This document shows positions 1 to 64,000 of a DNA stretch of 64,000 bases, one piece after another; within the stretch, counting starts at the first letter, position 1, and every line of letters starts with the position of its first letter. Below the pieces are notes generated by a model that was given only the letters and a program-made list of their open reading frames with translations, was not told the DNA's origin and did not search any database. The translations under genes and the position numbers were made by a program. Source of the DNA: an uncultured Thermoanaerobaculia bacterium (GTDB taxonomy: Bacteria; Acidobacteriota; Thermoanaerobaculia; Thermoanaerobaculales; Sulfomarinibacteraceae); NCBI GenBank assembly GCA_964423595.1, contig CAYRFI010000001.1, positions 21,598 through 85,597 on the forward strand, read 5' to 3'.

Positions 1-2
1 GC

Positions 3-314
3 ACCATCCCAGACGAGGAGCTTTTCCGGTCGTACGAGGACGAGTTCCACGGCGTCCTGATGAACAAGGCGACACGCAAGCGTCACTCCAACGTGCTCTA
101 CCACGTGCTCGGCTACCTCAAGAACGTTCTCGATCCATTCGAAAAGCGGGAAGCGGTGGCGTTGATCGAAGACTATCGCAACGATCTCGTACCGCTTGTG
201 GTTCCAATTACTCTTCTCCGCCACCACATCGCCAAGCACGGGGTCGACTACATGCGGGGCCAGCTCTACCTCGAGCCGCATCCGCGGGAGCTCATGCTGC
301 GCAACCGCGTCTGA
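3..314 (+). CDS. 3' part of a YbgA-like DUF1722 protein (5' end lies upstream of the window)
   Basis: Frame is open from base 3. The C-terminus HVLGYLKN...LVPLVVPITLLRHHI...YLEPHPRELMLRN resembles the E. coli YbgA C-terminal region as I recall it. Stop TGA at 312-314. Confidence 0.55.
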   Translation, partial: TIPDEELFRSYEDEFHGVLMNKATRKRHSNVLYHVLGYLKNVLDPFEKREAVALIEDYRNDLVPLVVPITLLRHHIAKHGVDYMRGQLYLEPHPRELMLRNRV

Positions 315-390
315 GCACCATACCCCTGGTCGAGGGTTCATTTGACGCACAGCCCTTGCGGTCCGGTTTTCCAATCCGCAGCCACTCTGT

Positions 391-485
391 AACCGCGAAG
401 ACGCGAAGAGCGCAAAGACCGTCACGAAGGAAAACTCGAGATATCACCTTTGCGCTTTCTTTGCGTCTTTGCGTCTTTGCGTTTT
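391..485 (+). repeat. Long imperfect hairpin built from about 8-nt periodic repeats (GACGCNAA / TTTGCGTC arms)
   Basis: Left arm AACCGCGAAGACGCGAAGAGCGCAAAGACC (391-420) pairs with right arm CCTTTGCGCTTTCTTTGCGTCTTTGCG (447-473). There is an 8-bp core GCGCAAAG/CTTTGCGC plus a roughly 15-bp extension whose only non-Watson-Crick positions are G-U when folded as + strand RNA. Confidence 0.7.
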
Positions 486-545
486 CAACGAGGTACCCTT
501 AGCGGTAGCTGCCTTGTCAACGCGACAACGAAAAACGCAACAAAT

Positions 546-567
546 GGGCGGAGCCTTGACTCCGCCC
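546..567 (-). terminator. Terminator-like hairpin 3' of the gene remnant
   Basis: GGGCGGAG-N6-CTCCGCCC, followed on the - strand by a T-rich run (ATTTGTTGCGTTTTT). It parallels the hairpin downstream of the intact paralog at 5985-6003. Confidence 0.45.
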
Positions 568-590
568 ATTCTCTCCGGAGGGGGAGGGAC

Positions 591-680
591 TCTACGTCTC
601 GGGATGAGCTCGAAGGGCTTGAACGCCGAAATGATCGGCTGCACGGCATTGACCCGCAGCTCGACGGGCCAGTCGGACAC
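591..680 (-). pseudogene. Remnant of the 3' end of a Spy/CpxP-like gene (paralog of 6028-6477)
   Basis: CGGGATGAGCTCGAAGGGCTTGAACGCCGAAATGATCGGCTGCACG (600-645) closely matches 6037-6082. It encodes ...VQPIISAFKPFELIPRR versus ...VQPIIPAFKLFELIPRR. The stop codon position is mutated (TCT instead of TCA on the + strand) and no N-terminal part is present. Confidence 0.45.
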
Positions 681-780
681 CCTCGGACAAGAGCACCGGT
701 GTCCCGCGGGGCGCCCTGAGCGCGCGTTCCGACAGCCCTGCTATAGTGGTGGGAGGAAACAGATCTCAAAAGCGGAATTC

Positions 781-2697
781 ATGGCACGCCTCAAGACGCT
801 CAGGCGCCTCCTGGTGGTGGGGAACTCGCCGAACATCGCGCAACGCGCGCGGGAGCTGCTCGTGAAGGACGGGTACCGTCCCGCCGACTTGGAGGTGGTC
901 ACGACGCTGCGGCACGCGCGCGAGGCGCTCGCTGCGGCGGAGTGGGACGCGGTCCTCCTCGAGCTCGACCTCCCCGACAGCCGCGGCCTTGACACGCTGC
1001 GCGCCATCCTTGTGGCGGACGACGCTCTCCCGGTGGTCGCCCTGACCGATCACGCCGACCGCGAGCTTGCGGTGGCGGCGCTCGCCGAAGGGACGCAGGA
1101 CTTCGTGGTGACGACCGACCTCAGTGCCTCTTCCATGGGGCGGATTCTCGAGGATGCGGTCGCCCGCAAGACGGCCGAGAAAAGGCTGAAGCGGAGCGAG
1201 GCCCGATACCGGCTGCTGACGGAGCACGCCCTCGATCTGATCTGGATGATGAGTCCCGACCTCGAATTCACCTACGTCAGCCCCGCGATCACTGCCCTGA
1301 GCGGTTATACGCCGGAGGAGGTCGTCGGCACGCGGCTCGCCCAGTATGTTGCACCCCACGATTTCGAGGCGCTGCTCGCAATTGTGGCCGAAGAGCTCGC
1401 ACGATACCCCGAAGATCGTGGGGTGATCGCCTCCACAACCCTCATCGCCAAGGATGGGGAGCAGGTCCCGGTCGAGGTTCACGCCAAGTTCGTCCGGGAC
1501 GAGGACGGCGCGCCCGTCGCGCTGCACGGAATTGCGCGCAACATCAGCGAGCGGAATCGCGCTGAAACGGAACGTCGGCTGCTGCAGACGCAGCTCGCCC
1601 ACGCCCAGAGGATGGAGTCGATCGGTCGGCTGGCGAGCGGGGTCGCCCACGACTTCAACAACCTGCTGCAGGCCCTCACCGGGACCATCCAGGCGTTGCG
1701 GCGGCGCGGCGCCGACGCCTCTGACTTCGAATCGGACCTCGCCCACCTCGATCTGCTGGTGGAGCGAGGCTCGCGGCTCACCCGTCAACTGCTCATGTTC
1801 TCGCGCCGTGACGCCGAGCGCCCGATCGCTTTGGACCTCAACCGGTTGTTGAGTCACAACGCGAACATGCTTCGCCGCCTGCTGCCGGAGACAATCGAGA
1901 TTCAACACGAGCTGTGTGACCAGCCACTGGGCATCATGATCGATCCGGGGCGCATCGAGCAGGTGGTCGTGAACCTGGCGGTCAACGCCGCGGACGCCAT
2001 GCCGGTCCACGGCCGTCTCACCTTCCGCACCGGTGCCGATCACGGCTCGGCCCTGCTCGAAGTGGAGGACACGGGGACCGGCATCCCGGACGACCTCCAC
2101 GACAAGGTGTTTGATCCGTTCTTCACCACCAAGGAAGCCGGTACAGGCACCGGGCTCGGGCTGTCGGTGGTGCGCGGCATCGTCACCGAGGCAGGCGGCA
2201 CGATCGACCTCGGCACCACGCCGGCCGGCGGCACCATGTTCACGGTCAGGCTGCCACTGCTCGACGCCAAGGGACAGCTCACCCCGGTCCCCGGAACCGG
2301 CGGCATCGTGCGCGGCAGAGGCGAGCGCGTGCTGGTGGTGGACGACGACGAGAACGTCCGTACGGGGATCGAGCAGATGCTGAAGCTGCTCGGCTACCAC
2401 GTCGTCGCCGCCGACGGCCGGCAGGGCGCCCTCGCCGCGGTGGCCGAGGGTTCCTTCGGCCTGCTGCTCACCGACATGGTGCTCGCCGACGGCAGCGGGA
2501 TCGAGATTGCCACCGAGCTCCAGTCACACCAGCCCGGCCTGCCAGTGGTTCTGATGTCCGGCTACAGCCCCGAGATCGCGGACAGCGGCTCCCTTCTGGA
2601 ACGCAGCTTTTTGCAAAAGCCTTTCACCCTCGAGCTCTTGGCGCAGGCGGTACGAGCGGCGCTGGATGAGGGAGCAGCCGGGGACGAGGGTTGTTGA
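781..2697 (+). CDS. Hybrid sensor histidine kinase (REC-PAS-HisKA-HATPase-REC)
   Basis: Start chosen at [14 protein letters not shown] (REC domain, ...[13 protein letters not shown]...). Also present: a PAS region, the H-box [16 protein letters not shown], the ATPase motifs DTGTGIP and GTGLGLS, and a C-terminal REC ([10 protein letters not shown]...[13 protein letters not shown]). The longer ORF from 469 runs through the repeat region. Confidence 0.85.
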
Positions 2698-2720
2698 ACT
2701 GTTCGTCTGGGGGGAGTCTT

Positions 2721-5708
2721 ATGTCCGACAAGGAAACCACTGGGCCATCACCGCGGTTCGCGCCGGCGGGCGCCGTGATCGGCGTCCTCATCGCGATGGT
2801 AGTGGTAATCGTCGGTGCCGGGTCGTGGTTCTACGTTTCCCAGCGGCATTCGATCCAGCTCAAGGTCGAAAACGACCTGACTGCCATCGCCGAGCTGAAG
2901 CTGGGCCAGATCCAGGAGTGGAGGGCCGAACGGCTCGACGACGCGGAGCTGCTGGGCACCGACCCGATGTTCGTTCGAGCGGCCGTGAGTTTTCTCAGTT
3001 CAGCCAACAGCGGCGACCGCGAGGCGCTCCTGGGCAGGTTCCGCGCGGTGGCCGCGGCGCGGAAATACGAGGAGATCGCGCTGTTTGCCGCCGACGATCC
3101 GACCACCAGCACCCGGGGTCTCGTCCTCCACCCAAGCCTTTCCCTCGCCGATAACCTGCACGAGCTCCACCCCGACGCGGTTACCGCCGTTGCCGTCGCC
3201 CTGGGCGAGGGGCGCCCGGCCTTCTCCGATCTGCACCGAGGACCGTCGGGGCTCCCGCCTCACCTCGATATCGTCGCGCCGCTCGTCGACCCCGGGGGGA
3301 GCGGAAAGCCGCTCGGTGCGGTCGTCCTTCGCAGCGATGCTGCCGATTACCTCTACCCTCTCATCCAATCCTGGCCGGTCTCGAGTCGTACCGCCGAAAC
3401 CCTGCTCGTGCGCCGCGACGGCGATCAGGTCCTCTTCTTGAACGATATCCGTCACCGGAAGAAAGCCGCGCTCGAGCTCCGCCTCCCCGCGGACCAATCC
3501 GACCTACCGGCGGCAATGGCGATCGGCGGCGCCGAGGGGTTCGTCCACGGGTGCGACTACCGCGGCATCGAGGTGCTTGCCGTCGCGCGGGTCGTTCCGG
3601 AGACGAGCTGGCACATGATTACGAAGGTCGACCGGGAGGAGGCCCTCGCTGACTGGGAGAGGCGCGCCCCCCTCATTCTCGCGCTGCTGGCCGGGTTGGT
3701 GATCACCGCCGTTTCGACGACTCTATTGCTCTGGCAGCGCAACGCCAAGTCCTACTTCAAGACCCTGTACGAGACCGAGGCGGCGCACCGCCTCACCGAG
3801 GCCCGATACACTGCCACCCTGCTGAGCCTCGGCGACGGCGTGATCGCCGCCGACCCCGAGGGCCGGGTCGAACTGATGAACCCGGTTGCCGAGGAGCTGA
3901 CCGGCTGGCCCCAGGCCGAGGCCCGGGGCCGGACGATCGACGAGGTCTTTCGGATCGTAAGGGAGACAGACAGGGCGCCGGCCGAAAGCCCGGTTGAGAA
4001 GATCCTCCGCGAGGGCCGCATCGGCGGGCTCGCGAACCACACCCTGCTGGTCGCGCGAGACGGCTCCGAACGCCCGATCGCCAACACCGGCGCACCGATT
4101 CGCGACCCAGAGAACCAGGTCTTCGGCGCGGTCATCGTGTTCCGCGATCTGACCGAGGAGCGCAACGCGATCGCCGAGCTGCGCGACGGCGAGCGGCGCT
4201 ACCGGCTGCTCGCCGACAACACCCTGGATGTGATCTGGCAGATGGACCTCGAGGCCCGCTTCACCTATGTCAATCCCGCGATTCAACAGCTGTTCGGTTA
4301 TGCGCCCGAGGAGTTCATCGGGACCTCGCTCGCCGACCACTGCGACCCAGAGCACCTCGAGGAGCTCCTGAAAGTCATCGCTCACCAGCTCGAAGCGCTT
4401 GGTGATCACGATGGTGTTGTCGTCGAGACCGTCATGCTCCATCGTGACGGCCACGAAATCCCCGTCGAGGTGCACGGCAAAGTCCTGACCGACGAGTCCG
4501 GCGCACCGGTCGCGTTACAGGGCACGACGCGCGACCTCGGCGAACGCAAGCGGTTCGAGGATCAACTGCTGAAGTCGCAGAAGCTCGAGGCCGTGGGCCG
4601 GCTGGCGGGCGGGGTCGCCCACGACTTCAACAACATGCTTCAGGCCATCGTCGGCCACACCGAGATCGCCATTGAAAAGGGCGGCGGCGATGCCAGCCTC
4701 CTCGCCACCCTGCAGGAGATCCTTGAGGCCGCCCGTCGTTCCGCGGACCTCACCCGCCGGCTCCTCGGGTTCGCCCGCCGCCAGCCCACCCAGCCCGCGG
4801 TGCTCGACCTCAATGACGCCGTCGCTCGTATGCTGACGATGCTGCGTCCGATCATCGGCGAGGACATCGACTTGCTGTGGAAGCCGGGCGACGGGCTGTG
4901 GCCGGTGTTCCTCGACCCGTCACAGCTGGACCAGATACTGACAAATCTGGCGGCCAACGCCCGCGACGCCATCGCCGGTGTCGGCAAGGTCGTCATCGAA
5001 TCGGCCAACGCCAGCTTCGAAGCCGAATACTGCGCCGGTCATGCCGATGTGAAACCCGGTGAGTACGTGATGCTGGCGGTGAGCGACAACGGCTGCGGCA
5101 TGGACCGCGAGACCCTCGATCACGTCTTCGAACCTTTCTACACCACCAAGGAAAAGGGGGCGGGGACCGGTCTCGGGCTCGCCACGGTGTACGGCATCGT
5201 GCGTCAGAACGCAGGCTTCGTCAACGTCTACAGTGAGCCCGACGGAGGCACCACGTTCAAGATCTACCTCCCCAGGTGCCGGAAGGATCAGACCGAGGCG
5301 CCGTTTTCCGGCCGAACCCAGGCGTCCTACCCGCGCGGTGACGAGACTGTGCTGGTCGTCGAGGACGAACCGTCGATCCTGAGCATGTGCCAGCAGATGT
5401 TTGAACGGCTCGGCTACTCGGTGCTCACCGCGGGGACCCCCGGCGACGCGTTACGCACCGTGGAGGAGTACCGGGGCCCCATCCACCTCCTCCTCACCGA
5501 CGTCGTGATGCCGGAGATGACCGGCCTCGAGCTCGCGCACACCTTGCAGGAATCCAACACCGCCCTGAAGTGCCTTTACATGTCGGGTTACACCGGTAGT
5601 GCCGTCGCGCAACGGGATATCCTGGACCAGGGCCTGAAATTCATCCAGAAGCCGTTCAGCCTCAACGACCTCGCCGACAGAGTCCGCGAGGTGCTCGACG
5701 AATCCTAG
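2721..5708 (+). CDS. Hybrid sensor histidine kinase with periplasmic Cache-like domain, PAS repeats and C-terminal REC
   Basis: ATG 2721 is preceded by GGGGAG. Two TM helices flank a roughly 280-aa extracytoplasmic region (..DYRGIEVLAVARVVPETSWHMITKVD..). Two or three PAS domains, the H-box [29 protein letters not shown], and a REC (VLVVEDEPSI..LLLTDVVMPEMTG). Stop TAG at 5706-5708. Confidence 0.85.
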   Translation: MSDKETTGPSPRFAPAGAVIGVLIAMVVVIVGAGSWFYVSQRHSIQLKVENDLTAIAELKLGQIQEWRAERLDDAELLGTDPMFVRAAVSFLSSANSGDREALLGRFRAVAAARKYEEIALFAADDPTTSTRGLVLHPSLSLADNLHELHPDAVTAVAVALGEGRPAFSDLHRGPSGLPPHLDIVAPLVDPGGSGKPLGAVVLRSDAADYLYPLIQSWPVSSRTAETLLVRRDGDQVLFLNDIRHRKKAALELRLPADQSDLPAAMAIGGAEGFVHGCDYRGIEVLAVARVVPETSWHMITKVDREEALADWERRAPLILALLAGLVITAVSTTLLLWQRNAKSYFKTLYETEAAHRLTEARYTATLLSLGDGVIAADPEGRVELMNPVAEELTGWPQAEARGRTIDEVFRIVRETDRAPAESPVEKILREGRIGGLANHTLLVARDGSERPIANTGAPIRDPENQVFGAVIVFRDLTEERNAIAELRDGERRYRLLADNTLDVIWQMDLEARFTYVNPAIQQLFGYAPEEFIGTSLADHCDPEHLEELLKVIAHQLEALGDHDGVVVETVMLHRDGHEIPVEVHGKVLTDESGAPVALQGTTRDLGERKRFEDQLLKSQKLEAVGRLAGGVAHDFNNMLQAIVGHTEIAIEKGGGDASLLATLQEILEAARRSADLTRRLLGFARRQPTQPAVLDLNDAVARMLTMLRPIIGEDIDLLWKPGDGLWPVFLDPSQLDQILTNLAANARDAIAGVGKVVIESANASFEAEYCAGHADVKPGEYVMLAVSDNGCGMDRETLDHVFEPFYTTKEKGAGTGLGLATVYGIVRQNAGFVNVYSEPDGGTTFKIYLPRCRKDQTEAPFSGRTQASYPRGDETVLVVEDEPSILSMCQQMFERLGYSVLTAGTPGDALRTVEEYRGPIHLLLTDVVMPEMTGLELAHTLQESNTALKCLYMSGYTGSAVAQRDILDQGLKFIQKPFSLNDLADRVREVLDES

Positions 5709-5888
5709 CCCGCATTATTCATGAAGTCTCTACTGCGGGCGACGATGCACAACACCCCGCGGTGTTTTCTCGCCTCGGGGTGCTCCACGTACCGTCAAGT
5801 ACGCGTCCGCGCCCCTCAGGTCGCAAACCCCACGGGGAATGGCACCTCGCCGCCCTCGCGACGAGACCTCATGAATAATGCGGGCTAG
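5705..5888. mobile_element. MITE copy A (176-bp element 5709-5884 plus 4-bp CTAG direct repeats)
   Basis: Perfect terminal inverted repeats CCCGCATTATTCATGA...TCATGAATAATGCGGG. Flanked by CTAG (5705-5708) and CTAG (5885-5888). No coding capacity. By my base-by-base comparison it is identical to the reverse complement of 58451-58626. Confidence 0.85.
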
Positions 5889-5970
5889 GCTGATTCGAAC
5901 CGTGGTGGTTTCAGCCGCCAACCGTGATGACACGGGGCCGCGATCAGCCAGAACTGCGCCTGCTGCATGG

Positions 5971-6003
5971 ACACACAATAAACAGCGGGGCTTGAGGCCC
6001 CGC
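5971..6003 (-). terminator. Rho-independent-type terminator of the Spy-like gene
   Basis: GCGGGGC-TTGAG-GCCCCGC (5985-6003), followed on the - strand by TGTTTATTGTGTGT. It lies 25 nt past the stop at 6028. Confidence 0.6.
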
Positions 6004-6027
6004 CGTCGGCCACCGGAGGGGGAACGT

Positions 6028-6477
6028 TCAGCGCCGCGGGATGAGCTCGAAGAGCTTGAAGGCCGGGATGATCGGCTGTACGTCGTCGGCGCGGGCGACA
6101 AAATGGAGCTTTCGCGCCTGTGCCTCGTCGAGCAACGCCACAAAGTCCTCGTGGTAGATGAGGTGGACCTCGACGAGCTGCTCCGTGAGGTCACGGCGCT
6201 CGATGAATAGCGCACCCACTTCGGCCGGGTCCGGCTCTTCCACCTCGAACAGCGCGTCGATCTCCTCCTGGACAGCAGCAATCGCCTCCTTGAGAGGTTG
6301 CTCCGCGTCGCGGTGGATCTGATAGATCACATCCCACGCAGCGGCCTGTTCGGGGGTCAGACTGAGGAAGGCGACCACGGCGTTGTGGGACGCCTCGACG
6401 ATCGGCGGCGGCTCCTCCTGGGCGAATACCGGTGTCACCAATACAAGTGCAATCAGCGCAGCCAAGATCTTCTTCAT
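6028..6477 (-). CDS. Periplasmic Spy/CpxP-family (LTxxQ) protein
   Basis: Start at MKKILAALIALVLVTPVFAQE (signal peptide), preceded by GGAGAGA. LTxxQ-like motifs LSLTPEQAAAW and LDEAQARKL; helical acidic protein of 149 aa. Confidence 0.6.
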   Translation of the reverse strand: MKKILAALIALVLVTPVFAQEEPPPIVEASHNAVVAFLSLTPEQAAAWDVIYQIHRDAEQPLKEAIAAVQEEIDALFEVEEPDPAEVGALFIERRDLTEQLVEVHLIYHEDFVALLDEAQARKLHFVARADDVQPIIPAFKLFELIPRR

Positions 6478-6560
6478 CTGTCTCTCCTTTCCTTCAAATT
6501 CAGCTTTGTTTGAGTGATCACTCCGCGTCATGGCGTTCTGACGGAGGAATCCGCAGCAGG

Positions 6561-6611
6561 TTGACAGGCGCTTTTCGAGGATCTATCGTTGTTCTAGATA
6601 GAACGTTCTAG
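6561..6611 (+). promoter_or_regulatory. Sigma70-like promoter with overlapping palindromic operator upstream of tetR and the BMC operon
   Basis: TTGACA (6561-6566), 17 nt, TATCGT (6584-6589). Palindrome GTTCTAGATAGAAC (6591-6604), nested TCTATC...GATAGA (6582-6602), and a third GTTCTAG at 6605-6611. Confidence 0.5.
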
Positions 6612-6641
6612 TTATTTTGATCTTTTTCTGCTGGAGAACCC

Positions 6642-7316
6642 TTGGGGCCGCGTCAAACCACAACCCGGGAACGCCTGATCACCACCGCCGCCGAGCTCTT
6701 TCGGCGCCAGGGTTATGCCCACACCGGGGTCAATCAGATCATTCAGGAGGCAAACGCGACCAGCGGCAGCTTTTACCACTTCTTTCCGGCCAAGGAGGAT
6801 CTGCTGCTGGCGGTGGTCGATCACATCGCCGAAGTCTTCGAAACCGGGATCTTCGATCCCGCCGCGGATCGATCCGATGACCCCATCGAGGAGATCTTCA
6901 TGATCCTCGATCTCTACCGTCGGCAGCTCGACGACGGTGGCTTCACCTTCGGTTCACCGATGGCAAGCCTGTCGGCCGAGGTTTCGGAAAATCACCCTGA
7001 GGTCAGGGCCAGGCTGGCCGAGATCTTGAGCTCATGGACCGGCCGCATCGAGGAGTTGCTGCGGAATGCGGGGGAGCGCCTGCCGAGGAGCATCGATCGC
7101 AGCGCCCTCGCCCAGCTCATCGTCTGCACGATGGAGGGCGCAGTCCTCGGCACCCGTTTGCGGCGCAGCCTGGCGCCCTTCGATGCGTCCGTGGGTCAGC
7201 TCCGAACCTACCTCGATCTTCTCGACAGCCGGAAGGAGCACCACGCGACTGTCCCGGCCGCGAGAAGGGTGCCTTCGGTCTCGCGGCCACAGCCTGCGGA
7301 TTGGAGAAGCTGGTGA
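6642..7316 (+). CDS. TetR/AcrR-family transcriptional regulator
   Basis: N-terminal HTH TRERLITTAAELFRRQGYAHTGVNQIIQEANATSGSFYHFFPAKEDLL. TTG start. Stop TGA at 7314-7316 overlaps the GTG of the next gene (GTGA). Confidence 0.85.
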   Translation: MGPRQTTTRERLITTAAELFRRQGYAHTGVNQIIQEANATSGSFYHFFPAKEDLLLAVVDHIAEVFETGIFDPAADRSDDPIEEIFMILDLYRRQLDDGGFTFGSPMASLSAEVSENHPEVRARLAEILSSWTGRIEELLRNAGERLPRSIDRSALAQLIVCTMEGAVLGTRLRRSLAPFDASVGQLRTYLDLLDSRKEHHATVPAARRVPSVSRPQPADWRSW

Positions 7317-7900
7317 ACAGCATTGACAACCATGCCGGCAACCCAGCTATCACGGAGGAAGAGATCCGACAGTTGGTGAGCGTGGTGGTCGACGAGGCGA
7401 TGGCCGTCAAAAGGACAGACGCGCCGAAAAACCCCGAGACCATCGCCATCGGCGCTGACCACGCCGGATACGAGCTCAAGCAGGCGATCACCGAACACCT
7501 GCGTCAGCAGGGCCTCGCCGTTCACGATTGCGGGTGTGTCAACACCGAGGCGGTCGATTACCCTGACTTCGCGCATGCGGTCGCAAACCTGGTTGGCACC
7601 GGCGTCTGCCGGTGGGGCATCATCGTTGACGGCGCCGGTATCGGCTCGTGTATCGTCGCCAACAAGGTGCCCGGGGTGCGCGCCGCCCTCTGCTACGACC
7701 TCTCGTCGGCCCGTAACAGCCGTGAGCACAACCACGCCAACGTCCTCACCCTCGGTGCCGGATTGATCGGTATGGGCCTCGCGCGTCAGATCGTCGACGA
7801 GTGGCTGGCCACGCCGTGGGGCCCGGACCGTCACGCGCGCCGGGTGGCCAAGATCACCGACATCGAGCACCGCTACCTGCGGCCGGGAGCCGAAGCATGA
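7313..7900 (+). CDS. rpiB: RpiB/LacA/LacB-family sugar-phosphate isomerase with N-terminal extension (putative encapsulation peptide)
   Basis: Core IAIGADHAGYELKQAITEHL...GIIVDGAGIGSCIVANKVPGVRAAL...REHNHANVLTLGA. About 45 extra N-terminal residues include the amphipathic EEEIRQLVSVVVDEAMAV. The GTG 7313 start is inferred from the GTGA overlap; an internal ATG start (at MAVKRTD) would lack the extension. Confidence 0.8.
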   Translation: MNSIDNHAGNPAITEEEIRQLVSVVVDEAMAVKRTDAPKNPETIAIGADHAGYELKQAITEHLRQQGLAVHDCGCVNTEAVDYPDFAHAVANLVGTGVCRWGIIVDGAGIGSCIVANKVPGVRAALCYDLSSARNSREHNHANVLTLGAGLIGMGLARQIVDEWLATPWGPDRHARRVAKITDIEHRYLRPGAEA

Positions 7901-8727
7901 TCGATCGCAACGAGCTCATCGAGGCCGTCACCCGCCAGGTGCTGGCGACTCTCGCCGGCCAACCCGCCGACCAGGGTCTGGAAAACGCACCCCAGGTGGT
8001 GGCCAACGGCGCCGCCCGCCTCGGCTACTGCGGCGCCGCCGCCGCCGTGCCGAAGGACCTGGCGCAGTACATCGACCACACCCTGCTGCGGCCCGACGCC
8101 TCCTCTGCCGATATCGATCGTCTCTGCGACGAGGCGGCGGAGTACGGGTTTGCCGCGGTCTGCATCAACCCCTCATGGGTGGCGCGAGCCAAGAAGCGCT
8201 TGCGCGGTTCCAACATCACGGTGGCCTCGGTGGTTGGCTTCCCTCTCGGCGCCAACACCCCCGAGATCAAGGCGATGGAGGCGCGCCGAGCGCTGCGGGA
8301 CGGCGCGCGTGAGATCGACATGGTGATCAACATCGGCGCCCTCAAAGGCGGCGAGCATGACCTCGTGCGGCGTGACATCGCCGGCGTGTCGGACGCCTGC
8401 CGCGAGGTCGGGGCGCTCAATAAGGTGATCATCGAGGCCGCGTATTTGACCGACGAGGAGAAGGTGATCGCGTGCCGGCTCGCGGTCGCCGGGCGCGCCC
8501 ACTACGTCAAGACCTCGACCGGCTTCGGGCCGGGCGGGGCAACTGTATTTGACGTTGCTCTGATGCGCGAGGTCGTCGGCGCCAAGGTTGGCGTCAAAGC
8601 GGCCGGCGGCATCCACACCGCGGCCGAGGTGCGCGAGATGATCACCGCCGGGGCGACGCGCATCGGGGCGTCGGCCGGCGTCCGCATCGTCTCGGGTGAG
8701 GAAGGAGAGTCCGGTGGACAATATTGA
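7897..8727 (+). CDS. deoC: Deoxyribose-phosphate aldolase with N-terminal extension (putative encapsulation peptide)
   Basis: Core ..[38 protein letters not shown]...VKTSTGF...VKAAGGI. About 50 extra N-terminal residues start [25 protein letters not shown] overlap with the rpiB stop. Confidence 0.85.
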
Positions 8728-9340
8728 CCTTCGCTCTTACGTTTTCCTGGATTCGCTGCAGCCCCAGTACGCGGCGTTCCTCGGCACCGTCGCACAGGGC
8801 TTCCTGCCGCTGGCCGGCGACGCTTCGCTGTGGGTGGAGATCTCGCCGGGGATCGAGATCAACCGGCTCACCGACGTCGCCCTCAAGGCGACCCACGTGC
8901 GGCCCGGGATGCAGATCGTCGAACGCTTCTATGGCCTGCTCGAGGTGCACTCCGAGTCACAGGCCGACACCCGCGCAGCCGGCGCCGCCATCCTGGCGGA
9001 GATCGGGCTCGAGGAGAAGGACCGCCGCAAACCGAAAATCCTCTCGAGCCAGGTCATCCGCCACCTCGACGACCACCAGGTGCAGCTCATCAACCGCATG
9101 CGGCACGGCCACATGATCATCCCCAAGCAGACCCTGTACGTGCTCGAGGTCGAACCGGCGGCCTACGCGGCGCTCGCGGCCAATGAGGCCGAGAACGCCG
9201 CCGAGATCAACATTCTCGAGGTGCGGGCCTTCGGCTCGATGGGCCGGGTCTACCTCGGTGGAGAGGAGCGGGATATCGATGTCGGGTGGCGCGCGGCGGT
9301 CGCCGCCATCGAGGGCGTGGAAGGAAGAGAAGAAAAGTGA
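8714..9340 (+). CDS. Tandem-domain BMC shell protein (BMC-T type)
   Basis: Two BMC-like halves: ..[31 protein letters not shown].. and ..[39 protein letters not shown]... GTG 8714 is preceded by GAAGGAGAG. The alternative GTG 8696 overlaps deoC more. Confidence 0.65.
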
Positions 9341-9343
9341 TCA

Positions 9344-9378
9344 CGATTTCGGATTTCGGATTTCGGATTTCGGATTTG
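9344..9378 (+). repeat. Heptanucleotide tandem repeat (GGATTTC, about 4.7 copies) in the leader of the BMC-H gene
   Basis: CGATTTC GGATTTC GGATTTC GGATTTC GGATTTG, directly after the stop at 9338-9340. Including the SD (GAAAGGAG), the 9341-9406 spacer has six GGA motifs. Confidence 0.9.
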
Positions 9379-9406
9379 GTTCTCGGATGCGAGAAAGGAG
9401 TTTTCG

Positions 9407-9724
9407 ATGGCTGAAGCGTTGGGAATGATCGAGTGCCGGGGATTTGCGGCTGTCGTGGAGGCCGCCGACGCCATGGTCAAGGCGGCCAAGGTCGAGCTGG
9501 TGTCGTATGAGAAGACTGGCGGCGGCTACGTCACCGCTATCGTGCGCGGCGACGTCGCCGCGGTCAAGGCCGCGGTCGAGGCCGGTATCCGCGGCGCCGA
9601 GACCATCGGCGAAGTGGTGTCGACCCATGTCATTGCCCGCCCCCACACCAACATCGACCTCGTCCTGCCCCTCGGCCGCGCCGAAGAGGCGGCCGGCGAA
9701 ACCAAGGCCAAGGGCAAGCGCTGA
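9407..9724 (+). CDS. BMC-H hexameric shell protein (PduA/EutM-like)
   Basis: [60 protein letters not shown] is the canonical single BMC domain. SD GAAAGGAG lies upstream. Confidence 0.92.
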
Positions 9725-10038
9725 TGCTGCTCGGGCGAGTGGCCGGCACCCTGGTCGCGAGCCGCAAGGACGAGGGCCTCCAGGGCCAGAAGTTCCTGGT
9801 TGTGCGCGAGCTCGGGGTAGACGGCAAGGAGACCGGTGGTCACGTGGTGGCGGCGGACTCGGTCGGCGCGGGTGTCGGCGACGTGGTGCTGTGGGCCTCT
9901 GGTTCGTCGGCGCGGCAGACCGAGTACACCCGCGACCGCCCGTGTGACGCGGTCATCATGGCCATCGTCGATAGCTGGGAGGTCGGCGGCGAGGAGATCT
10001 ACCGCAAGACCCCGGCCGGCGGCGAGTGGGCGAGCTGA
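9724..10038 (+). CDS. BMC-P pentameric vertex protein (EutN/CcmL family), paralog 1
   Basis: [30 protein letters not shown]...[25 protein letters not shown] overlaps the preceding TGA. Confidence 0.88.
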
Positions 10039-10053
10039 CGATCGAAACGGGCG

Positions 10054-10086
10054 CGGTCGAGGACGAGGAGCGATGAACCTCGACCG
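10054..10086 (+). promoter_or_regulatory. Intra-operon stem-loop with a 5-codon mini-ORF, upstream of the aldehyde dehydrogenase
   Basis: Perfect 9-bp stem CGGTCGAGG / CCTCGACCG with a 15-nt loop ACGAGGAGCGATGAA. ATGAACCTCGACCGGTGA (10073-10090) encodes MNLDR. A second SD, TGGAGG, lies 8 nt before TTG 10106. Confidence 0.5.
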
Positions 10087-10105
10087 GTGACTGGAGGCGC
10101 AGCAG

Positions 10106-11548
10106 TTGCAAGCAGCATTTGACCAGCAGGAGATCGCGGCCGTCGTCGAACGCGTGCGGCTGAAGCTTCGCGGCCATACGGAAGTGCCGCCCACCGCCAT
10201 GGTCGACCGACAGGATGTCGCCGGCGATGGCATCTATCCGGATGTCGACTCCGCGGTGGCGGCGGCACGGACGGCGTTCGAAGCGTACCGATCGATGGGA
10301 CTGAAAAAAAGGCACCGCATCATCGATGCGGTGCGTAGTGCCATGCGCGACAGGGCTGGAGAGCTGGCGAACATGGCGCGTGAGGAGACCGGCATCGGCC
10401 GCGCCGAGGACAAGCTGCTCAAAAACCTCCTTGTCACCAACAAAACGCCCGGTCCTGAGGACCTCGAGCCCCGGGTGTGGTCGGGCGATCAGGGTCTGAC
10501 CGTTACCGAGTACGCGCCTTTCGGCGTCATCGGCGCCATCACCCCGACCACCAACCCGACCGCGACGATCATCAACAACTCCATCGCCATCGTCTCGGCA
10601 GGCAACGCCGTGGTTTTCAACGCCCATCCCAACGCCAAAAGGGTCTCGGTCCAGAACGTCCGCTGGCTGAACCAGGCCATCGTCTCGGCCGGTGGCCCGC
10701 CCGACCTCGTCACCGCGACCCCGGAGCCGACAATCGAGAGCGCCCAGCGGCTCATGAACCACCCACAGGTCCGGATTTTGATGATCACCGGCGGACCGGG
10801 CGTGGTGAAGGAGGCGCAAAAAACCCGCAAGAGGTCGATCTGCGCCGGTCCCGGCAATCCACCGGTGGTGGTCGACGTCAACGCTGACCTCGAGCTCGCA
10901 GGGCGAGAGATCGTGCGCGGCGCGTCATTCGATAACAACGTGATCTGCACCGACGAGAAGCTCGTCATTGTCGTGGACACCGCGGCCGACGAGCTGCTGC
11001 GGCAGATGCGGACCAACCACGCCTACCTGCTCAAGGCGTACGAGCTCAAAAAGCTCGAGCGGGTGATCTTCTCGGAGATCGGCGAGCCGGGCAAACCGGG
11101 CCGGATCAACTCACGCTGGATCGGCCAGAACGCCGGGACAATTCTCTCCGAGATCGGGATTCAGGCCGGGGACGATCTCCGCCTGGTGCTCGCCGACGTG
11201 CCGCCTGAGCACTCCCTGGTGTGGACCGAGCAGATGATGCCGGTGATGCCGGTGGTCCGGGTCCGCACCGTCGACGAGGCCATCGACCTGGCAATCCAGG
11301 CCGAGCACGGCTGCGGCCATACCGCCTCGATCTACTCCCGCGACGTCAACGCCATCACCAGCATGGCGCGTGACATCGATGTCTCGATCTTCGTCGCCAA
11401 CGCCGCCAATCTCGCCGGTCTCGGCGACGGTGGAGAGGGCTACACCTCTTTCTCCATCGCCAGCCCGACCGGCGAAGGGCTGACCCGACCACGCAGCTTC
11501 TCCCGTGATCGCCGGATGACCGTCGCCGGTGGTCTGAGGATCGTCTGA
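10106..11548 (+). CDS. CoA-acylating aldehyde dehydrogenase (PduP/EutE-like) with N-terminal encapsulation-peptide-like helix
   Basis: Catalytic-Cys region KRSICAGPGNPPVVVD; ALDH fold throughout (FGVIGAITPTTNP, NAHPNAK). The N-terminus (M)QAAFDQQEIAAVVERVRLKLRG is amphipathic. TTG start. Confidence 0.85.
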   Translation: MQAAFDQQEIAAVVERVRLKLRGHTEVPPTAMVDRQDVAGDGIYPDVDSAVAAARTAFEAYRSMGLKKRHRIIDAVRSAMRDRAGELANMAREETGIGRAEDKLLKNLLVTNKTPGPEDLEPRVWSGDQGLTVTEYAPFGVIGAITPTTNPTATIINNSIAIVSAGNAVVFNAHPNAKRVSVQNVRWLNQAIVSAGGPPDLVTATPEPTIESAQRLMNHPQVRILMITGGPGVVKEAQKTRKRSICAGPGNPPVVVDVNADLELAGREIVRGASFDNNVICTDEKLVIVVDTAADELLRQMRTNHAYLLKAYELKKLERVIFSEIGEPGKPGRINSRWIGQNAGTILSEIGIQAGDDLRLVLADVPPEHSLVWTEQMMPVMPVVRVRTVDEAIDLAIQAEHGCGHTASIYSRDVNAITSMARDIDVSIFVANAANLAGLGDGGEGYTSFSIASPTGEGLTRPRSFSRDRRMTVAGGLRIV

Positions 11549-12138
11549 TGCAGCCGGCTATTGCATTGCTCGAGTTCAACTCTATCGCCATCGGGATGCG
11601 GGCCGGCGACGCCATGGTCAAACGCGCCCCTGTCGAGGTCACCTATGCCGGCACCGTTCATCCGGGTAAATACCTGGTGCTGGTCGGCGGTGACGTCGCG
11701 TCGGTCGAGGAGAGTTACGTCGCCGGCCTCTCCGCCGGCGGCGACGCCGTGGTCGATCGGATCTTCCTGCCGTCCGCCCACCCGGATATCGCACGTTACC
11801 TGCGCGGAATGCGCGGTCGGGTCACCGGCGAAGCGATCGGGATCGTCGAGACCACAACCGTCGCCGCAACCATCGGCGCCGCCGACCGCGGCCTCAAGGG
11901 CGCCGACGTGGATCTGGTCGAACTCAAGCTCGCCGACCGGCTCGGCGGCAAGGCCTATTGCGTCTTTTCGGGCACCGTCGCCGACGTCGAGGCGGCGGTC
12001 GAGGTCGGCGTCGATCACCTTGACGACCCATCCATGTTGGTCGCCCAGGTCGTGATCCCCGACTTCCACGACGAGATGCTGGCCAACCTCGAGGCGGCGA
12101 CCGAGTTCTCCTCGCGCATCAGCGGCGGCAGGGGTTAG
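11548..12138 (+). CDS. Tandem-domain BMC shell protein (BMC-T, Haliangium T1-like)
   Basis: Domain 1 AIALLEFNSIAIGMRAGDAMVKRAPVEV..GKYLVLVGGDVASVEES; domain 2 IGIVETTTVAATIGAADRGLKGADVDLVELKLADRLGGKAYCVFSGTVADVEAAVE. ATG overlaps the preceding TGA. Confidence 0.85.
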   Translation: MQPAIALLEFNSIAIGMRAGDAMVKRAPVEVTYAGTVHPGKYLVLVGGDVASVEESYVAGLSAGGDAVVDRIFLPSAHPDIARYLRGMRGRVTGEAIGIVETTTVAATIGAADRGLKGADVDLVELKLADRLGGKAYCVFSGTVADVEAAVEVGVDHLDDPSMLVAQVVIPDFHDEMLANLEAATEFSSRISGGRG

Positions 12139-12297
12139 CGTGCTTCGCGCGACTGCGAAGCTCCGACCACGTCGTGTGCAGGCGAGACGCCTGCACCACA
12201 AGAGGGAAGGATTGTGGTGCGGCCGTCTCGACCGCACAAATATTGGCACCATCTTGCGGCCCTCGCTACGCGAGGTCACGAGGAGCGTAGTGTAGAT
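12139..12297 (+). other. 159-nt structured spacer inside the BMC operon (five consecutive stem-loops)
   Basis: Stems GCTTCGC/GCGAAGC (12142-12161), GTGCAGGCG/CGCCTGCAC (12176-12196), CCACAA/TTGTGG (12196-12217), GTGCGG/CCGCAC (12217-12237) and CCTCGC/GCGAGG (12261-12275). The 3' part resembles the inner end of the MITE (GGCACC..GCCCTCGC.ACG.GAG). Confidence 0.6.
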
Positions 12298-12573
12298 ATG
12301 GAACTCGGGAGGGTCACAGGGACAGTGGTCGCGACGACGATCTACGACGGTCTCGAAGGCGCCCGACTCTTGATCGTGCAGCCGCTCGACCGCAAGCTTC
12401 GACCGCGCGGACGGCCGGTTGTTGCCGCCGACGGGGTCGCGATGGCCGCGCCTGACGACCTGGTCACCTTTGTTTCGAGCCGCGAGGCCTCGCTGGCTCT
12501 GCCGCCGCCACCCGGTCCGGTCGACCACGCCATCGTCGGCATCGTTGATGCGGTCGAGGAGTGGTCACAGTGA
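12298..12573 (+). CDS. BMC-P pentameric vertex protein, paralog 2
   Basis: MELGRVTGTVVATTIYDGLEGARLLIVQPLD...AADGVAMAAPDDLVTFVSSREA. SD AGGAGCG lies upstream. The longer ORF from 12214 runs through the hairpin spacer. Confidence 0.8.
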   Translation: MELGRVTGTVVATTIYDGLEGARLLIVQPLDRKLRPRGRPVVAADGVAMAAPDDLVTFVSSREASLALPPPPGPVDHAIVGIVDAVEEWSQ

Positions 12574-12863
12574 AGATCGGACGCGTCGCCGGCACCGTGG
12601 TCTCGACCATCTGCTCGCCGGTCTTCGAAAACCGGAAACTGCTCTTTGTCGACCTGCTCGACCTCGATGGCAACGGGACCGGCGGGGATGTCATCGCGGT
12701 GGACGCCGTCGGCGCCGGCGCCGGCGAGACCGTGCTCGTGCTCGACGAGGGCAACGGCGCGCGTCAGGTGCTCGAAGCCCCCGACGCGCCGGTGCGGGCG
12801 GTGGTTGTTGGCGTCATCGACGAGATCGAGACCCTCAGAACCTCACCCGTGCGAAGACGCTGA
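12570..12863 (+). CDS. BMC-P pentameric vertex protein, paralog 3
   Basis: (V)KIGRVAGTVVSTICSPVFENRKLLFVDLLD...AVDAVGAGAGETVLVLDEGNGARQ. GTG 12570 overlaps the preceding TGA (GTGA). Confidence 0.8.
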   Translation: MKIGRVAGTVVSTICSPVFENRKLLFVDLLDLDGNGTGGDVIAVDAVGAGAGETVLVLDEGNGARQVLEAPDAPVRAVVVGVIDEIETLRTSPVRRR

Positions 12864-13248
12864 CGTCGTTGATGTCCATCTTGACGGCGCCGTCGACCAG
12901 GTTACCTTCGGCAGTATAGATGCCCGCCCAATCGACGTCGATGGTGACCAGGTTGTCGCCGACCTTGACGCTCAGCAAGCCGAGACCGGTGAGGAAGCGC
13001 CAGTGCTCGGAGAACAGGCGCCGATACTCGAAGTAGAGGTAGGGTAGCGGACCGCTCCCCTTGGCCTCGGCGGTGCCTTCTCCTTCAGTGAAATCGCTTT
13101 GCCACGCCAGCGTCGCCTTGAGGTCCATCCAGCGGACACCGACCCGGTGTCGCTTGGCGATCTGCCACTGGAGGGCAAGCGTGGGTTCGTTGCCCACCAC
13201 GGTGCAGACCGCAGCTGTCGCTACGTAAGCGATGGAAAGTGAGGTCAT
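12835..13248 (-). CDS. Hypothetical small protein with an outer-membrane beta-signal-like C-terminus
   Basis: Alternating beta-strand-like sequence ending ..DINDVSVFARVRF. The N-terminus is only weakly signal-like. Overlaps the convergent BMC-P gene by 29 nt. Confidence 0.35.
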   Translation of the reverse strand: MTSLSIAYVATAAVCTVVGNEPTLALQWQIAKRHRVGVRWMDLKATLAWQSDFTEGEGTAEAKGSGPLPYLYFEYRRLFSEHWRFLTGLGLLSVKVGDNLVTIDVDWAGIYTAEGNLVDGAVKMDINDVSVFARVRF

Positions 13249-13331
13249 GGCGTCGGCGCTCCAGGAATCACCGGGTTACTGTACCGCGCCCCGGATGCCG
13301 GTCGTGTGACGGCTCAGCCCGGAGGGCAAAA

Positions 13332-13367
13332 CCGGAAGGGCGAAGCCGGAAGGGCGAAGCCGGATGC
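13332..13367. repeat. 14-nt tandem repeat (CCGGAAGGGCGAAG x2 plus a partial copy)
   Basis: 13332-13345 and 13346-13359 are identical, followed by CCGGATGC. Lies in the divergent intergenic region upstream of gabD. Confidence 0.85.
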
Positions 13368-13406
13368 TATAACACCAGTCGAGAACGCGATACGGGGGAT
13401 CACACC

Positions 13407-14864
13407 ATGCAACTCACCGACAGTACGTTGTTGAAAACCCGGGCCTTGGTTGGCGGCACGTGGATCGACGCCGACGACGGCGCGACCTTTGCCGTGACCA
13501 ACCCGGCGACTGGCGAGGTCGTTGCGGAGGTGGCGAAATGCGGCGGCGGCGAAACCCGCCGCGCCATCGAGGCGGCAGAGCGGGCCCAGATCGAGTGGCG
13601 GCAGAAGACGGCCGCAGAGCGCTCAAATCTCCTCAGGCGGTGGTTCGAGCTGATGATGGAGCACCAGGAGGACCTGGCGCGGGTCATGACCGCGGAGCAG
13701 GGCAAACCACTCTTCGAATCGCGAGGCGAGATCGCCTACGGCGCGAGCTACATTGAGTGGTTTGCCGAGGAGGCCAAACGGATCTATGGCGACGTCATAC
13801 CTCCGCCTGCCACCGACCGCCGAATCGTCGTTATCAAGCAGCCGGTCGGCGTCGTGGCGTGCATCACGCCGTGGAACTTCCCCAACGCCATGCTCGCGCG
13901 CAAGGTCGGCGCCGCGCTGGCCGCCGGCTGCACGGCGGTGTGCAAGCCCGCGACCGCAACGCCACTCTCTGCCCTGGCGATGGCCGAGCTCGCCGATCGC
14001 GCCGGCATCCCCCCGGGCGTGATCAACGTCGTCGCCGGACGCACCGGCGCCATCGGCGATGAGCTCACCTCCAACCCCACCGTCCGCAAGCTGACCTTTA
14101 CCGGCTCGACCGAGGTCGGCAAAAAGCTCGTTGAGCAATGCGCTGGGACCATGAAGCGGACCTCGATGGAGCTTGGCGGCAACGCACCCTTCATCGTCTT
14201 TGACGACGCCGATTTCGAAACGGCGGTCAAGGCCACCCTGGCCAGCAAGTACCGTAACGCCGGCCAGACCTGCGTCTGCGCCAACCGCGTCCTGGTCCAG
14301 GAAAGCGTCATAGAGGAGTACTCCGAGATGCTGGCCGAGGCGGTGGCCGAGTTCAAGCTCGGCAACGGCGCCGACGAGGGCGTGACCATGGGCCCGCTGA
14401 TCGACGATGCCGCGGCAGACAATGTCGTCGCCATGATCGAGGACGCAGCTGCGAAAGGAGCCAAGGTCATGCTTGGCGGCGGCCGCTCGAAGCTCGGTGG
14501 GAGCTTCGTCGAGCCGACCATTCTCTCAGGGGTCACCAGCGACATGCGGGTCTTCCGCGAGGAGATCTTCGGGCCGGTGTCGCCGCTGGTTTCGTTCAGC
14601 ACCGAGGAGGATGCGATCGCGATCGCCAACGACACCCAGTTCGTGCTCGCGGCCAACTTCTGCACGCGCGATATCGGCCGTATCTGGCGCGTCGCCGAAG
14701 GCCTCGAGTACGGCATCATCGGCATCAACGAGGGCGTCATTTCCAACGCCATGGCCCCCTTCGGCGGCATCAAGGAGTCCGGCAACGGCCGTGAGGGCTC
14801 CAAGTACGGCCTCGATGATTACCTCGAGATCAAGTACCTGTGCATCGGTGGTATCGACGGGTAG
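13407..14864 (+). CDS. gabD: NAD(P)+-dependent succinate-semialdehyde dehydrogenase (GabD-like, non-acylating ALDH)
   Basis: MQLTDSTLLKTRALVGGTWIDADDGATFAVTNPATGEVVAEV..., ITPWNFP, FTGSTEVGK, ELGGNAP, catalytic-Cys region GQTCVCANR. Start chosen at the ATG preceded by a G-rich stretch. Confidence 0.88.
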   Translation: MQLTDSTLLKTRALVGGTWIDADDGATFAVTNPATGEVVAEVAKCGGGETRRAIEAAERAQIEWRQKTAAERSNLLRRWFELMMEHQEDLARVMTAEQGKPLFESRGEIAYGASYIEWFAEEAKRIYGDVIPPPATDRRIVVIKQPVGVVACITPWNFPNAMLARKVGAALAAGCTAVCKPATATPLSALAMAELADRAGIPPGVINVVAGRTGAIGDELTSNPTVRKLTFTGSTEVGKKLVEQCAGTMKRTSMELGGNAPFIVFDDADFETAVKATLASKYRNAGQTCVCANRVLVQESVIEEYSEMLAEAVAEFKLGNGADEGVTMGPLIDDAAADNVVAMIEDAAAKGAKVMLGGGRSKLGGSFVEPTILSGVTSDMRVFREEIFGPVSPLVSFSTEEDAIAIANDTQFVLAANFCTRDIGRIWRVAEGLEYGIIGINEGVISNAMAPFGGIKESGNGREGSKYGLDDYLEIKYLCIGGIDG

Positions 14865-14874
14865 GCCGGGGGGT

Positions 14875-15039
14875 TCAGCTCGCAGCGCGGGTCGGAATCT
14901 CGTCCAGCGCATCGGCGAGCTTTTGCCGCGCGTGCCACAGGTCAAAGGCGCTCTGTATGTTCAGCCACAGCTCGGGGCCGTTGCCGCAGTACTTCCCGAG
15001 TCTCGCCCTCATCAAACTCAAACGTGATGGGTCTATCAT
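14875..15039 (-). pseudogene. Truncated HigA/XRE-type antitoxin remnant (C-terminal half only)
   Basis: ..RLSLMRARLGKYCGNGPELWLNIQSAFDLWHARQKL.. matches the ..A.RLS..FG.SPEFWLNLQ..YDL.. tail of HigA antitoxins. The HTH-containing N-terminal half is missing or overlapped by the opposite-strand gene starting at 15049. No toxin partner. Confidence 0.45.
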
Positions 15040-15048
15040 TATTCCACC

Positions 15049-18000
15049 ATGCGAAAGGTGAGACGTCTCGCGGCCGTCGTTCTGACGACGGTTGCAGCGG
15101 TCGCGATCGGCCTGTGGCTGGCGCGCGACCAGCCTCGCCGTATCGTGCAAGCGGCGCTGGCCGAACGTCTCGGTGCCGAGGTCTTGGTCGGCAACCTGCA
15201 CATCGAGGGTCTGAACGAGATCCGGCTCGGTCAGGTCGTGATTCGGATGCGCGCCGCGCCCGGCCTGCGGGAGATCCGCATCGCCGAAATCGTGGCCCGA
15301 GGTGCCGTCGGCGACATGTCCAGGGGTCGTTTCCAGTCCCTGCGATTGGTCGGCGTCGAGGTCATAGTGGACCCGGCTGCCGGCGCCGTGTGGCCGACCG
15401 CTGTCGGAAAGTCGGCGAGTCCCGCAGTGGCGCGGCTCGTACTCGTCGGCGGCCGCCTCACGCTGCTCTCGCCCGACGGTGACAGCGACATCGATTTCAC
15501 GGCTGACCTGAACGGCCTCGGAATTGTGCCGACCGGGACCGTGACGTTCACCGGCGACCGGCTGCAGCTCGATCCCCTGCTCCGGCTGGCTGGCCTCGAC
15601 CTTCCCGACAGCCTGCGGCATACTCACGTCGACGGCCTTGTCGGCGAGCTTCGTCTGGCCGCGGACCAACCGCGGTTCGCACTCAGTGCTTGTGTCGACC
15701 GAATTTCGTTGGCGGGTCGGCCAATGGACGCCGTGGCGCGGCTCGACGGTAACGTGGTCGAGGAGGCGCCGGGCGTCGTCCGCGTCGTGCTGGTGCCGTC
15801 GCTGCCGTCGGTCGGCGAGGCGCGAATCGAGGCGACGCTCGCGACATCACCGTGGAGGGTGAGGTGGTTGCGGGCCCTGGCCAACGAGATCGACGCCGCT
15901 GTCTGGTCGCTCCCACCGCTCGATCTGCCCCCGGGCTGGAGCGTGGTCGGCGGCACGATCGACCTGGAGGTTGGCGGCGATCCAGCAAGCGGGCTGGCCG
16001 TCGATGTCACGGCCCACGATCTCGACATCGTCGGTTCGGTGCCCCTTCGCGGCAACCTCGCGGGGAAGGGTGAGGTTCGGATCAACGACGCCGGGACCCC
16101 GACCGGCCGGATCGAACTCACCGGCCGGATCACGAGGCTGCCCACCGAGACCGCTCCGAACACTGTACTCGACGCCGTGCTCCCGACGACGTTAGACGCG
16201 AGGGTCGAACTGCCCTCCGAAGGTCGTCCCGTCTCCGGTTCCCTGAGGCTGGCCACCGCCGCGGCGGGCGACCTCGAGGTGACGGGCACAGCAGCGCTCG
16301 GGGCATCGGCGCCGCTCGACGCCCGCTGGAGCTGGAGCGGAGGCGATCTCGAGCATCTGGTGGACTGGTTCGCCACGGATGCAGCAGCGTTGATACCCGG
16401 GGGCCTCGTTGTGGCGGGCGAGGTGGCGGCCCGCGGACGGCTCGGCGGCAGCCTCACGGCGCCGACCGTGTCCGGAGAGGCGTGGGTCCACAATCTCGCC
16501 GTTCGCTCGCGCGGCGCAGCAGCCGCCGGTACGCCCGGCTGGCGGCTCTCCGGCGAACACCCGGTCGCCCGCTTTGCGTGGACGCGCGGGAAACCGACGA
16601 TCGAACTCGAGGTGCCCGACACCCGGCTGATCGTCGCGATCGATCCCCTGGATCCGGTGCCGGTCGCCCTGCAAGCGTCGGCGACTAGGGACACGGTGAG
16701 TGGCGGGGTAGGGCTCCGACAGGTGGTCGTCGACGCCGGCAGCCTGGGCACGGCCCGTCTCGAGGGGGACTGGCAACCTGCCGCGGCCGCGTCCGTCCGG
16801 CTGGCGGTACGGGTCGACGACCTGAGCGGCTGGCTGTCGCTTGCCGCGCCGGTTCTCGGCGACTCGCTGAGCGACGCCAACGCCTCCGGGCGCGTGACGC
16901 TCGAGCTGGAGGCGACGAGAGACGACACCGGGTGGAATCTCGACGGTCCCATCGAGGTGGCGGGAGCCGGTCTCAGCGCGGCTGACGGGAGCCGCGTGAT
17001 GGAAGGGCTCGAAGCGACGGCACAGCTGAAGGGCGCCGCCGGTTCGAGCGGCGGCCTGAGAGCGAACGTCGCCGCCACTCTGGGCGGATTCCAGCTCCTG
17101 TGGGGCACCCACTTTGCCGATTTCACCGGCCGCCAGGCGGTGGTGAAAATCGACGCGGATCGGGGTCCGGGCGGCGTCGCGGCGGTGACGGTGCAGCTCG
17201 AGCTGCGTCCCCAGGCCGCCCTGACAGGAACGGTCCGGATCGCCGCCGGAGCACCGGCCACCTGGGAGGAATCGCTGACGGTCACGGACATCGGTGGTTT
17301 CTGGGAGCGCTACGTCACGGTGCCATTCCAGGGCACCCTCGGCGCTGCGGGAAGCCTTCGACTCGAGGGCGGCGAGTTCCGGACGCGACTGAACGGCACA
17401 ATCGGCGGGGTGGTGACCGTGACCGGAGATGCGGAGCTGGACCGGCTGTCGATCGCTTCCGTGGATGACGGCTCGAACGTGGAGAATCTCCAGATCCAAC
17501 TTCCGGTGGACCTCGGTTGGGCCGAGGGCGGTGCGACGGAAGAAGGGCAACCGCACCGGGGCTCGTTCAAATTCGACAACGCGTCCGTGGGCGGAGTGGA
17601 GCTGTCGGCTACCGCGACCGAGCTCAGTGTTCTCGGGGACACCGTGACTGCGATCGGCGGCCTCCACCTCCCGGTCTTCGGCGGCGAGGTGGTGCTCGAA
17701 AATGTCGAGTTCGCCGAACTTGCACGATCGAGTCGCCACCTGGCGGCTTCGGTCGGGCTGGTCCGTATCAGCCTTACTGAGGTGGCACGGGCGCTCGGTC
17801 TGCCGCCGCTCGCGGGCGATGTCACGGGCCGCTTCCCTCGCGTGCTTTACAGCAACGGCATTCTGACAGTGGACGGGACGGGCGAGCTGTCCCTGTTCGG
17901 CGGCACGGTGACGATGCGCGGGATCACCGGCTCCGACCTGCTCACCCGCTATCCTCGCCTGAAGTTCTCGGCCGACTGGCGGGACATCGACCTCGCGCAG

Positions 18001-18450
18001 CTGACCCGCACCTTCGACTTCGGAGCGATGAGCGGCATCGTCGAGGGCCAGCTCGTCGACTGCGAGATCTTCCGCGACGTCCCGATCGGATTTCGTGGCG
18101 TTCTCCGGTCGGTACCCCGCAAGGGAGTGCCGCGGCGGATCTCGCTGAAGGCGGTCAACAACATCGCGATCGTCGGCACGGGCAGCGGCCTCGGGTTCCT
18201 CGATCGCGGCCTTCGCCGGTTCATCAGCAGTTACGCGTACCATTCCATCGGTATCGAAATGGCCCTGTCGAACGACCACTTCCTGCTTCGCGGTCTCGAG
18301 CGCCGGGGCGATCGGGAGCTGTTCGTCAAGGGCAGGTTTCCCCTGCGGCTCGACGTCGTCAACGTCCAGCCGGGCATGACGGTGTCGTTCCGGACCATGA
18401 TCCAGCGCCTCCGCACCCTTGACGTGACGACCGTGACGACGCAACCTTAG
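15049..18450 (+). CDS. YdbH-like AsmA-family giant envelope protein (putative intermembrane lipid-transfer protein)
   Basis: N-terminal anchor MRKVRRLAAVVLTTVAAVAIGLWLA. Long Gly/Val/Leu/Ala-rich beta-rich body. The C-terminal region ..GDVTGRFPRV..GELSLFGGTVTM..DWRDIDLAQLT..GIVEGQL.. is YdbH-like as I recall it. Genomic context with a YnbE/YdbL homolog immediately downstream. Confidence 0.6.
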   Translation: MRKVRRLAAVVLTTVAAVAIGLWLARDQPRRIVQAALAERLGAEVLVGNLHIEGLNEIRLGQVVIRMRAAPGLREIRIAEIVARGAVGDMSRGRFQSLRLVGVEVIVDPAAGAVWPTAVGKSASPAVARLVLVGGRLTLLSPDGDSDIDFTADLNGLGIVPTGTVTFTGDRLQLDPLLRLAGLDLPDSLRHTHVDGLVGELRLAADQPRFALSACVDRISLAGRPMDAVARLDGNVVEEAPGVVRVVLVPSLPSVGEARIEATLATSPWRVRWLRALANEIDAAVWSLPPLDLPPGWSVVGGTIDLEVGGDPASGLAVDVTAHDLDIVGSVPLRGNLAGKGEVRINDAGTPTGRIELTGRITRLPTETAPNTVLDAVLPTTLDARVELPSEGRPVSGSLRLATAAAGDLEVTGTAALGASAPLDARWSWSGGDLEHLVDWFATDAAALIPGGLVVAGEVAARGRLGGSLTAPTVSGEAWVHNLAVRSRGAAAAGTPGWRLSGEHPVARFAWTRGKPTIELEVPDTRLIVAIDPLDPVPVALQASATRDTVSGGVGLRQVVVDAGSLGTARLEGDWQPAAAASVRLAVRVDDLSGWLSLAAPVLGDSLSDANASGRVTLELEATRDDTGWNLDGPIEVAGAGLSAADGSRVMEGLEATAQLKGAAGSSGGLRANVAATLGGFQLLWGTHFADFTGRQAVVKIDADRGPGGVAAVTVQLELRPQAALTGTVRIAAGAPATWEESLTVTDIGGFWERYVTVPFQGTLGAAGSLRLEGGEFRTRLNGTIGGVVTVTGDAELDRLSIASVDDGSNVENLQIQLPVDLGWAEGGATEEGQPHRGSFKFDNASVGGVELSATATELSVLGDTVTAIGGLHLPVFGGEVVLENVEFAELARSSRHLAASVGLVRISLTEVARALGLPPLAGDVTGRFPRVLYSNGILTVDGTGELSLFGGTVTMRGITGSDLLTRYPRLKFSADWRDIDLAQLTRTFDFGAMSGIVEGQLVDCEIFRDVPIGFRGVLRSVPRKGVPRRISLKAVNNIAIVGTGSGLGFLDRGLRRFISSYAYHSIGIEMALSNDHFLLRGLERRGDRELFVKGRFPLRLDVVNVQPGMTVSFRTMIQRLRTLDVTTVTTQP

Positions 18451-18478
18451 GGAGTTTCCCGAAACGGAGGACACGAAG

Positions 18479-19111
18479 ATGAAACGCTCGATCGCAATCG
18501 GACTCGGGTGCGCCGCCGCCGTGGTGGCGTGCATCACCATCAACGTCTACTTCCCGGAAGCGGCGGTCAAGGAGCTGGCGCAGCAGATCGAGGACGAGGT
18601 GCAGAGAAAAGCGGTGAGCGAGCCCTCGCCGACCCCGGCTCCCGAGCCGACGCCGACGCCGGTAGCGGAGTCCAACATGGCCACGCACGAGAGCCTGCTG
18701 TCGTGCGTCCTCTCCCTCGGCGCGACCACTGCGTATGCGGCGCAGGACGAGGTCGCGGCGCCCGAGATCACCAACCCGGCGATCCGCAAGATCATCGACT
18801 CACGCGCCACGCGGCTCGGGGCGATCAACGCTCTCAAGGCGAGTGGCGTGATCGGCGAGGGCAACCAGGCCCTGCTCGTGGTCCGCAACCTCGATGCGAT
18901 TCAGGGGCTGAAGGAACGGGCCGACGCGCAGAAGTTGATCAAGGACGAGAACGCCGATCGCGAGCAGCTGTTCAAGGAGATCGCCGCAGCCAAGAACGTC
19001 GATCTCGCCCAGTTGCCGCAGATCCGCACCACCTATGCCGAGACCCTGCGGGAGAATGCGCACCCCGGCGACTGGATCCAGCTACCCGACGGAAGCTGGA
19101 CACAGAAGTAA
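18479..19111 (+). CDS. Fusion ORF: YnbE-like lipoprotein plus YdbL (DUF1318)-like periplasmic protein
   Basis: N-terminus MKRSIAIGLGCAAAVVAC|ITINVYFPEAAVKELAQQIEDEV (lipobox VVAC, YnbE-like ITIN motif), then a Pro/Thr linker and an internal signal-like segment MATHESLLSCVLSLGATTAYA. The C-terminus ..GVIGEGNQALLVVR...KLIKDENADREQLFKEIA...PGDWIQLPDGSWTQK is the DUF1318 signature. Confidence 0.7.
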   Translation: MKRSIAIGLGCAAAVVACITINVYFPEAAVKELAQQIEDEVQRKAVSEPSPTPAPEPTPTPVAESNMATHESLLSCVLSLGATTAYAAQDEVAAPEITNPAIRKIIDSRATRLGAINALKASGVIGEGNQALLVVRNLDAIQGLKERADAQKLIKDENADREQLFKEIAAAKNVDLAQLPQIRTTYAETLRENAHPGDWIQLPDGSWTQK

Positions 19112-19313
19112 ACAGCCGCCGCTCAGCTGCCGAGTTTCTCGTCGAGGGTCATACCGGGGGAATCGGAGCCGTCCTCGGGAGGTCGTCACCTTTTGACTGA
19201 TCGGGCCGGCGATGTACGGCGCATGAGCATACCAAACTCTCAATCAAAGGTCGCCTGTGGTGTGTGGTTTACGGCAAATGACGGCCGGGTCTTTCGATGC
19301 GCCGAATCCATGT

Positions 19314-21410
19314 TCATCGACGAGATTCACCACTCTGGGCGAGGTACTCGCGGATCGCGCGAAGGTTGCGCTCTGCCCCTGCGTGGCCCGGCATCCCCGC
19401 CGCGGCTTGCGCGAGGTTGCGCTCAGCCTCTACGTACCGGCCCATCTCGGCCAGCAGCAGCCCCAGCGAGTAAGCTACATCGTACTGCTCCGGGTAGGTC
19501 TGGAGGATCAAGCGCAGCAGGGCCTCCGCCTCGTCGTTGCGGCCCTGTGCGTTGAGCAACACCGCGAGGTTGGCCTTGGCCGGGTAGAAGAGATCGTCGA
19601 TCGAGATCGCCATCCGGTAGTACCGCTCGGCCTCGGCCGCGTCACCGAGACGGGCCGCCAGGTTGCCGAGGTTGTGGCCGGCGAATGCGAAGTCGAGCGA
19701 GTACTCCATGGCCTTCCGATACTCGGCCAACGCTGCGGCGAGAGCCTCGCGCTGATAGGGTTTCAACAGCTGATCCGGTATATCCGCAAGCTGCACCGCC
19801 GCTTGCATCCGCACCGCCCGCATCGGATCGAAGAGGAGGGGCGCGACCAGCTCGACGAACTCCTCGGGCGAGGATGCGACGACGCTCGAAACCGCCGTGT
19901 GGCGCATCAGCGGCTCGGGGTCGGCGAGAGCGATGGCAAAGGCGCGGGTGCTCTCCTCGTCCGGATACTGCCCGAGCAGCGACAGCGCGGTCGCGCGGAC
20001 GATCGCAGGATAGAGGGCGTCGCCGGCGAGCCGCACGAGTTTGTCCCTCGCCGCCGGCCGGCCCTCGCGACCGGCGGCGAGGGTCGGTCCGTAGTGCGGC
20101 TTCTTGGCCTGGCCGTACCATTTGGTGAACGCGTCCACCGACCAGCTCAGCGGCCGGTCATCGTGACAACCGCCCCGGGAGCAGGCGTTGGGGGTGGCGA
20201 GCGTCTGGCTGAGGTCGGGTCGTGGCACGCGCAGGCTGTGGTCGGCTCGCTCGTCGATGACCATGTAGGGCCGCTCGGGCATGTGGCATTTGACGCAGAG
20301 GGAGCCGTCGGAGGGCCTGCCCTCGTAGACCTTTTTGTGGAAGTGATGGTCCGGGGTGTCGTAGGCGTCGGCCCGGTGGCACTGGAGACAGAGGTCGTTG
20401 CCCTCGAACTTGAGCTTCAGACTATGGGCGTCGTGGCAGTCCGTGCATCGCACGTCGTTGGCGTACATCTTGGATTGAGTGAATGAACCCCACACGTAAA
20501 CTTCATCGAGGATCTGGCCGTCGGCATAGTAGAGGCCCTCGTCGATCAGCGACGGCAGATGACTGTCGAGCAACGCGGTGGTCGTGTGGTCCCAGTCGCC
20601 GAGCTCCGAGCGGCGTGAATGGCAGGGGGCGCAGAGCTCGACCTGCTCCCGCGAGCTGATGCCGCCGGTATGCAAGATCAGGCCGTAGTCGTCGATCTCG
20701 GGCCGCGCCATCGGCTGGATCTCGGCCCACGCCACGTGGTCCGAGCCGGGGCCGTGGCAGGCCTCGCAGCTGACGTCGATCTCGGACCAGGTGGTATTGT
20801 AGGCGTTCGACGCCGCGTCGAAGTTCTTCCGCAGATCGGTGGAGTGGCACTCGGCGCACATGCCGTTCCAGTTCTGCGCCGCGCGGGTCCAATGGAGCCA
20901 ATCGTCGGGCGGGATCACCGTGTCCGGGTAGAGGTCGAGCCACTCTCCAAGATCCGTGTCCCAGGCGATGGTCAGGCACTGCAACCGTCCGCCGGGAAAC
21001 GGCACCAGATACTGTTGCAGCGGCTCGTGGCCGAAGGTGTGGGTGATCTCGAAGTCGGCCATTTCACCGTCGGGGCCCTGGGTGTTGACGAAAAAGCGGC
21101 CGCCTCGCGTGAAGAACGTCGACGTAATGCCCTTCGACGTGAAGGCAATGTTGTCAAAACCGGCGAGCACCGTGTCCTCGGTGGCCACGTCCATCGCGAG
21201 GTCGTGGTCCGAGCCCCGCCAGCTCGCAAAGGCCGACTCGTGGCACGGCCAGCAGGTCTCGCGCCCGACGAAGATCGGGCCGCTCTCAGCCGGCTCCATG
21301 CCGGCTTCCGCTCTCCCGTTTCGGATCACCCACACCGGAACACTGAGAACGATCACCGCCGTCGCGGTGACGCCAATCAGTTTCCATCTATCGAGGGTGG
21401 TGTTCGTCAC
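19314..21410 (-). CDS. Membrane-anchored multihaem c-type cytochrome fused to HEAT-like and TPR repeats
   Basis: Seven CXXCH motifs (CWPCH, CAECH, CEACH, CAPCH, CTDCH, CLQCH, CVKCH) plus one CX4CH (CSRGGCH). N-terminal TM helix IGVTATAVIVLSVPVWVI. C-terminal TPRs (..AERYYRMAISID..NDEAEALLRLILQ..). GTG 21410 overlaps the Rieske stop (GTGA); the track ORF extends to 21518. Confidence 0.8.
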   Translation of the reverse strand: MTNTTLDRWKLIGVTATAVIVLSVPVWVIRNGRAEAGMEPAESGPIFVGRETCWPCHESAFASWRGSDHDLAMDVATEDTVLAGFDNIAFTSKGITSTFFTRGGRFFVNTQGPDGEMADFEITHTFGHEPLQQYLVPFPGGRLQCLTIAWDTDLGEWLDLYPDTVIPPDDWLHWTRAAQNWNGMCAECHSTDLRKNFDAASNAYNTTWSEIDVSCEACHGPGSDHVAWAEIQPMARPEIDDYGLILHTGGISSREQVELCAPCHSRRSELGDWDHTTTALLDSHLPSLIDEGLYYADGQILDEVYVWGSFTQSKMYANDVRCTDCHDAHSLKLKFEGNDLCLQCHRADAYDTPDHHFHKKVYEGRPSDGSLCVKCHMPERPYMVIDERADHSLRVPRPDLSQTLATPNACSRGGCHDDRPLSWSVDAFTKWYGQAKKPHYGPTLAAGREGRPAARDKLVRLAGDALYPAIVRATALSLLGQYPDEESTRAFAIALADPEPLMRHTAVSSVVASSPEEFVELVAPLLFDPMRAVRMQAAVQLADIPDQLLKPYQREALAAALAEYRKAMEYSLDFAFAGHNLGNLAARLGDAAEAERYYRMAISIDDLFYPAKANLAVLLNAQGRNDEAEALLRLILQTYPEQYDVAYSLGLLLAEMGRYVEAERNLAQAAAGMPGHAGAERNLRAIREYLAQSGESRR

Positions 21411-21901
21411 CAGCGCACCACCTGCGACGCTACGAAGCTCTGCCGCCGAATCGACTTTCTGATATCCACTTTGACGATATCGTTCTCGATCCGCACCGAA
21501 AAGATGTCCAGCGGCCACGGCGCCGGCGGGCTCAGAACATCACCGGTGATGTCGAAGGAGGACGCGTGGCACGGACACACGAAGCGATCCTCCTCTGCGA
21601 TCCACGGCACGGTGCAGCCGAGGTGGGTGCACTCGCGGTGGAGGGCCAGGAAGCCGCCATCAGCCAGCCGCGCCAGGTAGAACCTGCCCTCCGGGAAGGC
21701 GGTCACGGAGCCTGGCTCGAATCGATCCACCGGCCCGGCAACAACGATCGAGTCGGCGGCTTCATCCGTCCTCCGGCGCCGCCGGGGCTTGAAGAAATCG
21801 CCGACGATCCACACCACCTCGGCGAGCGCCACCCCCCCGAGCAGCAGCCACGCTTTGCCGAGGAATCGCCTCCGAGACGGTTCGGGAAGCATGTCGTTCA
21901 C
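21407..21901 (-). CDS. Rieske 2Fe-2S subunit of a cytochrome bc-type complex
   Basis: Twin-arginine signal SRRRFLGKAWLLLGG. Cluster ligands CTHLGCTV...CPCHASSF. GTG start. Confidence 0.88.
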   Translation of the reverse strand: MNDMLPEPSRRRFLGKAWLLLGGVALAEVVWIVGDFFKPRRRRRTDEAADSIVVAGPVDRFEPGSVTAFPEGRFYLARLADGGFLALHRECTHLGCTVPWIAEEDRFVCPCHASSFDITGDVLSPPAPWPLDIFSVRIENDIVKVDIRKSIRRQSFVASQVVRW

Positions 21902-21936
21902 GAGGTCTCTCCAACCAACGCCTGGCTCAAAAAGGA

Positions 21937-22040
21937 ACGCACAGACGCAGAGACGCGGAGACGCAGAGAAGATCTTTTCTGTCTGAGGCTTTCCTCACCA
22001 AAAAGATTCTCTGCGCCTCTGCACCTCTGCGCCTCTGCGT
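21937..22040 (-). repeat. Long imperfect hairpin of about 8-nt periodic repeats between cyt b and the Rieske gene
   Basis: Arms ACGCACAGACGCAGAGACGCGGAGACGCAGAGAAGATC (21937-21974) and GATTCTCTGCGCCTCTGCACCTCTGCGCCTCTGCGT (22005-22040). Three CTCTGCG/CGCAGAG blocks pair. Most non-Watson-Crick positions become G-U on the - strand, which is the transcribed strand. Confidence 0.7.
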
Positions 22041-22068
22041 TGAAATCAAAAGGCGACACATCACCTCA

Positions 22069-23463
22069 TCACCCCCAGGGCCAGGTGAGGGCCATGCCGG
22101 GGCCCCGGAACCAGACGCCAGTCACGGTCAGCACCGCCAACCCGACGAAAAAAAGGACAAAGACTGCCTGCACGACCTCCCCTTTGCTCGCACCAAACCT
22201 CTTGATCAACAGACTCCTGAAGCCGAACACCGCCGCGCCCACCAACACCAGCGGCACCAGACCCCGCCCGACCAAGGTCGGCAGCCCCGCACCCGGCTGC
22301 AGCACCAGCTCATCGAGGAGGATCAGGACCGGCGTCACACCCAGACCGAACGCGGCCGCCAACCCTACGGTGCGCCGGCCGGTGGCGGACAGAAACCAGG
22401 GGCCGGACAGCTCTTCGGGGTATCGCAGATAGGGAATGACCAACAGGGCCAGGGCAACCAGCGCAGGGATGACGACCACTGCGATCAGAGGGTGGAAGTG
22501 GAGCTGCAGCTCCTGGAGGCCGACAAAGTACCACGGCGCCTTGGCCGGGTTGGTGCTCATCCCGGGGTTTGCCGGCGCTCCGAGCGGCGCATCAACGAAG
22601 ACCGACAGGACGACGACGAACGCGATCAAGGCAAGGGCCGCGGCGAGCTCTCGCATCATGAGCTCTGGCAGTGTCAAGACGTTTTCGGATTTCTCGTCCG
22701 TTATCTCGTTGTCCGGGCGCGGGTCAACGACGCCTCCAGCCTTGCGCACCCGCCAGAAGTGAAAGCCCATCAGCAGCACGAGGGCGACCGGCACCAGGGT
22801 TGTGTGAAAGGAGTAGAAGATGACCAGGGTCGCCGACCCGATTTCGGAACCACCGCGCGCCATGCTCTGCAACCACCCGCCAATCCACGGCACGTAGCTG
22901 AACATTCCGGTGCAGATTGTGACGGCCCAGTAGGCGAGCTGGTCCCAGGGTAGGAGGTAGCCGGTGAAGTTGGCGGTCAGGACCCCCGCCAGCAAGGCGA
23001 GGCCGATCACCCAGTTGAAACGCCGCGGACCGTGGAATCCTCCGGTGAAGAAGACCCGCAGAAGATGAAGAAGGACCACAGCGACAAGGATGTTGGCGCT
23101 CCAGTGGTGGATGTTTCGCACCAGACCGCCGAAGAGGAACTGATCCTGGAGACCGATGACCGAGTCGTACGCCCGCTCCGGGCTCGGCTCATAGGCCAGC
23201 ATCAGCAGCACGCCGGTGCAGATCATGAGTCCGATCAGGGTCAGCGAGCTGCCGCCGAGGCCGAAGGTGTGGGTGTAAGCGAGCGTGTTGCGACGAACCT
23301 GCACCGGCCGCATATGGAGAACGAAGATTCCGAGAATTGTGCGCCGACGTTCACGGTCCGTCCGCGGTCGTATCGGCCGCGGAAAAATCGATCGCCAGAT
23401 ATCCGCCAGGAGGCTCGGTCGGCCTTGATCCTCATCGTCGGTGGGAGGTTTCGAACCCGACAT
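22069..23463 (-). CDS. Cytochrome b (fused b6/subunit-IV-type) of a bc-type complex
   Basis: ..THTFGLGG.., ..NIHHWSANILVAVVLLHLLRVFFTGGF.. (haem His pairs), ..FTGYLLPWDQLAYWA.., ..KAPWYFVGLQELQ... Start placed at MSGSKPP (23463); the track ORF extends to 23586. Confidence 0.85.
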   Translation of the reverse strand: MSGSKPPTDDEDQGRPSLLADIWRSIFPRPIRPRTDRERRRTILGIFVLHMRPVQVRRNTLAYTHTFGLGGSSLTLIGLMICTGVLLMLAYEPSPERAYDSVIGLQDQFLFGGLVRNIHHWSANILVAVVLLHLLRVFFTGGFHGPRRFNWVIGLALLAGVLTANFTGYLLPWDQLAYWAVTICTGMFSYVPWIGGWLQSMARGGSEIGSATLVIFYSFHTTLVPVALVLLMGFHFWRVRKAGGVVDPRPDNEITDEKSENVLTLPELMMRELAAALALIAFVVVLSVFVDAPLGAPANPGMSTNPAKAPWYFVGLQELQLHFHPLIAVVVIPALVALALLVIPYLRYPEELSGPWFLSATGRRTVGLAAAFGLGVTPVLILLDELVLQPGAGLPTLVGRGLVPLVLVGAAVFGFRSLLIKRFGASKGEVVQAVFVLFFVGLAVLTVTGVWFRGPGMALTWPWG

Positions 23464-23579
23464 CCCGCCGAATATAGCAAGCACAGCGACCGTTCGCCGG
23501 TTTGGCCGGCTGGGCCCCGTTGCTACAATCTCTTCACCGACACCGTGAACAGCCGGGGTGGAGGCATGGGAGAACGCTG

Positions 23580-25211
<1,632 letters not shown>

Positions 25212-25215
25212 AGAG

Positions 25216-26139
25216 ATGATGGGTCGAACACCAGCGCTCAGCCTGTTCGTGATAGCGACCGCGGCCTTCAGCTGCGGCGGGCCGGCGGCGGTCAATTCAT
25301 CGGAGGAGACGGAGGGTGCTCCGACAGCCTTCGAGCTCGCCAACGCCACCTTCTCCGGCATCATGGACCAACCCGTGACCCTCACCGACGGGCGTTGGGA
25401 GGGTGAGCCGTACGTCGAAGGTGGGGCATCACGTCCTGCGGTCGGCCTGGTCGACCACTTCATTCTCACCGGAGACCTCGATAAAGACGGACACGAAGAG
25501 GCGGCGGCGCTCCTCTGGGAGAGCTCGGGAGGCTCGGGTAACCGCCTCTATCTGGCGGTCATGGCTCGCCGCGACGGGGACATCGTCACCCTCGGCACGA
25601 GCATGATCGGCGATCGGGTCCAGATTCGGTCGGGCACAATCGACGACGGCAGGATCACCCTCGACCTCGTCCGGGCGGGCCCTGAGGACGCCGCGTGTTG
25701 CCCGACCGAGAAAGCGATGGTCACCTGGGTCCTCGGCGAGGGCGGCCTGTCCCGGAGCGCTGACGAGACCACAGGGACGTTGTCGCTTGTCGACCTCGAA
25801 GGTCACGGATGGCGGCTGATCGAGCTCGGCCGAGGGCATTCACTGCCAGAAGACGTCGAGATCAGCATGGTCTTCCGGGACGACAGGATCTCGGGCAACA
25901 GCGGCTGCAATGACTACTTCGCCGGAGTCACGACACCAAGGCCGGGTGAGCTCGGGTTCAACGGCATGGGCGCCACCCGAAAGGCCTGCCCGGAGCCGCT
26001 GATGGATCTCGAACGGCATTACCTCTCGACCCTCGCCGGCGCCACGGGCTACACCTTTCTGGCCGGCCGTCTGGCCCTCAGTTGCGACACTGACGAAGGA
26101 CCTGTGACGTTGATCTATACGCCTCGAGCTGACGGTTAA
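25216..26139 (+). CDS. Secreted or lipoprotein with C-terminal META (HslJ-like) domain
   Basis: MMGRTPALSLFVIATAAFSCGG signal. C-terminal ..ISGNSGCNDYFAGV...FNGMGATRKACPEPLMDLERHYLSTLAGATGY.. is typical of the META domain. Confidence 0.65.
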   Translation: MMGRTPALSLFVIATAAFSCGGPAAVNSSEETEGAPTAFELANATFSGIMDQPVTLTDGRWEGEPYVEGGASRPAVGLVDHFILTGDLDKDGHEEAAALLWESSGGSGNRLYLAVMARRDGDIVTLGTSMIGDRVQIRSGTIDDGRITLDLVRAGPEDAACCPTEKAMVTWVLGEGGLSRSADETTGTLSLVDLEGHGWRLIELGRGHSLPEDVEISMVFRDDRISGNSGCNDYFAGVTTPRPGELGFNGMGATRKACPEPLMDLERHYLSTLAGATGYTFLAGRLALSCDTDEGPVTLIYTPRADG

Positions 26140-26822
26140 AACCAAGTGCTAATCTCCTCCATGCCCTTTTTGGGAATCTCCGGCACCTCGCAATCGGGGT
26201 GTGGATAGCCGACTGGAAACAGAATATAAGGACGCTCGTTATCCGGCCGGTCGAGAATCCCGGTCAGAAATCGCATCGGTTGCGGGGTGTGGGTGAGTGT
26301 GGCGAGACCCATTTGATGGATGGCCGCGATAAACAGCCCGCAGGCGATACCGACGCTTTCGTTGACGTAATAATTGGTGAGCTTCGACCCATCGGCATCG
26401 ACCGCGTGGATCTGCTTGAAGACCACCACCAGCCATGGCGCGATCTCGAGGAAGGGCTTGCGCCAATCGGTGCCGAGCGGCGCCAGCGCCTGCAGCCACT
26501 CCGCGGTCGCCCGTCCCCCTTCGTAAAACTCCCTCTCTTCGGCCTCGGCGCCGCGGCGGATCTCCGCCTTGATCGCCGGGTCAGAGACCACTGCGAAATG
26601 CCAAGGTTGGCGGTTGGCCCCCGACGGTGCGGTATTTGCGACCGCGATCGCCGTCTCGATGAGTTCGCGAGGGACAGGGTCGGGTGCGAAATCGCGCACC
26701 GAACGGCGGCGGGTCATGAGCTCCCGAAAGCTGTCACCTCGGGCGGCCATTTCTTCTTCCGACAGGCGCTCGAATTTCAGGGGGATGGGGCGATACATTT
26801 GGTGACTCATAGGCGCAAGCAT
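26136..26822 (-). CDS. Nitroreductase-family flavoprotein
   Basis: ..RRSVRDFAPDPVPRELIETAIAVANTAPSGANRQPWHFAVV... The start may be one of the downstream Met codons (MSHQMYRP). Its stop overlaps the convergent stop in a TTAA palindrome (26136-26139). Confidence 0.75.
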   Translation of the reverse strand: MLAPMSHQMYRPIPLKFERLSEEEMAARGDSFRELMTRRRSVRDFAPDPVPRELIETAIAVANTAPSGANRQPWHFAVVSDPAIKAEIRRGAEAEEREFYEGGRATAEWLQALAPLGTDWRKPFLEIAPWLVVVFKQIHAVDADGSKLTNYYVNESVGIACGLFIAAIHQMGLATLTHTPQPMRFLTGILDRPDNERPYILFPVGYPHPDCEVPEIPKKGMEEISTWF

Positions 26823-27016
26823 ACAGGGACCCCATCATCGCTCCGCCAAGGCTCCTCGAACGCCAGGCGTGACGCGGTCACGGCATTGCGACCGCGCGGC
26901 GGTTGTGGCAGACTGCATCCACACGAGCCCACTGCGACCGACCGGAACGGATCCGCCGGGTTGAAGAGACGACGGAGGGTCCGGGCGTCCGGTCGGCACC
27001 GCGACAAAGAGGAGGA

Positions 27017-28447
27017 ATGATGAAAAGAGGCATGTCGTACATCGTACTGATCTTCGCCATGGTGATGCTGACCCAAGCCTGCGCATCGTCACGATCGAAG
27101 TTGAGCTTCGAGCCAGGCGCAATCGACACCGATACATATGTTCGTAAGGTCGATCAGTTCGTCGTGATTGCGGACGGCTCGCTTTCGATGACCGATCGTT
27201 GGCAAGGTCAACGAAAGCTCGGGGTTTCCGAGGACTTCTTGATCAGCCTCAACCAGACGGTACCCGATCTCGGCTACGACGGAGGGCTGCGAACCTTCGG
27301 GCGTGGGCTCTGCAAGAGCGAGGGGAAAACGGTTTCGATCATCGAAGTCGGTGAGTACCTCACCTCGTCGTTCGGTGATGGCGTTGCGAGGTTCAACTGC
27401 GCCAACGGCACCAGTCCCCTCAACCTCGCCCTCGACGCCGCCGGGGCTGATCTTTATAAAAGGGACTCGAGGACGGCAATCGTCATCGTCAGCGACGGTC
27501 TCGACATGGGCAAAAAGGAAGTGGCCGCCGCCGAGGGCCTCGCATCCGCGTTTGGCGAAAACCTCGAGATCTACGCGGTCCAGATCGGCGACAGCAACAA
27601 AGGACGTGAGCTTCTCGAAAAGGTGGTTGCCGCAGGTGGTTCCGGCTATCTCAAGCCCGCGAGCAAGCTGACGACTTCCCGGGCGATGGCTCAATTCGTC
27701 GCCGACGTCTTCCTGTGGCCCGATTCCGACGGCGACGGTGTTGCTGACCACATCGATCAATGTCCGGACACCCCAAAGGGCGTTGAGGTTGACGCGGTGG
27801 GTTGCCCGATCGATTCCGACGGTGATGGTGTCCCCGATTACCTCGACAAGTGCCCCGGCACCCCCAAGGGCGTCGAAGTTGACGCCAAGGGCTGCCCGAT
27901 CGACTCCGACGCCGACGGTGTGCCCGACTACCTCGACAAGTGCCCCGGCACCCCCGGCGGCACCAAGGTCGACACCAAGGGCTGCCCGGTCGATTCCGAC
28001 GGCGACGGCGTTCCCGACTCTCTCGACAAATGTCCCGGCACGCCCAGGGGCGTCCCGGTCGATGACACCGGTTGCCCGATCGCGGGTATCGAGGTGGCTG
28101 GCGACGAGTGGTCCGTGAGAGGCCAAGTGCTCTTCGACCTCAACCGTGCCACCATCAAGCCCGAGGCGGCAGAGGTCCTGCTCCGGGTCGCCAACTTCCT
28201 CAAGAAGAACCAGCAGTACACGGTCGAGATCCAGGGCAACACGGACAGCACCGGAGCTCTGGCCTGGAACATGAAGCTCTCCGAGATGCGGGCCGACGCG
28301 GTGAAGCAATTCCTCGTGACCGACGGCGTCACGGCCGATCGTTTGACCACCAAGGGCTTTGGACCCAACGAACCCCTCGCGCCCAACAACACCGCCGAGG
28401 GCCGGGCCAGGAACCGCCGGGTTGACTTCAAACCCACGATGCGCTGA
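27017..28447 (+). CDS. Outer-membrane lipoprotein: vWA-like domain, four thrombospondin type-3 repeats and an OmpA C-terminal domain
   Basis: AGGAGG SD. MMKRGMSYIVLIFAMVMLTQAC lipobox. MIDAS-like DGSLSM. Repeats DSDGDGV(A/P)D..D(Q/K)CP(D/G)TP(K/R)GV.VD..GCP x4. OmpA motif ..NTDSTGALAWNMKLSEMRADAV...GRARNRRVDF. Confidence 0.85.
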   Translation: MMKRGMSYIVLIFAMVMLTQACASSRSKLSFEPGAIDTDTYVRKVDQFVVIADGSLSMTDRWQGQRKLGVSEDFLISLNQTVPDLGYDGGLRTFGRGLCKSEGKTVSIIEVGEYLTSSFGDGVARFNCANGTSPLNLALDAAGADLYKRDSRTAIVIVSDGLDMGKKEVAAAEGLASAFGENLEIYAVQIGDSNKGRELLEKVVAAGGSGYLKPASKLTTSRAMAQFVADVFLWPDSDGDGVADHIDQCPDTPKGVEVDAVGCPIDSDGDGVPDYLDKCPGTPKGVEVDAKGCPIDSDADGVPDYLDKCPGTPGGTKVDTKGCPVDSDGDGVPDSLDKCPGTPRGVPVDDTGCPIAGIEVAGDEWSVRGQVLFDLNRATIKPEAAEVLLRVANFLKKNQQYTVEIQGNTDSTGALAWNMKLSEMRADAVKQFLVTDGVTADRLTTKGFGPNEPLAPNNTAEGRARNRRVDFKPTMR

Positions 28448-28472
28448 CCGTACACGAAAACTGATAATCCAA

Positions 28473-28502
28473 ACGACCCGGCTCCGCGCCGGGTCGTTTT
28501 TT
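28473..28502 (+). terminator. Rho-independent terminator
   Basis: ACGACCCGG-CTCCGCG-CCGGGTCGT followed by TTTTT. Confidence 0.85.
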
Positions 28503-28533
28503 CTGCCGATTTATACGTATATATACCGCGAAC

Positions 28534-29349
28534 ATGGTTTCCACCCGAACCCTGATGGCGCTCGCCACAATGTTAGCGATCGCCTTTCCAGCCTTCGGTC
28601 AGGACGGCGGGACCTCAACCTTTCATCCATTTGCCTTCGGCTTCACCGGCGGTGATTCCGGTGTGCCGGACACCAAGGTCTACGATGTCCGAATTCCAGC
28701 CAGCTTCAAGATTTTCGCGGCCGACGATGACGACTGGGGCTTGCGGATTCGGCTCGTCGTCTACGTAGGAGTCTATGACTTCACCGTCGAAGACGCAATC
28801 GATTTCAACTACAGATTCCAGTCCCTTGCCGCGACTCCAGGAGTCGAGTTCCTCGTCCCGGTGGGTGGGGGCTGGATCCTCAAGCCCTTTGCCGAGATCG
28901 GCTACGGCCGCGATTTCGACGACGATCTCGATTTCAGTGTGTGGTCGATCGGCATGCGAAGCATCGCCACCTGGGCGGTCAAGAAATCGGACCTCAGCTT
29001 CGGCACCGAGCTGAAGTACCTGTCGACCTTCACTGCGACCGACGCCGTGGATAGTGACTTCGGAGAGATCCGGCTCGGTTTCGACGCGCGCCAACCGCTG
29101 CCGTTCACTGTTGGAGGGAACCAGGCCGACCTCAGTGGCTATTACATACGTCGCCAGTACGTCGACGCTCTTATCGCCCGTGAGGATCGCGAAGCTCTCG
29201 AAATCCAGTACACTAATGAAATCGGCTTCACCTTTGGCACCACACCAAAGGTCAAGCTCTGGTTCGTCCCGCTGCCGCGGATCGGAATCGGTTACCGCTT
29301 CGGCCCGAACATCAAGGGCGTGCGCCTCAATTTCGGATTCCCGTTCTAG
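28534..29349 (+). CDS. Outer-membrane beta-barrel protein (hypothetical)
   Basis: Signal peptide MVSTRTLMALATMLAIAFPAFG|QD. Amphipathic beta-strand pattern. C-terminal beta-signal ..VRLNFGFPF. AT-rich promoter-like region upstream. Confidence 0.7.
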   Translation: MVSTRTLMALATMLAIAFPAFGQDGGTSTFHPFAFGFTGGDSGVPDTKVYDVRIPASFKIFAADDDDWGLRIRLVVYVGVYDFTVEDAIDFNYRFQSLAATPGVEFLVPVGGGWILKPFAEIGYGRDFDDDLDFSVWSIGMRSIATWAVKKSDLSFGTELKYLSTFTATDAVDSDFGEIRLGFDARQPLPFTVGGNQADLSGYYIRRQYVDALIAREDREALEIQYTNEIGFTFGTTPKVKLWFVPLPRIGIGYRFGPNIKGVRLNFGFPF

Positions 29350-29776
29350 CCCGTCTCCGTCTCCGTGCCCGACGGCGTTCGTCCGACCGTTTCTTGAATC
29401 GTTTCAGATAGACGAAGCATCTTTGGAACCGCGAAGACGCAAAGAACGCAAAGTTGATCTTTAACTTTTGCCCTGGAATCAACGACAGGAACTCCGGCGC
29501 CAGGTCTTAAACATCCCCTTCTCTCAGAAACTCTTGGTGGGAGGTCGGGCGGGTGGTGGCCAACAAGAGTTTCTGAGGGTGGGTGGGCGGGGGGAGAGGG
29601 CGGGACGTCCTGCGAGCTTCAACTGCATTTCGCTTGATCTTCCCCGGACGACGGGCTCGCCGAAGGCGAGCCGCGGGCGAGATCCGAGGACCGACGAGAG
29701 TGAGCTCTCGGAGGACCGAGGATCGAGAACGCGATGTGGCGGTCGTCCGTCGGGAACGGGAACGGAAACGGGCTAG
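29346..29776. mobile_element. 423-bp MITE-like non-coding insertion (29350-29772) flanked by CTAG direct repeats
   Basis: Imperfect 26-bp terminal inverted repeats CCCGTCTCCGTCTCCGTGCCCGACGG (29350-29375) and, reverse-complemented, CCCGTTTCCGTTCCCGTTCCCGACGG (29747-29772), 22/26 identical. CTAG at 29346-29349 and 29773-29776. Internal 13-bp inverted repeat TCAGAAACTCTTG/CAAGAGTTTCTGA (29524-29576). No credible ORF. Confidence 0.6.
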
Positions 29777-30270
29777 AACGTGTACAGCAGTCTGATTGTC
29801 CAGCTCTGGTAGTTGAGGTCGCCGTTGATGTTGTTGAAGAGAAGCTCGGCCTTGAGCTTGCCGAAGAACTCGATACCACCACCGAGACCCCAGGTGCCCC
29901 CGCCGCCGAAATCTCCGTCAAGAATGGTGGACACCGACATGTCGGCGTAACCGAAACGGCCAGCAACGTACGCCGGCCCGAAGAAGAATCGACCGATGGC
30001 GTAGATCTGATAGTAGCTGGCGTCGAGGTCGACGGTGCTCGCGCTACGGTCGAACCCGTACTCGAGGCCGACCCCGAGCTCGATCAAGGGGACCTTGAAA
30101 GCGAGCTCCAGCCCCAGGGTATAGCCCGTGTTCGAGCTGAAACTGACGCCCCCGAGGTCGAAATCACCGCCGAAATCTGCGCCGAGGGCCAGATTGAGGT
30201 CGAAGGCGTCGGCGGGCACCGCAGCGATGAGAACCACACAAACAACCATGAGAACGGTGCGACGAATCAT
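29773..30270 (-). CDS. Small outer-membrane beta-barrel protein (OMP_b-brl/OmpW-like)
   Basis: Signal MIRRTVLMVVCVVLIAAVPADA|FD. Gly/aromatic-rich strands. C-terminal beta-signal ..WTIRLLYTF. Confidence 0.75.
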   Translation of the reverse strand: MIRRTVLMVVCVVLIAAVPADAFDLNLALGADFGGDFDLGGVSFSSNTGYTLGLELAFKVPLIELGVGLEYGFDRSASTVDLDASYYQIYAIGRFFFGPAYVAGRFGYADMSVSTILDGDFGGGGTWGLGGGIEFFGKLKAELLFNNINGDLNYQSWTIRLLYTF

Positions 30271-30533
30271 CGATCCTCCCTTCTCGAGGGAACCCTAACA
30301 CGGCTCGCGCATGGAGAGTCGGACTCCGTACCCCAAAGTCTGAGATCGACGTCAAATGTGTTCTGGATCACATCAGCAATCCCACCCGGCCGTGAGAGAA
30401 TCGCCGAAACCAGCGGATGGGATTGCATCATCATCGGCTTCACGAGTCCGACGGTGCCATGACATCCCGCCGCGGTTGCCAGGCGCCTCGAACGAATAAA
30501 GTCTGAATTGGAGGGAAATATCGAGAAGATCCC

Positions 30534-30562
30534 TTGACAATCGAAAAACGGATCGATACGTT
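30534..30562 (+). promoter_or_regulatory. Sigma70-like promoter of the small-peptide operon
   Basis: TTGACA (30534-30539), 17 nt, TACGTT (30557-30562), in a locally AT-richer stretch about 30 nt upstream of SD GGAGGG and ATG 30593. Confidence 0.45.
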
Positions 30563-30592
30563 TACCGCAACTAGCATGATGGAGGGTGGATC

Positions 30593-30793
30593 ATGTCGAA
30601 AAGGAAATTGGGTGTCTTGGTCATCGCGATCATGATTGTCGGCGCAATCGTGCCGGCCCTGATCGCACCCAGTCTCTCTGAGGCTGCGGTTCAAAAGGTG
30701 GGATGGATGGTCTATACACCAAACCATCCCAACGGCTGCGCTCCGCTACCGTTTGACTGCTACGTCATCTGGGTGTACCCGGATACTCCCTGA
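30593..30793 (+). CDS. 66-aa exported or membrane-anchored peptide with two Cys
   Basis: MSKRKLGVLVIAIMIVGAIVPALIAPSLSEA|AVQKVGWMVYTPNHPNGCAPLPFDCYVIWVYPDTP. Strong SD, positively charged n-region, hydrophobic core and an AxA-like site. The mature part is Trp/Tyr/Pro-rich. No family recognised. Confidence 0.55.
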   Translation: MSKRKLGVLVIAIMIVGAIVPALIAPSLSEAAVQKVGWMVYTPNHPNGCAPLPFDCYVIWVYPDTP

Positions 30794-30800
30794 CCGGAAT

Positions 30801-30821
30801 CCGTCAGCGTCAACCTGACGG
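30801..30821 (+). promoter_or_regulatory. Stem-loop between the peptide gene and downstream genes (possible leaky terminator or attenuator)
   Basis: CCGTCAG-CGTCAAC-CTGACGG, 8 nt after the stop. No T-tract. The next SD (AGGTGAG) follows. Confidence 0.45.
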
Positions 30822-30839
30822 AACCAATCAGGTGAGTCT

Positions 30840-31913
30840 ATGCGGCACGCCCTAAGGGTTGTTGTGGTATGTGCCGGCGTAGCGCTCCTCTGCGCCGGCG
30901 TGCTGGCGTCGCCGGCTGACAAGGTCGAGCCCTCCTGTACGGCTCGGCCGGTGAGTCTCGAGAGCCCCGCGTATATGATCGTCGACGCGGTGGTTCGTGG
31001 CGACCGCCTGCTCCTACCCGACTACACAAAAGGGCTGCGCGAGGTAGATCTTCGGACGGGCAAGGACCTTCGATCGGTCTTGCCCATGGGCACCCAGCAG
31101 GGCGAGGTCTCCGGACCTCAGCATCTGGGTTGCGGTTCGGGCCGGTGCGTGGTCTTCGGCGACCGATACTTCTGGGTCTATTACGACTCGAGCTTCCGGT
31201 TCCTCCACGAATATCCGGGCATGAAGAGCACCGCCAGCGGCCAACCGCTGGTGTTTCCGGACCGCATGGTGATTTACGGCATTGCCAGCCCGGACGTCTC
31301 GGGTGGTGGCACGCCCTATCTCTTCATCCAGTACGACGATGGAGAGATCGTGCCGCTTCAGGAGTACCCGGCGTCCATGCCCGTACTGGAGACAGTCAAG
31401 CGAATTCACTTTCAGGGCATCACGACGGGAGGGTTGGCGGCGCTGCCGGATGGTGGCTGGGCCTTCGTGGATCCACGCAGCTACTCGGTTTTCGTCTTCG
31501 ACAAGAACGACCGCCTCACCAAGGCGTGGCGCGGCACCAACCCTCGATTCAGGGCACCGAACTGGGGGGCCTCACCCGAGGTTCACGACGATTCCGGCCG
31601 CCAACGATACTCGCAGTGGCAGCTTGCACAGCCACTGGTCAAGCGACCGGTTCCGCTCGGAGACGATCTCCTCGCATTTGTCGTTGGGCTCCCCGACGGT
31701 CCGCTGCTGCAGCGCCACGAGCTCGATATCTACAGGACGAATGGCGAGCCCATCGCGGTCGGCCTTCCCATAGATGGTGTCCGCGCCGGCCGGTTGATCA
31801 TCGCCGACGCCGGGGCCGGTCGCCTGGTTCTGGTGGGACAGCAGACTTGGGAGCCTTCAGCCATGACCACCGTTTGGCAGGTCGAGGTGCCGACGATAGA
31901 GCGCACACAGTAG
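30840..31913 (+). CDS. Secreted hypothetical protein, beta-propeller-like
   Basis: Signal MRHALRVVVVCAGVALLCAGVLA. Repeated strand-rich segments of about 45-50 aa (..RYFWVYYDSSFRF.., ..GWAFVDPRSYSVFVFDKN.., ..LLAFVVGLPDG.., ..RLIIADAGAGRLVLVG..). No family recognised with certainty. Confidence 0.55.
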   Translation: MRHALRVVVVCAGVALLCAGVLASPADKVEPSCTARPVSLESPAYMIVDAVVRGDRLLLPDYTKGLREVDLRTGKDLRSVLPMGTQQGEVSGPQHLGCGSGRCVVFGDRYFWVYYDSSFRFLHEYPGMKSTASGQPLVFPDRMVIYGIASPDVSGGGTPYLFIQYDDGEIVPLQEYPASMPVLETVKRIHFQGITTGGLAALPDGGWAFVDPRSYSVFVFDKNDRLTKAWRGTNPRFRAPNWGASPEVHDDSGRQRYSQWQLAQPLVKRPVPLGDDLLAFVVGLPDGPLLQRHELDIYRTNGEPIAVGLPIDGVRAGRLIIADAGAGRLVLVGQQTWEPSAMTTVWQVEVPTIERTQ

Positions 31914-31932
31914 TCGAAATCTGGAGAATATT

Positions 31933-34900
31933 ATGAAAGGTACCACGGTCGTCATCTTCGCAGGGTTGGCGATGGCGGTGGGCATTGCTGCATTCGGCAC
32001 TGAGGTGATCGGGCCCGATGGCACGGTCCTCTCCGATGTCCTGACGGTTCCAGCCGGCGACGACACGACGTGGGTTCGTGTCGGTCTCGGCGCACCGGTT
32101 GCAGTTGTTCCCGACGCCGAAGGAAACCTCCAGCTGCCGAGCCTGGCAACGGCCGACTATCTCGTTCAGGACGCGGTCAGCGGCGAACCGATCGAAAACG
32201 GTTCGTTGTCCTGGCAGGTGGCAGGGGCTCCCGACGAGCTCGCCAGCGCGACCTGGAGTAACGCCGGCGGACTGCTCGACCTCGGCTGCCACGGTGACGA
32301 GCGAGTTATCTTCTCGGCCCCCGGTTACGCTCCGACTGCCGACCGCGTGGTGGCAGACGGCCGCCGCCACACGGTGTTGCTGCAACCCCAGGGGGCGATC
32401 ACCATCGAGCTCGACCCTGCGATCGAAGCTCGGATGTGGTTGGCCCGTGAGGATCAGATCGATGTCCTCACGCTTTTCACCAATGTCGCATCCAAACACG
32501 AGATCGCTGAAGACGGGAAGATCGACATCCCCGACCTCGACCTCGACGCCTCCTACGTCGGCGTCGTTGTCGCTCAGGGCATGGCCCCCGCCGTGACCAC
32601 GTTCCGCGATTTCTCGAATCCCATCTCGGTGCATCTCGTTGATGGTCTCGGCGTTTCGGGCGTCGTCCTCGACGATGAAGGCGAGCCTGTGACCGGAGCG
32701 AAGATCGACGTCCTCGGCGAGATTGCCGAGCTCGACAGCTTCCGCTACAGCCAGCGCGGCGCCAGCTCTCCGGAAGGGCTCTTTTCGCTGAGCGGCCTCC
32801 TCCCGGGCATGGTTCGGGTGCGCGCCTGTGCGGAGGATCGCGCGTGCGCTGAAGTCGCGGTTGAACTCGACGATGGTGTGGTCAACGAACCGGTCACGCT
32901 CGAGCTCATCCCCGGTCGAGACGTCCTGCTGGTGGTCGAAAACGAGATCGGTGAGCGAGCAGCCAAGGCCATTCTCTACTTCAACGATCGCGTCTACCAG
33001 ACCGACGGCAACGGCCAACTGCGCGTTCAGGGACTGACGCGCCACACCACCATCCCGGTCAAGATCTTCGGCTCGGGCTTCGGGATGTGGGAGGGCGCCT
33101 TCTCGACCGATCAGGAACGGGTGGTCATCACCGTTCCCGGCGGCGGCGTCATCGAGCAGCAGATCCTGTCGGCTCGTCGTTTCTCCCCGGAAGAGGTCAT
33201 CGTGCGTTGGCAGGCCTATACCGCCAGCGGACGCGAGGGCAAATCGGGCAAGGGCACCTGGGATGCGGAGCTGGGCATCGCCCGCGCCTCGGGTCTCGAG
33301 GCCGGCACCTACTCGCTGTCGGTGCGCCTTCCCGGTTCGGCAACCATGGTTTCGGAGCGCATCGAAGTGGCCCTGGGCGAAGAAGTGGCGCTTGCACCGG
33401 TCGTTCCCGATCGCGGGCTCGCCATCTCCGGGCGGGTGCTCGACGCTGAAACCCTGCAGCCGCTCCCCGGTGCACGGGTCAAGTGCGAACCTGGATCGCC
33501 CGCGGTCTTCCGCGCGCCCGAGTTGCTCGGCGACGTGCCGAGCACGCTGACCGACACCGACGGGATGTTCCTCCTCGAGGGGCTCGACGCCGGCACCTGC
33601 CGGGCGATCGTCAACGCCTCGGGGTTTGCGACCTGGCGTCTCGACGGGGTTGAGCCAGACGAGATCGGCTTTGACATCGGTGACGTTGAGATGGATGCCG
33701 GGATGACGATCGTCGGCCAGGTCTACGACCGTATGGATCGTCCCGTCACCGGCGCCGTGGTCGAGATCACCGAAGCGGCTGCCTATGCCTACTTCGCCGA
33801 AACCAAGGTTCGCACAGACCATGACGGCTATTTCCGGGCCGAGCGCGTGCCGGTCGGCCGCTGGAAGGTGACCGCCAGCCATGGCCAGGAAAAGGCCTCC
33901 GAAACGGTCGAGGGCGACGCCCAGCAGACCGTGGTCGCCGACCTCATGCTCGGCGGCATCCGGATCGAGGGCGAGATCTGGCTCGGCGACGATCGGGCGC
34001 CCGGTGGCACCCTGGTGTTGACCACCGAAGGGGCGCAGGCGCCCGGCGTGGTGGTGATGATGCAGCGCGTCACCGACGAGTGCCAGATCTTCGGTATCGA
34101 TCAACAGCCTCTGCAGTTTGTCGTCGGTCCCGACGGTCGGTTCGGCGGATCTGGGCTGACCGTCGGTCGCTACTACGCCTCCTACACGCCGCCGGGATCC
34201 GGCACGGCGCCGATCACCAAGGTCCTCATGGTGCCGCAGGTCGAAACCTACCAGTGCGCGATCCAGTACTCCGACGCGGCGGTCGAGGGCTATGTCATCG
34301 ACAGCGACCGAAATCCGGTCGCCGGGGCATCGGTCCTGGCGAGCGTTGGTGACGGCGTTCAGGACGTGACGGCTTTTACCGATGCGGAGGGACGCTTCTT
34401 CGTGCGCGGCCTCGAGCCCGGCCACCTGGTGCTGACCGCCAGCCACACCGATTTTGCCCCGTCGAACCCGTCGGAGCTCGATATCCGCGACGGCAGCGCC
34501 GAGGGACCGATCGTGCTCGAGCTGCTGCCGCAGGACGGTGCCAGCATCATGCTCGCGGTCAACACCGCCGCGGGCTCGGCCGGCGGCGCGCCCGTCTACC
34601 TGGTAGGACCAGAGACCTCGACCGGTATGACCGACGGCGGTGGGTTCGCGACCTTCTCCGGTATTCCGGCAGGGTCCTATCGGCCGTGCGGCATTGCCTA
34701 CGGCGGAGCCACGGGCTGCGGTCCGAGTCTGATGGTCGACAATGGAGAACAGCTCCAGGCCCAGCTCGACCTCGGCCAGGGTGGATACGTGGATATCTAC
34801 CTGGATGACAACATGAGCGGCATCCATGCGAAACGGGGCGTGGCGATGGCCGCCTCCACACGCGGGCCGTCGATCCGCGTCATGACCGCCGACGGTGTCG

Positions 34901-35073
34901 ACCTCTCGAGCCTGCTCTTCATGGCCAACCCGCCGCAGCAGATGAGCGGTGGCGTTCGTATCGGACCGTTGCAGGCCGACGATTACATCGTCTCGGTCAA
35001 CACCGAGGTGGGACTGCGGCAGGGCCAGGTCAGGGTCCGCGACGGCGAAGGGGTTTCGCTCGACCTGCGGTAG
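31933..35073 (+). CDS. 1046-aa exported protein with multiple carboxypeptidase-regulatory-like (CarboxypepD_reg) beta-sandwich domains
   Basis: N-terminal anchor MKGTTVVIFAGLAMAVGIAAF. Repeated units such as ISGRVLDAETLQPLPGARVKC...TDTDGMFLLEGLDAGTCRAIVNASGF, IVGQVYDRMDRPVTGAVVEI...TDHDGYFRAERVPVGRWKVTASHG and VEGYVIDSDRNPVAGASVLA...TDAEGRFFVRGLEPGHLVLTASH. Confidence 0.75.
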   Translation: MKGTTVVIFAGLAMAVGIAAFGTEVIGPDGTVLSDVLTVPAGDDTTWVRVGLGAPVAVVPDAEGNLQLPSLATADYLVQDAVSGEPIENGSLSWQVAGAPDELASATWSNAGGLLDLGCHGDERVIFSAPGYAPTADRVVADGRRHTVLLQPQGAITIELDPAIEARMWLAREDQIDVLTLFTNVASKHEIAEDGKIDIPDLDLDASYVGVVVAQGMAPAVTTFRDFSNPISVHLVDGLGVSGVVLDDEGEPVTGAKIDVLGEIAELDSFRYSQRGASSPEGLFSLSGLLPGMVRVRACAEDRACAEVAVELDDGVVNEPVTLELIPGRDVLLVVENEIGERAAKAILYFNDRVYQTDGNGQLRVQGLTRHTTIPVKIFGSGFGMWEGAFSTDQERVVITVPGGGVIEQQILSARRFSPEEVIVRWQAYTASGREGKSGKGTWDAELGIARASGLEAGTYSLSVRLPGSATMVSERIEVALGEEVALAPVVPDRGLAISGRVLDAETLQPLPGARVKCEPGSPAVFRAPELLGDVPSTLTDTDGMFLLEGLDAGTCRAIVNASGFATWRLDGVEPDEIGFDIGDVEMDAGMTIVGQVYDRMDRPVTGAVVEITEAAAYAYFAETKVRTDHDGYFRAERVPVGRWKVTASHGQEKASETVEGDAQQTVVADLMLGGIRIEGEIWLGDDRAPGGTLVLTTEGAQAPGVVVMMQRVTDECQIFGIDQQPLQFVVGPDGRFGGSGLTVGRYYASYTPPGSGTAPITKVLMVPQVETYQCAIQYSDAAVEGYVIDSDRNPVAGASVLASVGDGVQDVTAFTDAEGRFFVRGLEPGHLVLTASHTDFAPSNPSELDIRDGSAEGPIVLELLPQDGASIMLAVNTAAGSAGGAPVYLVGPETSTGMTDGGGFATFSGIPAGSYRPCGIAYGGATGCGPSLMVDNGEQLQAQLDLGQGGYVDIYLDDNMSGIHAKRGVAMAASTRGPSIRVMTADGVDLSSLLFMANPPQQMSGGVRIGPLQADDYIVSVNTEVGLRQGQVRVRDGEGVSLDLR

Positions 35074-35082
35074 TCGGTGATG

Positions 35083-35108
35083 AAAAAGCGGGGCCATGCC
35101 CCGCTCTT
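35083..35108. terminator. Bidirectional terminator between convergent genes
   Basis: AAAAAGCGGGGC-CAT-GCCCCGCTCTT (stem 35087-35105), with an A-run on one side and a T-rich run on the other. Confidence 0.8.
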
Positions 35109-35139
35109 GATCTCTCGCCCGGTCGATATCGGTGCGTGG

Positions 35140-35481
35140 TCAGACTGAAAAGGACTTGACCGCCAGCGCCTCGTCGTCGAACATCTCGAAGACGCCGACC
35201 AGTTGCGCCATGGTCAGCAGCTTGCGCGCCTTGATGTTGACGTTCAGCAGCTTGACCGCAGCTTCGTTGGAGGTTGCGGTCACCTTGCAACGGATGAGCT
35301 CGCCGAGACCCGATGAATCGATTGTCGTCACGCCATCGAGATTGATCACCACGTGCTTGCCGCCATTCTCGAGCTCCTCGACGAGAGTCTCTCGAAGAAC
35401 GACATCGCCCTTGCCGATCGTGAGCTTGCCGTTGAGGTCAAAAATCGCGACATCACCGACCTTGCGTTTTGTGATCTCCAT
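35140..35481 (-). CDS. STAS-domain anti-sigma-factor antagonist (SpoIIAA-like)
   Basis: MEITKRKVGDVAIFDLNGKLTIG...HVVINLDGVTTIDSSGLGELI...KLLNVNIKARKLLTMAQL. No cognate anti-sigma kinase is adjacent. Confidence 0.8.
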   Translation of the reverse strand: MEITKRKVGDVAIFDLNGKLTIGKGDVVLRETLVEELENGGKHVVINLDGVTTIDSSGLGELIRCKVTATSNEAAVKLLNVNIKARKLLTMAQLVGVFEMFDDEALAVKSFSV

Positions 35482-35847
35482 GTCAGTCCCCTTGGGCTCA
35501 TGCAACGGGCGCGCCCGCGCCGAGCGTGGAAAAGTCGAGATATTATCGCACAATCACGCCGAAAAGCCAGCCCTGCGCATTTTCTGTCTCATCGATCCAT
35601 TCCACTCCCCAACTCTTTTGGGTGGGTAAATTCGAATTCCGTCGGTTGCGGGCGCATTCATCGTTCCGACGTGAATTCCTGCGTCGGCCAGGAATAATAA
35701 CCGCGCTGCGGTGATTTTTTCATTCAGATCGACAGTGTTCCACTGTCATCAGTTGACGCCGGTAGGGAACACAACAAACACGGCGGAACCCCTCTTCCGC
35801 CTTTCGCGCCCGCGTCTTTCACGGCGCGGGCGTTTCTTTGTCCCCAG

Positions 35848-35877
35848 CCCGTCTCCGTTTCCGTCTCCGTGCCCGAC
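35848..35877 (+). repeat. Hexamer-array motif CCCGT(YTCCGT)3GCCCGAC
   Basis: CCCGTCTCCGTTTCCGTCTCCGTGCCCGAC. The same motif, with different unit numbers, forms the ends of the 29350-29772 element and recurs inverted at 38612-38647. Confidence 0.75.
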
Positions 35878-35888
35878 TGAATTCGAAC

Positions 35889-35944
35889 CACCAAGACGCC
35901 AAGTGCACCAAGCAAACCTTGGCTTCCTTGGTGCTTTGGTGGTG
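35889..35944 (-). repeat. Periodic-repeat hairpin 3' of nhaA (CACCAAG variant of the hairpin family)
   Basis: GCACCAAG (35905-35912) pairs with CTTGGTGC (35927-35934), and CACCAA (35889-35894) pairs with TTGGTG (35936-35941). It begins 14 nt after the nhaA stop on the - strand. Confidence 0.65.
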
Positions 35945-35957
35945 AACCCGGCGACGT

Positions 35958-37271
35958 CTACCCCTTTGGTAGAGATCTCGACAGGAAGATGTAGCCCAGA
36001 ATTCCCGACGTCAGCGACGCGGCGAGGATTCCGATTTTGGCGGTCACAATCAGCAGCTCGTTGTCGAAGGCGAGGTCGGTGATGAAGAGCGACATGGTGA
36101 AGCCGATTCCCGCCAGACATCCAACACCGACAACCTGCGCCCACGTCACCACCTCGGGAAGGGCGCCGCGGCCGCTTTTCACGACCAGCCAGCTCAAGAG
36201 GCCGATGCCGACCGGCTTTCCGACCACCAGACCGATGATGATACCGAGAGCGACCGGGTTCGCGAGCACCCTCATCAGGTCGCCACCGATCGCCACGCCC
36301 GCGTTGGCCAAGGCAAACAGAGGCAGGATCAACCACACCTGGACTGGATGCAGGTAATGCTCGAGAACCAGCCCCGCGGGCAGCGTATCCTCAGCCCGAG
36401 CATGGATGCTCTCCACGATATCGAGCTGCTCGCGATCGCTGATCAATGAGTGTTCGGAGAGCTCCATCTTCTTGATGCGATCCAAACGCTCTTCGGTCTC
36501 GTCGATGAACCGGTGGGGATCGACTCGCGGGCGGACCGGTATGACCATCGCCATCAAAATCCCGGCCACCGTGGCGTGTATGCCCGAGGAGAACACCGCC
36601 AGCCAGACGCCAATAATCAGCAGGTAGAGGATCCCTTTCCGCAGCCGTGCCCGGATCGCGACAAACAACAGCACCAACAAGAACGCGGCGACTCCGAGGG
36701 AAATGATGTCGATCTTCTCGGTGTAGAAAATGGCGATCACCGCCACCGCACCGAGATCGTCGGCAATTGCCACTGCGGTCAGAAACACCTTCAGACCGAG
36801 CGGTGCCCGGGTCCCGAAAATGGCGAGAACACCGAGAGCGAAGGCGATATCGGTGGCCATGGGGATGCCCCAACCACGAGTGCCCTCGCCACCGAGGTTG
36901 ACGACCGCGAAGAGCACCGCCGGTACCACCATGCCACCAACCGCCGCGGCCACCGGAAGGGCCGCCTTTCGGAAGGACGAGAGCTCACCAACCACCAGTT
37001 CGCGTTTGATCTCGAGACCGACGACAAAGAAGAAGACCACCATCAGGCCGTCGTTGATCCAGTGGTGGAGCGAGAGCTTGAAAGACGCGTCGCCCCACGA
37101 AACGCCGATATAAGTGTGGAGCAGATCGAAGTAGCTTTCGGCCCACGGCGAATTGGCCCACACCAGAGCCACTACGGTGGACGCCATCAGGAGGATGCTG
37201 CCGGTCACCTCGGATTTGACAAACCAGTCGAACCAGCCCCGGTAGCCACCCTGGTTGCTCTCTGAACTCAT
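35958..37271 (-). CDS. nhaA: Na+/H+ antiporter NhaA
   Basis: ..LHHWINDGLMVVFFFVVGLEIKRELVVGEL.. and ..AIADDLGAVAVIAIFY.. are NhaA signatures. About 12 TM helices; 437 aa. Confidence 0.92.
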   Translation of the reverse strand: MSSESNQGGYRGWFDWFVKSEVTGSILLMASTVVALVWANSPWAESYFDLLHTYIGVSWGDASFKLSLHHWINDGLMVVFFFVVGLEIKRELVVGELSSFRKAALPVAAAVGGMVVPAVLFAVVNLGGEGTRGWGIPMATDIAFALGVLAIFGTRAPLGLKVFLTAVAIADDLGAVAVIAIFYTEKIDIISLGVAAFLLVLLFVAIRARLRKGILYLLIIGVWLAVFSSGIHATVAGILMAMVIPVRPRVDPHRFIDETEERLDRIKKMELSEHSLISDREQLDIVESIHARAEDTLPAGLVLEHYLHPVQVWLILPLFALANAGVAIGGDLMRVLANPVALGIIIGLVVGKPVGIGLLSWLVVKSGRGALPEVVTWAQVVGVGCLAGIGFTMSLFITDLAFDNELLIVTAKIGILAASLTSGILGYIFLSRSLPKG

Positions 37272-37314
37272 GTTTCGCCTCCCGATAGAGTGCCGAAATG
37301 ATAGCCTAACAAGA

Positions 37315-37338
37315 ACGGCGGCGCTTTCGCGCCGCCGT
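37315..37338 (-). terminator. Terminator hairpin downstream of the solute-binding protein gene
   Basis: ACGGCGGCGC-TTTC-GCGCCGCCGT (10-bp stem). A second hairpin CTTTTCGC/GCGAAAAG at 37357-37377 directly abuts the stop. Confidence 0.6.
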
Positions 37339-37377
37339 TTCCGAACTGTTACTCAGCTTTTCGCGACCAGCGAAAAG

Positions 37378-38154
37378 TTATGGGAGCTGAATGAGCCAGC
37401 CTCCGTCCTCGAACCACTTCTTCTCGAGCGCGTCGAGCAGGCCGATACCTTCGAGGGCGCCGAGATAATTGGTCACCATGTTGATGAAGAGCGAGTCGCC
37501 CGGCGCGAGGGCGATACCGATTGGCTTGATTGTCATCGGCTCGGCCAAGGTGGCCAGACCGGCATCCGGGAAGCGCATCTGCGACAGGGGACAGATCGGG
37601 AAGTCCGCCACCATCGCGTCGGCCTTGCCGTCCAGCACCATCTGCACACCCGCGTCATAATCATCGACCGGAAGGTAGGTGGTCCTCTCGAGCACCGTCT
37701 GCACGAACTTTTCGCTCGTCGATCCCTTGAGCGCGGTGATCTTGATGGACGAGCGATCGATCTCCTCGGCGTCTTTGAGTGCCGCCAGGGTCGACGACTT
37801 GGTGAGGATCGACTTGCCCGACACGATGTAGGGCCCGACGAAGGCCGCCTTGAGGTTGCGCTGTGGGGTCATGGTCATGCCCGACATGATGGCGTCGTCG
37901 ATCTCGCCCTTCTCGAGGGCCGGTAGTAGCTCACCAAAGGGCTTCTGGACGCATTCCACTTTGACGCCCATGGCGCGTCCGGCCAGGATGTTGGCAAGAT
38001 CGACCTCATAGCCGATCAGCGATCCCGATTTGGAAACCACCGTGAACGGCGGTTGGGTGCCGGACATACCGACCCTGAAGGTGCCGCTCTCGACGATGCG
38101 GCTGAGAACCGGCGCGTTGTCGGCGGCAACGGCGTCGGCCGCGCGCCCGAGCAA
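37378..38154 (-). CDS. Periplasmic amino-acid-type ABC substrate-binding protein (family 3 SBP); true start uncertain
   Basis: ..FRVGMSGTQPPFTVVSKSGSLIGYEVDLANILA...DAIMSGMTMTPQR...KADAMVADFP... The open frame continues upstream as a KKRSFVLFAIALLALLG signal peptide (to 38196) behind an AAGGAGG SD, but has no ATG/GTG/TTG there. Confidence 0.75.
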   Translation of the reverse strand: MLGRAADAVAADNAPVLSRIVESGTFRVGMSGTQPPFTVVSKSGSLIGYEVDLANILAGRAMGVKVECVQKPFGELLPALEKGEIDDAIMSGMTMTPQRNLKAAFVGPYIVSGKSILTKSSTLAALKDAEEIDRSSIKITALKGSTSEKFVQTVLERTTYLPVDDYDAGVQMVLDGKADAMVADFPICPLSQMRFPDAGLATLAEPMTIKPIGIALAPGDSLFINMVTNYLGALEGIGLLDALEKKWFEDGGWLIQLP

Positions 38155-38306
38155 GGCGAGGAGAGCAATAGCGAACAGAACGAACGAGCGCTTCTTAAAT
38201 TGCCTCCTTGATGTGTCGGGCCCGGCGTTCGCCGGCGCCTCAATTCTTGAACAATGTGCTAGCGAGGACGATTCCCTTTTTCAGTGCGGCCTGAAGAATA
38301 GCGCAT

Positions 38307-38566
38307 ATGAAAACGACGTGCACATTTCGATCTGTTTTCTTCGTATGGCTGCTGATCATGGCAGCTGCAAATCACACCGCGTCAGAAGAGCTGACAGGTA
38401 CACGACCCGGTGTTGACGGCCAGCCTCTGACCGTCAGCAGCACCCTCTTTCTCCTCGATGTGTCGAAGATCGAGCCGGCGGAGCCGTCGCGTTGAACAGG
38501 CTCTCGAGGTGGGCGTTCCCGGCGGCATTTATGCTCCTCATCGTGTGGTCGTTCTGGTTGGCGTGA
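38307..38566 (+). pseudogene. Pentameric ligand-gated ion channel (pLGIC) remnant with a large internal deletion
   Basis: N-terminal piece MKTTC..VWLLIMAAA..GQPLTVSSTLFLLDVSKIE (start of the extracellular domain, compare GLIC ..EPLTVNTGIYLIECYSLD..), stop at 38493. In the +1-shifted frame, 38492-38566 encodes NRLSRWAFPAAFMLLIVWSFWLA*, matching the pre-M4/M4 motif (IDR.SR..FP..F). About 250 aa between them are missing. Confidence 0.5.
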
Positions 38567-38611
38567 GTTCACGGTCCTCAAACCCTCAGAACCTACAGCT
38601 CATAGCCCCGC

Positions 38612-38647
38612 GTCGGGCACGGAAACGGAGACCGAGACAGGTACGGG
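38612..38647 (-). repeat. Hexamer-array motif (inverted copy, 4 units)
   Basis: The reverse complement reads CCCGTACCTGTCTCGGTCTCCGTTTCCGTGCCCGAC. Confidence 0.7.
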
Positions 38648-38715
38648 GGTGGAGCGTTCCTTGACCGGTCCGATGACCGGCTTCTCCGGCGGGCCGGCCG
38701 CGAAGGACCGGCGAT

Positions 38716-38904
38716 TCAGCCATTGTCCCGCCTATCCCGCACCATCCGCAGGATCCGCACATCTTCGCGGTGCCGGGGGTGGTCGATCCTTCTTTTGATG
38801 GTGATGAGACTGTCGAGGTCGATCCAATACGCGTACGCTCAGCCGTACATGCCCTCGATCCGTCGTCGCCATGCGTCCGCGAAATCGAGTTCGACCGTAT
38901 CCAC
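38716..38904 (-). pseudogene. C-terminal fragment of a nucleotidyltransferase-like (AbiEii/MNT-type) protein with an in-frame stop
   Basis: The - strand reads VDTVELDFADAWRRRIEGMYG*AYAYWIDLDSLITIKRRIDHPRHREDVRILRMV... The pattern ..F..AW.RR......v.v.sLe.LI..K...gR.kD..D...L is typical of the C-terminal half of such proteins. In-frame TGA at 38839-38841; no N-terminal catalytic part. Confidence 0.35.
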
Positions 38905-38907
38905 GAT

Positions 38908-39117
38908 TCACGGCTCCTCGTGTGCGGCCTCGACCAGCTTCACTTCTCGTCGAATCGCAACCAACGCCGACAGGTGTTCTTCGGGTGTACGCCGCTGCCA
39001 GAATTCGAGGTCTCGCGCCTCAGCGTCTTCGGGCGACCGAACGACGTTGGCGACGATGATCTCGCGTCGACGCCGGCTCCGGTCTTCAAGGGTTTCTGTC
39101 GGAATTATCATTATCAT
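38908..39117 (-). CDS. Hypothetical 69-aa ORF (possibly another gene fragment)
   Basis: MIMIIPTETLEDRSRRRREIIVANVVRSPEDAEARDLEFWQRRTPEEHLSALVAIRRE... The motif EA...D.EFW...TPEERL is seen in small antitoxin-like or accessory proteins. Low-GC upstream region. Weak support. Confidence 0.3.
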   Translation of the reverse strand: MIMIIPTETLEDRSRRRREIIVANVVRSPEDAEARDLEFWQRRTPEEHLSALVAIRREVKLVEAAHEEP

Positions 39118-39275
39118 CAGTATTTTAGCTCATTTGAGAGGATGTGTCCCGCGTGCCTGGTCCACCCACCCACCCTCCGCAAGAAGACCGTGGATCAACC
39201 CTGAGTACTACAACAGCCCATGGAATCCCTGCTAATGTTCCTGCGGAAGAGCATGTCTTGTCACGGGGGAAATCC

Positions 39276-42200
39276 ATGAGAAAGTTCGCCACTCTGTTCA
39301 TCATCTGCACATTGGCGCTGCCGTTGGCTGCGGCCGAAGAAGAAGAACCGGTCAAGGGCATGACCGCGAAGGCCTTCGAGGGCCTCGAGTTCCGTAGCAT
39401 CGGCCCGGCGTTGATGTCTGGGCGGATCGCGGACATCGCCATCCATCCGGCCGATTTCAGCACCTGGTACGTGGCGGTTGCATCGGGTGGCGTTTGGAAG
39501 ACCACCAACTCCGGCACAACCTGGACGCCGATCTTCGACAAAGAAAAATCGTACTCGATCGGCTGTGTCGTGCTCGACCCGTCCAATCCGGAAATCGTTT
39601 GGGTCGGCACCGGCGAGAATGTCGGCGGTCGTCACGTCGCTTTCGGCGACGGTGTCTACCGGAGCGACGATGGCGGGGCGAACTGGAAAAACATGGGGTT
39701 GAGGGATTCGCAGCACATCTCCGAGATCATCGTTGACCCCACCGACTCGAACACGGTCTATGTCGCCTCCCAGGGGCCGCTATGGTCGCCGGGCGGTGAT
39801 CGTGGTCTGTTCAAGACCACCGACGGCGGCGCCACCTGGGGCGACGTCCTGTCGGACGGAGAGTGGACGGGCGTCACCGATGTCGTCATGGATTCGCGCG
39901 ACCCGCAGGTCCTTTACGCGGCCACCTGGCAACACCAACGGACGGTGGCGGCGGTCATCGATGGCGGTCCTGAGTCGGGGATCTATCGAACCGACGACGG
40001 CGGCGGCCATTGGACGCGCCTCAAACAGGGCCTCCCAAAGGGCAACATGGGCAAGATCGGCCTCGCCATCTCACCCCAGAACCCAGATGTCGTTTACGCC
40101 GTGATCGAGCTCGACAACCGCAAGGGCGGAACCTGGCGCAGCGCCAACCGCGGTGCGAGCTGGGAGAAGCGTTCCGACGCCGTCTCCGGCGGCACCGGGC
40201 CTCACTACTACCAGGAGCTCGAGGCGAGCCCCCACGCCTTCGACCGCATCTACATCATCGACGTCCGGATGCAGGTCTCGGACGACGGCGGCACGACCTT
40301 CCGGCGGGTCAAGGAGACCGCTAAGCACTCGGACAACCACGCCCTCGCTTTCCGGCCCGACGACCCGAACTGGTTGCTCGCCGGCACCGACGGCGGGATC
40401 TACGAGAGCTTCGACCTCGCCGGGAGCTGGCGCTTTATCGCCAATCTGCCGGTGACCCAGTTCTACAAGCTGGCGCTGGACGATGCGAAGCCCTTCTACA
40501 ACGTCTACGGCGGCACCCAGGACAACAACACACAGGGCGGGCCGACCCGGACCGACAGCGTCAACGGTATTCGCAACGCCGACTGGTTCATCACCCTCTT
40601 TGCCGACGGGTACCAGCCGGCGGTCGAGCCCGGCAACCCCGACATCGTCTACTCCGAGTGGCAGGAGGGCAACCTGGTCCGCACCGACCGCACGACCGGC
40701 GGCATCGTCTACATCCAGCCCCAGCCCGAGCCCGGCGACCCGCCCGAGCGTTTCAACTGGGACGCTCCGATTCTGATCAGCCCACACTCGCCGACCCGGA
40801 TCTACTACGCCTCGCAGCGAGTGTGGCGCTCGGATGATCGCGGCGACAGCTGGAAACCGATCAGCCCCGACCTGACAAGGAACCAGGACCGGATGCTGCT
40901 GCCGGTCATGGGCCGCCAATGGAGCTCGACCGCACCGTGGGATTTCGTCGCGATGTCCGCGTACGACACCATCACCTCGCTCGCCGAATCGCCCGTCCAG
41001 GAGGGCCTGCTCTGGGCCGGCACAGACGACGGCCTGCTGCAGGTGAGCGGCGACGGCGGCGAAAACTGGAAGGCGATTCCGGTCGGCGACCTTCCGGGCG
41101 TTCCGGAAACGGCCTTCGTCAACGACATCAAGGCCGACCTCTTCGATGCCGACACGGTCTACGTCTGTCTCGACAATCACAAGTACGGCGACTTCAAACC
41201 CTATCTCATGAAAAGCACTAATCGCGGCCGCAGCTGGAAATCGATCGCCGGCGATCTGCCCGATCGCCACCTGGTGTGGAGAGTGGTGCAGGATCACGTC
41301 AAACCGGGGCTGCTCTTCGCCGCCACCGAGTTCGGGGTTTTCTTCACGGTCGAAGGCGGCGGGAAATGGGTTCGGCTCCCGGGTGGCGTGCCCACGATCG
41401 CCTTTCGCGACCTCGCCATTCAGCGGCGAGACAACGACCTCGTCGGCGCTTCCTTCGGACGCGGCTTCTACGTGCTCGACGACTACACGCCGCTGCGCCA
41501 GATCAGCGACGAGGCGATGGAGCAGGCGGCCCTTCTCTTCCCTGTTCGAAATGCCCCCTGGTATTTCCAGCGCCGGCCGCTCGGCGACGACGGCCAGGCC
41601 TCGCAGGGAGCCGCCTATTACATAGCCGACAACCCACCCTTCGGAGCGGTCTTTACCTATCACCTCGCGGATGGTCTGAAATCACTCGAGGAACAACGGC
41701 GCGAGGGGCAGAAGAAGCTCGAAAAGGAGTGGAAGGACACCCCCTACGTCGGCTTTGACGAGCTCGAGCGCGAGCGGCGGCAGCCAAAAGCCGCCATCCT
41801 GCTCACGGTTCGTGACAGCGAGGGCGACGTCGTCCGCACCCTCACGGGCCCGGCCAAGGCCGGCTTCCATAGGGTCGCGTGGGACCTCAGCTACCCAACC
41901 ACCGCCGCTATCGAGAGAGTCGTGAGTGAGCGCTGGGGAGGCCGCCCCGACCGCGACGACTCGGGCTTCATGGCGCCACCCGGGACCTACACGGTGACGA
42001 TGTCGAAACGGGTGGACGGTCAGGTGACCGATCTCGCGGGACCGATGGCTTTCGAGGTCGTGCGGGTTTTCGAGGGCGCCCTCGAGGGATCTTCGCCGAC
42101 CGACGCCGCCGAATTCATGCGACAGGTCGCCGAGCTGCAACGCAGCGTCACCGCGGCCGACGAGGCCATGGAGCTCGCATTCAAAACCGTCGAGGAGCTC

Positions 42201-42566
42201 GAGAGAGCGCTGGCGCGCTCCACGACCGATCCCGGGACCCTCGACACCGAGCTCGAGGCGCTCAGGCAAAAGCTTTACGAGCTCGACCAGGCCTTGTCCG
42301 GAAATCGTACGATCGGTGAGATGGGCCATCCCCAGGTGCCGACCGTTTCCGGACGACTTCGGGTGGCATCCATGAGCGGTGGCATGTCGGACTATGGCCC
42401 GACTGCCACCCACCGGCGCTCGTTCGAAATCGCCCGCGAAGAGTTTGCGGAGATCGAGGTCAGCCTCAAGCAACTCCTCGACGACGATCTGCCGGCCCTC
42501 GAGGCCAAGATGGAAGCGGCCGGTGTTCCATGGACTCCGGGAAGACCTTTGCCGGAGATTCGCTGA
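39276..42566 (+). CDS. Secreted BNR/Asp-box repeat protein, sortilin/VPS10-like double beta-propeller
   Basis: Signal MRKFATLFIICTLALPLAAA. Repeated Asp-boxes: GGVWKTTNSGTTW, YRSDDGGANW, FKTTDGGATW, YRTDDGGGHW, WRSANRGASW, VSDDGGTTF, VSGDGGENW, MKSTNRGRSW. Confidence 0.8.
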   Translation: MRKFATLFIICTLALPLAAAEEEEPVKGMTAKAFEGLEFRSIGPALMSGRIADIAIHPADFSTWYVAVASGGVWKTTNSGTTWTPIFDKEKSYSIGCVVLDPSNPEIVWVGTGENVGGRHVAFGDGVYRSDDGGANWKNMGLRDSQHISEIIVDPTDSNTVYVASQGPLWSPGGDRGLFKTTDGGATWGDVLSDGEWTGVTDVVMDSRDPQVLYAATWQHQRTVAAVIDGGPESGIYRTDDGGGHWTRLKQGLPKGNMGKIGLAISPQNPDVVYAVIELDNRKGGTWRSANRGASWEKRSDAVSGGTGPHYYQELEASPHAFDRIYIIDVRMQVSDDGGTTFRRVKETAKHSDNHALAFRPDDPNWLLAGTDGGIYESFDLAGSWRFIANLPVTQFYKLALDDAKPFYNVYGGTQDNNTQGGPTRTDSVNGIRNADWFITLFADGYQPAVEPGNPDIVYSEWQEGNLVRTDRTTGGIVYIQPQPEPGDPPERFNWDAPILISPHSPTRIYYASQRVWRSDDRGDSWKPISPDLTRNQDRMLLPVMGRQWSSTAPWDFVAMSAYDTITSLAESPVQEGLLWAGTDDGLLQVSGDGGENWKAIPVGDLPGVPETAFVNDIKADLFDADTVYVCLDNHKYGDFKPYLMKSTNRGRSWKSIAGDLPDRHLVWRVVQDHVKPGLLFAATEFGVFFTVEGGGKWVRLPGGVPTIAFRDLAIQRRDNDLVGASFGRGFYVLDDYTPLRQISDEAMEQAALLFPVRNAPWYFQRRPLGDDGQASQGAAYYIADNPPFGAVFTYHLADGLKSLEEQRREGQKKLEKEWKDTPYVGFDELERERRQPKAAILLTVRDSEGDVVRTLTGPAKAGFHRVAWDLSYPTTAAIERVVSERWGGRPDRDDSGFMAPPGTYTVTMSKRVDGQVTDLAGPMAFEVVRVFEGALEGSSPTDAAEFMRQVAELQRSVTAADEAMELAFKTVEELERALARSTTDPGTLDTELEALRQKLYELDQALSGNRTIGEMGHPQVPTVSGRLRVASMSGGMSDYGPTATHRRSFEIAREEFAEIEVSLKQLLDDDLPALEAKMEAAGVPWTPGRPLPEIR

Positions 42567-42778
42567 GCACCATCAGCGCGAAGGAACTAGCGCCTGGGGC
42601 TCACGCCCCAGGCTAAGCATCTGCCGCCGCTCCGCGGCTCGCTCATAGCGCCAATCACCCGGTCCGAGCCCCCGCAGGGGGCGACAGATGGATAGCCCGG
42701 GGTGTAAACCCCGGATCTAGCGCAACATCTTTGATGGCCCCCCGGCCTAAGCCCCGGGTTGCGGGGTGCCTGAGGGGC
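42567..42778. repeat. GC-rich multi-hairpin intergenic element
   Basis: Successive stems GCCTGGGG/CCCCAGGC, GCCCCC/GGGGGC and CCGGGG/CCCCGG. One frame reads GLTPQAKHLPPLRGS and another SPGCKPRI, strings that I recall seeing in spurious ORFs over repeat elements in other GC-rich genomes (recollection only). Confidence 0.5.
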
Positions 42779-44506
42779 CTACGCCAGCCCCTCGACGCGG
42801 GCGGTCATCTCTCCAACCCGGTCGGAGAGATTGCCGAGCTGATCGCGCTCGCCGGCGAGACGCTCCGATTCCGAGCGCACGAACCGGGTGTAGGGCGCGA
42901 TGGTTTCAGCGAGGCGCCTCTGCCCCCGCTCGGCCTCGCGATCGAAGTGAGCAGACAGCGCAGCCATCAGCTCCCGGCGCAGGGTCGCAATCTTTTGCTT
43001 GAGCTCCGCCTTGGCACGGCGGCGTCGGTGCGGCAAGACAAACAGACCGAGCACGGCCATCAGACCGGCCGCGGTCAGCCCCGTGATATCGGCCGCTGTC
43101 GAGCTCGCGGCCAGCGCCACCGCAGCACTGAGGCCAACCGCTCCAACCTCGAGGACCGCAGTCGATGTCACGGCCCTCTGCACGTCCTCCGCCATTCGCC
43201 GTGCCTCGCCGGCGCGGTCGTAGGAGGCGAGGCCGTCGCGAGCCGCGCGCCCGACGGTTTCCAGAAGTCGCGCACGGTCGGCCTCGAACCGTCCCCCGAC
43301 CTCACCCACCATGCGGTCGGCGTGGGCCGCCACCCGACGGTTGACGTGGTTGACGACGTTCTGCCAGTGAGCGAGCTCGGAATCCACGAGCCAGTCGATC
43401 AAGGAGTCGACCTTGGTCTCGACCGCCTCCGGAGCTCCCGCAACCACCTCGCTCTCGAACCGCGCCGTGAGATCCGACTTGTCGAAGAGCTTGGGCAGGC
43501 GGTTGAGGCGGATGGTGTTGTCGAAGAACTCGGTCCCCCGCTGCTCCATGCCGTGCAGGACATTGTCGATGTCTGACAGGCGGAGCTCGAACTCGTGGCG
43601 GACGTCTTCACCCCAGGTCCCAGACTGTTGTTCGATATCATCGATCGTGCGGAGGTCGGCACTCACGAGCTCGAGCCGCCCGTTGACCTTGCCCAGGGTG
43701 CCACCGAGCAGATGCGCGGCGACACCGAGAGGGTTGCCGAGCTTGAGCCGCAGCAGCTCGCCGCTGTCGAGAGTGTCACGGAGGAAGGACTCGACGGCCG
43801 GTAGACCGCTCGCCGTGCGCGCCGCTTCATCTTCGGCCTCGACCGCCCGCAGGGCGGACACTGGGAAGACCTCAGGGTCGACGCCGAGAAGACGCCCGGC
43901 GTTCTTTGAAACGTACGTCACCACCTCGGCCACCTCGTCCTCGGAGCGCAGGATGTCGATCTTGTTGACCACCATCGCCACCTTCTTGCCCCACTGGCGT
44001 ATGGCTTCGAGAAACACCCGTTCGCTCTCCGACAACGGCCGGTCGGAGGAGGTCACAAAAATCACCAGGTCGGCGCGTGGAACGTAATCGGTGGTCAGGG
44101 CCTCATGTGCACGATCAAGGGCGTTGGTGCCCGGTGTATCGACGATCGTCAACTGGCGAAGAGTTTCGACCGGTGCAGTAATCCTTTCGCCGACCGAACC
44201 GATCGGTTCGCGCAAGAGCTCGTCGCCCCAAACGATGTGGTGGATCTTCGAGGTCGTCGGAGTGACACCCTCGGCCAGCACTTCCCGGCCGAGGAGGGCG
44301 TTGATGAGGGCGCTCTTGCCGGCGTTAAACTCGCCCACCACCACCAGCAGGAAGAGCTCATCGAGCTGGTTCACCGAGTCTGCCAGGGCGCTGAGCTCCC
44401 CGGCTGGAGTCTCGCTGCGCTCGAGCCCGGCCTTGACATCGGCCAAGAGCGAGCGCTCGCTCTCGAGAAGCTCCTTCTGGTCAGCGTTCAGAATCGGTTC
44501 AAGCAC
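42779..44506 (-). CDS. Bacterial dynamin-like GTPase
   Basis: P-loop VVVGEFNAGKSALINALLG, G2/G3 ..TPTTS.. and TIVDTPGTNAL, G4 VVNKID. C-terminal hydrophobic paddle AVLEVGAVGLSAAVALAASS..LMAVLGLFVL. GTG start. Confidence 0.85.
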   Translation of the reverse strand: MLEPILNADQKELLESERSLLADVKAGLERSETPAGELSALADSVNQLDELFLLVVVGEFNAGKSALINALLGREVLAEGVTPTTSKIHHIVWGDELLREPIGSVGERITAPVETLRQLTIVDTPGTNALDRAHEALTTDYVPRADLVIFVTSSDRPLSESERVFLEAIRQWGKKVAMVVNKIDILRSEDEVAEVVTYVSKNAGRLLGVDPEVFPVSALRAVEAEDEAARTASGLPAVESFLRDTLDSGELLRLKLGNPLGVAAHLLGGTLGKVNGRLELVSADLRTIDDIEQQSGTWGEDVRHEFELRLSDIDNVLHGMEQRGTEFFDNTIRLNRLPKLFDKSDLTARFESEVVAGAPEAVETKVDSLIDWLVDSELAHWQNVVNHVNRRVAAHADRMVGEVGGRFEADRARLLETVGRAARDGLASYDRAGEARRMAEDVQRAVTSTAVLEVGAVGLSAAVALAASSTAADITGLTAAGLMAVLGLFVLPHRRRRAKAELKQKIATLRRELMAALSAHFDREAERGQRRLAETIAPYTRFVRSESERLAGERDQLGNLSDRVGEMTARVEGLA

Positions 44507-44530
44507 GTGGGCATCTTAGCGCGAACACGA

Positions 44531-44638
44531 GGGCTTGAGGCGTGGGACTTGAGGCCTGATGTCTCGATCACCACACCCATAAGCCCTCACGCAATGGGCT
44601 GGGTGGGCGGGCAAGCCCCAAGCCACGGGTCTCAAGCC
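44531..44638 (-). repeat. Periodic-repeat long hairpin (CTTGAGG variant) between ggt and the dynamin gene
   Basis: GGGCTTGAGGCGTGGGACTTGAGGC (44531-44555) pairs in blocks with GCCCCAAGCCACGGGTCTCAAGCC (44615-44638): GGCTTGAG/CTCAAGCC, CGTGG/CCACG and CTTGAGGC/GCCCCAAG, the last with one A-C that becomes G-U on the - strand. Confidence 0.6.
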
Positions 44639-46336
44639 TCAGTATCCTGCTGCCATCCCGTCCTTCCTCGACTCCGTGGCGCCGGCGAGGACCCCGGTCT
44701 CCGGGTCGCGGTGGATGAGTTGGTAGCCACCAAAGGCCACCGGGTTGGTCTCCTGGATCGTGTGGCCCCTTCTTTCGAGGTCGCGGTAGACCTCGGGCGG
44801 CAGGCCCTTTTCCAGGTGGAGGACGCCACCCGAAGTCATTATCGTGCCCGTCGGCTGAGACGATCCTTCGTGGTAGAACCTCGGCGCGTCCCCGGCCTCC
44901 TGGAAATTCATTCCGAAATCCACCAGGTTGACGACAATCTGGACGTGCCCCTGTGGTTGCATGCCGCCCCCCATCAGACCGAAGGCGGTGTCCGGAGTCC
45001 CGTTCCACCCCATGAAGGCCGGGATGATCGTGTGGAAGGGCCGCTTGCCGGGCTCGAGGGCATTGGGATGCTCTGGGTCGAGACTGAAGAGGGCGCCCCG
45101 GTCCTGGATGCCGATTCCGACGTCTGGCACCACGTAGCCGGACCCGAAACCGGTGTAGTTGGACTGGATCAGCGACACCAACATGCCGTTTTTATCCGCC
45201 GTCACCAAAAAGGTGGTGTCGCCGTGGTCGAGCGCGGGGTTGCCGGGCTCGACGGTCTTGGCGGCCCGTTCCATGTCGATGAGCTTCGCCCGCTCGGCGG
45301 CGTAGCCTTTGTCGAGCAGTCCCTCGACCGGGACGTCGACGAAGGACATGTCCGCGTAATAGCGGGCGCGATCTTCAAACGCGACCTTTTTGGCCTCGAT
45401 CATCAGGTGCCAGAAATCAGTGCTGTCCCGCCCCATGGCCGCAACGTCGAAGCCCTCGAGGATGTTGAGCATCTGCAGTGCCGCCAGGCCCTGCGGGTTG
45501 GGCGGCAGTTCCCAGATCGTCAATCCCCGATAGGTCGTCGAGATCGGCTCGACCCACTCGCTCGTGTGGCTTGCAAAATCCGCCATCGAGAAGAATCCCC
45601 CGACCCCGTTGGAGAAGGCGATGATCTGCTCGGCAATTTCACCCTTGTAGAAAACATCGCGGCCACCAGCCGCGAGGCGATCGAGCGTGTGGGCGAGAGC
45701 CGGGTTGGCGAAGATCTCGCCCTCGGCCGGCGCCTTGCCACCAGGCATGAAGACCTCGGCGAAACCCGGCGTGTCCTTGAAGTGGGGGACGCTGCGCGCC
45801 CAACCGCCGGCGATCACCTGCGGCACCGGCGCCCCCTCGCGTGCGAGCTTTGCCGCCGGGGCCAGAAGGTCCTTCATCGGCAATCGGCCGAACTTCCCGT
45901 GGAGCTCGAACCAGCCGTCGGCACATCCCGGAACCGTCCACGAATAGACCGAGTAAACCGGGATGGTGCCGTCTTCTTCCGCGGGCACCTTGTCGATCGA
46001 CAACGACGCCGGCGCGCGGCCGGAGGCGTTGAGCCCGTAAAGCTGCTCGGTCTCGGGGTCCCAGACCATGGCGAAGAGATCCCCACCGAGACCGTTTGCG
46101 GTCGGTTCCAGAAAACCCAGGGCTGCGTTGACGGCGATGGCGGCGTCCACCGCCGAGCCCCCCGCCTTGAGCACATCGAGGCCAACCTGAACCGCCAACG
46201 GGTGGGCGGCGGCGACCATGCCATGGCGGGCGTAGGTCACCGACCGGGTACCGAAGGCACGGCCCTCTGGACGATCCGCGGCCGATGCAACCGTAGCTGC
46301 GGCAACGAGCAACACGGCGACAAAAACACGATGCAT
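44639..46336 (-). CDS. ggt: Gamma-glutamyltranspeptidase
   Basis: Signal MHRVFVAVLLVAAATVASA. The autoprocessing site ..HGDTTFLVTADKNGMLVSLIQSNYTGFGSG.. and ..GLMGGGMQPQGH.. are GGT hallmarks. Confidence 0.9.
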   Translation of the reverse strand: MHRVFVAVLLVAAATVASAADRPEGRAFGTRSVTYARHGMVAAAHPLAVQVGLDVLKAGGSAVDAAIAVNAALGFLEPTANGLGGDLFAMVWDPETEQLYGLNASGRAPASLSIDKVPAEEDGTIPVYSVYSWTVPGCADGWFELHGKFGRLPMKDLLAPAAKLAREGAPVPQVIAGGWARSVPHFKDTPGFAEVFMPGGKAPAEGEIFANPALAHTLDRLAAGGRDVFYKGEIAEQIIAFSNGVGGFFSMADFASHTSEWVEPISTTYRGLTIWELPPNPQGLAALQMLNILEGFDVAAMGRDSTDFWHLMIEAKKVAFEDRARYYADMSFVDVPVEGLLDKGYAAERAKLIDMERAAKTVEPGNPALDHGDTTFLVTADKNGMLVSLIQSNYTGFGSGYVVPDVGIGIQDRGALFSLDPEHPNALEPGKRPFHTIIPAFMGWNGTPDTAFGLMGGGMQPQGHVQIVVNLVDFGMNFQEAGDAPRFYHEGSSQPTGTIMTSGGVLHLEKGLPPEVYRDLERRGHTIQETNPVAFGGYQLIHRDPETGVLAGATESRKDGMAAGY

Positions 46337-46379
46337 GGCGACCTCCGCTGGCCGCCCATGTTACTCCATCTGGAGAGCC

Positions 46380-46850
46380 TCAAACGCCTTCGAGGACGAC
46401 CTCTTCGTACTCGAGCTCGAAGCGGTGCTTGTGCTTGGCCTCCTCTCCGGCAAGGGAGGTGAAGACGGCGGCCAGATTGGGGTCATCGGTCGCCTCGGCC
46501 AGCCCTTTGTAAAGCTTCTGGGCTGCCTGCTCCGCCTTGATCGCGACGATCAGCCCCTCGGCATAGGTCAGGGCGGCAGTGGGCTCGCGCTCGACCAGGT
46601 GTTCGGCGATGCCGAGGTCCTGCACCTGGTGAATGGTCAGGGCCGGCAGCTCGCCTGCCTTGATGCTCTCGAGGTGGCGTCGGTGACCATCCTCCTCCTT
46701 TGCAAACTCGAGGAAAACCTCCCGCATCCCCGGGCGATTCGCCAGATCCGCAAGATCGTTGTAGAGCGCCGCAGCCTCCTCTTCCCTGGAGATGGCATAG
46801 TCGAGGATTTCGTCGATATCGGCGAAGCCCATTTCGTCCCCCTGTTCCAC
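46380..46850 (-). CDS. Ferritin-like/rubrerythrin-family protein
   Basis: Two ExxH-type helices: ..FAKEEDGHRRHLES.. and ..LAGEEAKHKHRFELEYEE... Confidence 0.7.
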   Translation of the reverse strand: MEQGDEMGFADIDEILDYAISREEEAAALYNDLADLANRPGMREVFLEFAKEEDGHRRHLESIKAGELPALTIHQVQDLGIAEHLVEREPTAALTYAEGLIVAIKAEQAAQKLYKGLAEATDDPNLAAVFTSLAGEEAKHKHRFELEYEEVVLEGV

Positions 46851-46928
46851 TCTGTATTGCCGAGAGTCGCTAGGCTCAAGTTACGTCCCGGCGGCGGGTT
46901 TCGCAAGCCAGTGCTCGTCACTGCTACC

Positions 46929-47666
46929 ATGACCGCTGAGATGCAGAACGGATCAATACTCGTCGATATCGCCAGGGACCTTGGCGAGAACGTGGGCCGC
47001 CTCAGGTTCACGCCTCCGGTGACCCACGTTTACAACCCGCTGGATTACGCGTGGCAGGCTCACAGTCAGTACCTCGAGCGGTATGGCGATGGACCCAAGG
47101 AAGTCCTTTTCCTCGGTATGAATCCCGGACCCTGGGGAATGGCTCAGACCGGCGTACCCTTCGGTGAAGTCGGCGCCGTGCGTGACTGGCTCGGAATTGA
47201 TGCCGAGATCCGGCGGCCGAAACACGAGCACCCGAAGAGGCGGATCATGGGCCTCGCCTGCGCCCGTTCCGAGGTCAGCGGCGGCCGGCTGTGGGGATGG
47301 GCGCGCGACGTGTTCGGCACTCCAAAGCGTTTCTTCGAACGATTCTTCATCGCCAACTATTGCCCTCTGGCCTTCCTCGAGGAGAGCGGCCGAAACCGTA
47401 CCCCGGACAAATTGCCGGCAGCGGAAACAGAGCCTCTTCTCGATGTCTGCGACCGTGCGCTCCGACGAACCGTCGAACATCTGCAACCCGAAATGGTTAT
47501 TGGCATCGGGGCCTTCGCCGAAGCGCGCGCCCGGGCCGCGCTTGACGACATCGAAATTGCCATTGGACGCATCCTCCACCCGAGCCCTGCGAACCCTGCC
47601 GCCAACCGCGGCTGGAGCGAGCGTGCCACCGTCGAGTTGCGAGAGCTGGGCGTGACCCTGCCCTGA
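46929..47666 (+). CDS. SMUG1-type (family 3) uracil-DNA glycosylase
   Basis: Motifs FLGMNPGPWGMAQTGVPFG and ILHPSPANP. Start at MTAEMQNG; the longer track ORF from 46335 is antisense to the previous gene. Confidence 0.8.
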   Translation: MTAEMQNGSILVDIARDLGENVGRLRFTPPVTHVYNPLDYAWQAHSQYLERYGDGPKEVLFLGMNPGPWGMAQTGVPFGEVGAVRDWLGIDAEIRRPKHEHPKRRIMGLACARSEVSGGRLWGWARDVFGTPKRFFERFFIANYCPLAFLEESGRNRTPDKLPAAETEPLLDVCDRALRRTVEHLQPEMVIGIGAFAEARARAALDDIEIAIGRILHPSPANPAANRGWSERATVELRELGVTLP

Positions 47667-47728
47667 GATCGAGACCCCGATTCCCCTTTGGGGCTGGTTT
47701 TTCGCTATTCTGTCTTCACGGAGTTGTC

Positions 47729-48127
47729 ATGCGCTGGAAATATTCGTGCCCCCATTGCGAAGCCCCGCTCAACCCGGAAAAACGGGTGGTGTTGCAAGCC
47801 GAATGCGGTGATCGCCGGTTCCTCGCCGGACTTCATCCCCAGCCCGGCAACTACGAAGTCGAGCTGCCGCCCGGTGAGGAGATGTCCCCTGGGAGTCGCT
47901 GGGAGTTCTTCTGCCCGGTATGCGAGAAGAGCCTGGTTTCCGAGCTTTCCGAGGATCTCTGCGCCCTCGACGTGACAGCACCGGGGGACACGCACCGGGT
48001 CTACTTTTCGCGCATCGCCGGCGAGGAGGCGACTTTTGTGGTCTCGGCTGAAGGCCTGCTCAAGGACTACGGCATCCACACCGACCGGTACCTCGAGCGT
48101 CTCGTCCACGCGAAGTACATGCGGTAA
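47729..48127 (+). CDS. Hypothetical zinc-ribbon-like protein
   Basis: Two CxxC pairs (CPHCEAPL ... CPVCEKSL); 132 aa. No family recognised. Confidence 0.5.
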   Translation: MRWKYSCPHCEAPLNPEKRVVLQAECGDRRFLAGLHPQPGNYEVELPPGEEMSPGSRWEFFCPVCEKSLVSELSEDLCALDVTAPGDTHRVYFSRIAGEEATFVVSAEGLLKDYGIHTDRYLERLVHAKYMR

Positions 48128-48177
48128 AAGCGCGCAGCTCGTTCTGATCCCGATCCCGAAAAGCGTATTCTCTACCG

Positions 48178-49233
48178 ATGAACATCGCGGTACTGACTTC
48201 CGGTGGGGTGGACTCCTCGGTTGCGCTGATGCGTCTGGTCGAGGAGGGCGGACACGACCTCTCCGCCTTTTACCTCAAGATCTGGCTCGAGGACGAGATG
48301 GCCTTCCTCGGCTCGTGCCCGTGGGAGGAGGATCTCGAGTTCGTGCATTCGGTCTGTGACGCCACGGGAGTGCCGCTCGAGGTCGTTTCGCTCCAGCAGG
48401 AGTATCTCGGCACAGTGGTCGCCTATGCCCTTTCGGAGCTCGAGGCCGGCCGCACACCGAGCCCCGACGTGCTGTGCAACCGGATGATCAAGTTCGGTGC
48501 GTTTGTCGATCGCATTGGTGACCGCTTCGAGCGAGTCGCCTCGGGCCACCACGCCCGGGTCGAAGAGCGGAACGGTCGTTTTCATCTCTTGCGCGGTGCC
48601 GACCCGAAAAAGGACCAAACCTACTTTCTGTGCCAGCTCGCCCAGGAACAGCTCGCGCGATGTCTCTTCCCGATTGGTGATCTCACGAAAGCGCGGGTCC
48701 GGGAAGAGGCACACCGCTTCGGGCTTGCCAACGCCGATCGACCCGACAGCCAGGGCATCTGTTTCCTCGGTCGCGTCCCCTTCGACGACTTCGTGCGCCA
48801 CCACCTCGGCGATCGTCCCGGAGAAATCCGCCGAGCTTCAACCGGAGAAGTCCTCGGTTTGCACCACGGAACGTGGTTCCACACCATCGGCCAGCGCCGC
48901 GGCCTTGGTCTCTCCGGTGGACCGTGGTACGTCGTCGGCAAAGACCTCGGCGACAATCTCATCCTGGTTGCCCATGCTGACGAGCTTGCCGACTACGCCC
49001 ACCGCCTCTTTCGGATTGCCACACCGCACTGGATCGCCGACCCGCCGAAACGGTCCGACCTGACAGTGAGGATCCGCCACGGCGAACGTCTCGACGCGTG
49101 CTCCATATCTTCCGGCAGCGACGGATCGACGACCGTGGAGTTTGGCAACACCGCCGACCCCGGGATCGCACCCGGCCAGTTTGCGGCGCTCTACGATGGG
49201 GAGGAGTGTCTGGGCGGCGGCGTGATCGAGTAG
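48178..49233 (+). CDS. mnmA: tRNA 2-thiouridine(34) synthase MnmA
   Basis: PP-loop MNIAVLTSGGVDSSVAL, then ..KDQTYFLCQL.., ..DSQGICFLG.. and a C-terminal beta-barrel region. Confidence 0.9.
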   Translation: MNIAVLTSGGVDSSVALMRLVEEGGHDLSAFYLKIWLEDEMAFLGSCPWEEDLEFVHSVCDATGVPLEVVSLQQEYLGTVVAYALSELEAGRTPSPDVLCNRMIKFGAFVDRIGDRFERVASGHHARVEERNGRFHLLRGADPKKDQTYFLCQLAQEQLARCLFPIGDLTKARVREEAHRFGLANADRPDSQGICFLGRVPFDDFVRHHLGDRPGEIRRASTGEVLGLHHGTWFHTIGQRRGLGLSGGPWYVVGKDLGDNLILVAHADELADYAHRLFRIATPHWIADPPKRSDLTVRIRHGERLDACSISSGSDGSTTVEFGNTADPGIAPGQFAALYDGEECLGGGVIE

Positions 49234-49271
49234 GGCCGCACCAGGTAGGCACTCCGTGCTTCGACGGGCAT

Positions 49272-49353
49272 GGTGCCACTCTTCGTATTGTTCGCGAGCA
49301 ACGCGTCACCGGATCGAGAAGCGAAACATTCGAACAATGCGAAGAGTGGCACC
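49272..49353. repeat. 82-nt hairpin with a 23-bp stem in a convergent intergenic region
   Basis: GGTGCCACTCTTCGTATTGTTCG (49272-49294) versus CGAACAATGCGAAGAGTGGCACC (49331-49353), with 22/23 positions complementary and a 36-nt loop. Further GC hairpins follow (49449-49481). Confidence 0.75.
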
Positions 49354-49598
49354 GGCGTCATCGATGCCCCGACGCGCGTCTCGCCCTCGCCACACCTGAA
49401 ACCTTTTTGGGAATGATACGTAGGATCATTATCAACAACCTCCTTCGGCCGGCGGCCCCGGACCCCCCGCGGGGCCGTCGGCGTCTCCGCCCACCCATCC
49501 AGTAGCCAGTACCGAACCACCCACCCAGTGACGAGTGATCAGTTCCTGTCTGCGATGCACCACTGGTTACTTGATTGCTGGGCGGGTGGGAGACGACG

Positions 49599-50978
49599 TC
49601 AGTCGTCGAGGGAAGGTTCAATGCCGAGGCGGTGGATCATCTCGTTGAGGGTAGTGGGGCTCAGCTTGAGGAGCCCGGCAGCGCGCCGCTGGACGCCGCC
49701 CGACCGCTTGAGAGCCTCGCGGATGAGATGTTCCTGGAACTCCGCCACCGACGCGCGAAAATCGGTGCCGCCGGCTGGGAAAACGGTCATCGCCTGTTTC
49801 GAAGAAGGCTCGTTCCGTACCACCTGGGGCAGCTCGTCAATCTCGATCGAGTTGCCCCGGCACAGCACGACCGCCCGCTCAACGGCGTTTTCGAGCTCCC
49901 GCACGTTGCCCGGCCAGTGATAATCGGACAGAGCGTCCATGGCCTCCGGCGAAAAACCGTCGACCGCGCGTTGATTTTCCTCGCTGTAAATCCGCAGAAA
50001 GTGGGTCGCCAAGAGGGGAATGTCTTCGCGCCGTTCGCGGAGAGGCGGCATTTCGATGGTAATAACGTTGAGGCGGTAGTAGAGGTCCTCGCGGAATTCG
50101 CCGTTTTGAACTTTCTGCCAGAGATCGGTGTTGGTGGCGGCCACCAGGCGGGCGTCCACCGCCTTGGCTTCGACGCTGCCCACGCGACGGATCTCTCGTT
50201 CCTGGATCACCCGCAGCAGCTTGGTCTGAGTGTCCATAGAAATCGTTCCGACCTCGTCGAGAAAAAGGGTGCCGTTGTGGGCGGCCTCGAACAGCCCCTT
50301 GCGGGCGTTGATGGCTCCGGTGAAGGCGCCCTTAACATGGCCGAACAGGGTCGATTCCAAGAGGTCGGCGGGAATCGCGGTGGTGTGCACGGGGACAAAC
50401 GGCCCATCCCCTCGAGGGCTGAGTCGATGGACGGCTCGTGCCACCAACTCCTTGCCAGTGCCCGATTCTCCAACCACGAGAATGGTGGAGCGGGCCGGAG
50501 CGGCACGGCGCATGAGCTCGAAGACCTCTTCAATCCGCCTGCTGGTGCCGACGATCTCGCCCATTCCGTCGAGCCGGGTTCGCAGCTCGATGTTCTCGGC
50601 CAGCAGCGCACGCCGCTCGGCCGCTCGGTGCACCAGGTGCAGCACCTCTTCGTTCTTGAAGGGCTTCGGGACATAGTGAAAGGCACCCCGCCGCATCGCT
50701 TCTATGGCGGACTCGACCGATGAGTAGGCGGTGATCACGACCACCGGCAGGCGGGGATCGAGCTCCTTGATGTCAGGCAGCAGATCGAGACCGGATCGGT
50801 CGGGCAGCATCAGATCCAGGAGGACGACGTCGACCTCTTCCTCGCGCAGGATCTGCAGCCCGTCCGCGGCGGTCGTCGCCTGCAGATAGTCAAAGCCGTC
50901 GCCCTTCAGGAGCGACCCCAGCACGTCCTGAAGGACTGGCTCGTCGTCGATTACGAGGACGGTTCCGTTTCCTGCCAT
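49599..50978 (-). CDS. Sigma54-dependent response regulator (NtrC family)
   Basis: REC (VLVIDDEP...LLDLMLPDRSG), AAA+ (VVGESGTGKELVARAVH, GAFTGA, ESTLFGH) and a C-terminal Fis-type HTH (..RRAAGLLKLSPTTLNEMIHRLGI). Confidence 0.9.
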   Translation of the reverse strand: MAGNGTVLVIDDEPVLQDVLGSLLKGDGFDYLQATTAADGLQILREEEVDVVLLDLMLPDRSGLDLLPDIKELDPRLPVVVITAYSSVESAIEAMRRGAFHYVPKPFKNEEVLHLVHRAAERRALLAENIELRTRLDGMGEIVGTSRRIEEVFELMRRAAPARSTILVVGESGTGKELVARAVHRLSPRGDGPFVPVHTTAIPADLLESTLFGHVKGAFTGAINARKGLFEAAHNGTLFLDEVGTISMDTQTKLLRVIQEREIRRVGSVEAKAVDARLVAATNTDLWQKVQNGEFREDLYYRLNVITIEMPPLRERREDIPLLATHFLRIYSEENQRAVDGFSPEAMDALSDYHWPGNVRELENAVERAVVLCRGNSIEIDELPQVVRNEPSSKQAMTVFPAGGTDFRASVAEFQEHLIREALKRSGGVQRRAAGLLKLSPTTLNEMIHRLGIEPSLDD

Positions 50979-53629
50979 CGTTGAAGCCTGATCGTTGCGC
51001 AGGCGCCGCCGTGCTCCAGATTCTCGAGCCCGATTTCGCCGCCAAGTTGCGCGATCATATCACGCGTGATGGCGAGGCCGAGGCCGGTCCCGCCACGTTC
51101 TGTCTTGGTCGTGAAAAATGGTTCGAAGACCTTTTCACCAACCTCTTCGGGCACGCCGGGCCCGGAATCTTCGACCCGGATCTCGGCCCAATCGGTATCT
51201 CCTTCGACGAAGAACCGAACGACGCCGTCAGGCGGCGACGCCTCGATGGCGTTGCGGACCAGATTCCCGATTGCAAGTTCCAGCGGCCCGACAGATGCCC
51301 ACACCATCACCGGCTCTCCGGCCTCCGACACCTCGAGCCTCTCCTCGGCGCCCAGAGACCGCGCGGCGTCCTGAGCCGCTCGCACGGCGACTGTGGCCAC
51401 ATCGAGAACCATTCGACTGTCAGTTGAATCACGCACCATGGCGCGCAGATTGGAGACGATCCGCGAAACGCGAAAGCTCTGGTCAACGAGCTTCGAGACA
51501 ACGGTTGCCCGGGGATCGTCCTCCGGCGTCATTTTCCCGAGCATCTGAGCAAATGACGAGATTCCGGTGAGAGGGGTATTGATCTCGTGCGCGAGACCTG
51601 AGGCGAGACGGCCAAGGCCGGCGAGACGTTCCTGCTCGCGCATCCGGTCCTGAAGATCACGCAACTCGCTGACGTCCTGAAGCACGACTACCCTGCCGTT
51701 GAAGCTGCCGCTGTCGAGCTCGAGGACCGACACCGCCAAAATGACCCTCCGTGGAGGATCGGAGAACGTGCGGGCTTCGGTATTGACCGCGTGGACAGGG
51801 AGCTCGCCGCGCCATTCCTCGGGCAGGTCGACCAGGCTCCCGAGACCGAGACCGACCAGCGCCCCCGCTTTTCGGCCGAAGATGCCGGCGGCCTGCCTAT
51901 TGGCCGAAAGGATGTGGGCCGCAGCATCGCAGACCAGAATCGCCGCGGCCGAGGACTCGATGATTCGCTGGGTATTGGTGTGGAGGATCCGATACTCTTC
52001 GGCCTGGTGCCGGAGGTCGTCCAGATATCGTGCGCTTTCCAGGGCGAGCGCTGCTTGGGCGACAAATGTGGCAACCACCTCCTCTCCCTCCGATCCGAGG
52101 GGAAAGACCCCACGACGTAACCCGAGGTACAGCAGTCCGTGCACGATCCCGACGCGCTCGAGCGGCACCCGCACGGCATAGCCGAGTGTCGCCAGAGGGG
52201 CTTCGTACTCTCCGGGAAAATCCGTTTCGGGAACCTTCCCGGGCAGCCGCATCGGCAAAAGATCCTCGTCACCCGTGATGCGCTCGAAGCTCTCACCGGG
52301 AGTGAGCAAATAGGTCGCCACCAGATCGAACGCGAGACCTTCAGTCAATGTTTCCGACAGTCTTATGAGGACCTCGCGCGGGTCGGTCACCCGCGCCAGC
52401 TCACGACTTGCCCCGGTGAGCAACGACCGGGGCGCTGGCCGCCCCTGGTGGAGCCACTGATCGAGGAATCGCTCGACCCGCAAGCGAACCGGTTGTAACA
52501 GCACCACCAACAGAACGCCGGTGGCGAAAGCAAAGAGGTTACGGAGTGAACCCAGACCACCTGCGTATCTCAGGAGAAGGTGATTCGTGAGGGCGAAGAT
52601 GAAGCCGCCGGTGACGACTACCAGAGTCGCCGAGAGAGAGTCGCGACTGATTGGCTCGAGATCCCACAGGCGGTGACCCTTGAGTGCCGCCACCCAGGTC
52701 AAAGGAATGGCGCTGATTGGAAAGACCGCAAGCCATGAAAACGGCTCGAACGGAATACCAACCCATCGCGGGATCATGACCAGCACGAGAAACGGCGCCA
52801 GACCGACGAAGAGCCCGAGGGCGGCCCACTCGATCTGGCGCCGGATGCGCACCTCCCGGCCCGCCGTCCGCCAACGCCAGATCTGGAGGATGACGCCAAA
52901 TATCATCGATGACACGAAGAGGACCCTGAGCAGCGATGCCACGGCCGGCCACCATGCTTCGGCGTCCGCGAAGAAGACCGTCACCGCGGAAACTGCCGTA
53001 GCCGTCAGGGTCAAGAGGTCCCACATCCGCATCGACCGGTCGCGCTCGGGGAAGATAGCGAAGAACCTTACGATCAGGAACGGCAGGGCCGCCCCAACGC
53101 CGCGTCGAATGATCTGGAAGAGGAGTTCGGCGGAGGCGATGCGGTTGGGGACTGCTCCGAGAATCAGCGCCGCAACAGCGAGCAACAAAAAGGTCGCCGC
53201 CTCTCTTCTTCGGGTGCCCCACACCGCAACAAGTGCGCAACCCAGCCCGAGAAATCCGACCGCGGTCCGCGCGAGATAGACCGAGTTGAATTTTGGCGGA
53301 GGCGAGCGGAACCGACGCACCGAGATGGTGCCGTCGGCACGGCGAATCCTTAGATCGTGTTCTTCCCCGCCGGCGAGCATGAACGCTGGATCGTCCAACC
53401 GTTGAATCGATACACCATCGACCTCGATCACGGTGTCGCCCTCGATGAGACCCGAGGCCTCGGCGGTCGACCCGGTCGGGACCTCGTTGATCACCAACCC
53501 CTCCTCGACCCAGGAAACCGGAAAGTCGAGGCGATAAAAGCTCCGTACCGTGCGAATCAGGGATGTCCCTGACACGATCACGACAAAGACGGCGATCAAA
53601 GTCAGAAGAATGCGTTTCGTACGCATCAC
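50951..53629 (-). CDS. Polytopic sensor histidine kinase with an N-terminal extracytoplasmic PDZ domain
   Basis: TM1, then PDZ (..GLVINEVPTGSTAEASGLIEGDTVIEVDGVSIQ..), about 7 further TM helices, GAF/PAS-like regions, the H-box GRLASGLAHEINTPL, and ATPase motifs DSGPGVP and GTGLGLA. 28-nt overlap with the ntrC-like gene. Confidence 0.8.
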   Translation of the reverse strand: MMRTKRILLTLIAVFVVIVSGTSLIRTVRSFYRLDFPVSWVEEGLVINEVPTGSTAEASGLIEGDTVIEVDGVSIQRLDDPAFMLAGGEEHDLRIRRADGTISVRRFRSPPPKFNSVYLARTAVGFLGLGCALVAVWGTRRREAATFLLLAVAALILGAVPNRIASAELLFQIIRRGVGAALPFLIVRFFAIFPERDRSMRMWDLLTLTATAVSAVTVFFADAEAWWPAVASLLRVLFVSSMIFGVILQIWRWRTAGREVRIRRQIEWAALGLFVGLAPFLVLVMIPRWVGIPFEPFSWLAVFPISAIPLTWVAALKGHRLWDLEPISRDSLSATLVVVTGGFIFALTNHLLLRYAGGLGSLRNLFAFATGVLLVVLLQPVRLRVERFLDQWLHQGRPAPRSLLTGASRELARVTDPREVLIRLSETLTEGLAFDLVATYLLTPGESFERITGDEDLLPMRLPGKVPETDFPGEYEAPLATLGYAVRVPLERVGIVHGLLYLGLRRGVFPLGSEGEEVVATFVAQAALALESARYLDDLRHQAEEYRILHTNTQRIIESSAAAILVCDAAAHILSANRQAAGIFGRKAGALVGLGLGSLVDLPEEWRGELPVHAVNTEARTFSDPPRRVILAVSVLELDSGSFNGRVVVLQDVSELRDLQDRMREQERLAGLGRLASGLAHEINTPLTGISSFAQMLGKMTPEDDPRATVVSKLVDQSFRVSRIVSNLRAMVRDSTDSRMVLDVATVAVRAAQDAARSLGAEERLEVSEAGEPVMVWASVGPLELAIGNLVRNAIEASPPDGVVRFFVEGDTDWAEIRVEDSGPGVPEEVGEKVFEPFFTTKTERGGTGLGLAITRDMIAQLGGEIGLENLEHGGACATIRLQRWQETEPSS

Positions 53630-53878
53630 ACAAGTATAGGCACAACAGTACGATATGGGCTCGAAAAATGGCTCAGTCGTCGAATTGCCGAGACGAGCCC
53701 TTCGTCTCCATTCCCAGAGGTCCTTTCACCACGATACGAGATTCAAGATACAGGATCTGCCCACCCACCCCGAGGGGGAGAGACCATTTTTGATCTTGCA
53801 TTTTGGATATTGCATCCATCAATCGGATACTGGAGCGGGCTGCGTCAGGGAAATAGACGGGGCAGCTACCGGAGAAAT

Positions 53879-54913
53879 TCAAGCACCAAGGGCGCGATCG
53901 CTGTTTCCGACCTCGTATGGTCGATCAACTGTGATGACGCCGGCAAGGAGCATGTCCCTGACTGCGAGACCAATCTGTCCCCGACTGAACGGCAGCAGCT
54001 CGGTCAAGAGCCCCCATCCACACGGTTGGGCAGAAAGCTGGTGCCAGATCTGTTCGACAAGATCGGAATCGGGCTCCGAGTTCCATACCAGATGTCCGGC
54101 AGATGGGCGAAGGAAGGCGGTCTCCGGAACTGTAACCGCGAAGTGAGCGAATTCGTCCTGAATTCGCGCCGCCTCGATGAGCAACGGCTGTAACGGGAGG
54201 TACTGATCGGTTTCAGCTGGTGACGACAGGTTCGAAAACCTGAAGGTCCCCTGTTGCGGTGGTGAGTTCAAGATTTCCAGAAACGCCTCGGGGCCGGCGA
54301 GATTTCCGCAGAGGATGCGTCCGATCATCTTGCCCCGGGTGTGGATTGCGCCGAAGGTGTTGCCCTCCTGGTCGTTCACCTCGAGCACCCCTGTGGCGCC
54401 CGACTCGACGACGGTCTGGAGGATCGCCGGAAGATCGAAGTGCTCGAGCTTGCCGCGGAGATTGCTCCCGCTGTGCGCGCCGAGGTTGGCCACGGTCCCT
54501 TCGAGGCGCCGCGCCAGGCTTTGCAGATAGTGGAGAGCGAAATCTCGCGAGGTATAGAGTTGACGAAGCAAGACTGGACGCGGCCACTGCAGAGTGGTCC
54601 CTCCCTCGGGAAAGTGGGCCATGGAGTTGAAGGCGGTGCCGGTGAGGACCTTGGCCTCGGACATCGTCGATCCCGCTCCGATATAGGCCACCGGTTGCAG
54701 CCCGATCTCCCGGCTCTCCTCTCGACAGATCTCGACCACGCCATCAAGCACCAGGTAGAGGGCCGCCGGCACCTCACCGGGGCGAAAAAGCACACCCCCG
54801 GCCGGTTGCACATCAACCCCGCCGAGTCGTGCCAAAGACATCTGCTCGTCAGGGGGCATACCGTGAAAAAATGGGCAATCCCTGATCGCCCGCACGAGAT
54901 CCTCGAAGAGCAT
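53879..54913 (-). CDS. Cyclic-nucleotide-binding-like domain protein with a DUF4388 (PatA-N-like) domain
   Basis: The N-terminus ..CPFFHGMPPDEQMSLARLG...LFRPGEVPAALYLVLDGVVEI.. shows the CAP_ED fold pattern. The middle ..GKLEHFDLPAILQTVVESGATGVLEVNDQEGNTFGAIHTRGKMI.. is the DUF4388 signature. Confidence 0.65.
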   Translation of the reverse strand: MLFEDLVRAIRDCPFFHGMPPDEQMSLARLGGVDVQPAGGVLFRPGEVPAALYLVLDGVVEICREESREIGLQPVAYIGAGSTMSEAKVLTGTAFNSMAHFPEGGTTLQWPRPVLLRQLYTSRDFALHYLQSLARRLEGTVANLGAHSGSNLRGKLEHFDLPAILQTVVESGATGVLEVNDQEGNTFGAIHTRGKMIGRILCGNLAGPEAFLEILNSPPQQGTFRFSNLSSPAETDQYLPLQPLLIEAARIQDEFAHFAVTVPETAFLRPSAGHLVWNSEPDSDLVEQIWHQLSAQPCGWGLLTELLPFSRGQIGLAVRDMLLAGVITVDRPYEVGNSDRALGA

Positions 54914-55031
54914 TTCGAATTTGTATCACAAATCGCCCTGATGTGTTCAACCGATGACCAATTCAGAGGGCTGGCGCCCCAGTATTTTCGCTGAAACCCA
55001 CTCTCGGTCAGCCACCAGATACAATGGGGGG

Positions 55032-57368
55032 ATGGCACGCGACGAGAAGACCGCGGATGCTTTCCGGCAGGTGCTGCAGGAAGAGCTCCGCAACCCCGTC
55101 TATCTGACGCAGACGGAGGTTGACGGCGGTTGGTGCGATCTCTTCCCCGTGCTCGCGGCGTCGCTACCCGCCCCATTCCCCATCTTCGGGCGCGACGAAG
55201 AAAAGGTCGTCACATGGGGCTATCCGTTGCTCCTCTCGGAGGGGGTGCTCAAGCTGCGACGCGACCTCGAAGCCCTGGTCGAAGCCGAGGCGGAGTACCG
55301 ACTTCGCTCGCAAATCGGTGACGGCGACGACAAGCAGCGGATGATGACCCACCGTGACCGCTACCACAGGTCCATTTCTGCAACCTTGGAAAACGTCGTC
55401 ATGAACGACTACCACCGGGGGCTGGTGGATCTCTTTCTTCTCTTTCACACAGGCGAGGTCACGCGGGCCCTTGCAAAGGTGTCAAAGGCGGTCAATGGGC
55501 CGTATTCCGGCCCCGTGCGAGATGATGGCTACGACATACGCCAGGCCATCGCCACGGTCATCGCCGATCTCCTGCGACGTGCCGCGCTGACTGCAGTCGA
55601 CCATCTCAAACAGCTGGCAAGGGTGCAGGTCACCCCTGCTCTTACCCCACTGCTCGGTATCATCTGCCAGGACCAGTTGCTCCTCATCGATTCCCGTCCG
55701 CCGCAAGAGCTCTCTCAGCTCAGCTCGTATATGCAGGCGCGATTTCGACAGAAGGCCGAGGCCGTGGTCGAAGCCAACAACGAGGTGCTCGAGCGCCTCC
55801 GCGATCTGGTGGCACGAAGACCTGAGGTTGGCAGTCTCCTCCGGCTGGCGGTCGGCTCGAGTCTCAAGCTCGATCGACCTGAGTCCTTGCTTGAACCAAA
55901 GCTCTTAGACGCCATCCAAACCGCCGGACTCGCGGACACTCTGCACCTTTCGGTGATGCAGATCGACCTCCTGCACGACCTCGGTCTCCGGCTCAAGACG
56001 TTCGAGCTGCTCGCCGCATTGAGAAGACGCATACTGCCCATGCAGCGACAGGGAACAACCCTCGTGCTCAAGGGACGCTCCTCGGCGACACCAATTGCCA
56101 AGACCACCCGCCCCTACGATTTCACTGCGCCCGGCGTCGTCGACTCCTCGGTCCGCCGTTTCGGGCTGATCTACGATCTTTCGAACTTCACCACCGTCCT
56201 CGAAGAGGTCCGCAAAGCCGGGCGGATGGCCGAAGAGCGGGCGCTCCAATTCATGTATGTGTTTCAAAACCGCCTCGAGGCGATTCGCCTACGGCGTCGT
56301 CTGACCTTCGAGAAGTTCCTCGGCGACGGCGCTTTCTACACCTCACGGCGAGCCGTTCGGGTGATTGCGGCAGCGTGCGAAATCCAGCAGGTCTACGAGC
56401 AGCTCCGAAACATCGGCTTCCCGTTCAATCACGGCGTTCGCATCGCTCTCAACTTCGGCGTCTACCGCCTGCTTCCAATGTTGCATCCGGGCCCGGAGGC
56501 GAAGAGATTCGAGTTCTTCGGTCACGGCATTGTCGAGCTTGCACGCCTGACCACCGGCAAGAGCGCGCGCGAGGTCTCCGACATCGCCGAGTTTCTCGTT
56601 CATTCCGGCTATGACCCCGGGGAGGTCGATCTCTTCCTGTCACCGTTGGCCTCTGTCCGCAGCGGACAGGAGCAGATCTCGACCCGATCGTATGCCGCCA
56701 CCATCGACGGTCATGGCGAACTGGTCAACGAGGGCATCGTCGTCGCGATGCCATTCATCGAGGAGCTCGAGCTCGAGATGGAGATTTCGACTCTTGAGGT
56801 GACGACCTTCGACAGCCTCCGATGGGTGTTTTTCCCCGTTGATCCAGGAATGCCCGACACCCTGTATGTTGGCCTCCGTTATCTCGGAGTGGCCCGGCTC
56901 AAGGGTCTTCCACCCCAGGAGTTGGCGGAAGCGATCGTGTTGACGCAGACGCCGGAGGATCGCGAGGAGATCCCGTTCAAGGGTTCGCTTGTCGGCATTC
57001 TCCGTCACCACACCCAGGGCGCCCAGTCGCCGAGGGACGACTCGCCGACCACGGAAGAGACCATCGAAACAAATCTCCTGGTCATCACCTACCTGCTCGA
57101 GGATGGAAGGAGAAAGTGGATCTTCGGCGAATACAGGGATTCGGACGACGTTCTCCTGCACGCGATTCAGGTGCCCATTCAAACACCGGAGCTCAAGCCC
57201 GGGGAACCGATGGAAATGTGGCTCTTCCGTAATCGATTCGAACTCGCCAGGATTTACGAAAGCCTTCGGCGCGAGTCCGCAGGCATGGCGACCCCCCTGG
57301 CCACCCTCCGCAGCCGCCCGGGATATCTGGCGTGTTTCCTGGCGGCTCCGCATCGGGCCCTGGGATAG
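55032..57368 (+). CDS. 778-aa hypothetical protein with a central class-III nucleotidyl-cyclase-like (CHD) domain
   Basis: FGLIYDLSNFTTVLEE (F.D..GFT-like metal Asp), EKFLGDGAFYTS (GD metal Asp), VRIALNFGVY, FFGHGIVELARLTTG (G..VN.A.R-like, with Asn replaced by Glu). The N-terminal ~390 aa and C-terminal ~200 aa are unrecognised. Start at MARDEKT. Confidence 0.5.
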   Translation: MARDEKTADAFRQVLQEELRNPVYLTQTEVDGGWCDLFPVLAASLPAPFPIFGRDEEKVVTWGYPLLLSEGVLKLRRDLEALVEAEAEYRLRSQIGDGDDKQRMMTHRDRYHRSISATLENVVMNDYHRGLVDLFLLFHTGEVTRALAKVSKAVNGPYSGPVRDDGYDIRQAIATVIADLLRRAALTAVDHLKQLARVQVTPALTPLLGIICQDQLLLIDSRPPQELSQLSSYMQARFRQKAEAVVEANNEVLERLRDLVARRPEVGSLLRLAVGSSLKLDRPESLLEPKLLDAIQTAGLADTLHLSVMQIDLLHDLGLRLKTFELLAALRRRILPMQRQGTTLVLKGRSSATPIAKTTRPYDFTAPGVVDSSVRRFGLIYDLSNFTTVLEEVRKAGRMAEERALQFMYVFQNRLEAIRLRRRLTFEKFLGDGAFYTSRRAVRVIAAACEIQQVYEQLRNIGFPFNHGVRIALNFGVYRLLPMLHPGPEAKRFEFFGHGIVELARLTTGKSAREVSDIAEFLVHSGYDPGEVDLFLSPLASVRSGQEQISTRSYAATIDGHGELVNEGIVVAMPFIEELELEMEISTLEVTTFDSLRWVFFPVDPGMPDTLYVGLRYLGVARLKGLPPQELAEAIVLTQTPEDREEIPFKGSLVGILRHHTQGAQSPRDDSPTTEETIETNLLVITYLLEDGRRKWIFGEYRDSDDVLLHAIQVPIQTPELKPGEPMEMWLFRNRFELARIYESLRRESAGMATPLATLRSRPGYLACFLAAPHRALG

Positions 57369-57370
57369 AG

Positions 57371-57441
57371 GGCTTTACGGCTTTACGGCTATCAGGCGCC
57401 GTCTTCGCCCGATGCTGGATGCTCGATGCTGGACTCTCGAT
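57371..57441. repeat. Two short tandem repeats (GGCTTTAC x2.5 and GATGCTG-like heptamer x4)
   Basis: GGCTTTACGGCTTTACGGCT (57371-57390); GATGCTG GATGCTC GATGCTG GACTCTC GAT (57411-57441), followed by CCGCCCACCCATCCA, which is also present at 49487-49501. Confidence 0.8.
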
Positions 57442-57486
57442 CCGCCCACCCATCCAAAAACACGAAGACGGATACGCGCACGGAAC

Positions 57487-58419
57487 TCATTTCTCAAGCG
57501 CTTCTTCGAGGATCTTCTGATAGCTCTTGAAACGGTGCTCGGCGATCTCGCCCACTTGAACTCCTGCGAGGACCGCGCAATCCGGTTCGTGGTCGTGGGT
57601 GCAATCGGGAAAGCGGCAGTCGCGGCTCCGGCTCGCAATCTCCGGAAAGGCCGCATCGAGCTCCTCTCGTGTGGCCTCCCACACTCCGAACTCTTTGAGA
57701 CCCGGAGTGTCAACCACGAATCCCCCGTATGGCAACGGCATGAGCTCGGCAACCGAGGTGGTGTGCTTCCCCTTGCCAGTGCCTTCCGAAAGCTCACCCA
57801 CCTTGAGTCGAAACCCGGGATAGACCGCGTTGAGAAGCGACGACTTGCCGGCGCCGGAGGGACCACAGAAGAGAGTAGTGCGATCCACCAGCATCCGCTT
57901 GACAACCCCCAGGCCCCAGCCGGTGCGCGCTGATACCAGGAGCACGCGATTGTCGAGGTGAGAATAGGCCGGCAGCCATTGTTGGACCTCCTCGAGCCCC
58001 TGGTCGGTCTTGTTGATCGTAATGACCGCTTTGATTCCCGCCAAACGACATGCGACCAGGAAGCGATCCAGGAGACCCGGTTTGGGCGCCGGTTCGCGGG
58101 CAGCGAAGACAAGCAGGGCCTGGTCGACATTCGCCACCAGTATCTGGGCGCGGTTCTTCGACGGTGCCTTGCGAAGAAGGCAATTGCGGCGAGCGTTGAC
58201 GGCGGTAATGACTCCGTTCTCGGCCCGCATCTCCACGGCCACCGAATCACCGACGACCAGGCGAGCTGCTGTCGGCGTTCCGCCCTCCCAGTTGAGGCGT
58301 CGCCGAGACGCAACCACGAGGGTCTCGTCTCCGACTTGCACTCGGACCAACGGGCCGTGCATTGCGATGACTGTGCCGTCGAGAATTCTCATGTCGGCGG
58401 AGAGTATAGCTAACATCAA
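57487..58419 (-). CDS. rsgA: Ribosome small-subunit-dependent GTPase RsgA (YjeQ)
   Basis: Circularly permuted GTPase: ..ITINKTDQ.., GPSGAGKSSLLNAV, ..DTPGLKEF... Zinc knuckle CRFPDCTHDHEPDCAV. Confidence 0.9.
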   Translation of the reverse strand: MMLAILSADMRILDGTVIAMHGPLVRVQVGDETLVVASRRRLNWEGGTPTAARLVVGDSVAVEMRAENGVITAVNARRNCLLRKAPSKNRAQILVANVDQALLVFAAREPAPKPGLLDRFLVACRLAGIKAVITINKTDQGLEEVQQWLPAYSHLDNRVLLVSARTGWGLGVVKRMLVDRTTLFCGPSGAGKSSLLNAVYPGFRLKVGELSEGTGKGKHTTSVAELMPLPYGGFVVDTPGLKEFGVWEATREELDAAFPEIASRSRDCRFPDCTHDHEPDCAVLAGVQVGEIAEHRFKSYQKILEEALEK

Positions 58420-58446
58420 GGGCTTCTCAGAATGAGGCGTTCTCGC

Positions 58447-58630
58447 TTAGCCCGCATTATTCATGAGGTCTCGTCGCGAGGGCGGCGAGGTGCCATTCCC
58501 CGTGGGGTTTGCGACCTGAGGGGCGCGGACGCGTACTTGACGGTACGTGGAGCACCCCGAGGCGAGAAAACACCGCGGGGTGTTGTGCATCGTCGCCCGC
58601 AGTAGAGACTTCATGAATAATGCGGGTTAG
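58447..58630. mobile_element. MITE copy B (176-bp element 58451-58626 plus 4-bp TTAG direct repeats), inverted relative to copy A
   Basis: Same TIRs CCCGCATTATTCATGA...TCATGAATAATGCGGG. Flanked by TTAG (58447-58450) and TTAG (58627-58630). The internal sequence is the exact reverse complement of 5709-5884 by my comparison. Confidence 0.85.
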
Positions 58631-58797
58631 CTCTGATGCCACCGGCCGTCGACGTGAGGGGTCATGAGTCAAGAGTCAAGACGGGCCCGATTATTTCGAG
58701 CCTTGAGGCTGCATATCCGACACACCCTTCACTTTTAACTCTTGATACGTAACCTGTTGCGGCCACGCGCCAGCGAGAACCAGACGCGCTGAACGAG

Positions 58798-61700
58798 CTA
58801 CTCCGTAACGCGCTCCAGCCGTGGGGGGCGGGTGGTCAGCTCGTCGATTGCCTGACAGAAGCGCGCGAAGGCTCGGTAGTTCTCCGGCGCGACCGTCTGT
58901 GCGGGCAGCTCGACGCGCAGCACCGACCGCTGGGTACCATCGACCGGCTCGAGCGTCTCGCTGACCGATCCCCACTCGGCATCGAGTCGTCGCGGATGCC
59001 TCTTTATCGGCGCCCATCCAGGCGGTGGCACGAGGTCAAGCTGGATTCTGCGCTCGATCGGCACCCGTATCATCACGGGATAGATGCGCTCCGGCAGGCG
59101 CGCCAGCATCGGCACCACCGGGTTGGCGAGAATCAGGCTTCGACACACGAGCTCGCCGTCCTCCGCGTCACACGCACCGGGAACGGTGATATCGAGATGG
59201 ATGGTCGCGCCATCCTCGGTCTTCTCGATTTCGCCATCGACCGTATCGGCTCCAGAAAACATGGAAAGTGCCATCTGCCGGTAGACCATACCGACCTGAT
59301 CCTCCGGAACGCTCTCCACCCTTTCGAGAAGCCTGGCGGCCTGACCGCCCCGAAGCGGCATGGTGAAGGCTATGTGCGCGCCACCATCGGCGTCGACGGT
59401 CGCGCGCACGGCAAACTCGTCGACCAGATCCGGGTTGGAAAAGGTCGGCAATTTTTCGATGCGCACCACCGGCTGACGGGGATTGGAAAGCGGCAACACC
59501 AGTCCGTCACTTCCCTGGAAAAGGACATGGATCGAGCCGACCCCGCGGCGTTCCTCGCGGCTGTCAAACCAGATCTCGTCACCGCCATGGGTTACGCGCA
59601 GCAGAGCCACCGGAAAGGCGTCGAGCGTCGGCACCTGGAGACGTTGATCTCGGTCGGTCCAGGGTCGGGTCAGGACAAGGTCGACATCCCACCCCGCCTC
59701 CACGAGCACGGCGGCGACGATACCGAGGCGGTTGCCGCGGCGGCGGCTGAAGCTTTCTCCGGCTGTTTCTGCCACCGAAATCTCAGCGTCCCCCCTGTCA
59801 ACGGTTTCCACCAGCGCATCGACCAGAGATTCGAGCTGCTCCTCGGGCGTCTCGCCGACCAGTACCTCCCGCTCCCACGCCCGGAGCTCCGGCGACGATC
59901 TCAGGATCGGCAACACCCGGTCGCGCACGGCGTCACCCACGTCCTGCCAGCTGACCCCGAATCCGTAGTTGAGCCATGGCATCAGGTCCTGGGCGGGTGG
60001 AGCGAAGGGTTCGGTCGGCATCGGCGGCACGTCCTCCGCCCGCCAATACAGCATCCGCAGGCCCTGCCACTCCTTCTCGCTGCGTTCCAGCCCCTCGAAG
60101 TTGCCGTCCACTTGAATATCCACCTCGGGCGGCACCAGCAGGATGTACTCGGAAAGACCGAAGGCGCGGTCGGGATCGGCAAAACGGTAGATGTAGGGCG
60201 GCAGGTGACCGTCACGCGATGCGCCCGTGGGACCGACCCAGGCCACATACTCTTCCTCGACCACGTCACCGGGTTCGACATCCGAGAGGGTGATACTGCC
60301 CTGACCCGGCTGGAGATCGCTCGGCACCACGAATTCGCCATCCGGTTTGAGGACTCTGATCTTGAAAACGTGGGCGTCCGGCAATGGCTGCAGCATCGAC
60401 GCTCGCCGCGCACCCACCGGCGTGTTAGCTCGGGTCAGCCCGTGATAGTAGTAGATGCTCGACCCGTCAGCGAATATCCGTTCCACCGCCTGGTCGAGAA
60501 GCAGCACAGCATCGACGTCTGCTCCGAGATCGCGATACTTACCGATGAAGTCGTGACCGTCGACGGCAAAGGGCGTGAAGAAAGGCTCGCTCCCGTTGCG
60601 CCACGACAACGTCAGGAGACGAAGATTCGATGGGTTCCGCTCGAGGGCGCCAGCGAGCGCAACATCCAGCGCCCCGCGGTCTTCGCCAGCCAACAGCAAT
60701 CCGAGCTCGTCGAAGATCCTGAGATCTCCCCATCGATTCCGTGCCTGCTCGAGCTCAGTGCGAGCAGCCTCGACATTTCCGTTCTCGAGGAGGAGGGTCA
60801 CCAACTGGACGTCGAGATCCGGGTCCAGAACTTCCGGTGCCAGACTTGCGGTCGCGGCCGCTGCTTCACCGACAAGACAGCTCGATGCCATCTGACCAAT
60901 CCACCGAGTCTCGATCGGGGTCGCAACGGCCAACGCGCGCAGCAGGGATCCCCGTTCACGCCACCGTTCGAGAGAGGCCAGGACCTCGAGCTGAAGATCG
61001 GTAACGGCAAGAGAACCCGGGAGGTCCGCTTCCAGCTGAGTGAGACCCTCCTCGGCTTCGCGCACCCAGCCCCTCCTGACCGTCTCACGGACCCAGGCTC
61101 GCAGTACGCGTGAATCGTTGGGGTAGTCGGTTACCAGTTGATCGATGATGTTTTCAGCGTCCTCGCTGCGTCCCTCACGTATCGCTATCGACCGCTCCAA
61201 GAGGCGCGAACCTGGAATGCCGCTCGCCTCCCTGAGGAGCTGACTGATGTTGCGAGCGCGATCAACTCCAGGCACCCCATTATCAGTCGCTATGAAATGG
61301 CGGGCCAGGGCAAGTGCCACCCACGGATTATCGGGATCGACCACACGGGCGCGATCAATCCACCGGTACTCGTCTTCCGGATCGCTGCGACCGCGCGCCA
61401 ACTGCGCGGCGAGAAGATACTCGGGCACCGGAGCATCCCCGTCCTGGAGGCGCCGCGAGAGCTCGGCGGAGGCAGGCGGCAGCGCGGCAGTGATTTCGGA
61501 GGCCGCCCAATTTTCATCAGCTCGATCGACCCTGGTCAGGCTCCTGGTTGGGTGCCCCTGGTCGTCGAGCACGCTGACGCGAACTTTCGGACCATCGGGC
61601 GACGCAACCTCCAGCCGCAGCCGGTGCACACCCCGAGCGAGGCGCAGGCGGTACCACGCGACTCCTGGATCTACCTGGCCGCAATATCGACGCTGATCGA

Positions 61701-62319
61701 CCGGGTGCCCGTCGACCTCGAGGTTGTAGCCCCCCCGCGCCTCGACCACCATCCAGCCGGTCGTCTCGGCAGCCACCTGCAAGGTCCACGAAACAAGAAA
61801 GACACCGTCAGCCATCATGGCCCGGGGCGGCCCGTGCCACGCGTCGGCGGTCCGCATCAGCAAACGGAACGGACCTGCCGGATCGGACCACATGGTACCG
61901 AGAGGCGGCAGATCCGAATCCAGCGGCACCACGTCGCGTTCCAGATCGAGGGTGCTGAAAACACCGAAAGCGCCTGCCATTTCGGCGGTTGCCAGCGCAC
62001 CGGCAGGAGGACGAGCCCCGAGGCTGGCCGCCACCTGCTCGAGAACAAACCCGAGTTCCGGATCGCGACCGTTGTCGGCGGCCGCCAACACCTCTTCCGG
62101 TTCCGGGAGGTCTTCGATATTGGCGAGCCACCAGGAGGCGGCCGCCAAAGCATCGGCACTGCCCGGGTCTGCGGCGATGGTCTGTAAGGCGAGTTCACGC
62201 GCGCTGTCGAGATCAAACTCCATCCCCGCCTGCCATACCTCCCACCACCCGGCGTTGACCGTGAGCGATGAAGCACAACAGACGACGATCAGGAGTGCGC
62301 GGCGCCACACAGTGATCAT
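58798..62319 (-). CDS. 1173-aa exported protein with TPR-like N-terminal half and DUF3857/DUF3858-like region
   Basis: Signal MITVWRRALLIVVCCASSLTVNA. Helical repeat region. ..SSIYYYHGLTRANTPVG...HVFKIRVLKPDGEFVVPSDL...EPGDVVEEEYVAWV.. resembles DUF3857. ATGA overlap with the upstream gene. Confidence 0.55.
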   Translation of the reverse strand: MITVWRRALLIVVCCASSLTVNAGWWEVWQAGMEFDLDSARELALQTIAADPGSADALAAASWWLANIEDLPEPEEVLAAADNGRDPELGFVLEQVAASLGARPPAGALATAEMAGAFGVFSTLDLERDVVPLDSDLPPLGTMWSDPAGPFRLLMRTADAWHGPPRAMMADGVFLVSWTLQVAAETTGWMVVEARGGYNLEVDGHPVDQRRYCGQVDPGVAWYRLRLARGVHRLRLEVASPDGPKVRVSVLDDQGHPTRSLTRVDRADENWAASEITAALPPASAELSRRLQDGDAPVPEYLLAAQLARGRSDPEDEYRWIDRARVVDPDNPWVALALARHFIATDNGVPGVDRARNISQLLREASGIPGSRLLERSIAIREGRSEDAENIIDQLVTDYPNDSRVLRAWVRETVRRGWVREAEEGLTQLEADLPGSLAVTDLQLEVLASLERWRERGSLLRALAVATPIETRWIGQMASSCLVGEAAAATASLAPEVLDPDLDVQLVTLLLENGNVEAARTELEQARNRWGDLRIFDELGLLLAGEDRGALDVALAGALERNPSNLRLLTLSWRNGSEPFFTPFAVDGHDFIGKYRDLGADVDAVLLLDQAVERIFADGSSIYYYHGLTRANTPVGARRASMLQPLPDAHVFKIRVLKPDGEFVVPSDLQPGQGSITLSDVEPGDVVEEEYVAWVGPTGASRDGHLPPYIYRFADPDRAFGLSEYILLVPPEVDIQVDGNFEGLERSEKEWQGLRMLYWRAEDVPPMPTEPFAPPAQDLMPWLNYGFGVSWQDVGDAVRDRVLPILRSSPELRAWEREVLVGETPEEQLESLVDALVETVDRGDAEISVAETAGESFSRRRGNRLGIVAAVLVEAGWDVDLVLTRPWTDRDQRLQVPTLDAFPVALLRVTHGGDEIWFDSREERRGVGSIHVLFQGSDGLVLPLSNPRQPVVRIEKLPTFSNPDLVDEFAVRATVDADGGAHIAFTMPLRGGQAARLLERVESVPEDQVGMVYRQMALSMFSGADTVDGEIEKTEDGATIHLDITVPGACDAEDGELVCRSLILANPVVPMLARLPERIYPVMIRVPIERRIQLDLVPPPGWAPIKRHPRRLDAEWGSVSETLEPVDGTQRSVLRVELPAQTVAPENYRAFARFCQAIDELTTRPPRLERVTE

Positions 62320-64000
62320 GGCGCCTCCAATCGCCGCCCCAGGTGTCGCTCGACCGTCACCAGGAACTCTCGCAATCCAGAGACGTCCCCCGCATCGTAA
62401 ATCCCTGCCTCAAAATGTAATTGGCCATCGACCCGGTAGCCGTTGCTCAGACTCTTTGGAGTGATCTTCAGCGAACCATATGCGGTGTTCAGCTCGACCT
62501 CAGCCGGTGTACTTTTGGGTGGGCGACCGAGATCGACTTCGAGTGTCCACTCGAGGTCGGGTCGCACATCGATCTTCAAAGGCCCGTGACGGGTCCCGCC
62601 GGGTACCATCCGCGCCGCCCAATCGAGCTTCCCGGGGTATGTGCCGACGCCCCCGCCGCTCGCCAGCGCGGTCTTTGCGATCGTGCCTTCGATTTCGACG
62701 ATCGTCGGATCTCGGCCGGGTACCAGCTGCAGCGTGGGGTCCCCGGTCAGCTGTGCCCCGGGAAACTGTTCCTGTAACCAGCGCGCGAACCGCTGCGGGT
62801 CACGACTGCCACCAAACCGCCCCCGCCGGACATCGGCCGCTTCACCGGTGTCGCGAGTCTCGATCGTGATCGCTACGTCGGAGGCGTCGCCGGGCCCGAG
62901 AGCGAAGCGTATTTTTGTACCCCCCGCACCGACAACCGGCGAGAACTGCGGTCGGCTCTGTGATCCATCGACGACCAGAACAAATGCGCCCTGGTCTATC
63001 GATGGCGGTGGAAAAACCGCGTGACCCGTGGCGGTGCCGTCGAGCCACAAGTCGTCTTCGGGGAGATAGACGATTGCGTGGTTGAAAACCTCGAGAACTG
63101 CGAGATCGTTGCTGACCGGGCCGAGATCAGCACTCCGAATCATCACCATGCGTGCCGGCACACCGATGACGTCAAGCAGCGCCACCAACAGCGCAGCCTT
63201 GTCCTTGCAGTCGCCGATGCGATGGTGGAGCACCCAATCCGCCGAAAAGGGCCGATAACGATGTTCGCCAAACTCGAGCCCAACGTAACGGATATCGTTG
63301 GTCACAAAACGATAGAGACGCCTGATTCGATCGAGACGATCGTCGACACCATTGACCAAGCGAAACGCGGTTTCTTCCACCTGCTCCGATATCCGCACCC
63401 TCGACGCCACGTGGCGCCCGTACCAATCCGCCAAAGCACCCCACTGCGGATGGTTGGAGTAGACCAGGTAGGGCGTCACCATGAGCTGCGGTGCGGCCGG
63501 AACGTCGGACGGGATCGCCGGAAGATCGCGCCATTCCCAACGCAGGCGAACGACACCGGAGTCGTCTTCTTCGCGCACCGGCTCGCCGTCAAGGTTGGCA
63601 ATCTCCCACTCCGGAAGAACTGCACCCGGACCCACCAACTCGACCTCCATCAACGCCACCGGGACCCCTCGGCCGAGGAGAATCAACCCGCCGTTGTACG
63701 GACCGGTCTCGTTGGCCTCGTCGGTCTCGGAGAGAACGTAAGCAACCTCGACGAGGTCTCCGTCTTCAAGCTCGTCAAATTGCAGGACCCTCAGTCGTGT
63801 GTCGTAGTAGAGGTTGAATTCGGGCTCTGACAGGCGGGGGGTGTCGCCCTGGCGGGCGCCGATTTCGGAGCCGTCGCGACGCAGGATTCTCGCGCGCAAC
63901 ACGCGCAGGCGTTGATTTTCAGCAACGTGGGCGATCTGTTGGTTGCGGAGCTCGTCAGCGCGAGCCGCATCGGTGATCAAGAACACCTGCTGAACCCTCT
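62316..64000 (-). CDS. DUF3857 plus transglutaminase-core protein (5' end beyond the window)
   Basis: ..VLHHRIGDCKDKAALLVALLDVIGVPARMVMI.. is the transglutaminase Cys core. The N-terminal part is DUF3857-like (..LRARILRRDGSEI...GDLVEVAYVLSE..). The frame stays open to the window edge. Confidence 0.7.
   Translation of the reverse strand, partial: RVQQVFLITDAARADELRNQQIAHVAENQRLRVLRARILRRDGSEIGARQGDTPRLSEPEFNLYYDTRLRVLQFDELEDGDLVEVAYVLSETDEANETGPYNGGLILLGRGVPVALMEVELVGPGAVLPEWEIANLDGEPVREEDDSGVVRLRWEWRDLPAIPSDVPAAPQLMVTPYLVYSNHPQWGALADWYGRHVASRVRISEQVEETAFRLVNGVDDRLDRIRRLYRFVTNDIRYVGLEFGEHRYRPFSADWVLHHRIGDCKDKAALLVALLDVIGVPARMVMIRSADLGPVSNDLAVLEVFNHAIVYLPEDDLWLDGTATGHAVFPPPSIDQGAFVLVVDGSQSRPQFSPVVGAGGTKIRFALGPGDASDVAITIETRDTGEAADVRRGRFGGSRDPQRFARWLQEQFPGAQLTGDPTLQLVPGRDPTIVEIEGTIAKTALASGGGVGTYPGKLDWAARMVPGGTRHGPLKIDVRPDLEWTLEVDLGRPPKSTPAEVELNTAYGSLKITPKSLSNGYRVDGQLHFEAGIYDAGDVSGLREFLVTVERHLGRRLEAP

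Follow-up and report, generated by a model that had tools for sequence, protein, structure and literature searches.

The divergent gene pair and its surroundings

The window, i.e., the whole 64,000-nt stretch of DNA analysed here, carries two divergently transcribed genes, and both reading frames, the 118-bp gap between them and all the motifs quoted in the initial annotation lie at the positions given there. The first gene (55032..57368, forward strand) encodes a protein of 778 aa; the open reading frame itself spans 54954..57368, and the start at ATG 55032 is backed by the orthologs, most of which comprise 775–779 aa and align from their first residues. This protein, which comes from a marine-sediment acidobacterium, is soluble, with no TM segment found, and consists of an N-terminal helical domain, a divergent class III cyclase domain and a C-terminal beta-rich domain. 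Its family, with 203 clusters at 50% identity and 477 GTDB species genomes, is centred on the Thermoanaerobaculia (Acidobacteriota) and is so far unannotated; the protein has no match in Pfam, NCBIfam or PADLOC, nor among PDB sequences.

The N-terminal all-helical domain (residues 1–355; 55032..56096, forward strand) was delimited on the AF2 model, in which pLDDT is around 85–95 over most of residues 64–340. It bears the conserved motif FPxLAxxLPxPxPIFGxDE, with P46, P48 and G63 nearly invariant in an alignment of 41 sequences, has no match in Pfam, NCBIfam, PDB or Foldseek searches, and is presumed to be regulatory. The cyclase core from beta1 to alpha4 (residues 377–509; 56160..56558, forward strand) is followed by a family-specific insert of about 50 aa, defined from AF2 and hhalign (residues 510–560; 56559..56711, forward strand), which separates alpha4 from the remainder of the cyclase domain. 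The insert, opened by the invariant G509-K510 (TGKS) and modelled by AF2 as two helices (512–524 and 529–543), is without counterpart in cyclase domains, the hhalign alignment ending at residue 509. A segment that probably completes the cyclase domain at its C-terminal end (residues 561–645; 56712..56966, forward strand) was recognised from invariance (L564, N566, G619, K624 and G625; motif LRxLGxAxLKGL) and from a weak alignment (P=0.013), in the proper order, to the ends of cyclase domains (V.pKG..pv.iy.v). A distant subfamily of ~670 aa, matching profile positions 35–640 only, terminates shortly past this segment and lacks the C-terminal beta-rich domain (residues 646–778; 56967..57365, forward strand; AF2 pLDDT ~80), which reaches an occupancy of only 0.51 in the alignment of 41 sequences and has no known match in Pfam, NCBIfam or Foldseek. 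The cyclase domain extends from about residue 377 to about 645, and its flanks, previously put at about 390 and 200 aa, are actually about 375 and 135 aa long.

The second gene (53879..54913, reverse strand), supported by its ORF, Pfam, AF2 (pLDDT 82) and orthologs, encodes a soluble protein of 344 aa in which a CNB fold is followed by a PATAN domain and then, at the C-terminus, by a helical domain. Foldseek, profile and Pfam evidence define the CNB (CAP-effector-like) domain (residues 1–142; 54488..54913, reverse strand): the model has 596 PDB matches at E<=1e-3, with GlxR, CRP and PKG at the top (1e-9), the family profile reaches E=6.7e-6 against PDB sequences, and PF00027 (cNMP_binding) scores 26.0 bits, just below its cut-off of 27.5. 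The PATAN/DUF4388 domain (residues 153–254; 54152..54457, reverse strand) is matched by PF14332 (DUF4388/PatA_N) at E=1.5e-9 and 38.4 bits, above the cut-off of 25, which bears out the fusion of the two domains proposed earlier. Equally sound is the earlier observation that the phosphate-binding Arg is missing: in the degenerate cassette MSEAKVLTGTAFNSMA (residues 84–99; 54617..54664, reverse strand) E86 is retained, Ser replaces the preceding Gly, and Phe95 stands at the Arg position (Gly92+3). The canonical position is Leu or Phe in every sequence of a 24-ortholog alignment, and an HMM alignment to 5d1i places the Arg of TTRLTGAV in this same Leu/Phe column; the window's clade has also lost the Gly of Gly-Glu and a nearby Lys/Arg. 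The C-terminal domain (residues 283–330; 53924..54067, reverse strand), modelled by AF2 as three helices (283–295, 300–306 and 311–323) and a strand (327–330) with pLDDT around 90, has invariant G299, W300, P308, G312, L316 and R319 among the orthologs, and may, in our reading of the predicted secondary structure, be winged-helix-like.

In the divergent intergenic region (54914..55031), a -10-like hexamer lies beside each start, TACAAT at 55020–55025 being 6 nt ahead of ATG 55032, and TACAAA on the minus strand at 54920–54925 being 6 nt ahead of ATG 54913. A TA[CGT]AAT hexamer recurs in 40/40 syntenic loci, in most of them ending 6 nt ahead of the start; the rest of the spacer is unconserved across these loci, with no conserved shared operator, and the region contains no match to a sigma54 -24/-12 element. 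Directly downstream of the CNB-PATAN gene, and co-directional with it, lies a gene for a histidine kinase (50951..53629, reverse strand) with PDZ, multi-TM, PAS, HisKA and HATPase regions, assigned by Pfam except for the multi-TM part, which was read from the translation. The gap between the two genes is 249 bp here, about 20–75 bp in several measured loci (e.g., L003, L007, L008, L009 and L020) and larger in others; across the syntenic loci the CNB-PATAN gene shares the direction of the kinase/regulator operon and mostly lies near it. The kinase gene is overlapped by 28 bp by that of an NtrC-type sigma54-dependent response regulator (49599..50978, reverse strand; Pfam REC, Sigma54_activat and HTH_8). 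Further neighbours in the window are MnmA, RsgA and UDG, and the conserved syntenic block comprises the response regulator, the kinase, the CNB-PATAN protein, the cyclase and RsgA. None of the ten neighbouring ORFs scanned, from 39144 to 63986, is a pilus gene.

The cyclase homology domain and its catalytic residues

The central region of the 778-aa protein was examined by profile–profile comparison. Its 41-sequence alignment matched 124 cyclase domains with P=1.5e-8 (95.5%, 121 columns), 5 PDB-derived cyclase domains alone with P=8.9e-6, and an independently built 35-sequence cyclase alignment with P=1.1e-6 (91%) and an unchanged register, against control values of 0.064 for an unrelated alignment, 0.23 for reversed cyclase domains and 0.35 for GGDEF. 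Homology to class III cyclase domains is thus upheld in the very motif register first proposed, and these comparisons show residues 379–509 to be, at the sequence level, a genuine though highly divergent cyclase homology domain of class III. Weak Foldseek matches of the 778-aa model are likewise enriched in class III cyclases (Ma1120, probability 0.57–0.75). Since AF2 pLDDT falls below 50 at residues 342–394, 427–435 and 464–514 of the central region, the cyclase fold is not confirmed structurally.

The four motifs, FGLIYDLSNFT from residue 377, KFLGDGAFY from 428, VRIALNFGVY from 469 and FFGHGIVELARL from 495, contain or border the key residues of the core, i.e., D382, K428, D432, R470, N474, E494, G497, V501/E502 and R505. 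In the hhalign column mapping, the columns of the two metal Asp are occupied by D382 and D432. K428 stands at a specificity position where the guanylyl-cyclase-type template set has Glu and AC8 C1 has Lys, while E494, at the second specificity position, aligns with Asp in all four mammalian domains; R470 aligns with the beta4 phosphate Arg in 4/4 mammalian domains, and R505 with the alpha4 transition-state Arg in 121/124 sequences. Among 41 relatives, down to ~25% identity, Y381, D382, E427, K428, G431–G433, R470, G497, E502, R505, K510, K624 and G625 are invariant, and E494 is kept by no fewer than 90%; no ortholog lacks the metal Asp residues. Because these residues map onto the catalytic columns and stay conserved, the domain is better described as divergent than as degenerate, the term used in the initial annotation: the metal Asp pair, the specificity Lys with its acidic partner and both Arg are kept family-wide.

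The ribose-orienting Asn is, as judged from these alignments, the only member of the catalytic set that is missing. It had been described as replaced by Glu, and its loss is real, but in the ungapped register anchored by G497 and R505, V501 occupies the canonical Asn column and the invariant E502 follows one residue on, so that the Asn is absent rather than simply exchanged for Glu. Loss of the canonical Asn lowers activity in studied cyclases. The suggestion of a non-canonical nucleotide specificity does not agree with the Lys/Glu pair, which is close to the adenine-type Lys/Asp, and the conserved catalytic set makes ATP the likeliest substrate; the 778-aa protein is most likely an adenylyl cyclase. 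It would work in the manner of other bacterial class III cyclases, as a homodimer with two symmetric active sites at the interface, where two-metal catalysis would convert an NTP, most likely ATP, into a 3',5'-cyclic nucleotide. The predicted activity may be under the control of the large N-terminal helical domain, and perhaps also of the C-terminal beta domain.

The relationship between the two genes and alternative readings

We consider it fairly probable that the two genes are explained jointly by a divergent class III cyclase, likeliest acting on ATP, and a neighbour that shares its lineage synteny and belongs to the kinase/regulator module. The CNB-PATAN protein would then be a signalling adaptor, most likely of the PDZ histidine kinase/sigma54 response regulator module, and the two genes adjoin because of lineage-specific synteny.

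The initial annotation had instead envisaged a private second-messenger pair, in which the adjacent CNB-PATAN protein is the specific sensor of the cyclase product, with an output through the PATAN and helical domains, e.g., to type IV pili or to the adjacent kinase/regulator. The neighbour does have a true CNB fold, the catalytic set of the cyclase is intact, and the divergent adjacency is kept in 39/43 loci whose cyclase is at least 50% identical (range 50–96%); moreover, in the 53–55% clade the cassette retains Gly-Glu, with Lys/Arg-Ser one position past the canonical Arg site. However, the adjacency always lies within the larger syntenic block and is found in 0/40 loci with a more distant cyclase, where the gene adjoins ComM/PhoH-like genes or PurC and no CNB neighbour, and in two loci (L054 and L060) the kinase/regulator stands beside the cyclase while the CNB gene is missing. 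The lack of a conserved shared operator and the Leu or Phe at the phosphate Arg position in all orthologs, with the further losses in the window's own clade, also argue against specific pairing. Since the neighbour occurs in one sub-lineage only and is without the usual cyclic-nucleotide contacts, a private pair is not established, and we regard it as unlikely; the CNB domain of the neighbour may or may not read the cyclase product.

It is rather improbable that the domain is a pseudo-cyclase, an inactive fold serving nucleotide binding, dimerisation or regulation, with the real activity residing in the N- or C-terminal domain. The lost Asn, the 50-aa insert after alpha4, the poor AF2 confidence and a divergence so extreme that PF00211 fails (the 778-aa protein is unmatched, and just 1/41 family members is hit, at E=0.037) would all fit such a reading. 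Against it, no variation is seen in the metal Asp pair, the Lys, both Arg or the LKG Lys over about 25% identity, and the cyclase region is the best conserved of the protein, with a mean top-residue frequency of 0.59 vs 0.38 and 0.21, which together fit selection on a working active site.

A chance resemblance, with motifs that mimic those of cyclases in an unrelated region, is very improbable: the Pfam and NCBIfam searches are empty, PDB sequence searches with the 778-aa family found no cyclase and Foldseek gave no match at E<=1e-3, but three template alignments agree on one register at P values far from the controls, and every aligned catalytic column is invariant. A Pycsar-type anti-phage system, i.e., a pyrimidine cyclase with a cNMP-activated effector, had already been judged unsupported and is now effectively refuted, as its sole support is that a class III-like cyclase is paired, in general terms, with a CNB-fold protein, whereas neither the two proteins nor two distant relatives are matched by a PADLOC model, the candidate effector is soluble and without a TM or TIR domain, the arrangement is divergent and not operonic, the neighbours are housekeeping and two-component genes (MnmA, RsgA, UDG and the kinase/regulator), the chromosomal position is stable throughout the lineage and not patchy, and the Lys/Glu pair is of purine (adenine) type.

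Comparison with known signalling systems

The 778-aa family represents a previously unannotated variant of a known enzyme class, the class III cyclases (PF00211; Synechocystis Cya2 2W01, M. avium Ma1120 4WP3 and mammalian AC C1/C2). Homology is significant from beta1 to alpha4, motif order and spacing are alike, the metal Asp pair, an acidic second specificity residue and the beta4 and alpha4 Arg are all present, the specificity Lys likewise stands three residues ahead of the GD glycine, and the C-terminal LKG-type motif is correctly placed; as in homodimeric bacterial cyclases, the protein is soluble with all residues on one chain. It differs from them in lying below PF00211 detection, in having Val in the Asn column with an invariant Glu one residue on, in carrying Glu, not Asp or Thr, as the second specificity residue, in its ~50-aa two-helix insert after alpha4, and in flanks (355-aa helical and C-terminal beta) that match nothing known. 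With Pycsar (PycC plus a cNMP-binding effector) the locus shares a class III-type cyclase gene beside a CNB-fold gene, but here the gene is core-like, syntenic and chromosomal, and the divergent arrangement, the effector domains, the purine-type residues and PADLOC all set it apart.

The CNB domain of the 344-aa protein resembles those of CRP/FNR and PKA/PKG (PF00027) in its fold, for which GlxR, M. tuberculosis CRP and PKG give E values near 1e-9, and in the kept cassette Glu (E86), but differs in the Leu/Phe at the Arg position in all orthologs and in Ser-Glu in place of Gly-Glu in the window. Where the phosphate Arg is missing, as in CooA, FNR and CprK, CNB folds often have a different ligand or no ligand at all. 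Instead of a CRP-type HTH or kinase output, the protein carries PATAN and a small helical domain. The PATAN/DUF4388 domain is held in common with cyanobacterial PatA-type regulators (PixE, PixG and PatA), and is an output domain whose binding partners in Synechocystis are PilB1 and PilC, motor proteins of the type IV pilus (bioRxiv 10.1101/2021.06.11.447907). In contrast to these regulators, the input of the 344-aa protein is a CNB fold and not REC, and it lies N-terminal, not C-terminal, to PATAN.

Class III cyclase homology in the large protein

The locus lies in sequence of 60–70% G+C and is 90–93% identical to Candidatus Sulfomarinibacter and Sulfomarinibacteraceae MAGs (marine sediment, Thermoanaerobaculia, Acidobacteriota), a group described in PMC8528874. 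The two divergent open reading frames (ORFs) are present as described in the initial annotation, and all of the peptides quoted there were found, the large protein having them at residues 377, 428, 469 and 495 and the small protein at residues 84–99. The small-protein ORF occupies 53879..54913 (-; 344 aa), while the longest form of the large-protein ORF spans 54954..57368 (+; 804 aa). This longest form begins at an upstream in-frame ATG, which adds the extension 54954–55031, and is used by some database entries (P0001, P0006); it is probably a mis-called start, since the 26 added residues are absent from most orthologs and overlap the promoter-like spacer. Orthologs are mostly 775–779 aa long and align from MARDEK or MTRDEK, and hence a start at 55032 is likely, giving a 778-aa product (55032..57368, +) and leaving a spacer of 118 bp between the two genes. 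No hydrophobic stretch of transmembrane length occurs in either protein.

The large protein and ten distant relatives gave no useful match in Pfam, NCBIfam or PADLOC, and phmmer and hmmsearch comparisons with PDB sequences, using the single protein, a full-length profile or a central-domain profile, found no cyclase. PF00211, the model suggested in the initial annotation, did not reach its gathering score and gave no match in the large protein, and among family members it matched 1 of 41 central domains (E=0.037). Because these direct methods were silent on the central region, a diverse family alignment was built by exhaustive HMM search of 1.84 billion representatives, which yielded only 203 clusters, including a subfamily of ~670 aa that is 25–30% identical and lacks the C-terminal domain; residues 356–645 were excised from this alignment. 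The template cyclase domains comprised Cya2 (PDB 2W01), C1 and C2 of AC8 and AC9, and 120 database relatives of Cya2, all PF00211-positive. In hhalign, the family alignment matched 124 cyclase domains over 121 columns with P=1.5e-8 (probability 95.5%), the 5 PDB cyclase sequences alone with P=8.9e-6 (probability 83.1%), and an independently built alignment of 35 cyclase sequences with P=1.1e-6 (probability 91%). Controls with an unrelated alignment and with column-reversed cyclase domains gave P=0.064 and P=0.23, respectively, and GGDEF, considered as an alternative palm-type domain, was rejected at P=0.35. Since the register is identical in all three cyclase comparisons, there is good support, at the sequence level, for homology between residues 379–509 and the beta1-alpha4 core of class III cyclases, and the initial recognition of a cyclase domain in the central region was right.

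Beyond this core, an insert of ~50 aa forming two helices splits off the remainder of the cyclase domain, which aligns weakly but in the right order, LRxLGxAxLKGL being paired with the KG motif at the end of the templates (P=0.013); K624 of its LKG thereby falls on the candidate phosphate-binding Lys (beta7-beta8). Removal of the insert from the alignment did not extend the hhalign match into the second half of the domain. In an AF2 model computed from a 30-sequence alignment, the N-terminal helical and C-terminal beta domains are confident, and pLDDT is below 50 over most of residues 342–514. A Foldseek search with this model, which is poor in the central domain, gave no match at E<=1e-3, and its weak list is enriched in class III cyclases, namely Ma1120 (probability <=0.75, TM <=0.56) and Trypanosoma brucei cyclases; as the model is poor at exactly the domain of interest, this enrichment is suggestive.

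The cyclase core is the most conserved region of the large protein. Across 41 sequences reaching down to ~25% identity, Y381, D382, E427, K428, G431, D432, G433, R470, G497, E502, R505, K510, K624 and G625 do not vary. Conservation of this kind marks an active site under selection rather than one that has decayed. D382 in beta1 and D432 in the beta2-beta3 turn occupy the metal-binding columns, which hold Asp in 103/124 and 122/124 of the template domains, and their invariance in the 41 relatives confirms the conservation on which the first cyclase assignment depended. R470 aligns with the beta4 phosphate-binding Arg of all four mammalian domains, and R505 occupies the column of the alpha4 transition-state Arg (Arg in 121/124). 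The position three residues before the glycine of the GD motif distinguishes adenylyl cyclases (Lys) from guanylyl cyclases (Glu); it is the invariant K428 here, Lys in AC8 C1, and Glu in Cya2 and its relatives. The second specificity column is E494, which is kept in at least 90% of the sequences and is Asp in some distant members; the templates have Asp in C1 and C2 of both AC8 and AC9 and Gly in Cya2. When Lys with Asp/Thr is taken to specify ATP and Glu with Cys/Ser/Gly to specify GTP, the pair is of the adenine type, Glu standing in for Asp. The ribose-orienting Asn, four residues before the transition-state Arg and present in 123/124 template domains, is absent as first reported, but the Glu thought to replace it is the invariant E502 in the next position, the Asn column itself being V501. 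The domain does depart from class III cyclases in lacking the Asn and in carrying the insert. Its description as degenerate is not supported, for the catalytic columns are kept across the family, and its Lys/acidic pair points to ATP, not to an exotic substrate.

The large protein is an unannotated variant of a known enzyme class. Its likeliest mechanism would be that of a class III cyclase which is soluble and homodimeric, uses ATP and carries novel flanking domains, with dimerisation, substrate, activity and regulation all being predicted properties.

Gene neighbourhood and the divergent spacer

Cyclase relatives are carried by 477 genomes, and 80 loci were fetched from species-representative genomes and searched with diverse queries; crude ORF calling in these GC-rich loci gave spurious antisense ORFs (cluster c1), which were left out. 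A block of fixed order is conserved at 54–55% identity, comprising the sigma54 response regulator, the PDZ histidine kinase, the small protein with its cyclic-nucleotide-binding (CNB) and PATAN domains, the cyclase (divergent from the first three), RsgA, and a 1170-aa DUF3857 protein. The CNB-PATAN gene adjoins the cyclase in 39/43 loci whose cyclase is at least 50% identical and, counting neighbourhoods only, in 0/40 loci below 50%. The former group also retains the remaining neighbours, so that adjacency is inseparable from general synteny, and the description of the two genes as a private pair finds no support. In two loci (L054 and L060), the kinase and regulator lie beside the cyclase with no CNB gene. 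In addition, the CNB-PATAN gene runs in the same direction as the kinase, at a gap of 249 bp here, ~20–75 bp in several measured loci and larger in others. It seems rather to belong to the two-component module, and on gene order its coupling to the cyclase in this lineage is possible.

More distant relatives occupy other settings. In the clade of 36–50% identity, an ATPase whose sequence reads as ComM/YifB Mg-chelatase-like precedes the cyclase in the same orientation, often overlapping it by 4 bp, and in seven loci one that reads as PhoH/PIN-like follows it; examples from this clade are L046 (5353-6936), L053 (436-2055), L059 (4897-6954), L063-L067, L071 and L076. None of the eight contigs of the most distant relatives (25–30% identity) has a CNB neighbour, which indicates that the cyclase family is broader and older than the pairing. 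In four of these eight contigs, the gene directly after the cyclase, read in the same direction and spaced from it by -4 to +62 bp, is PurC (SAICAR synthetase, PF01259), at L083 (10022-10954), L084 (10325-11236), L088 (8092-8988) and L089 (3141-4079). This arrangement recurs in at least two different wider contexts, and the adjacency may reflect either a link to purine metabolism or lineage synteny.

The spacer between the divergent genes is unconserved except for a -10-like hexamer beside each start codon. Among L001-L057, 40/40 syntenic loci have TA[CGT]AAT ahead of the cyclase gene, ending 6 nt before the start in most of them; in the window it is TACAAT (55020-55025, +), 6 nt before the ATG at 55032. 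The small gene has TACAAA (within 54911-54925, -), also 6 nt before its ATG. With this hexamer geometry, both genes may give rise to leaderless mRNAs. A 6-3-6 palindrome, ATTTGTATCACAAAT (54919-54933), was considered as a shared operator and set aside, because homologous spacers do not conserve it and it falls on the small gene's -10-like box. A search for sigma54 promoters gave 24 matches where 20 were expected, none of them in the intergenic region.

Several other genes in the window were noted during this survey. The histidine kinase (50951-53629, -) carries an N-terminal PDZ domain and several apparent membrane spans, as read from the translation, followed by PAS-HisKA-HATPase, an unusual sensor architecture that is conserved together with the sigma54 regulator across the lineage. 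On the far side of RsgA, to which they adjoin in all syntenic loci, are a 1173-aa TPR and DUF3857 protein (58798-62319, -) and, with a 4-bp overlap, a DUF3857 and transglutaminase-core protein (62316-63986, -) that runs off the window. A 575-aa dynamin-family GTPase ORF (42779-44506, -) overlaps a 785-aa ORF without a Pfam match (44105-46462, +); one of these is probably no gene, as long antisense ORFs are common in GC-rich sequence.

The CNB-PATAN protein and possible signaling roles

The small protein begins with a CNB fold at residues 1–142, which is matched in Foldseek by GlxR, CRP and PKG (E=1e-9; 596 matches at E<=1e-3) and by a profile comparison with PDB (E=6.7e-6). Most orthologs carry PF00027, and the suggested match of this model to the window protein stands as to the fold but falls short of the gathering cut-off (26.0 vs 27.5 bits). 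The DUF4388 assignment is confirmed, PF14332 scoring 38.4 bits against a cut-off of 25 over profile positions 1–120 of 122; this PATAN domain occupies residues 153–254 and is followed by a small, well-predicted helical domain at residues 283–330.

In PKA and CAP, the position three residues past the conserved Gly of the phosphate-binding cassette is Arg. The absence of this residue, already remarked upon in the initial annotation, extends to the whole family, as the column, matched by the Arg of 5d1i, holds Leu or Phe in 24/24 aligned orthologs and Phe in the window. The cassette Glu is retained, with Ser-Glu in the window instead of Gly-Glu. Orthologs of 53–55% identity read LGESKVITGTAL[KR]SQA, in which Gly-Glu is kept and Lys/Arg-Ser follows one position after the Arg site. 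The window's own clade reads [SAC]E[AS]K.., with N/S/T/A in place of that K/R (residues 82–99; 54617-54670, -). Because of this clade difference, it is in this very organism that the site retains least of the canonical cyclic-nucleotide contacts, and the receptor-like site appears, from its residues, to have drifted further in the Sulfomarinibacter lineage.

A joint reading would have an unrecognised class III cyclase branch make a non-standard nucleotide product, read in the Sulfomarinibacter lineage by the adjacent Arg-less CNB-PATAN protein and passed to the PDZ-kinase/sigma54 regulator or to a pilus-type motor, as a new messenger–receptor pair. It would draw on an altered active site, with Val-Glu for Asn, the Lys/Glu pair and the post-alpha4 insert, and under it the same-strand PurC neighbour of distant relatives would hint at a link to purine-nucleotide metabolism. 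We regard the chain as a whole as improbable. The earlier suggestion of non-canonical specificity is likewise not supported, the Lys/acidic pair being adenine-type. A role in Pycsar-type defense, which had been judged conceivable but unsupported, again finds no support, since PADLOC matched 0 families in the window cyclase and two distant relatives, the effector candidate (CNB, PATAN and small helical domain) is soluble and has no TM, TIR or killing domain, the two genes diverge instead of forming an operon and lie among MnmA, UDG, RsgA and a two-component system, and their stable syntenic position across the lineage differs from the patchy pattern of defense islands.

The ATP-using class III cyclase remains the preferred reading. 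It adds to an established enzyme class and amends an interpretation that made too much of gene adjacency, with current understanding not overturned. If the enzyme is active, it represents a cyclase subfamily missed by current domain models in hundreds of species of Thermoanaerobaculia, which are abundant sediment and soil Acidobacteriota. Its two uncharacterised flanking domains could be new sensory or regulatory modules, and the family offers a natural test of how much active-site drift class III enzymes tolerate, given the lost Asn, Glu for Asp and the inserted hairpin. These points will concern specialists in cyclic-nucleotide signaling, and their general surprise is low.

With its CNB fold, the small protein gives the PATAN output domain a new kind of input; work on this domain has so far dealt mainly with pilus control in cyanobacteria. 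In Synechocystis, PATAN serves as output by binding the motor of the type IV pilus (bioRxiv 10.1101/2021.06.11.447907). No pilus genes occur among the ten neighbouring ORFs scanned (39144-63986). Whereas PatA-type response regulators have PATAN followed by REC, the window protein has no Response_reg match and carries an N-terminal CNB fold instead.
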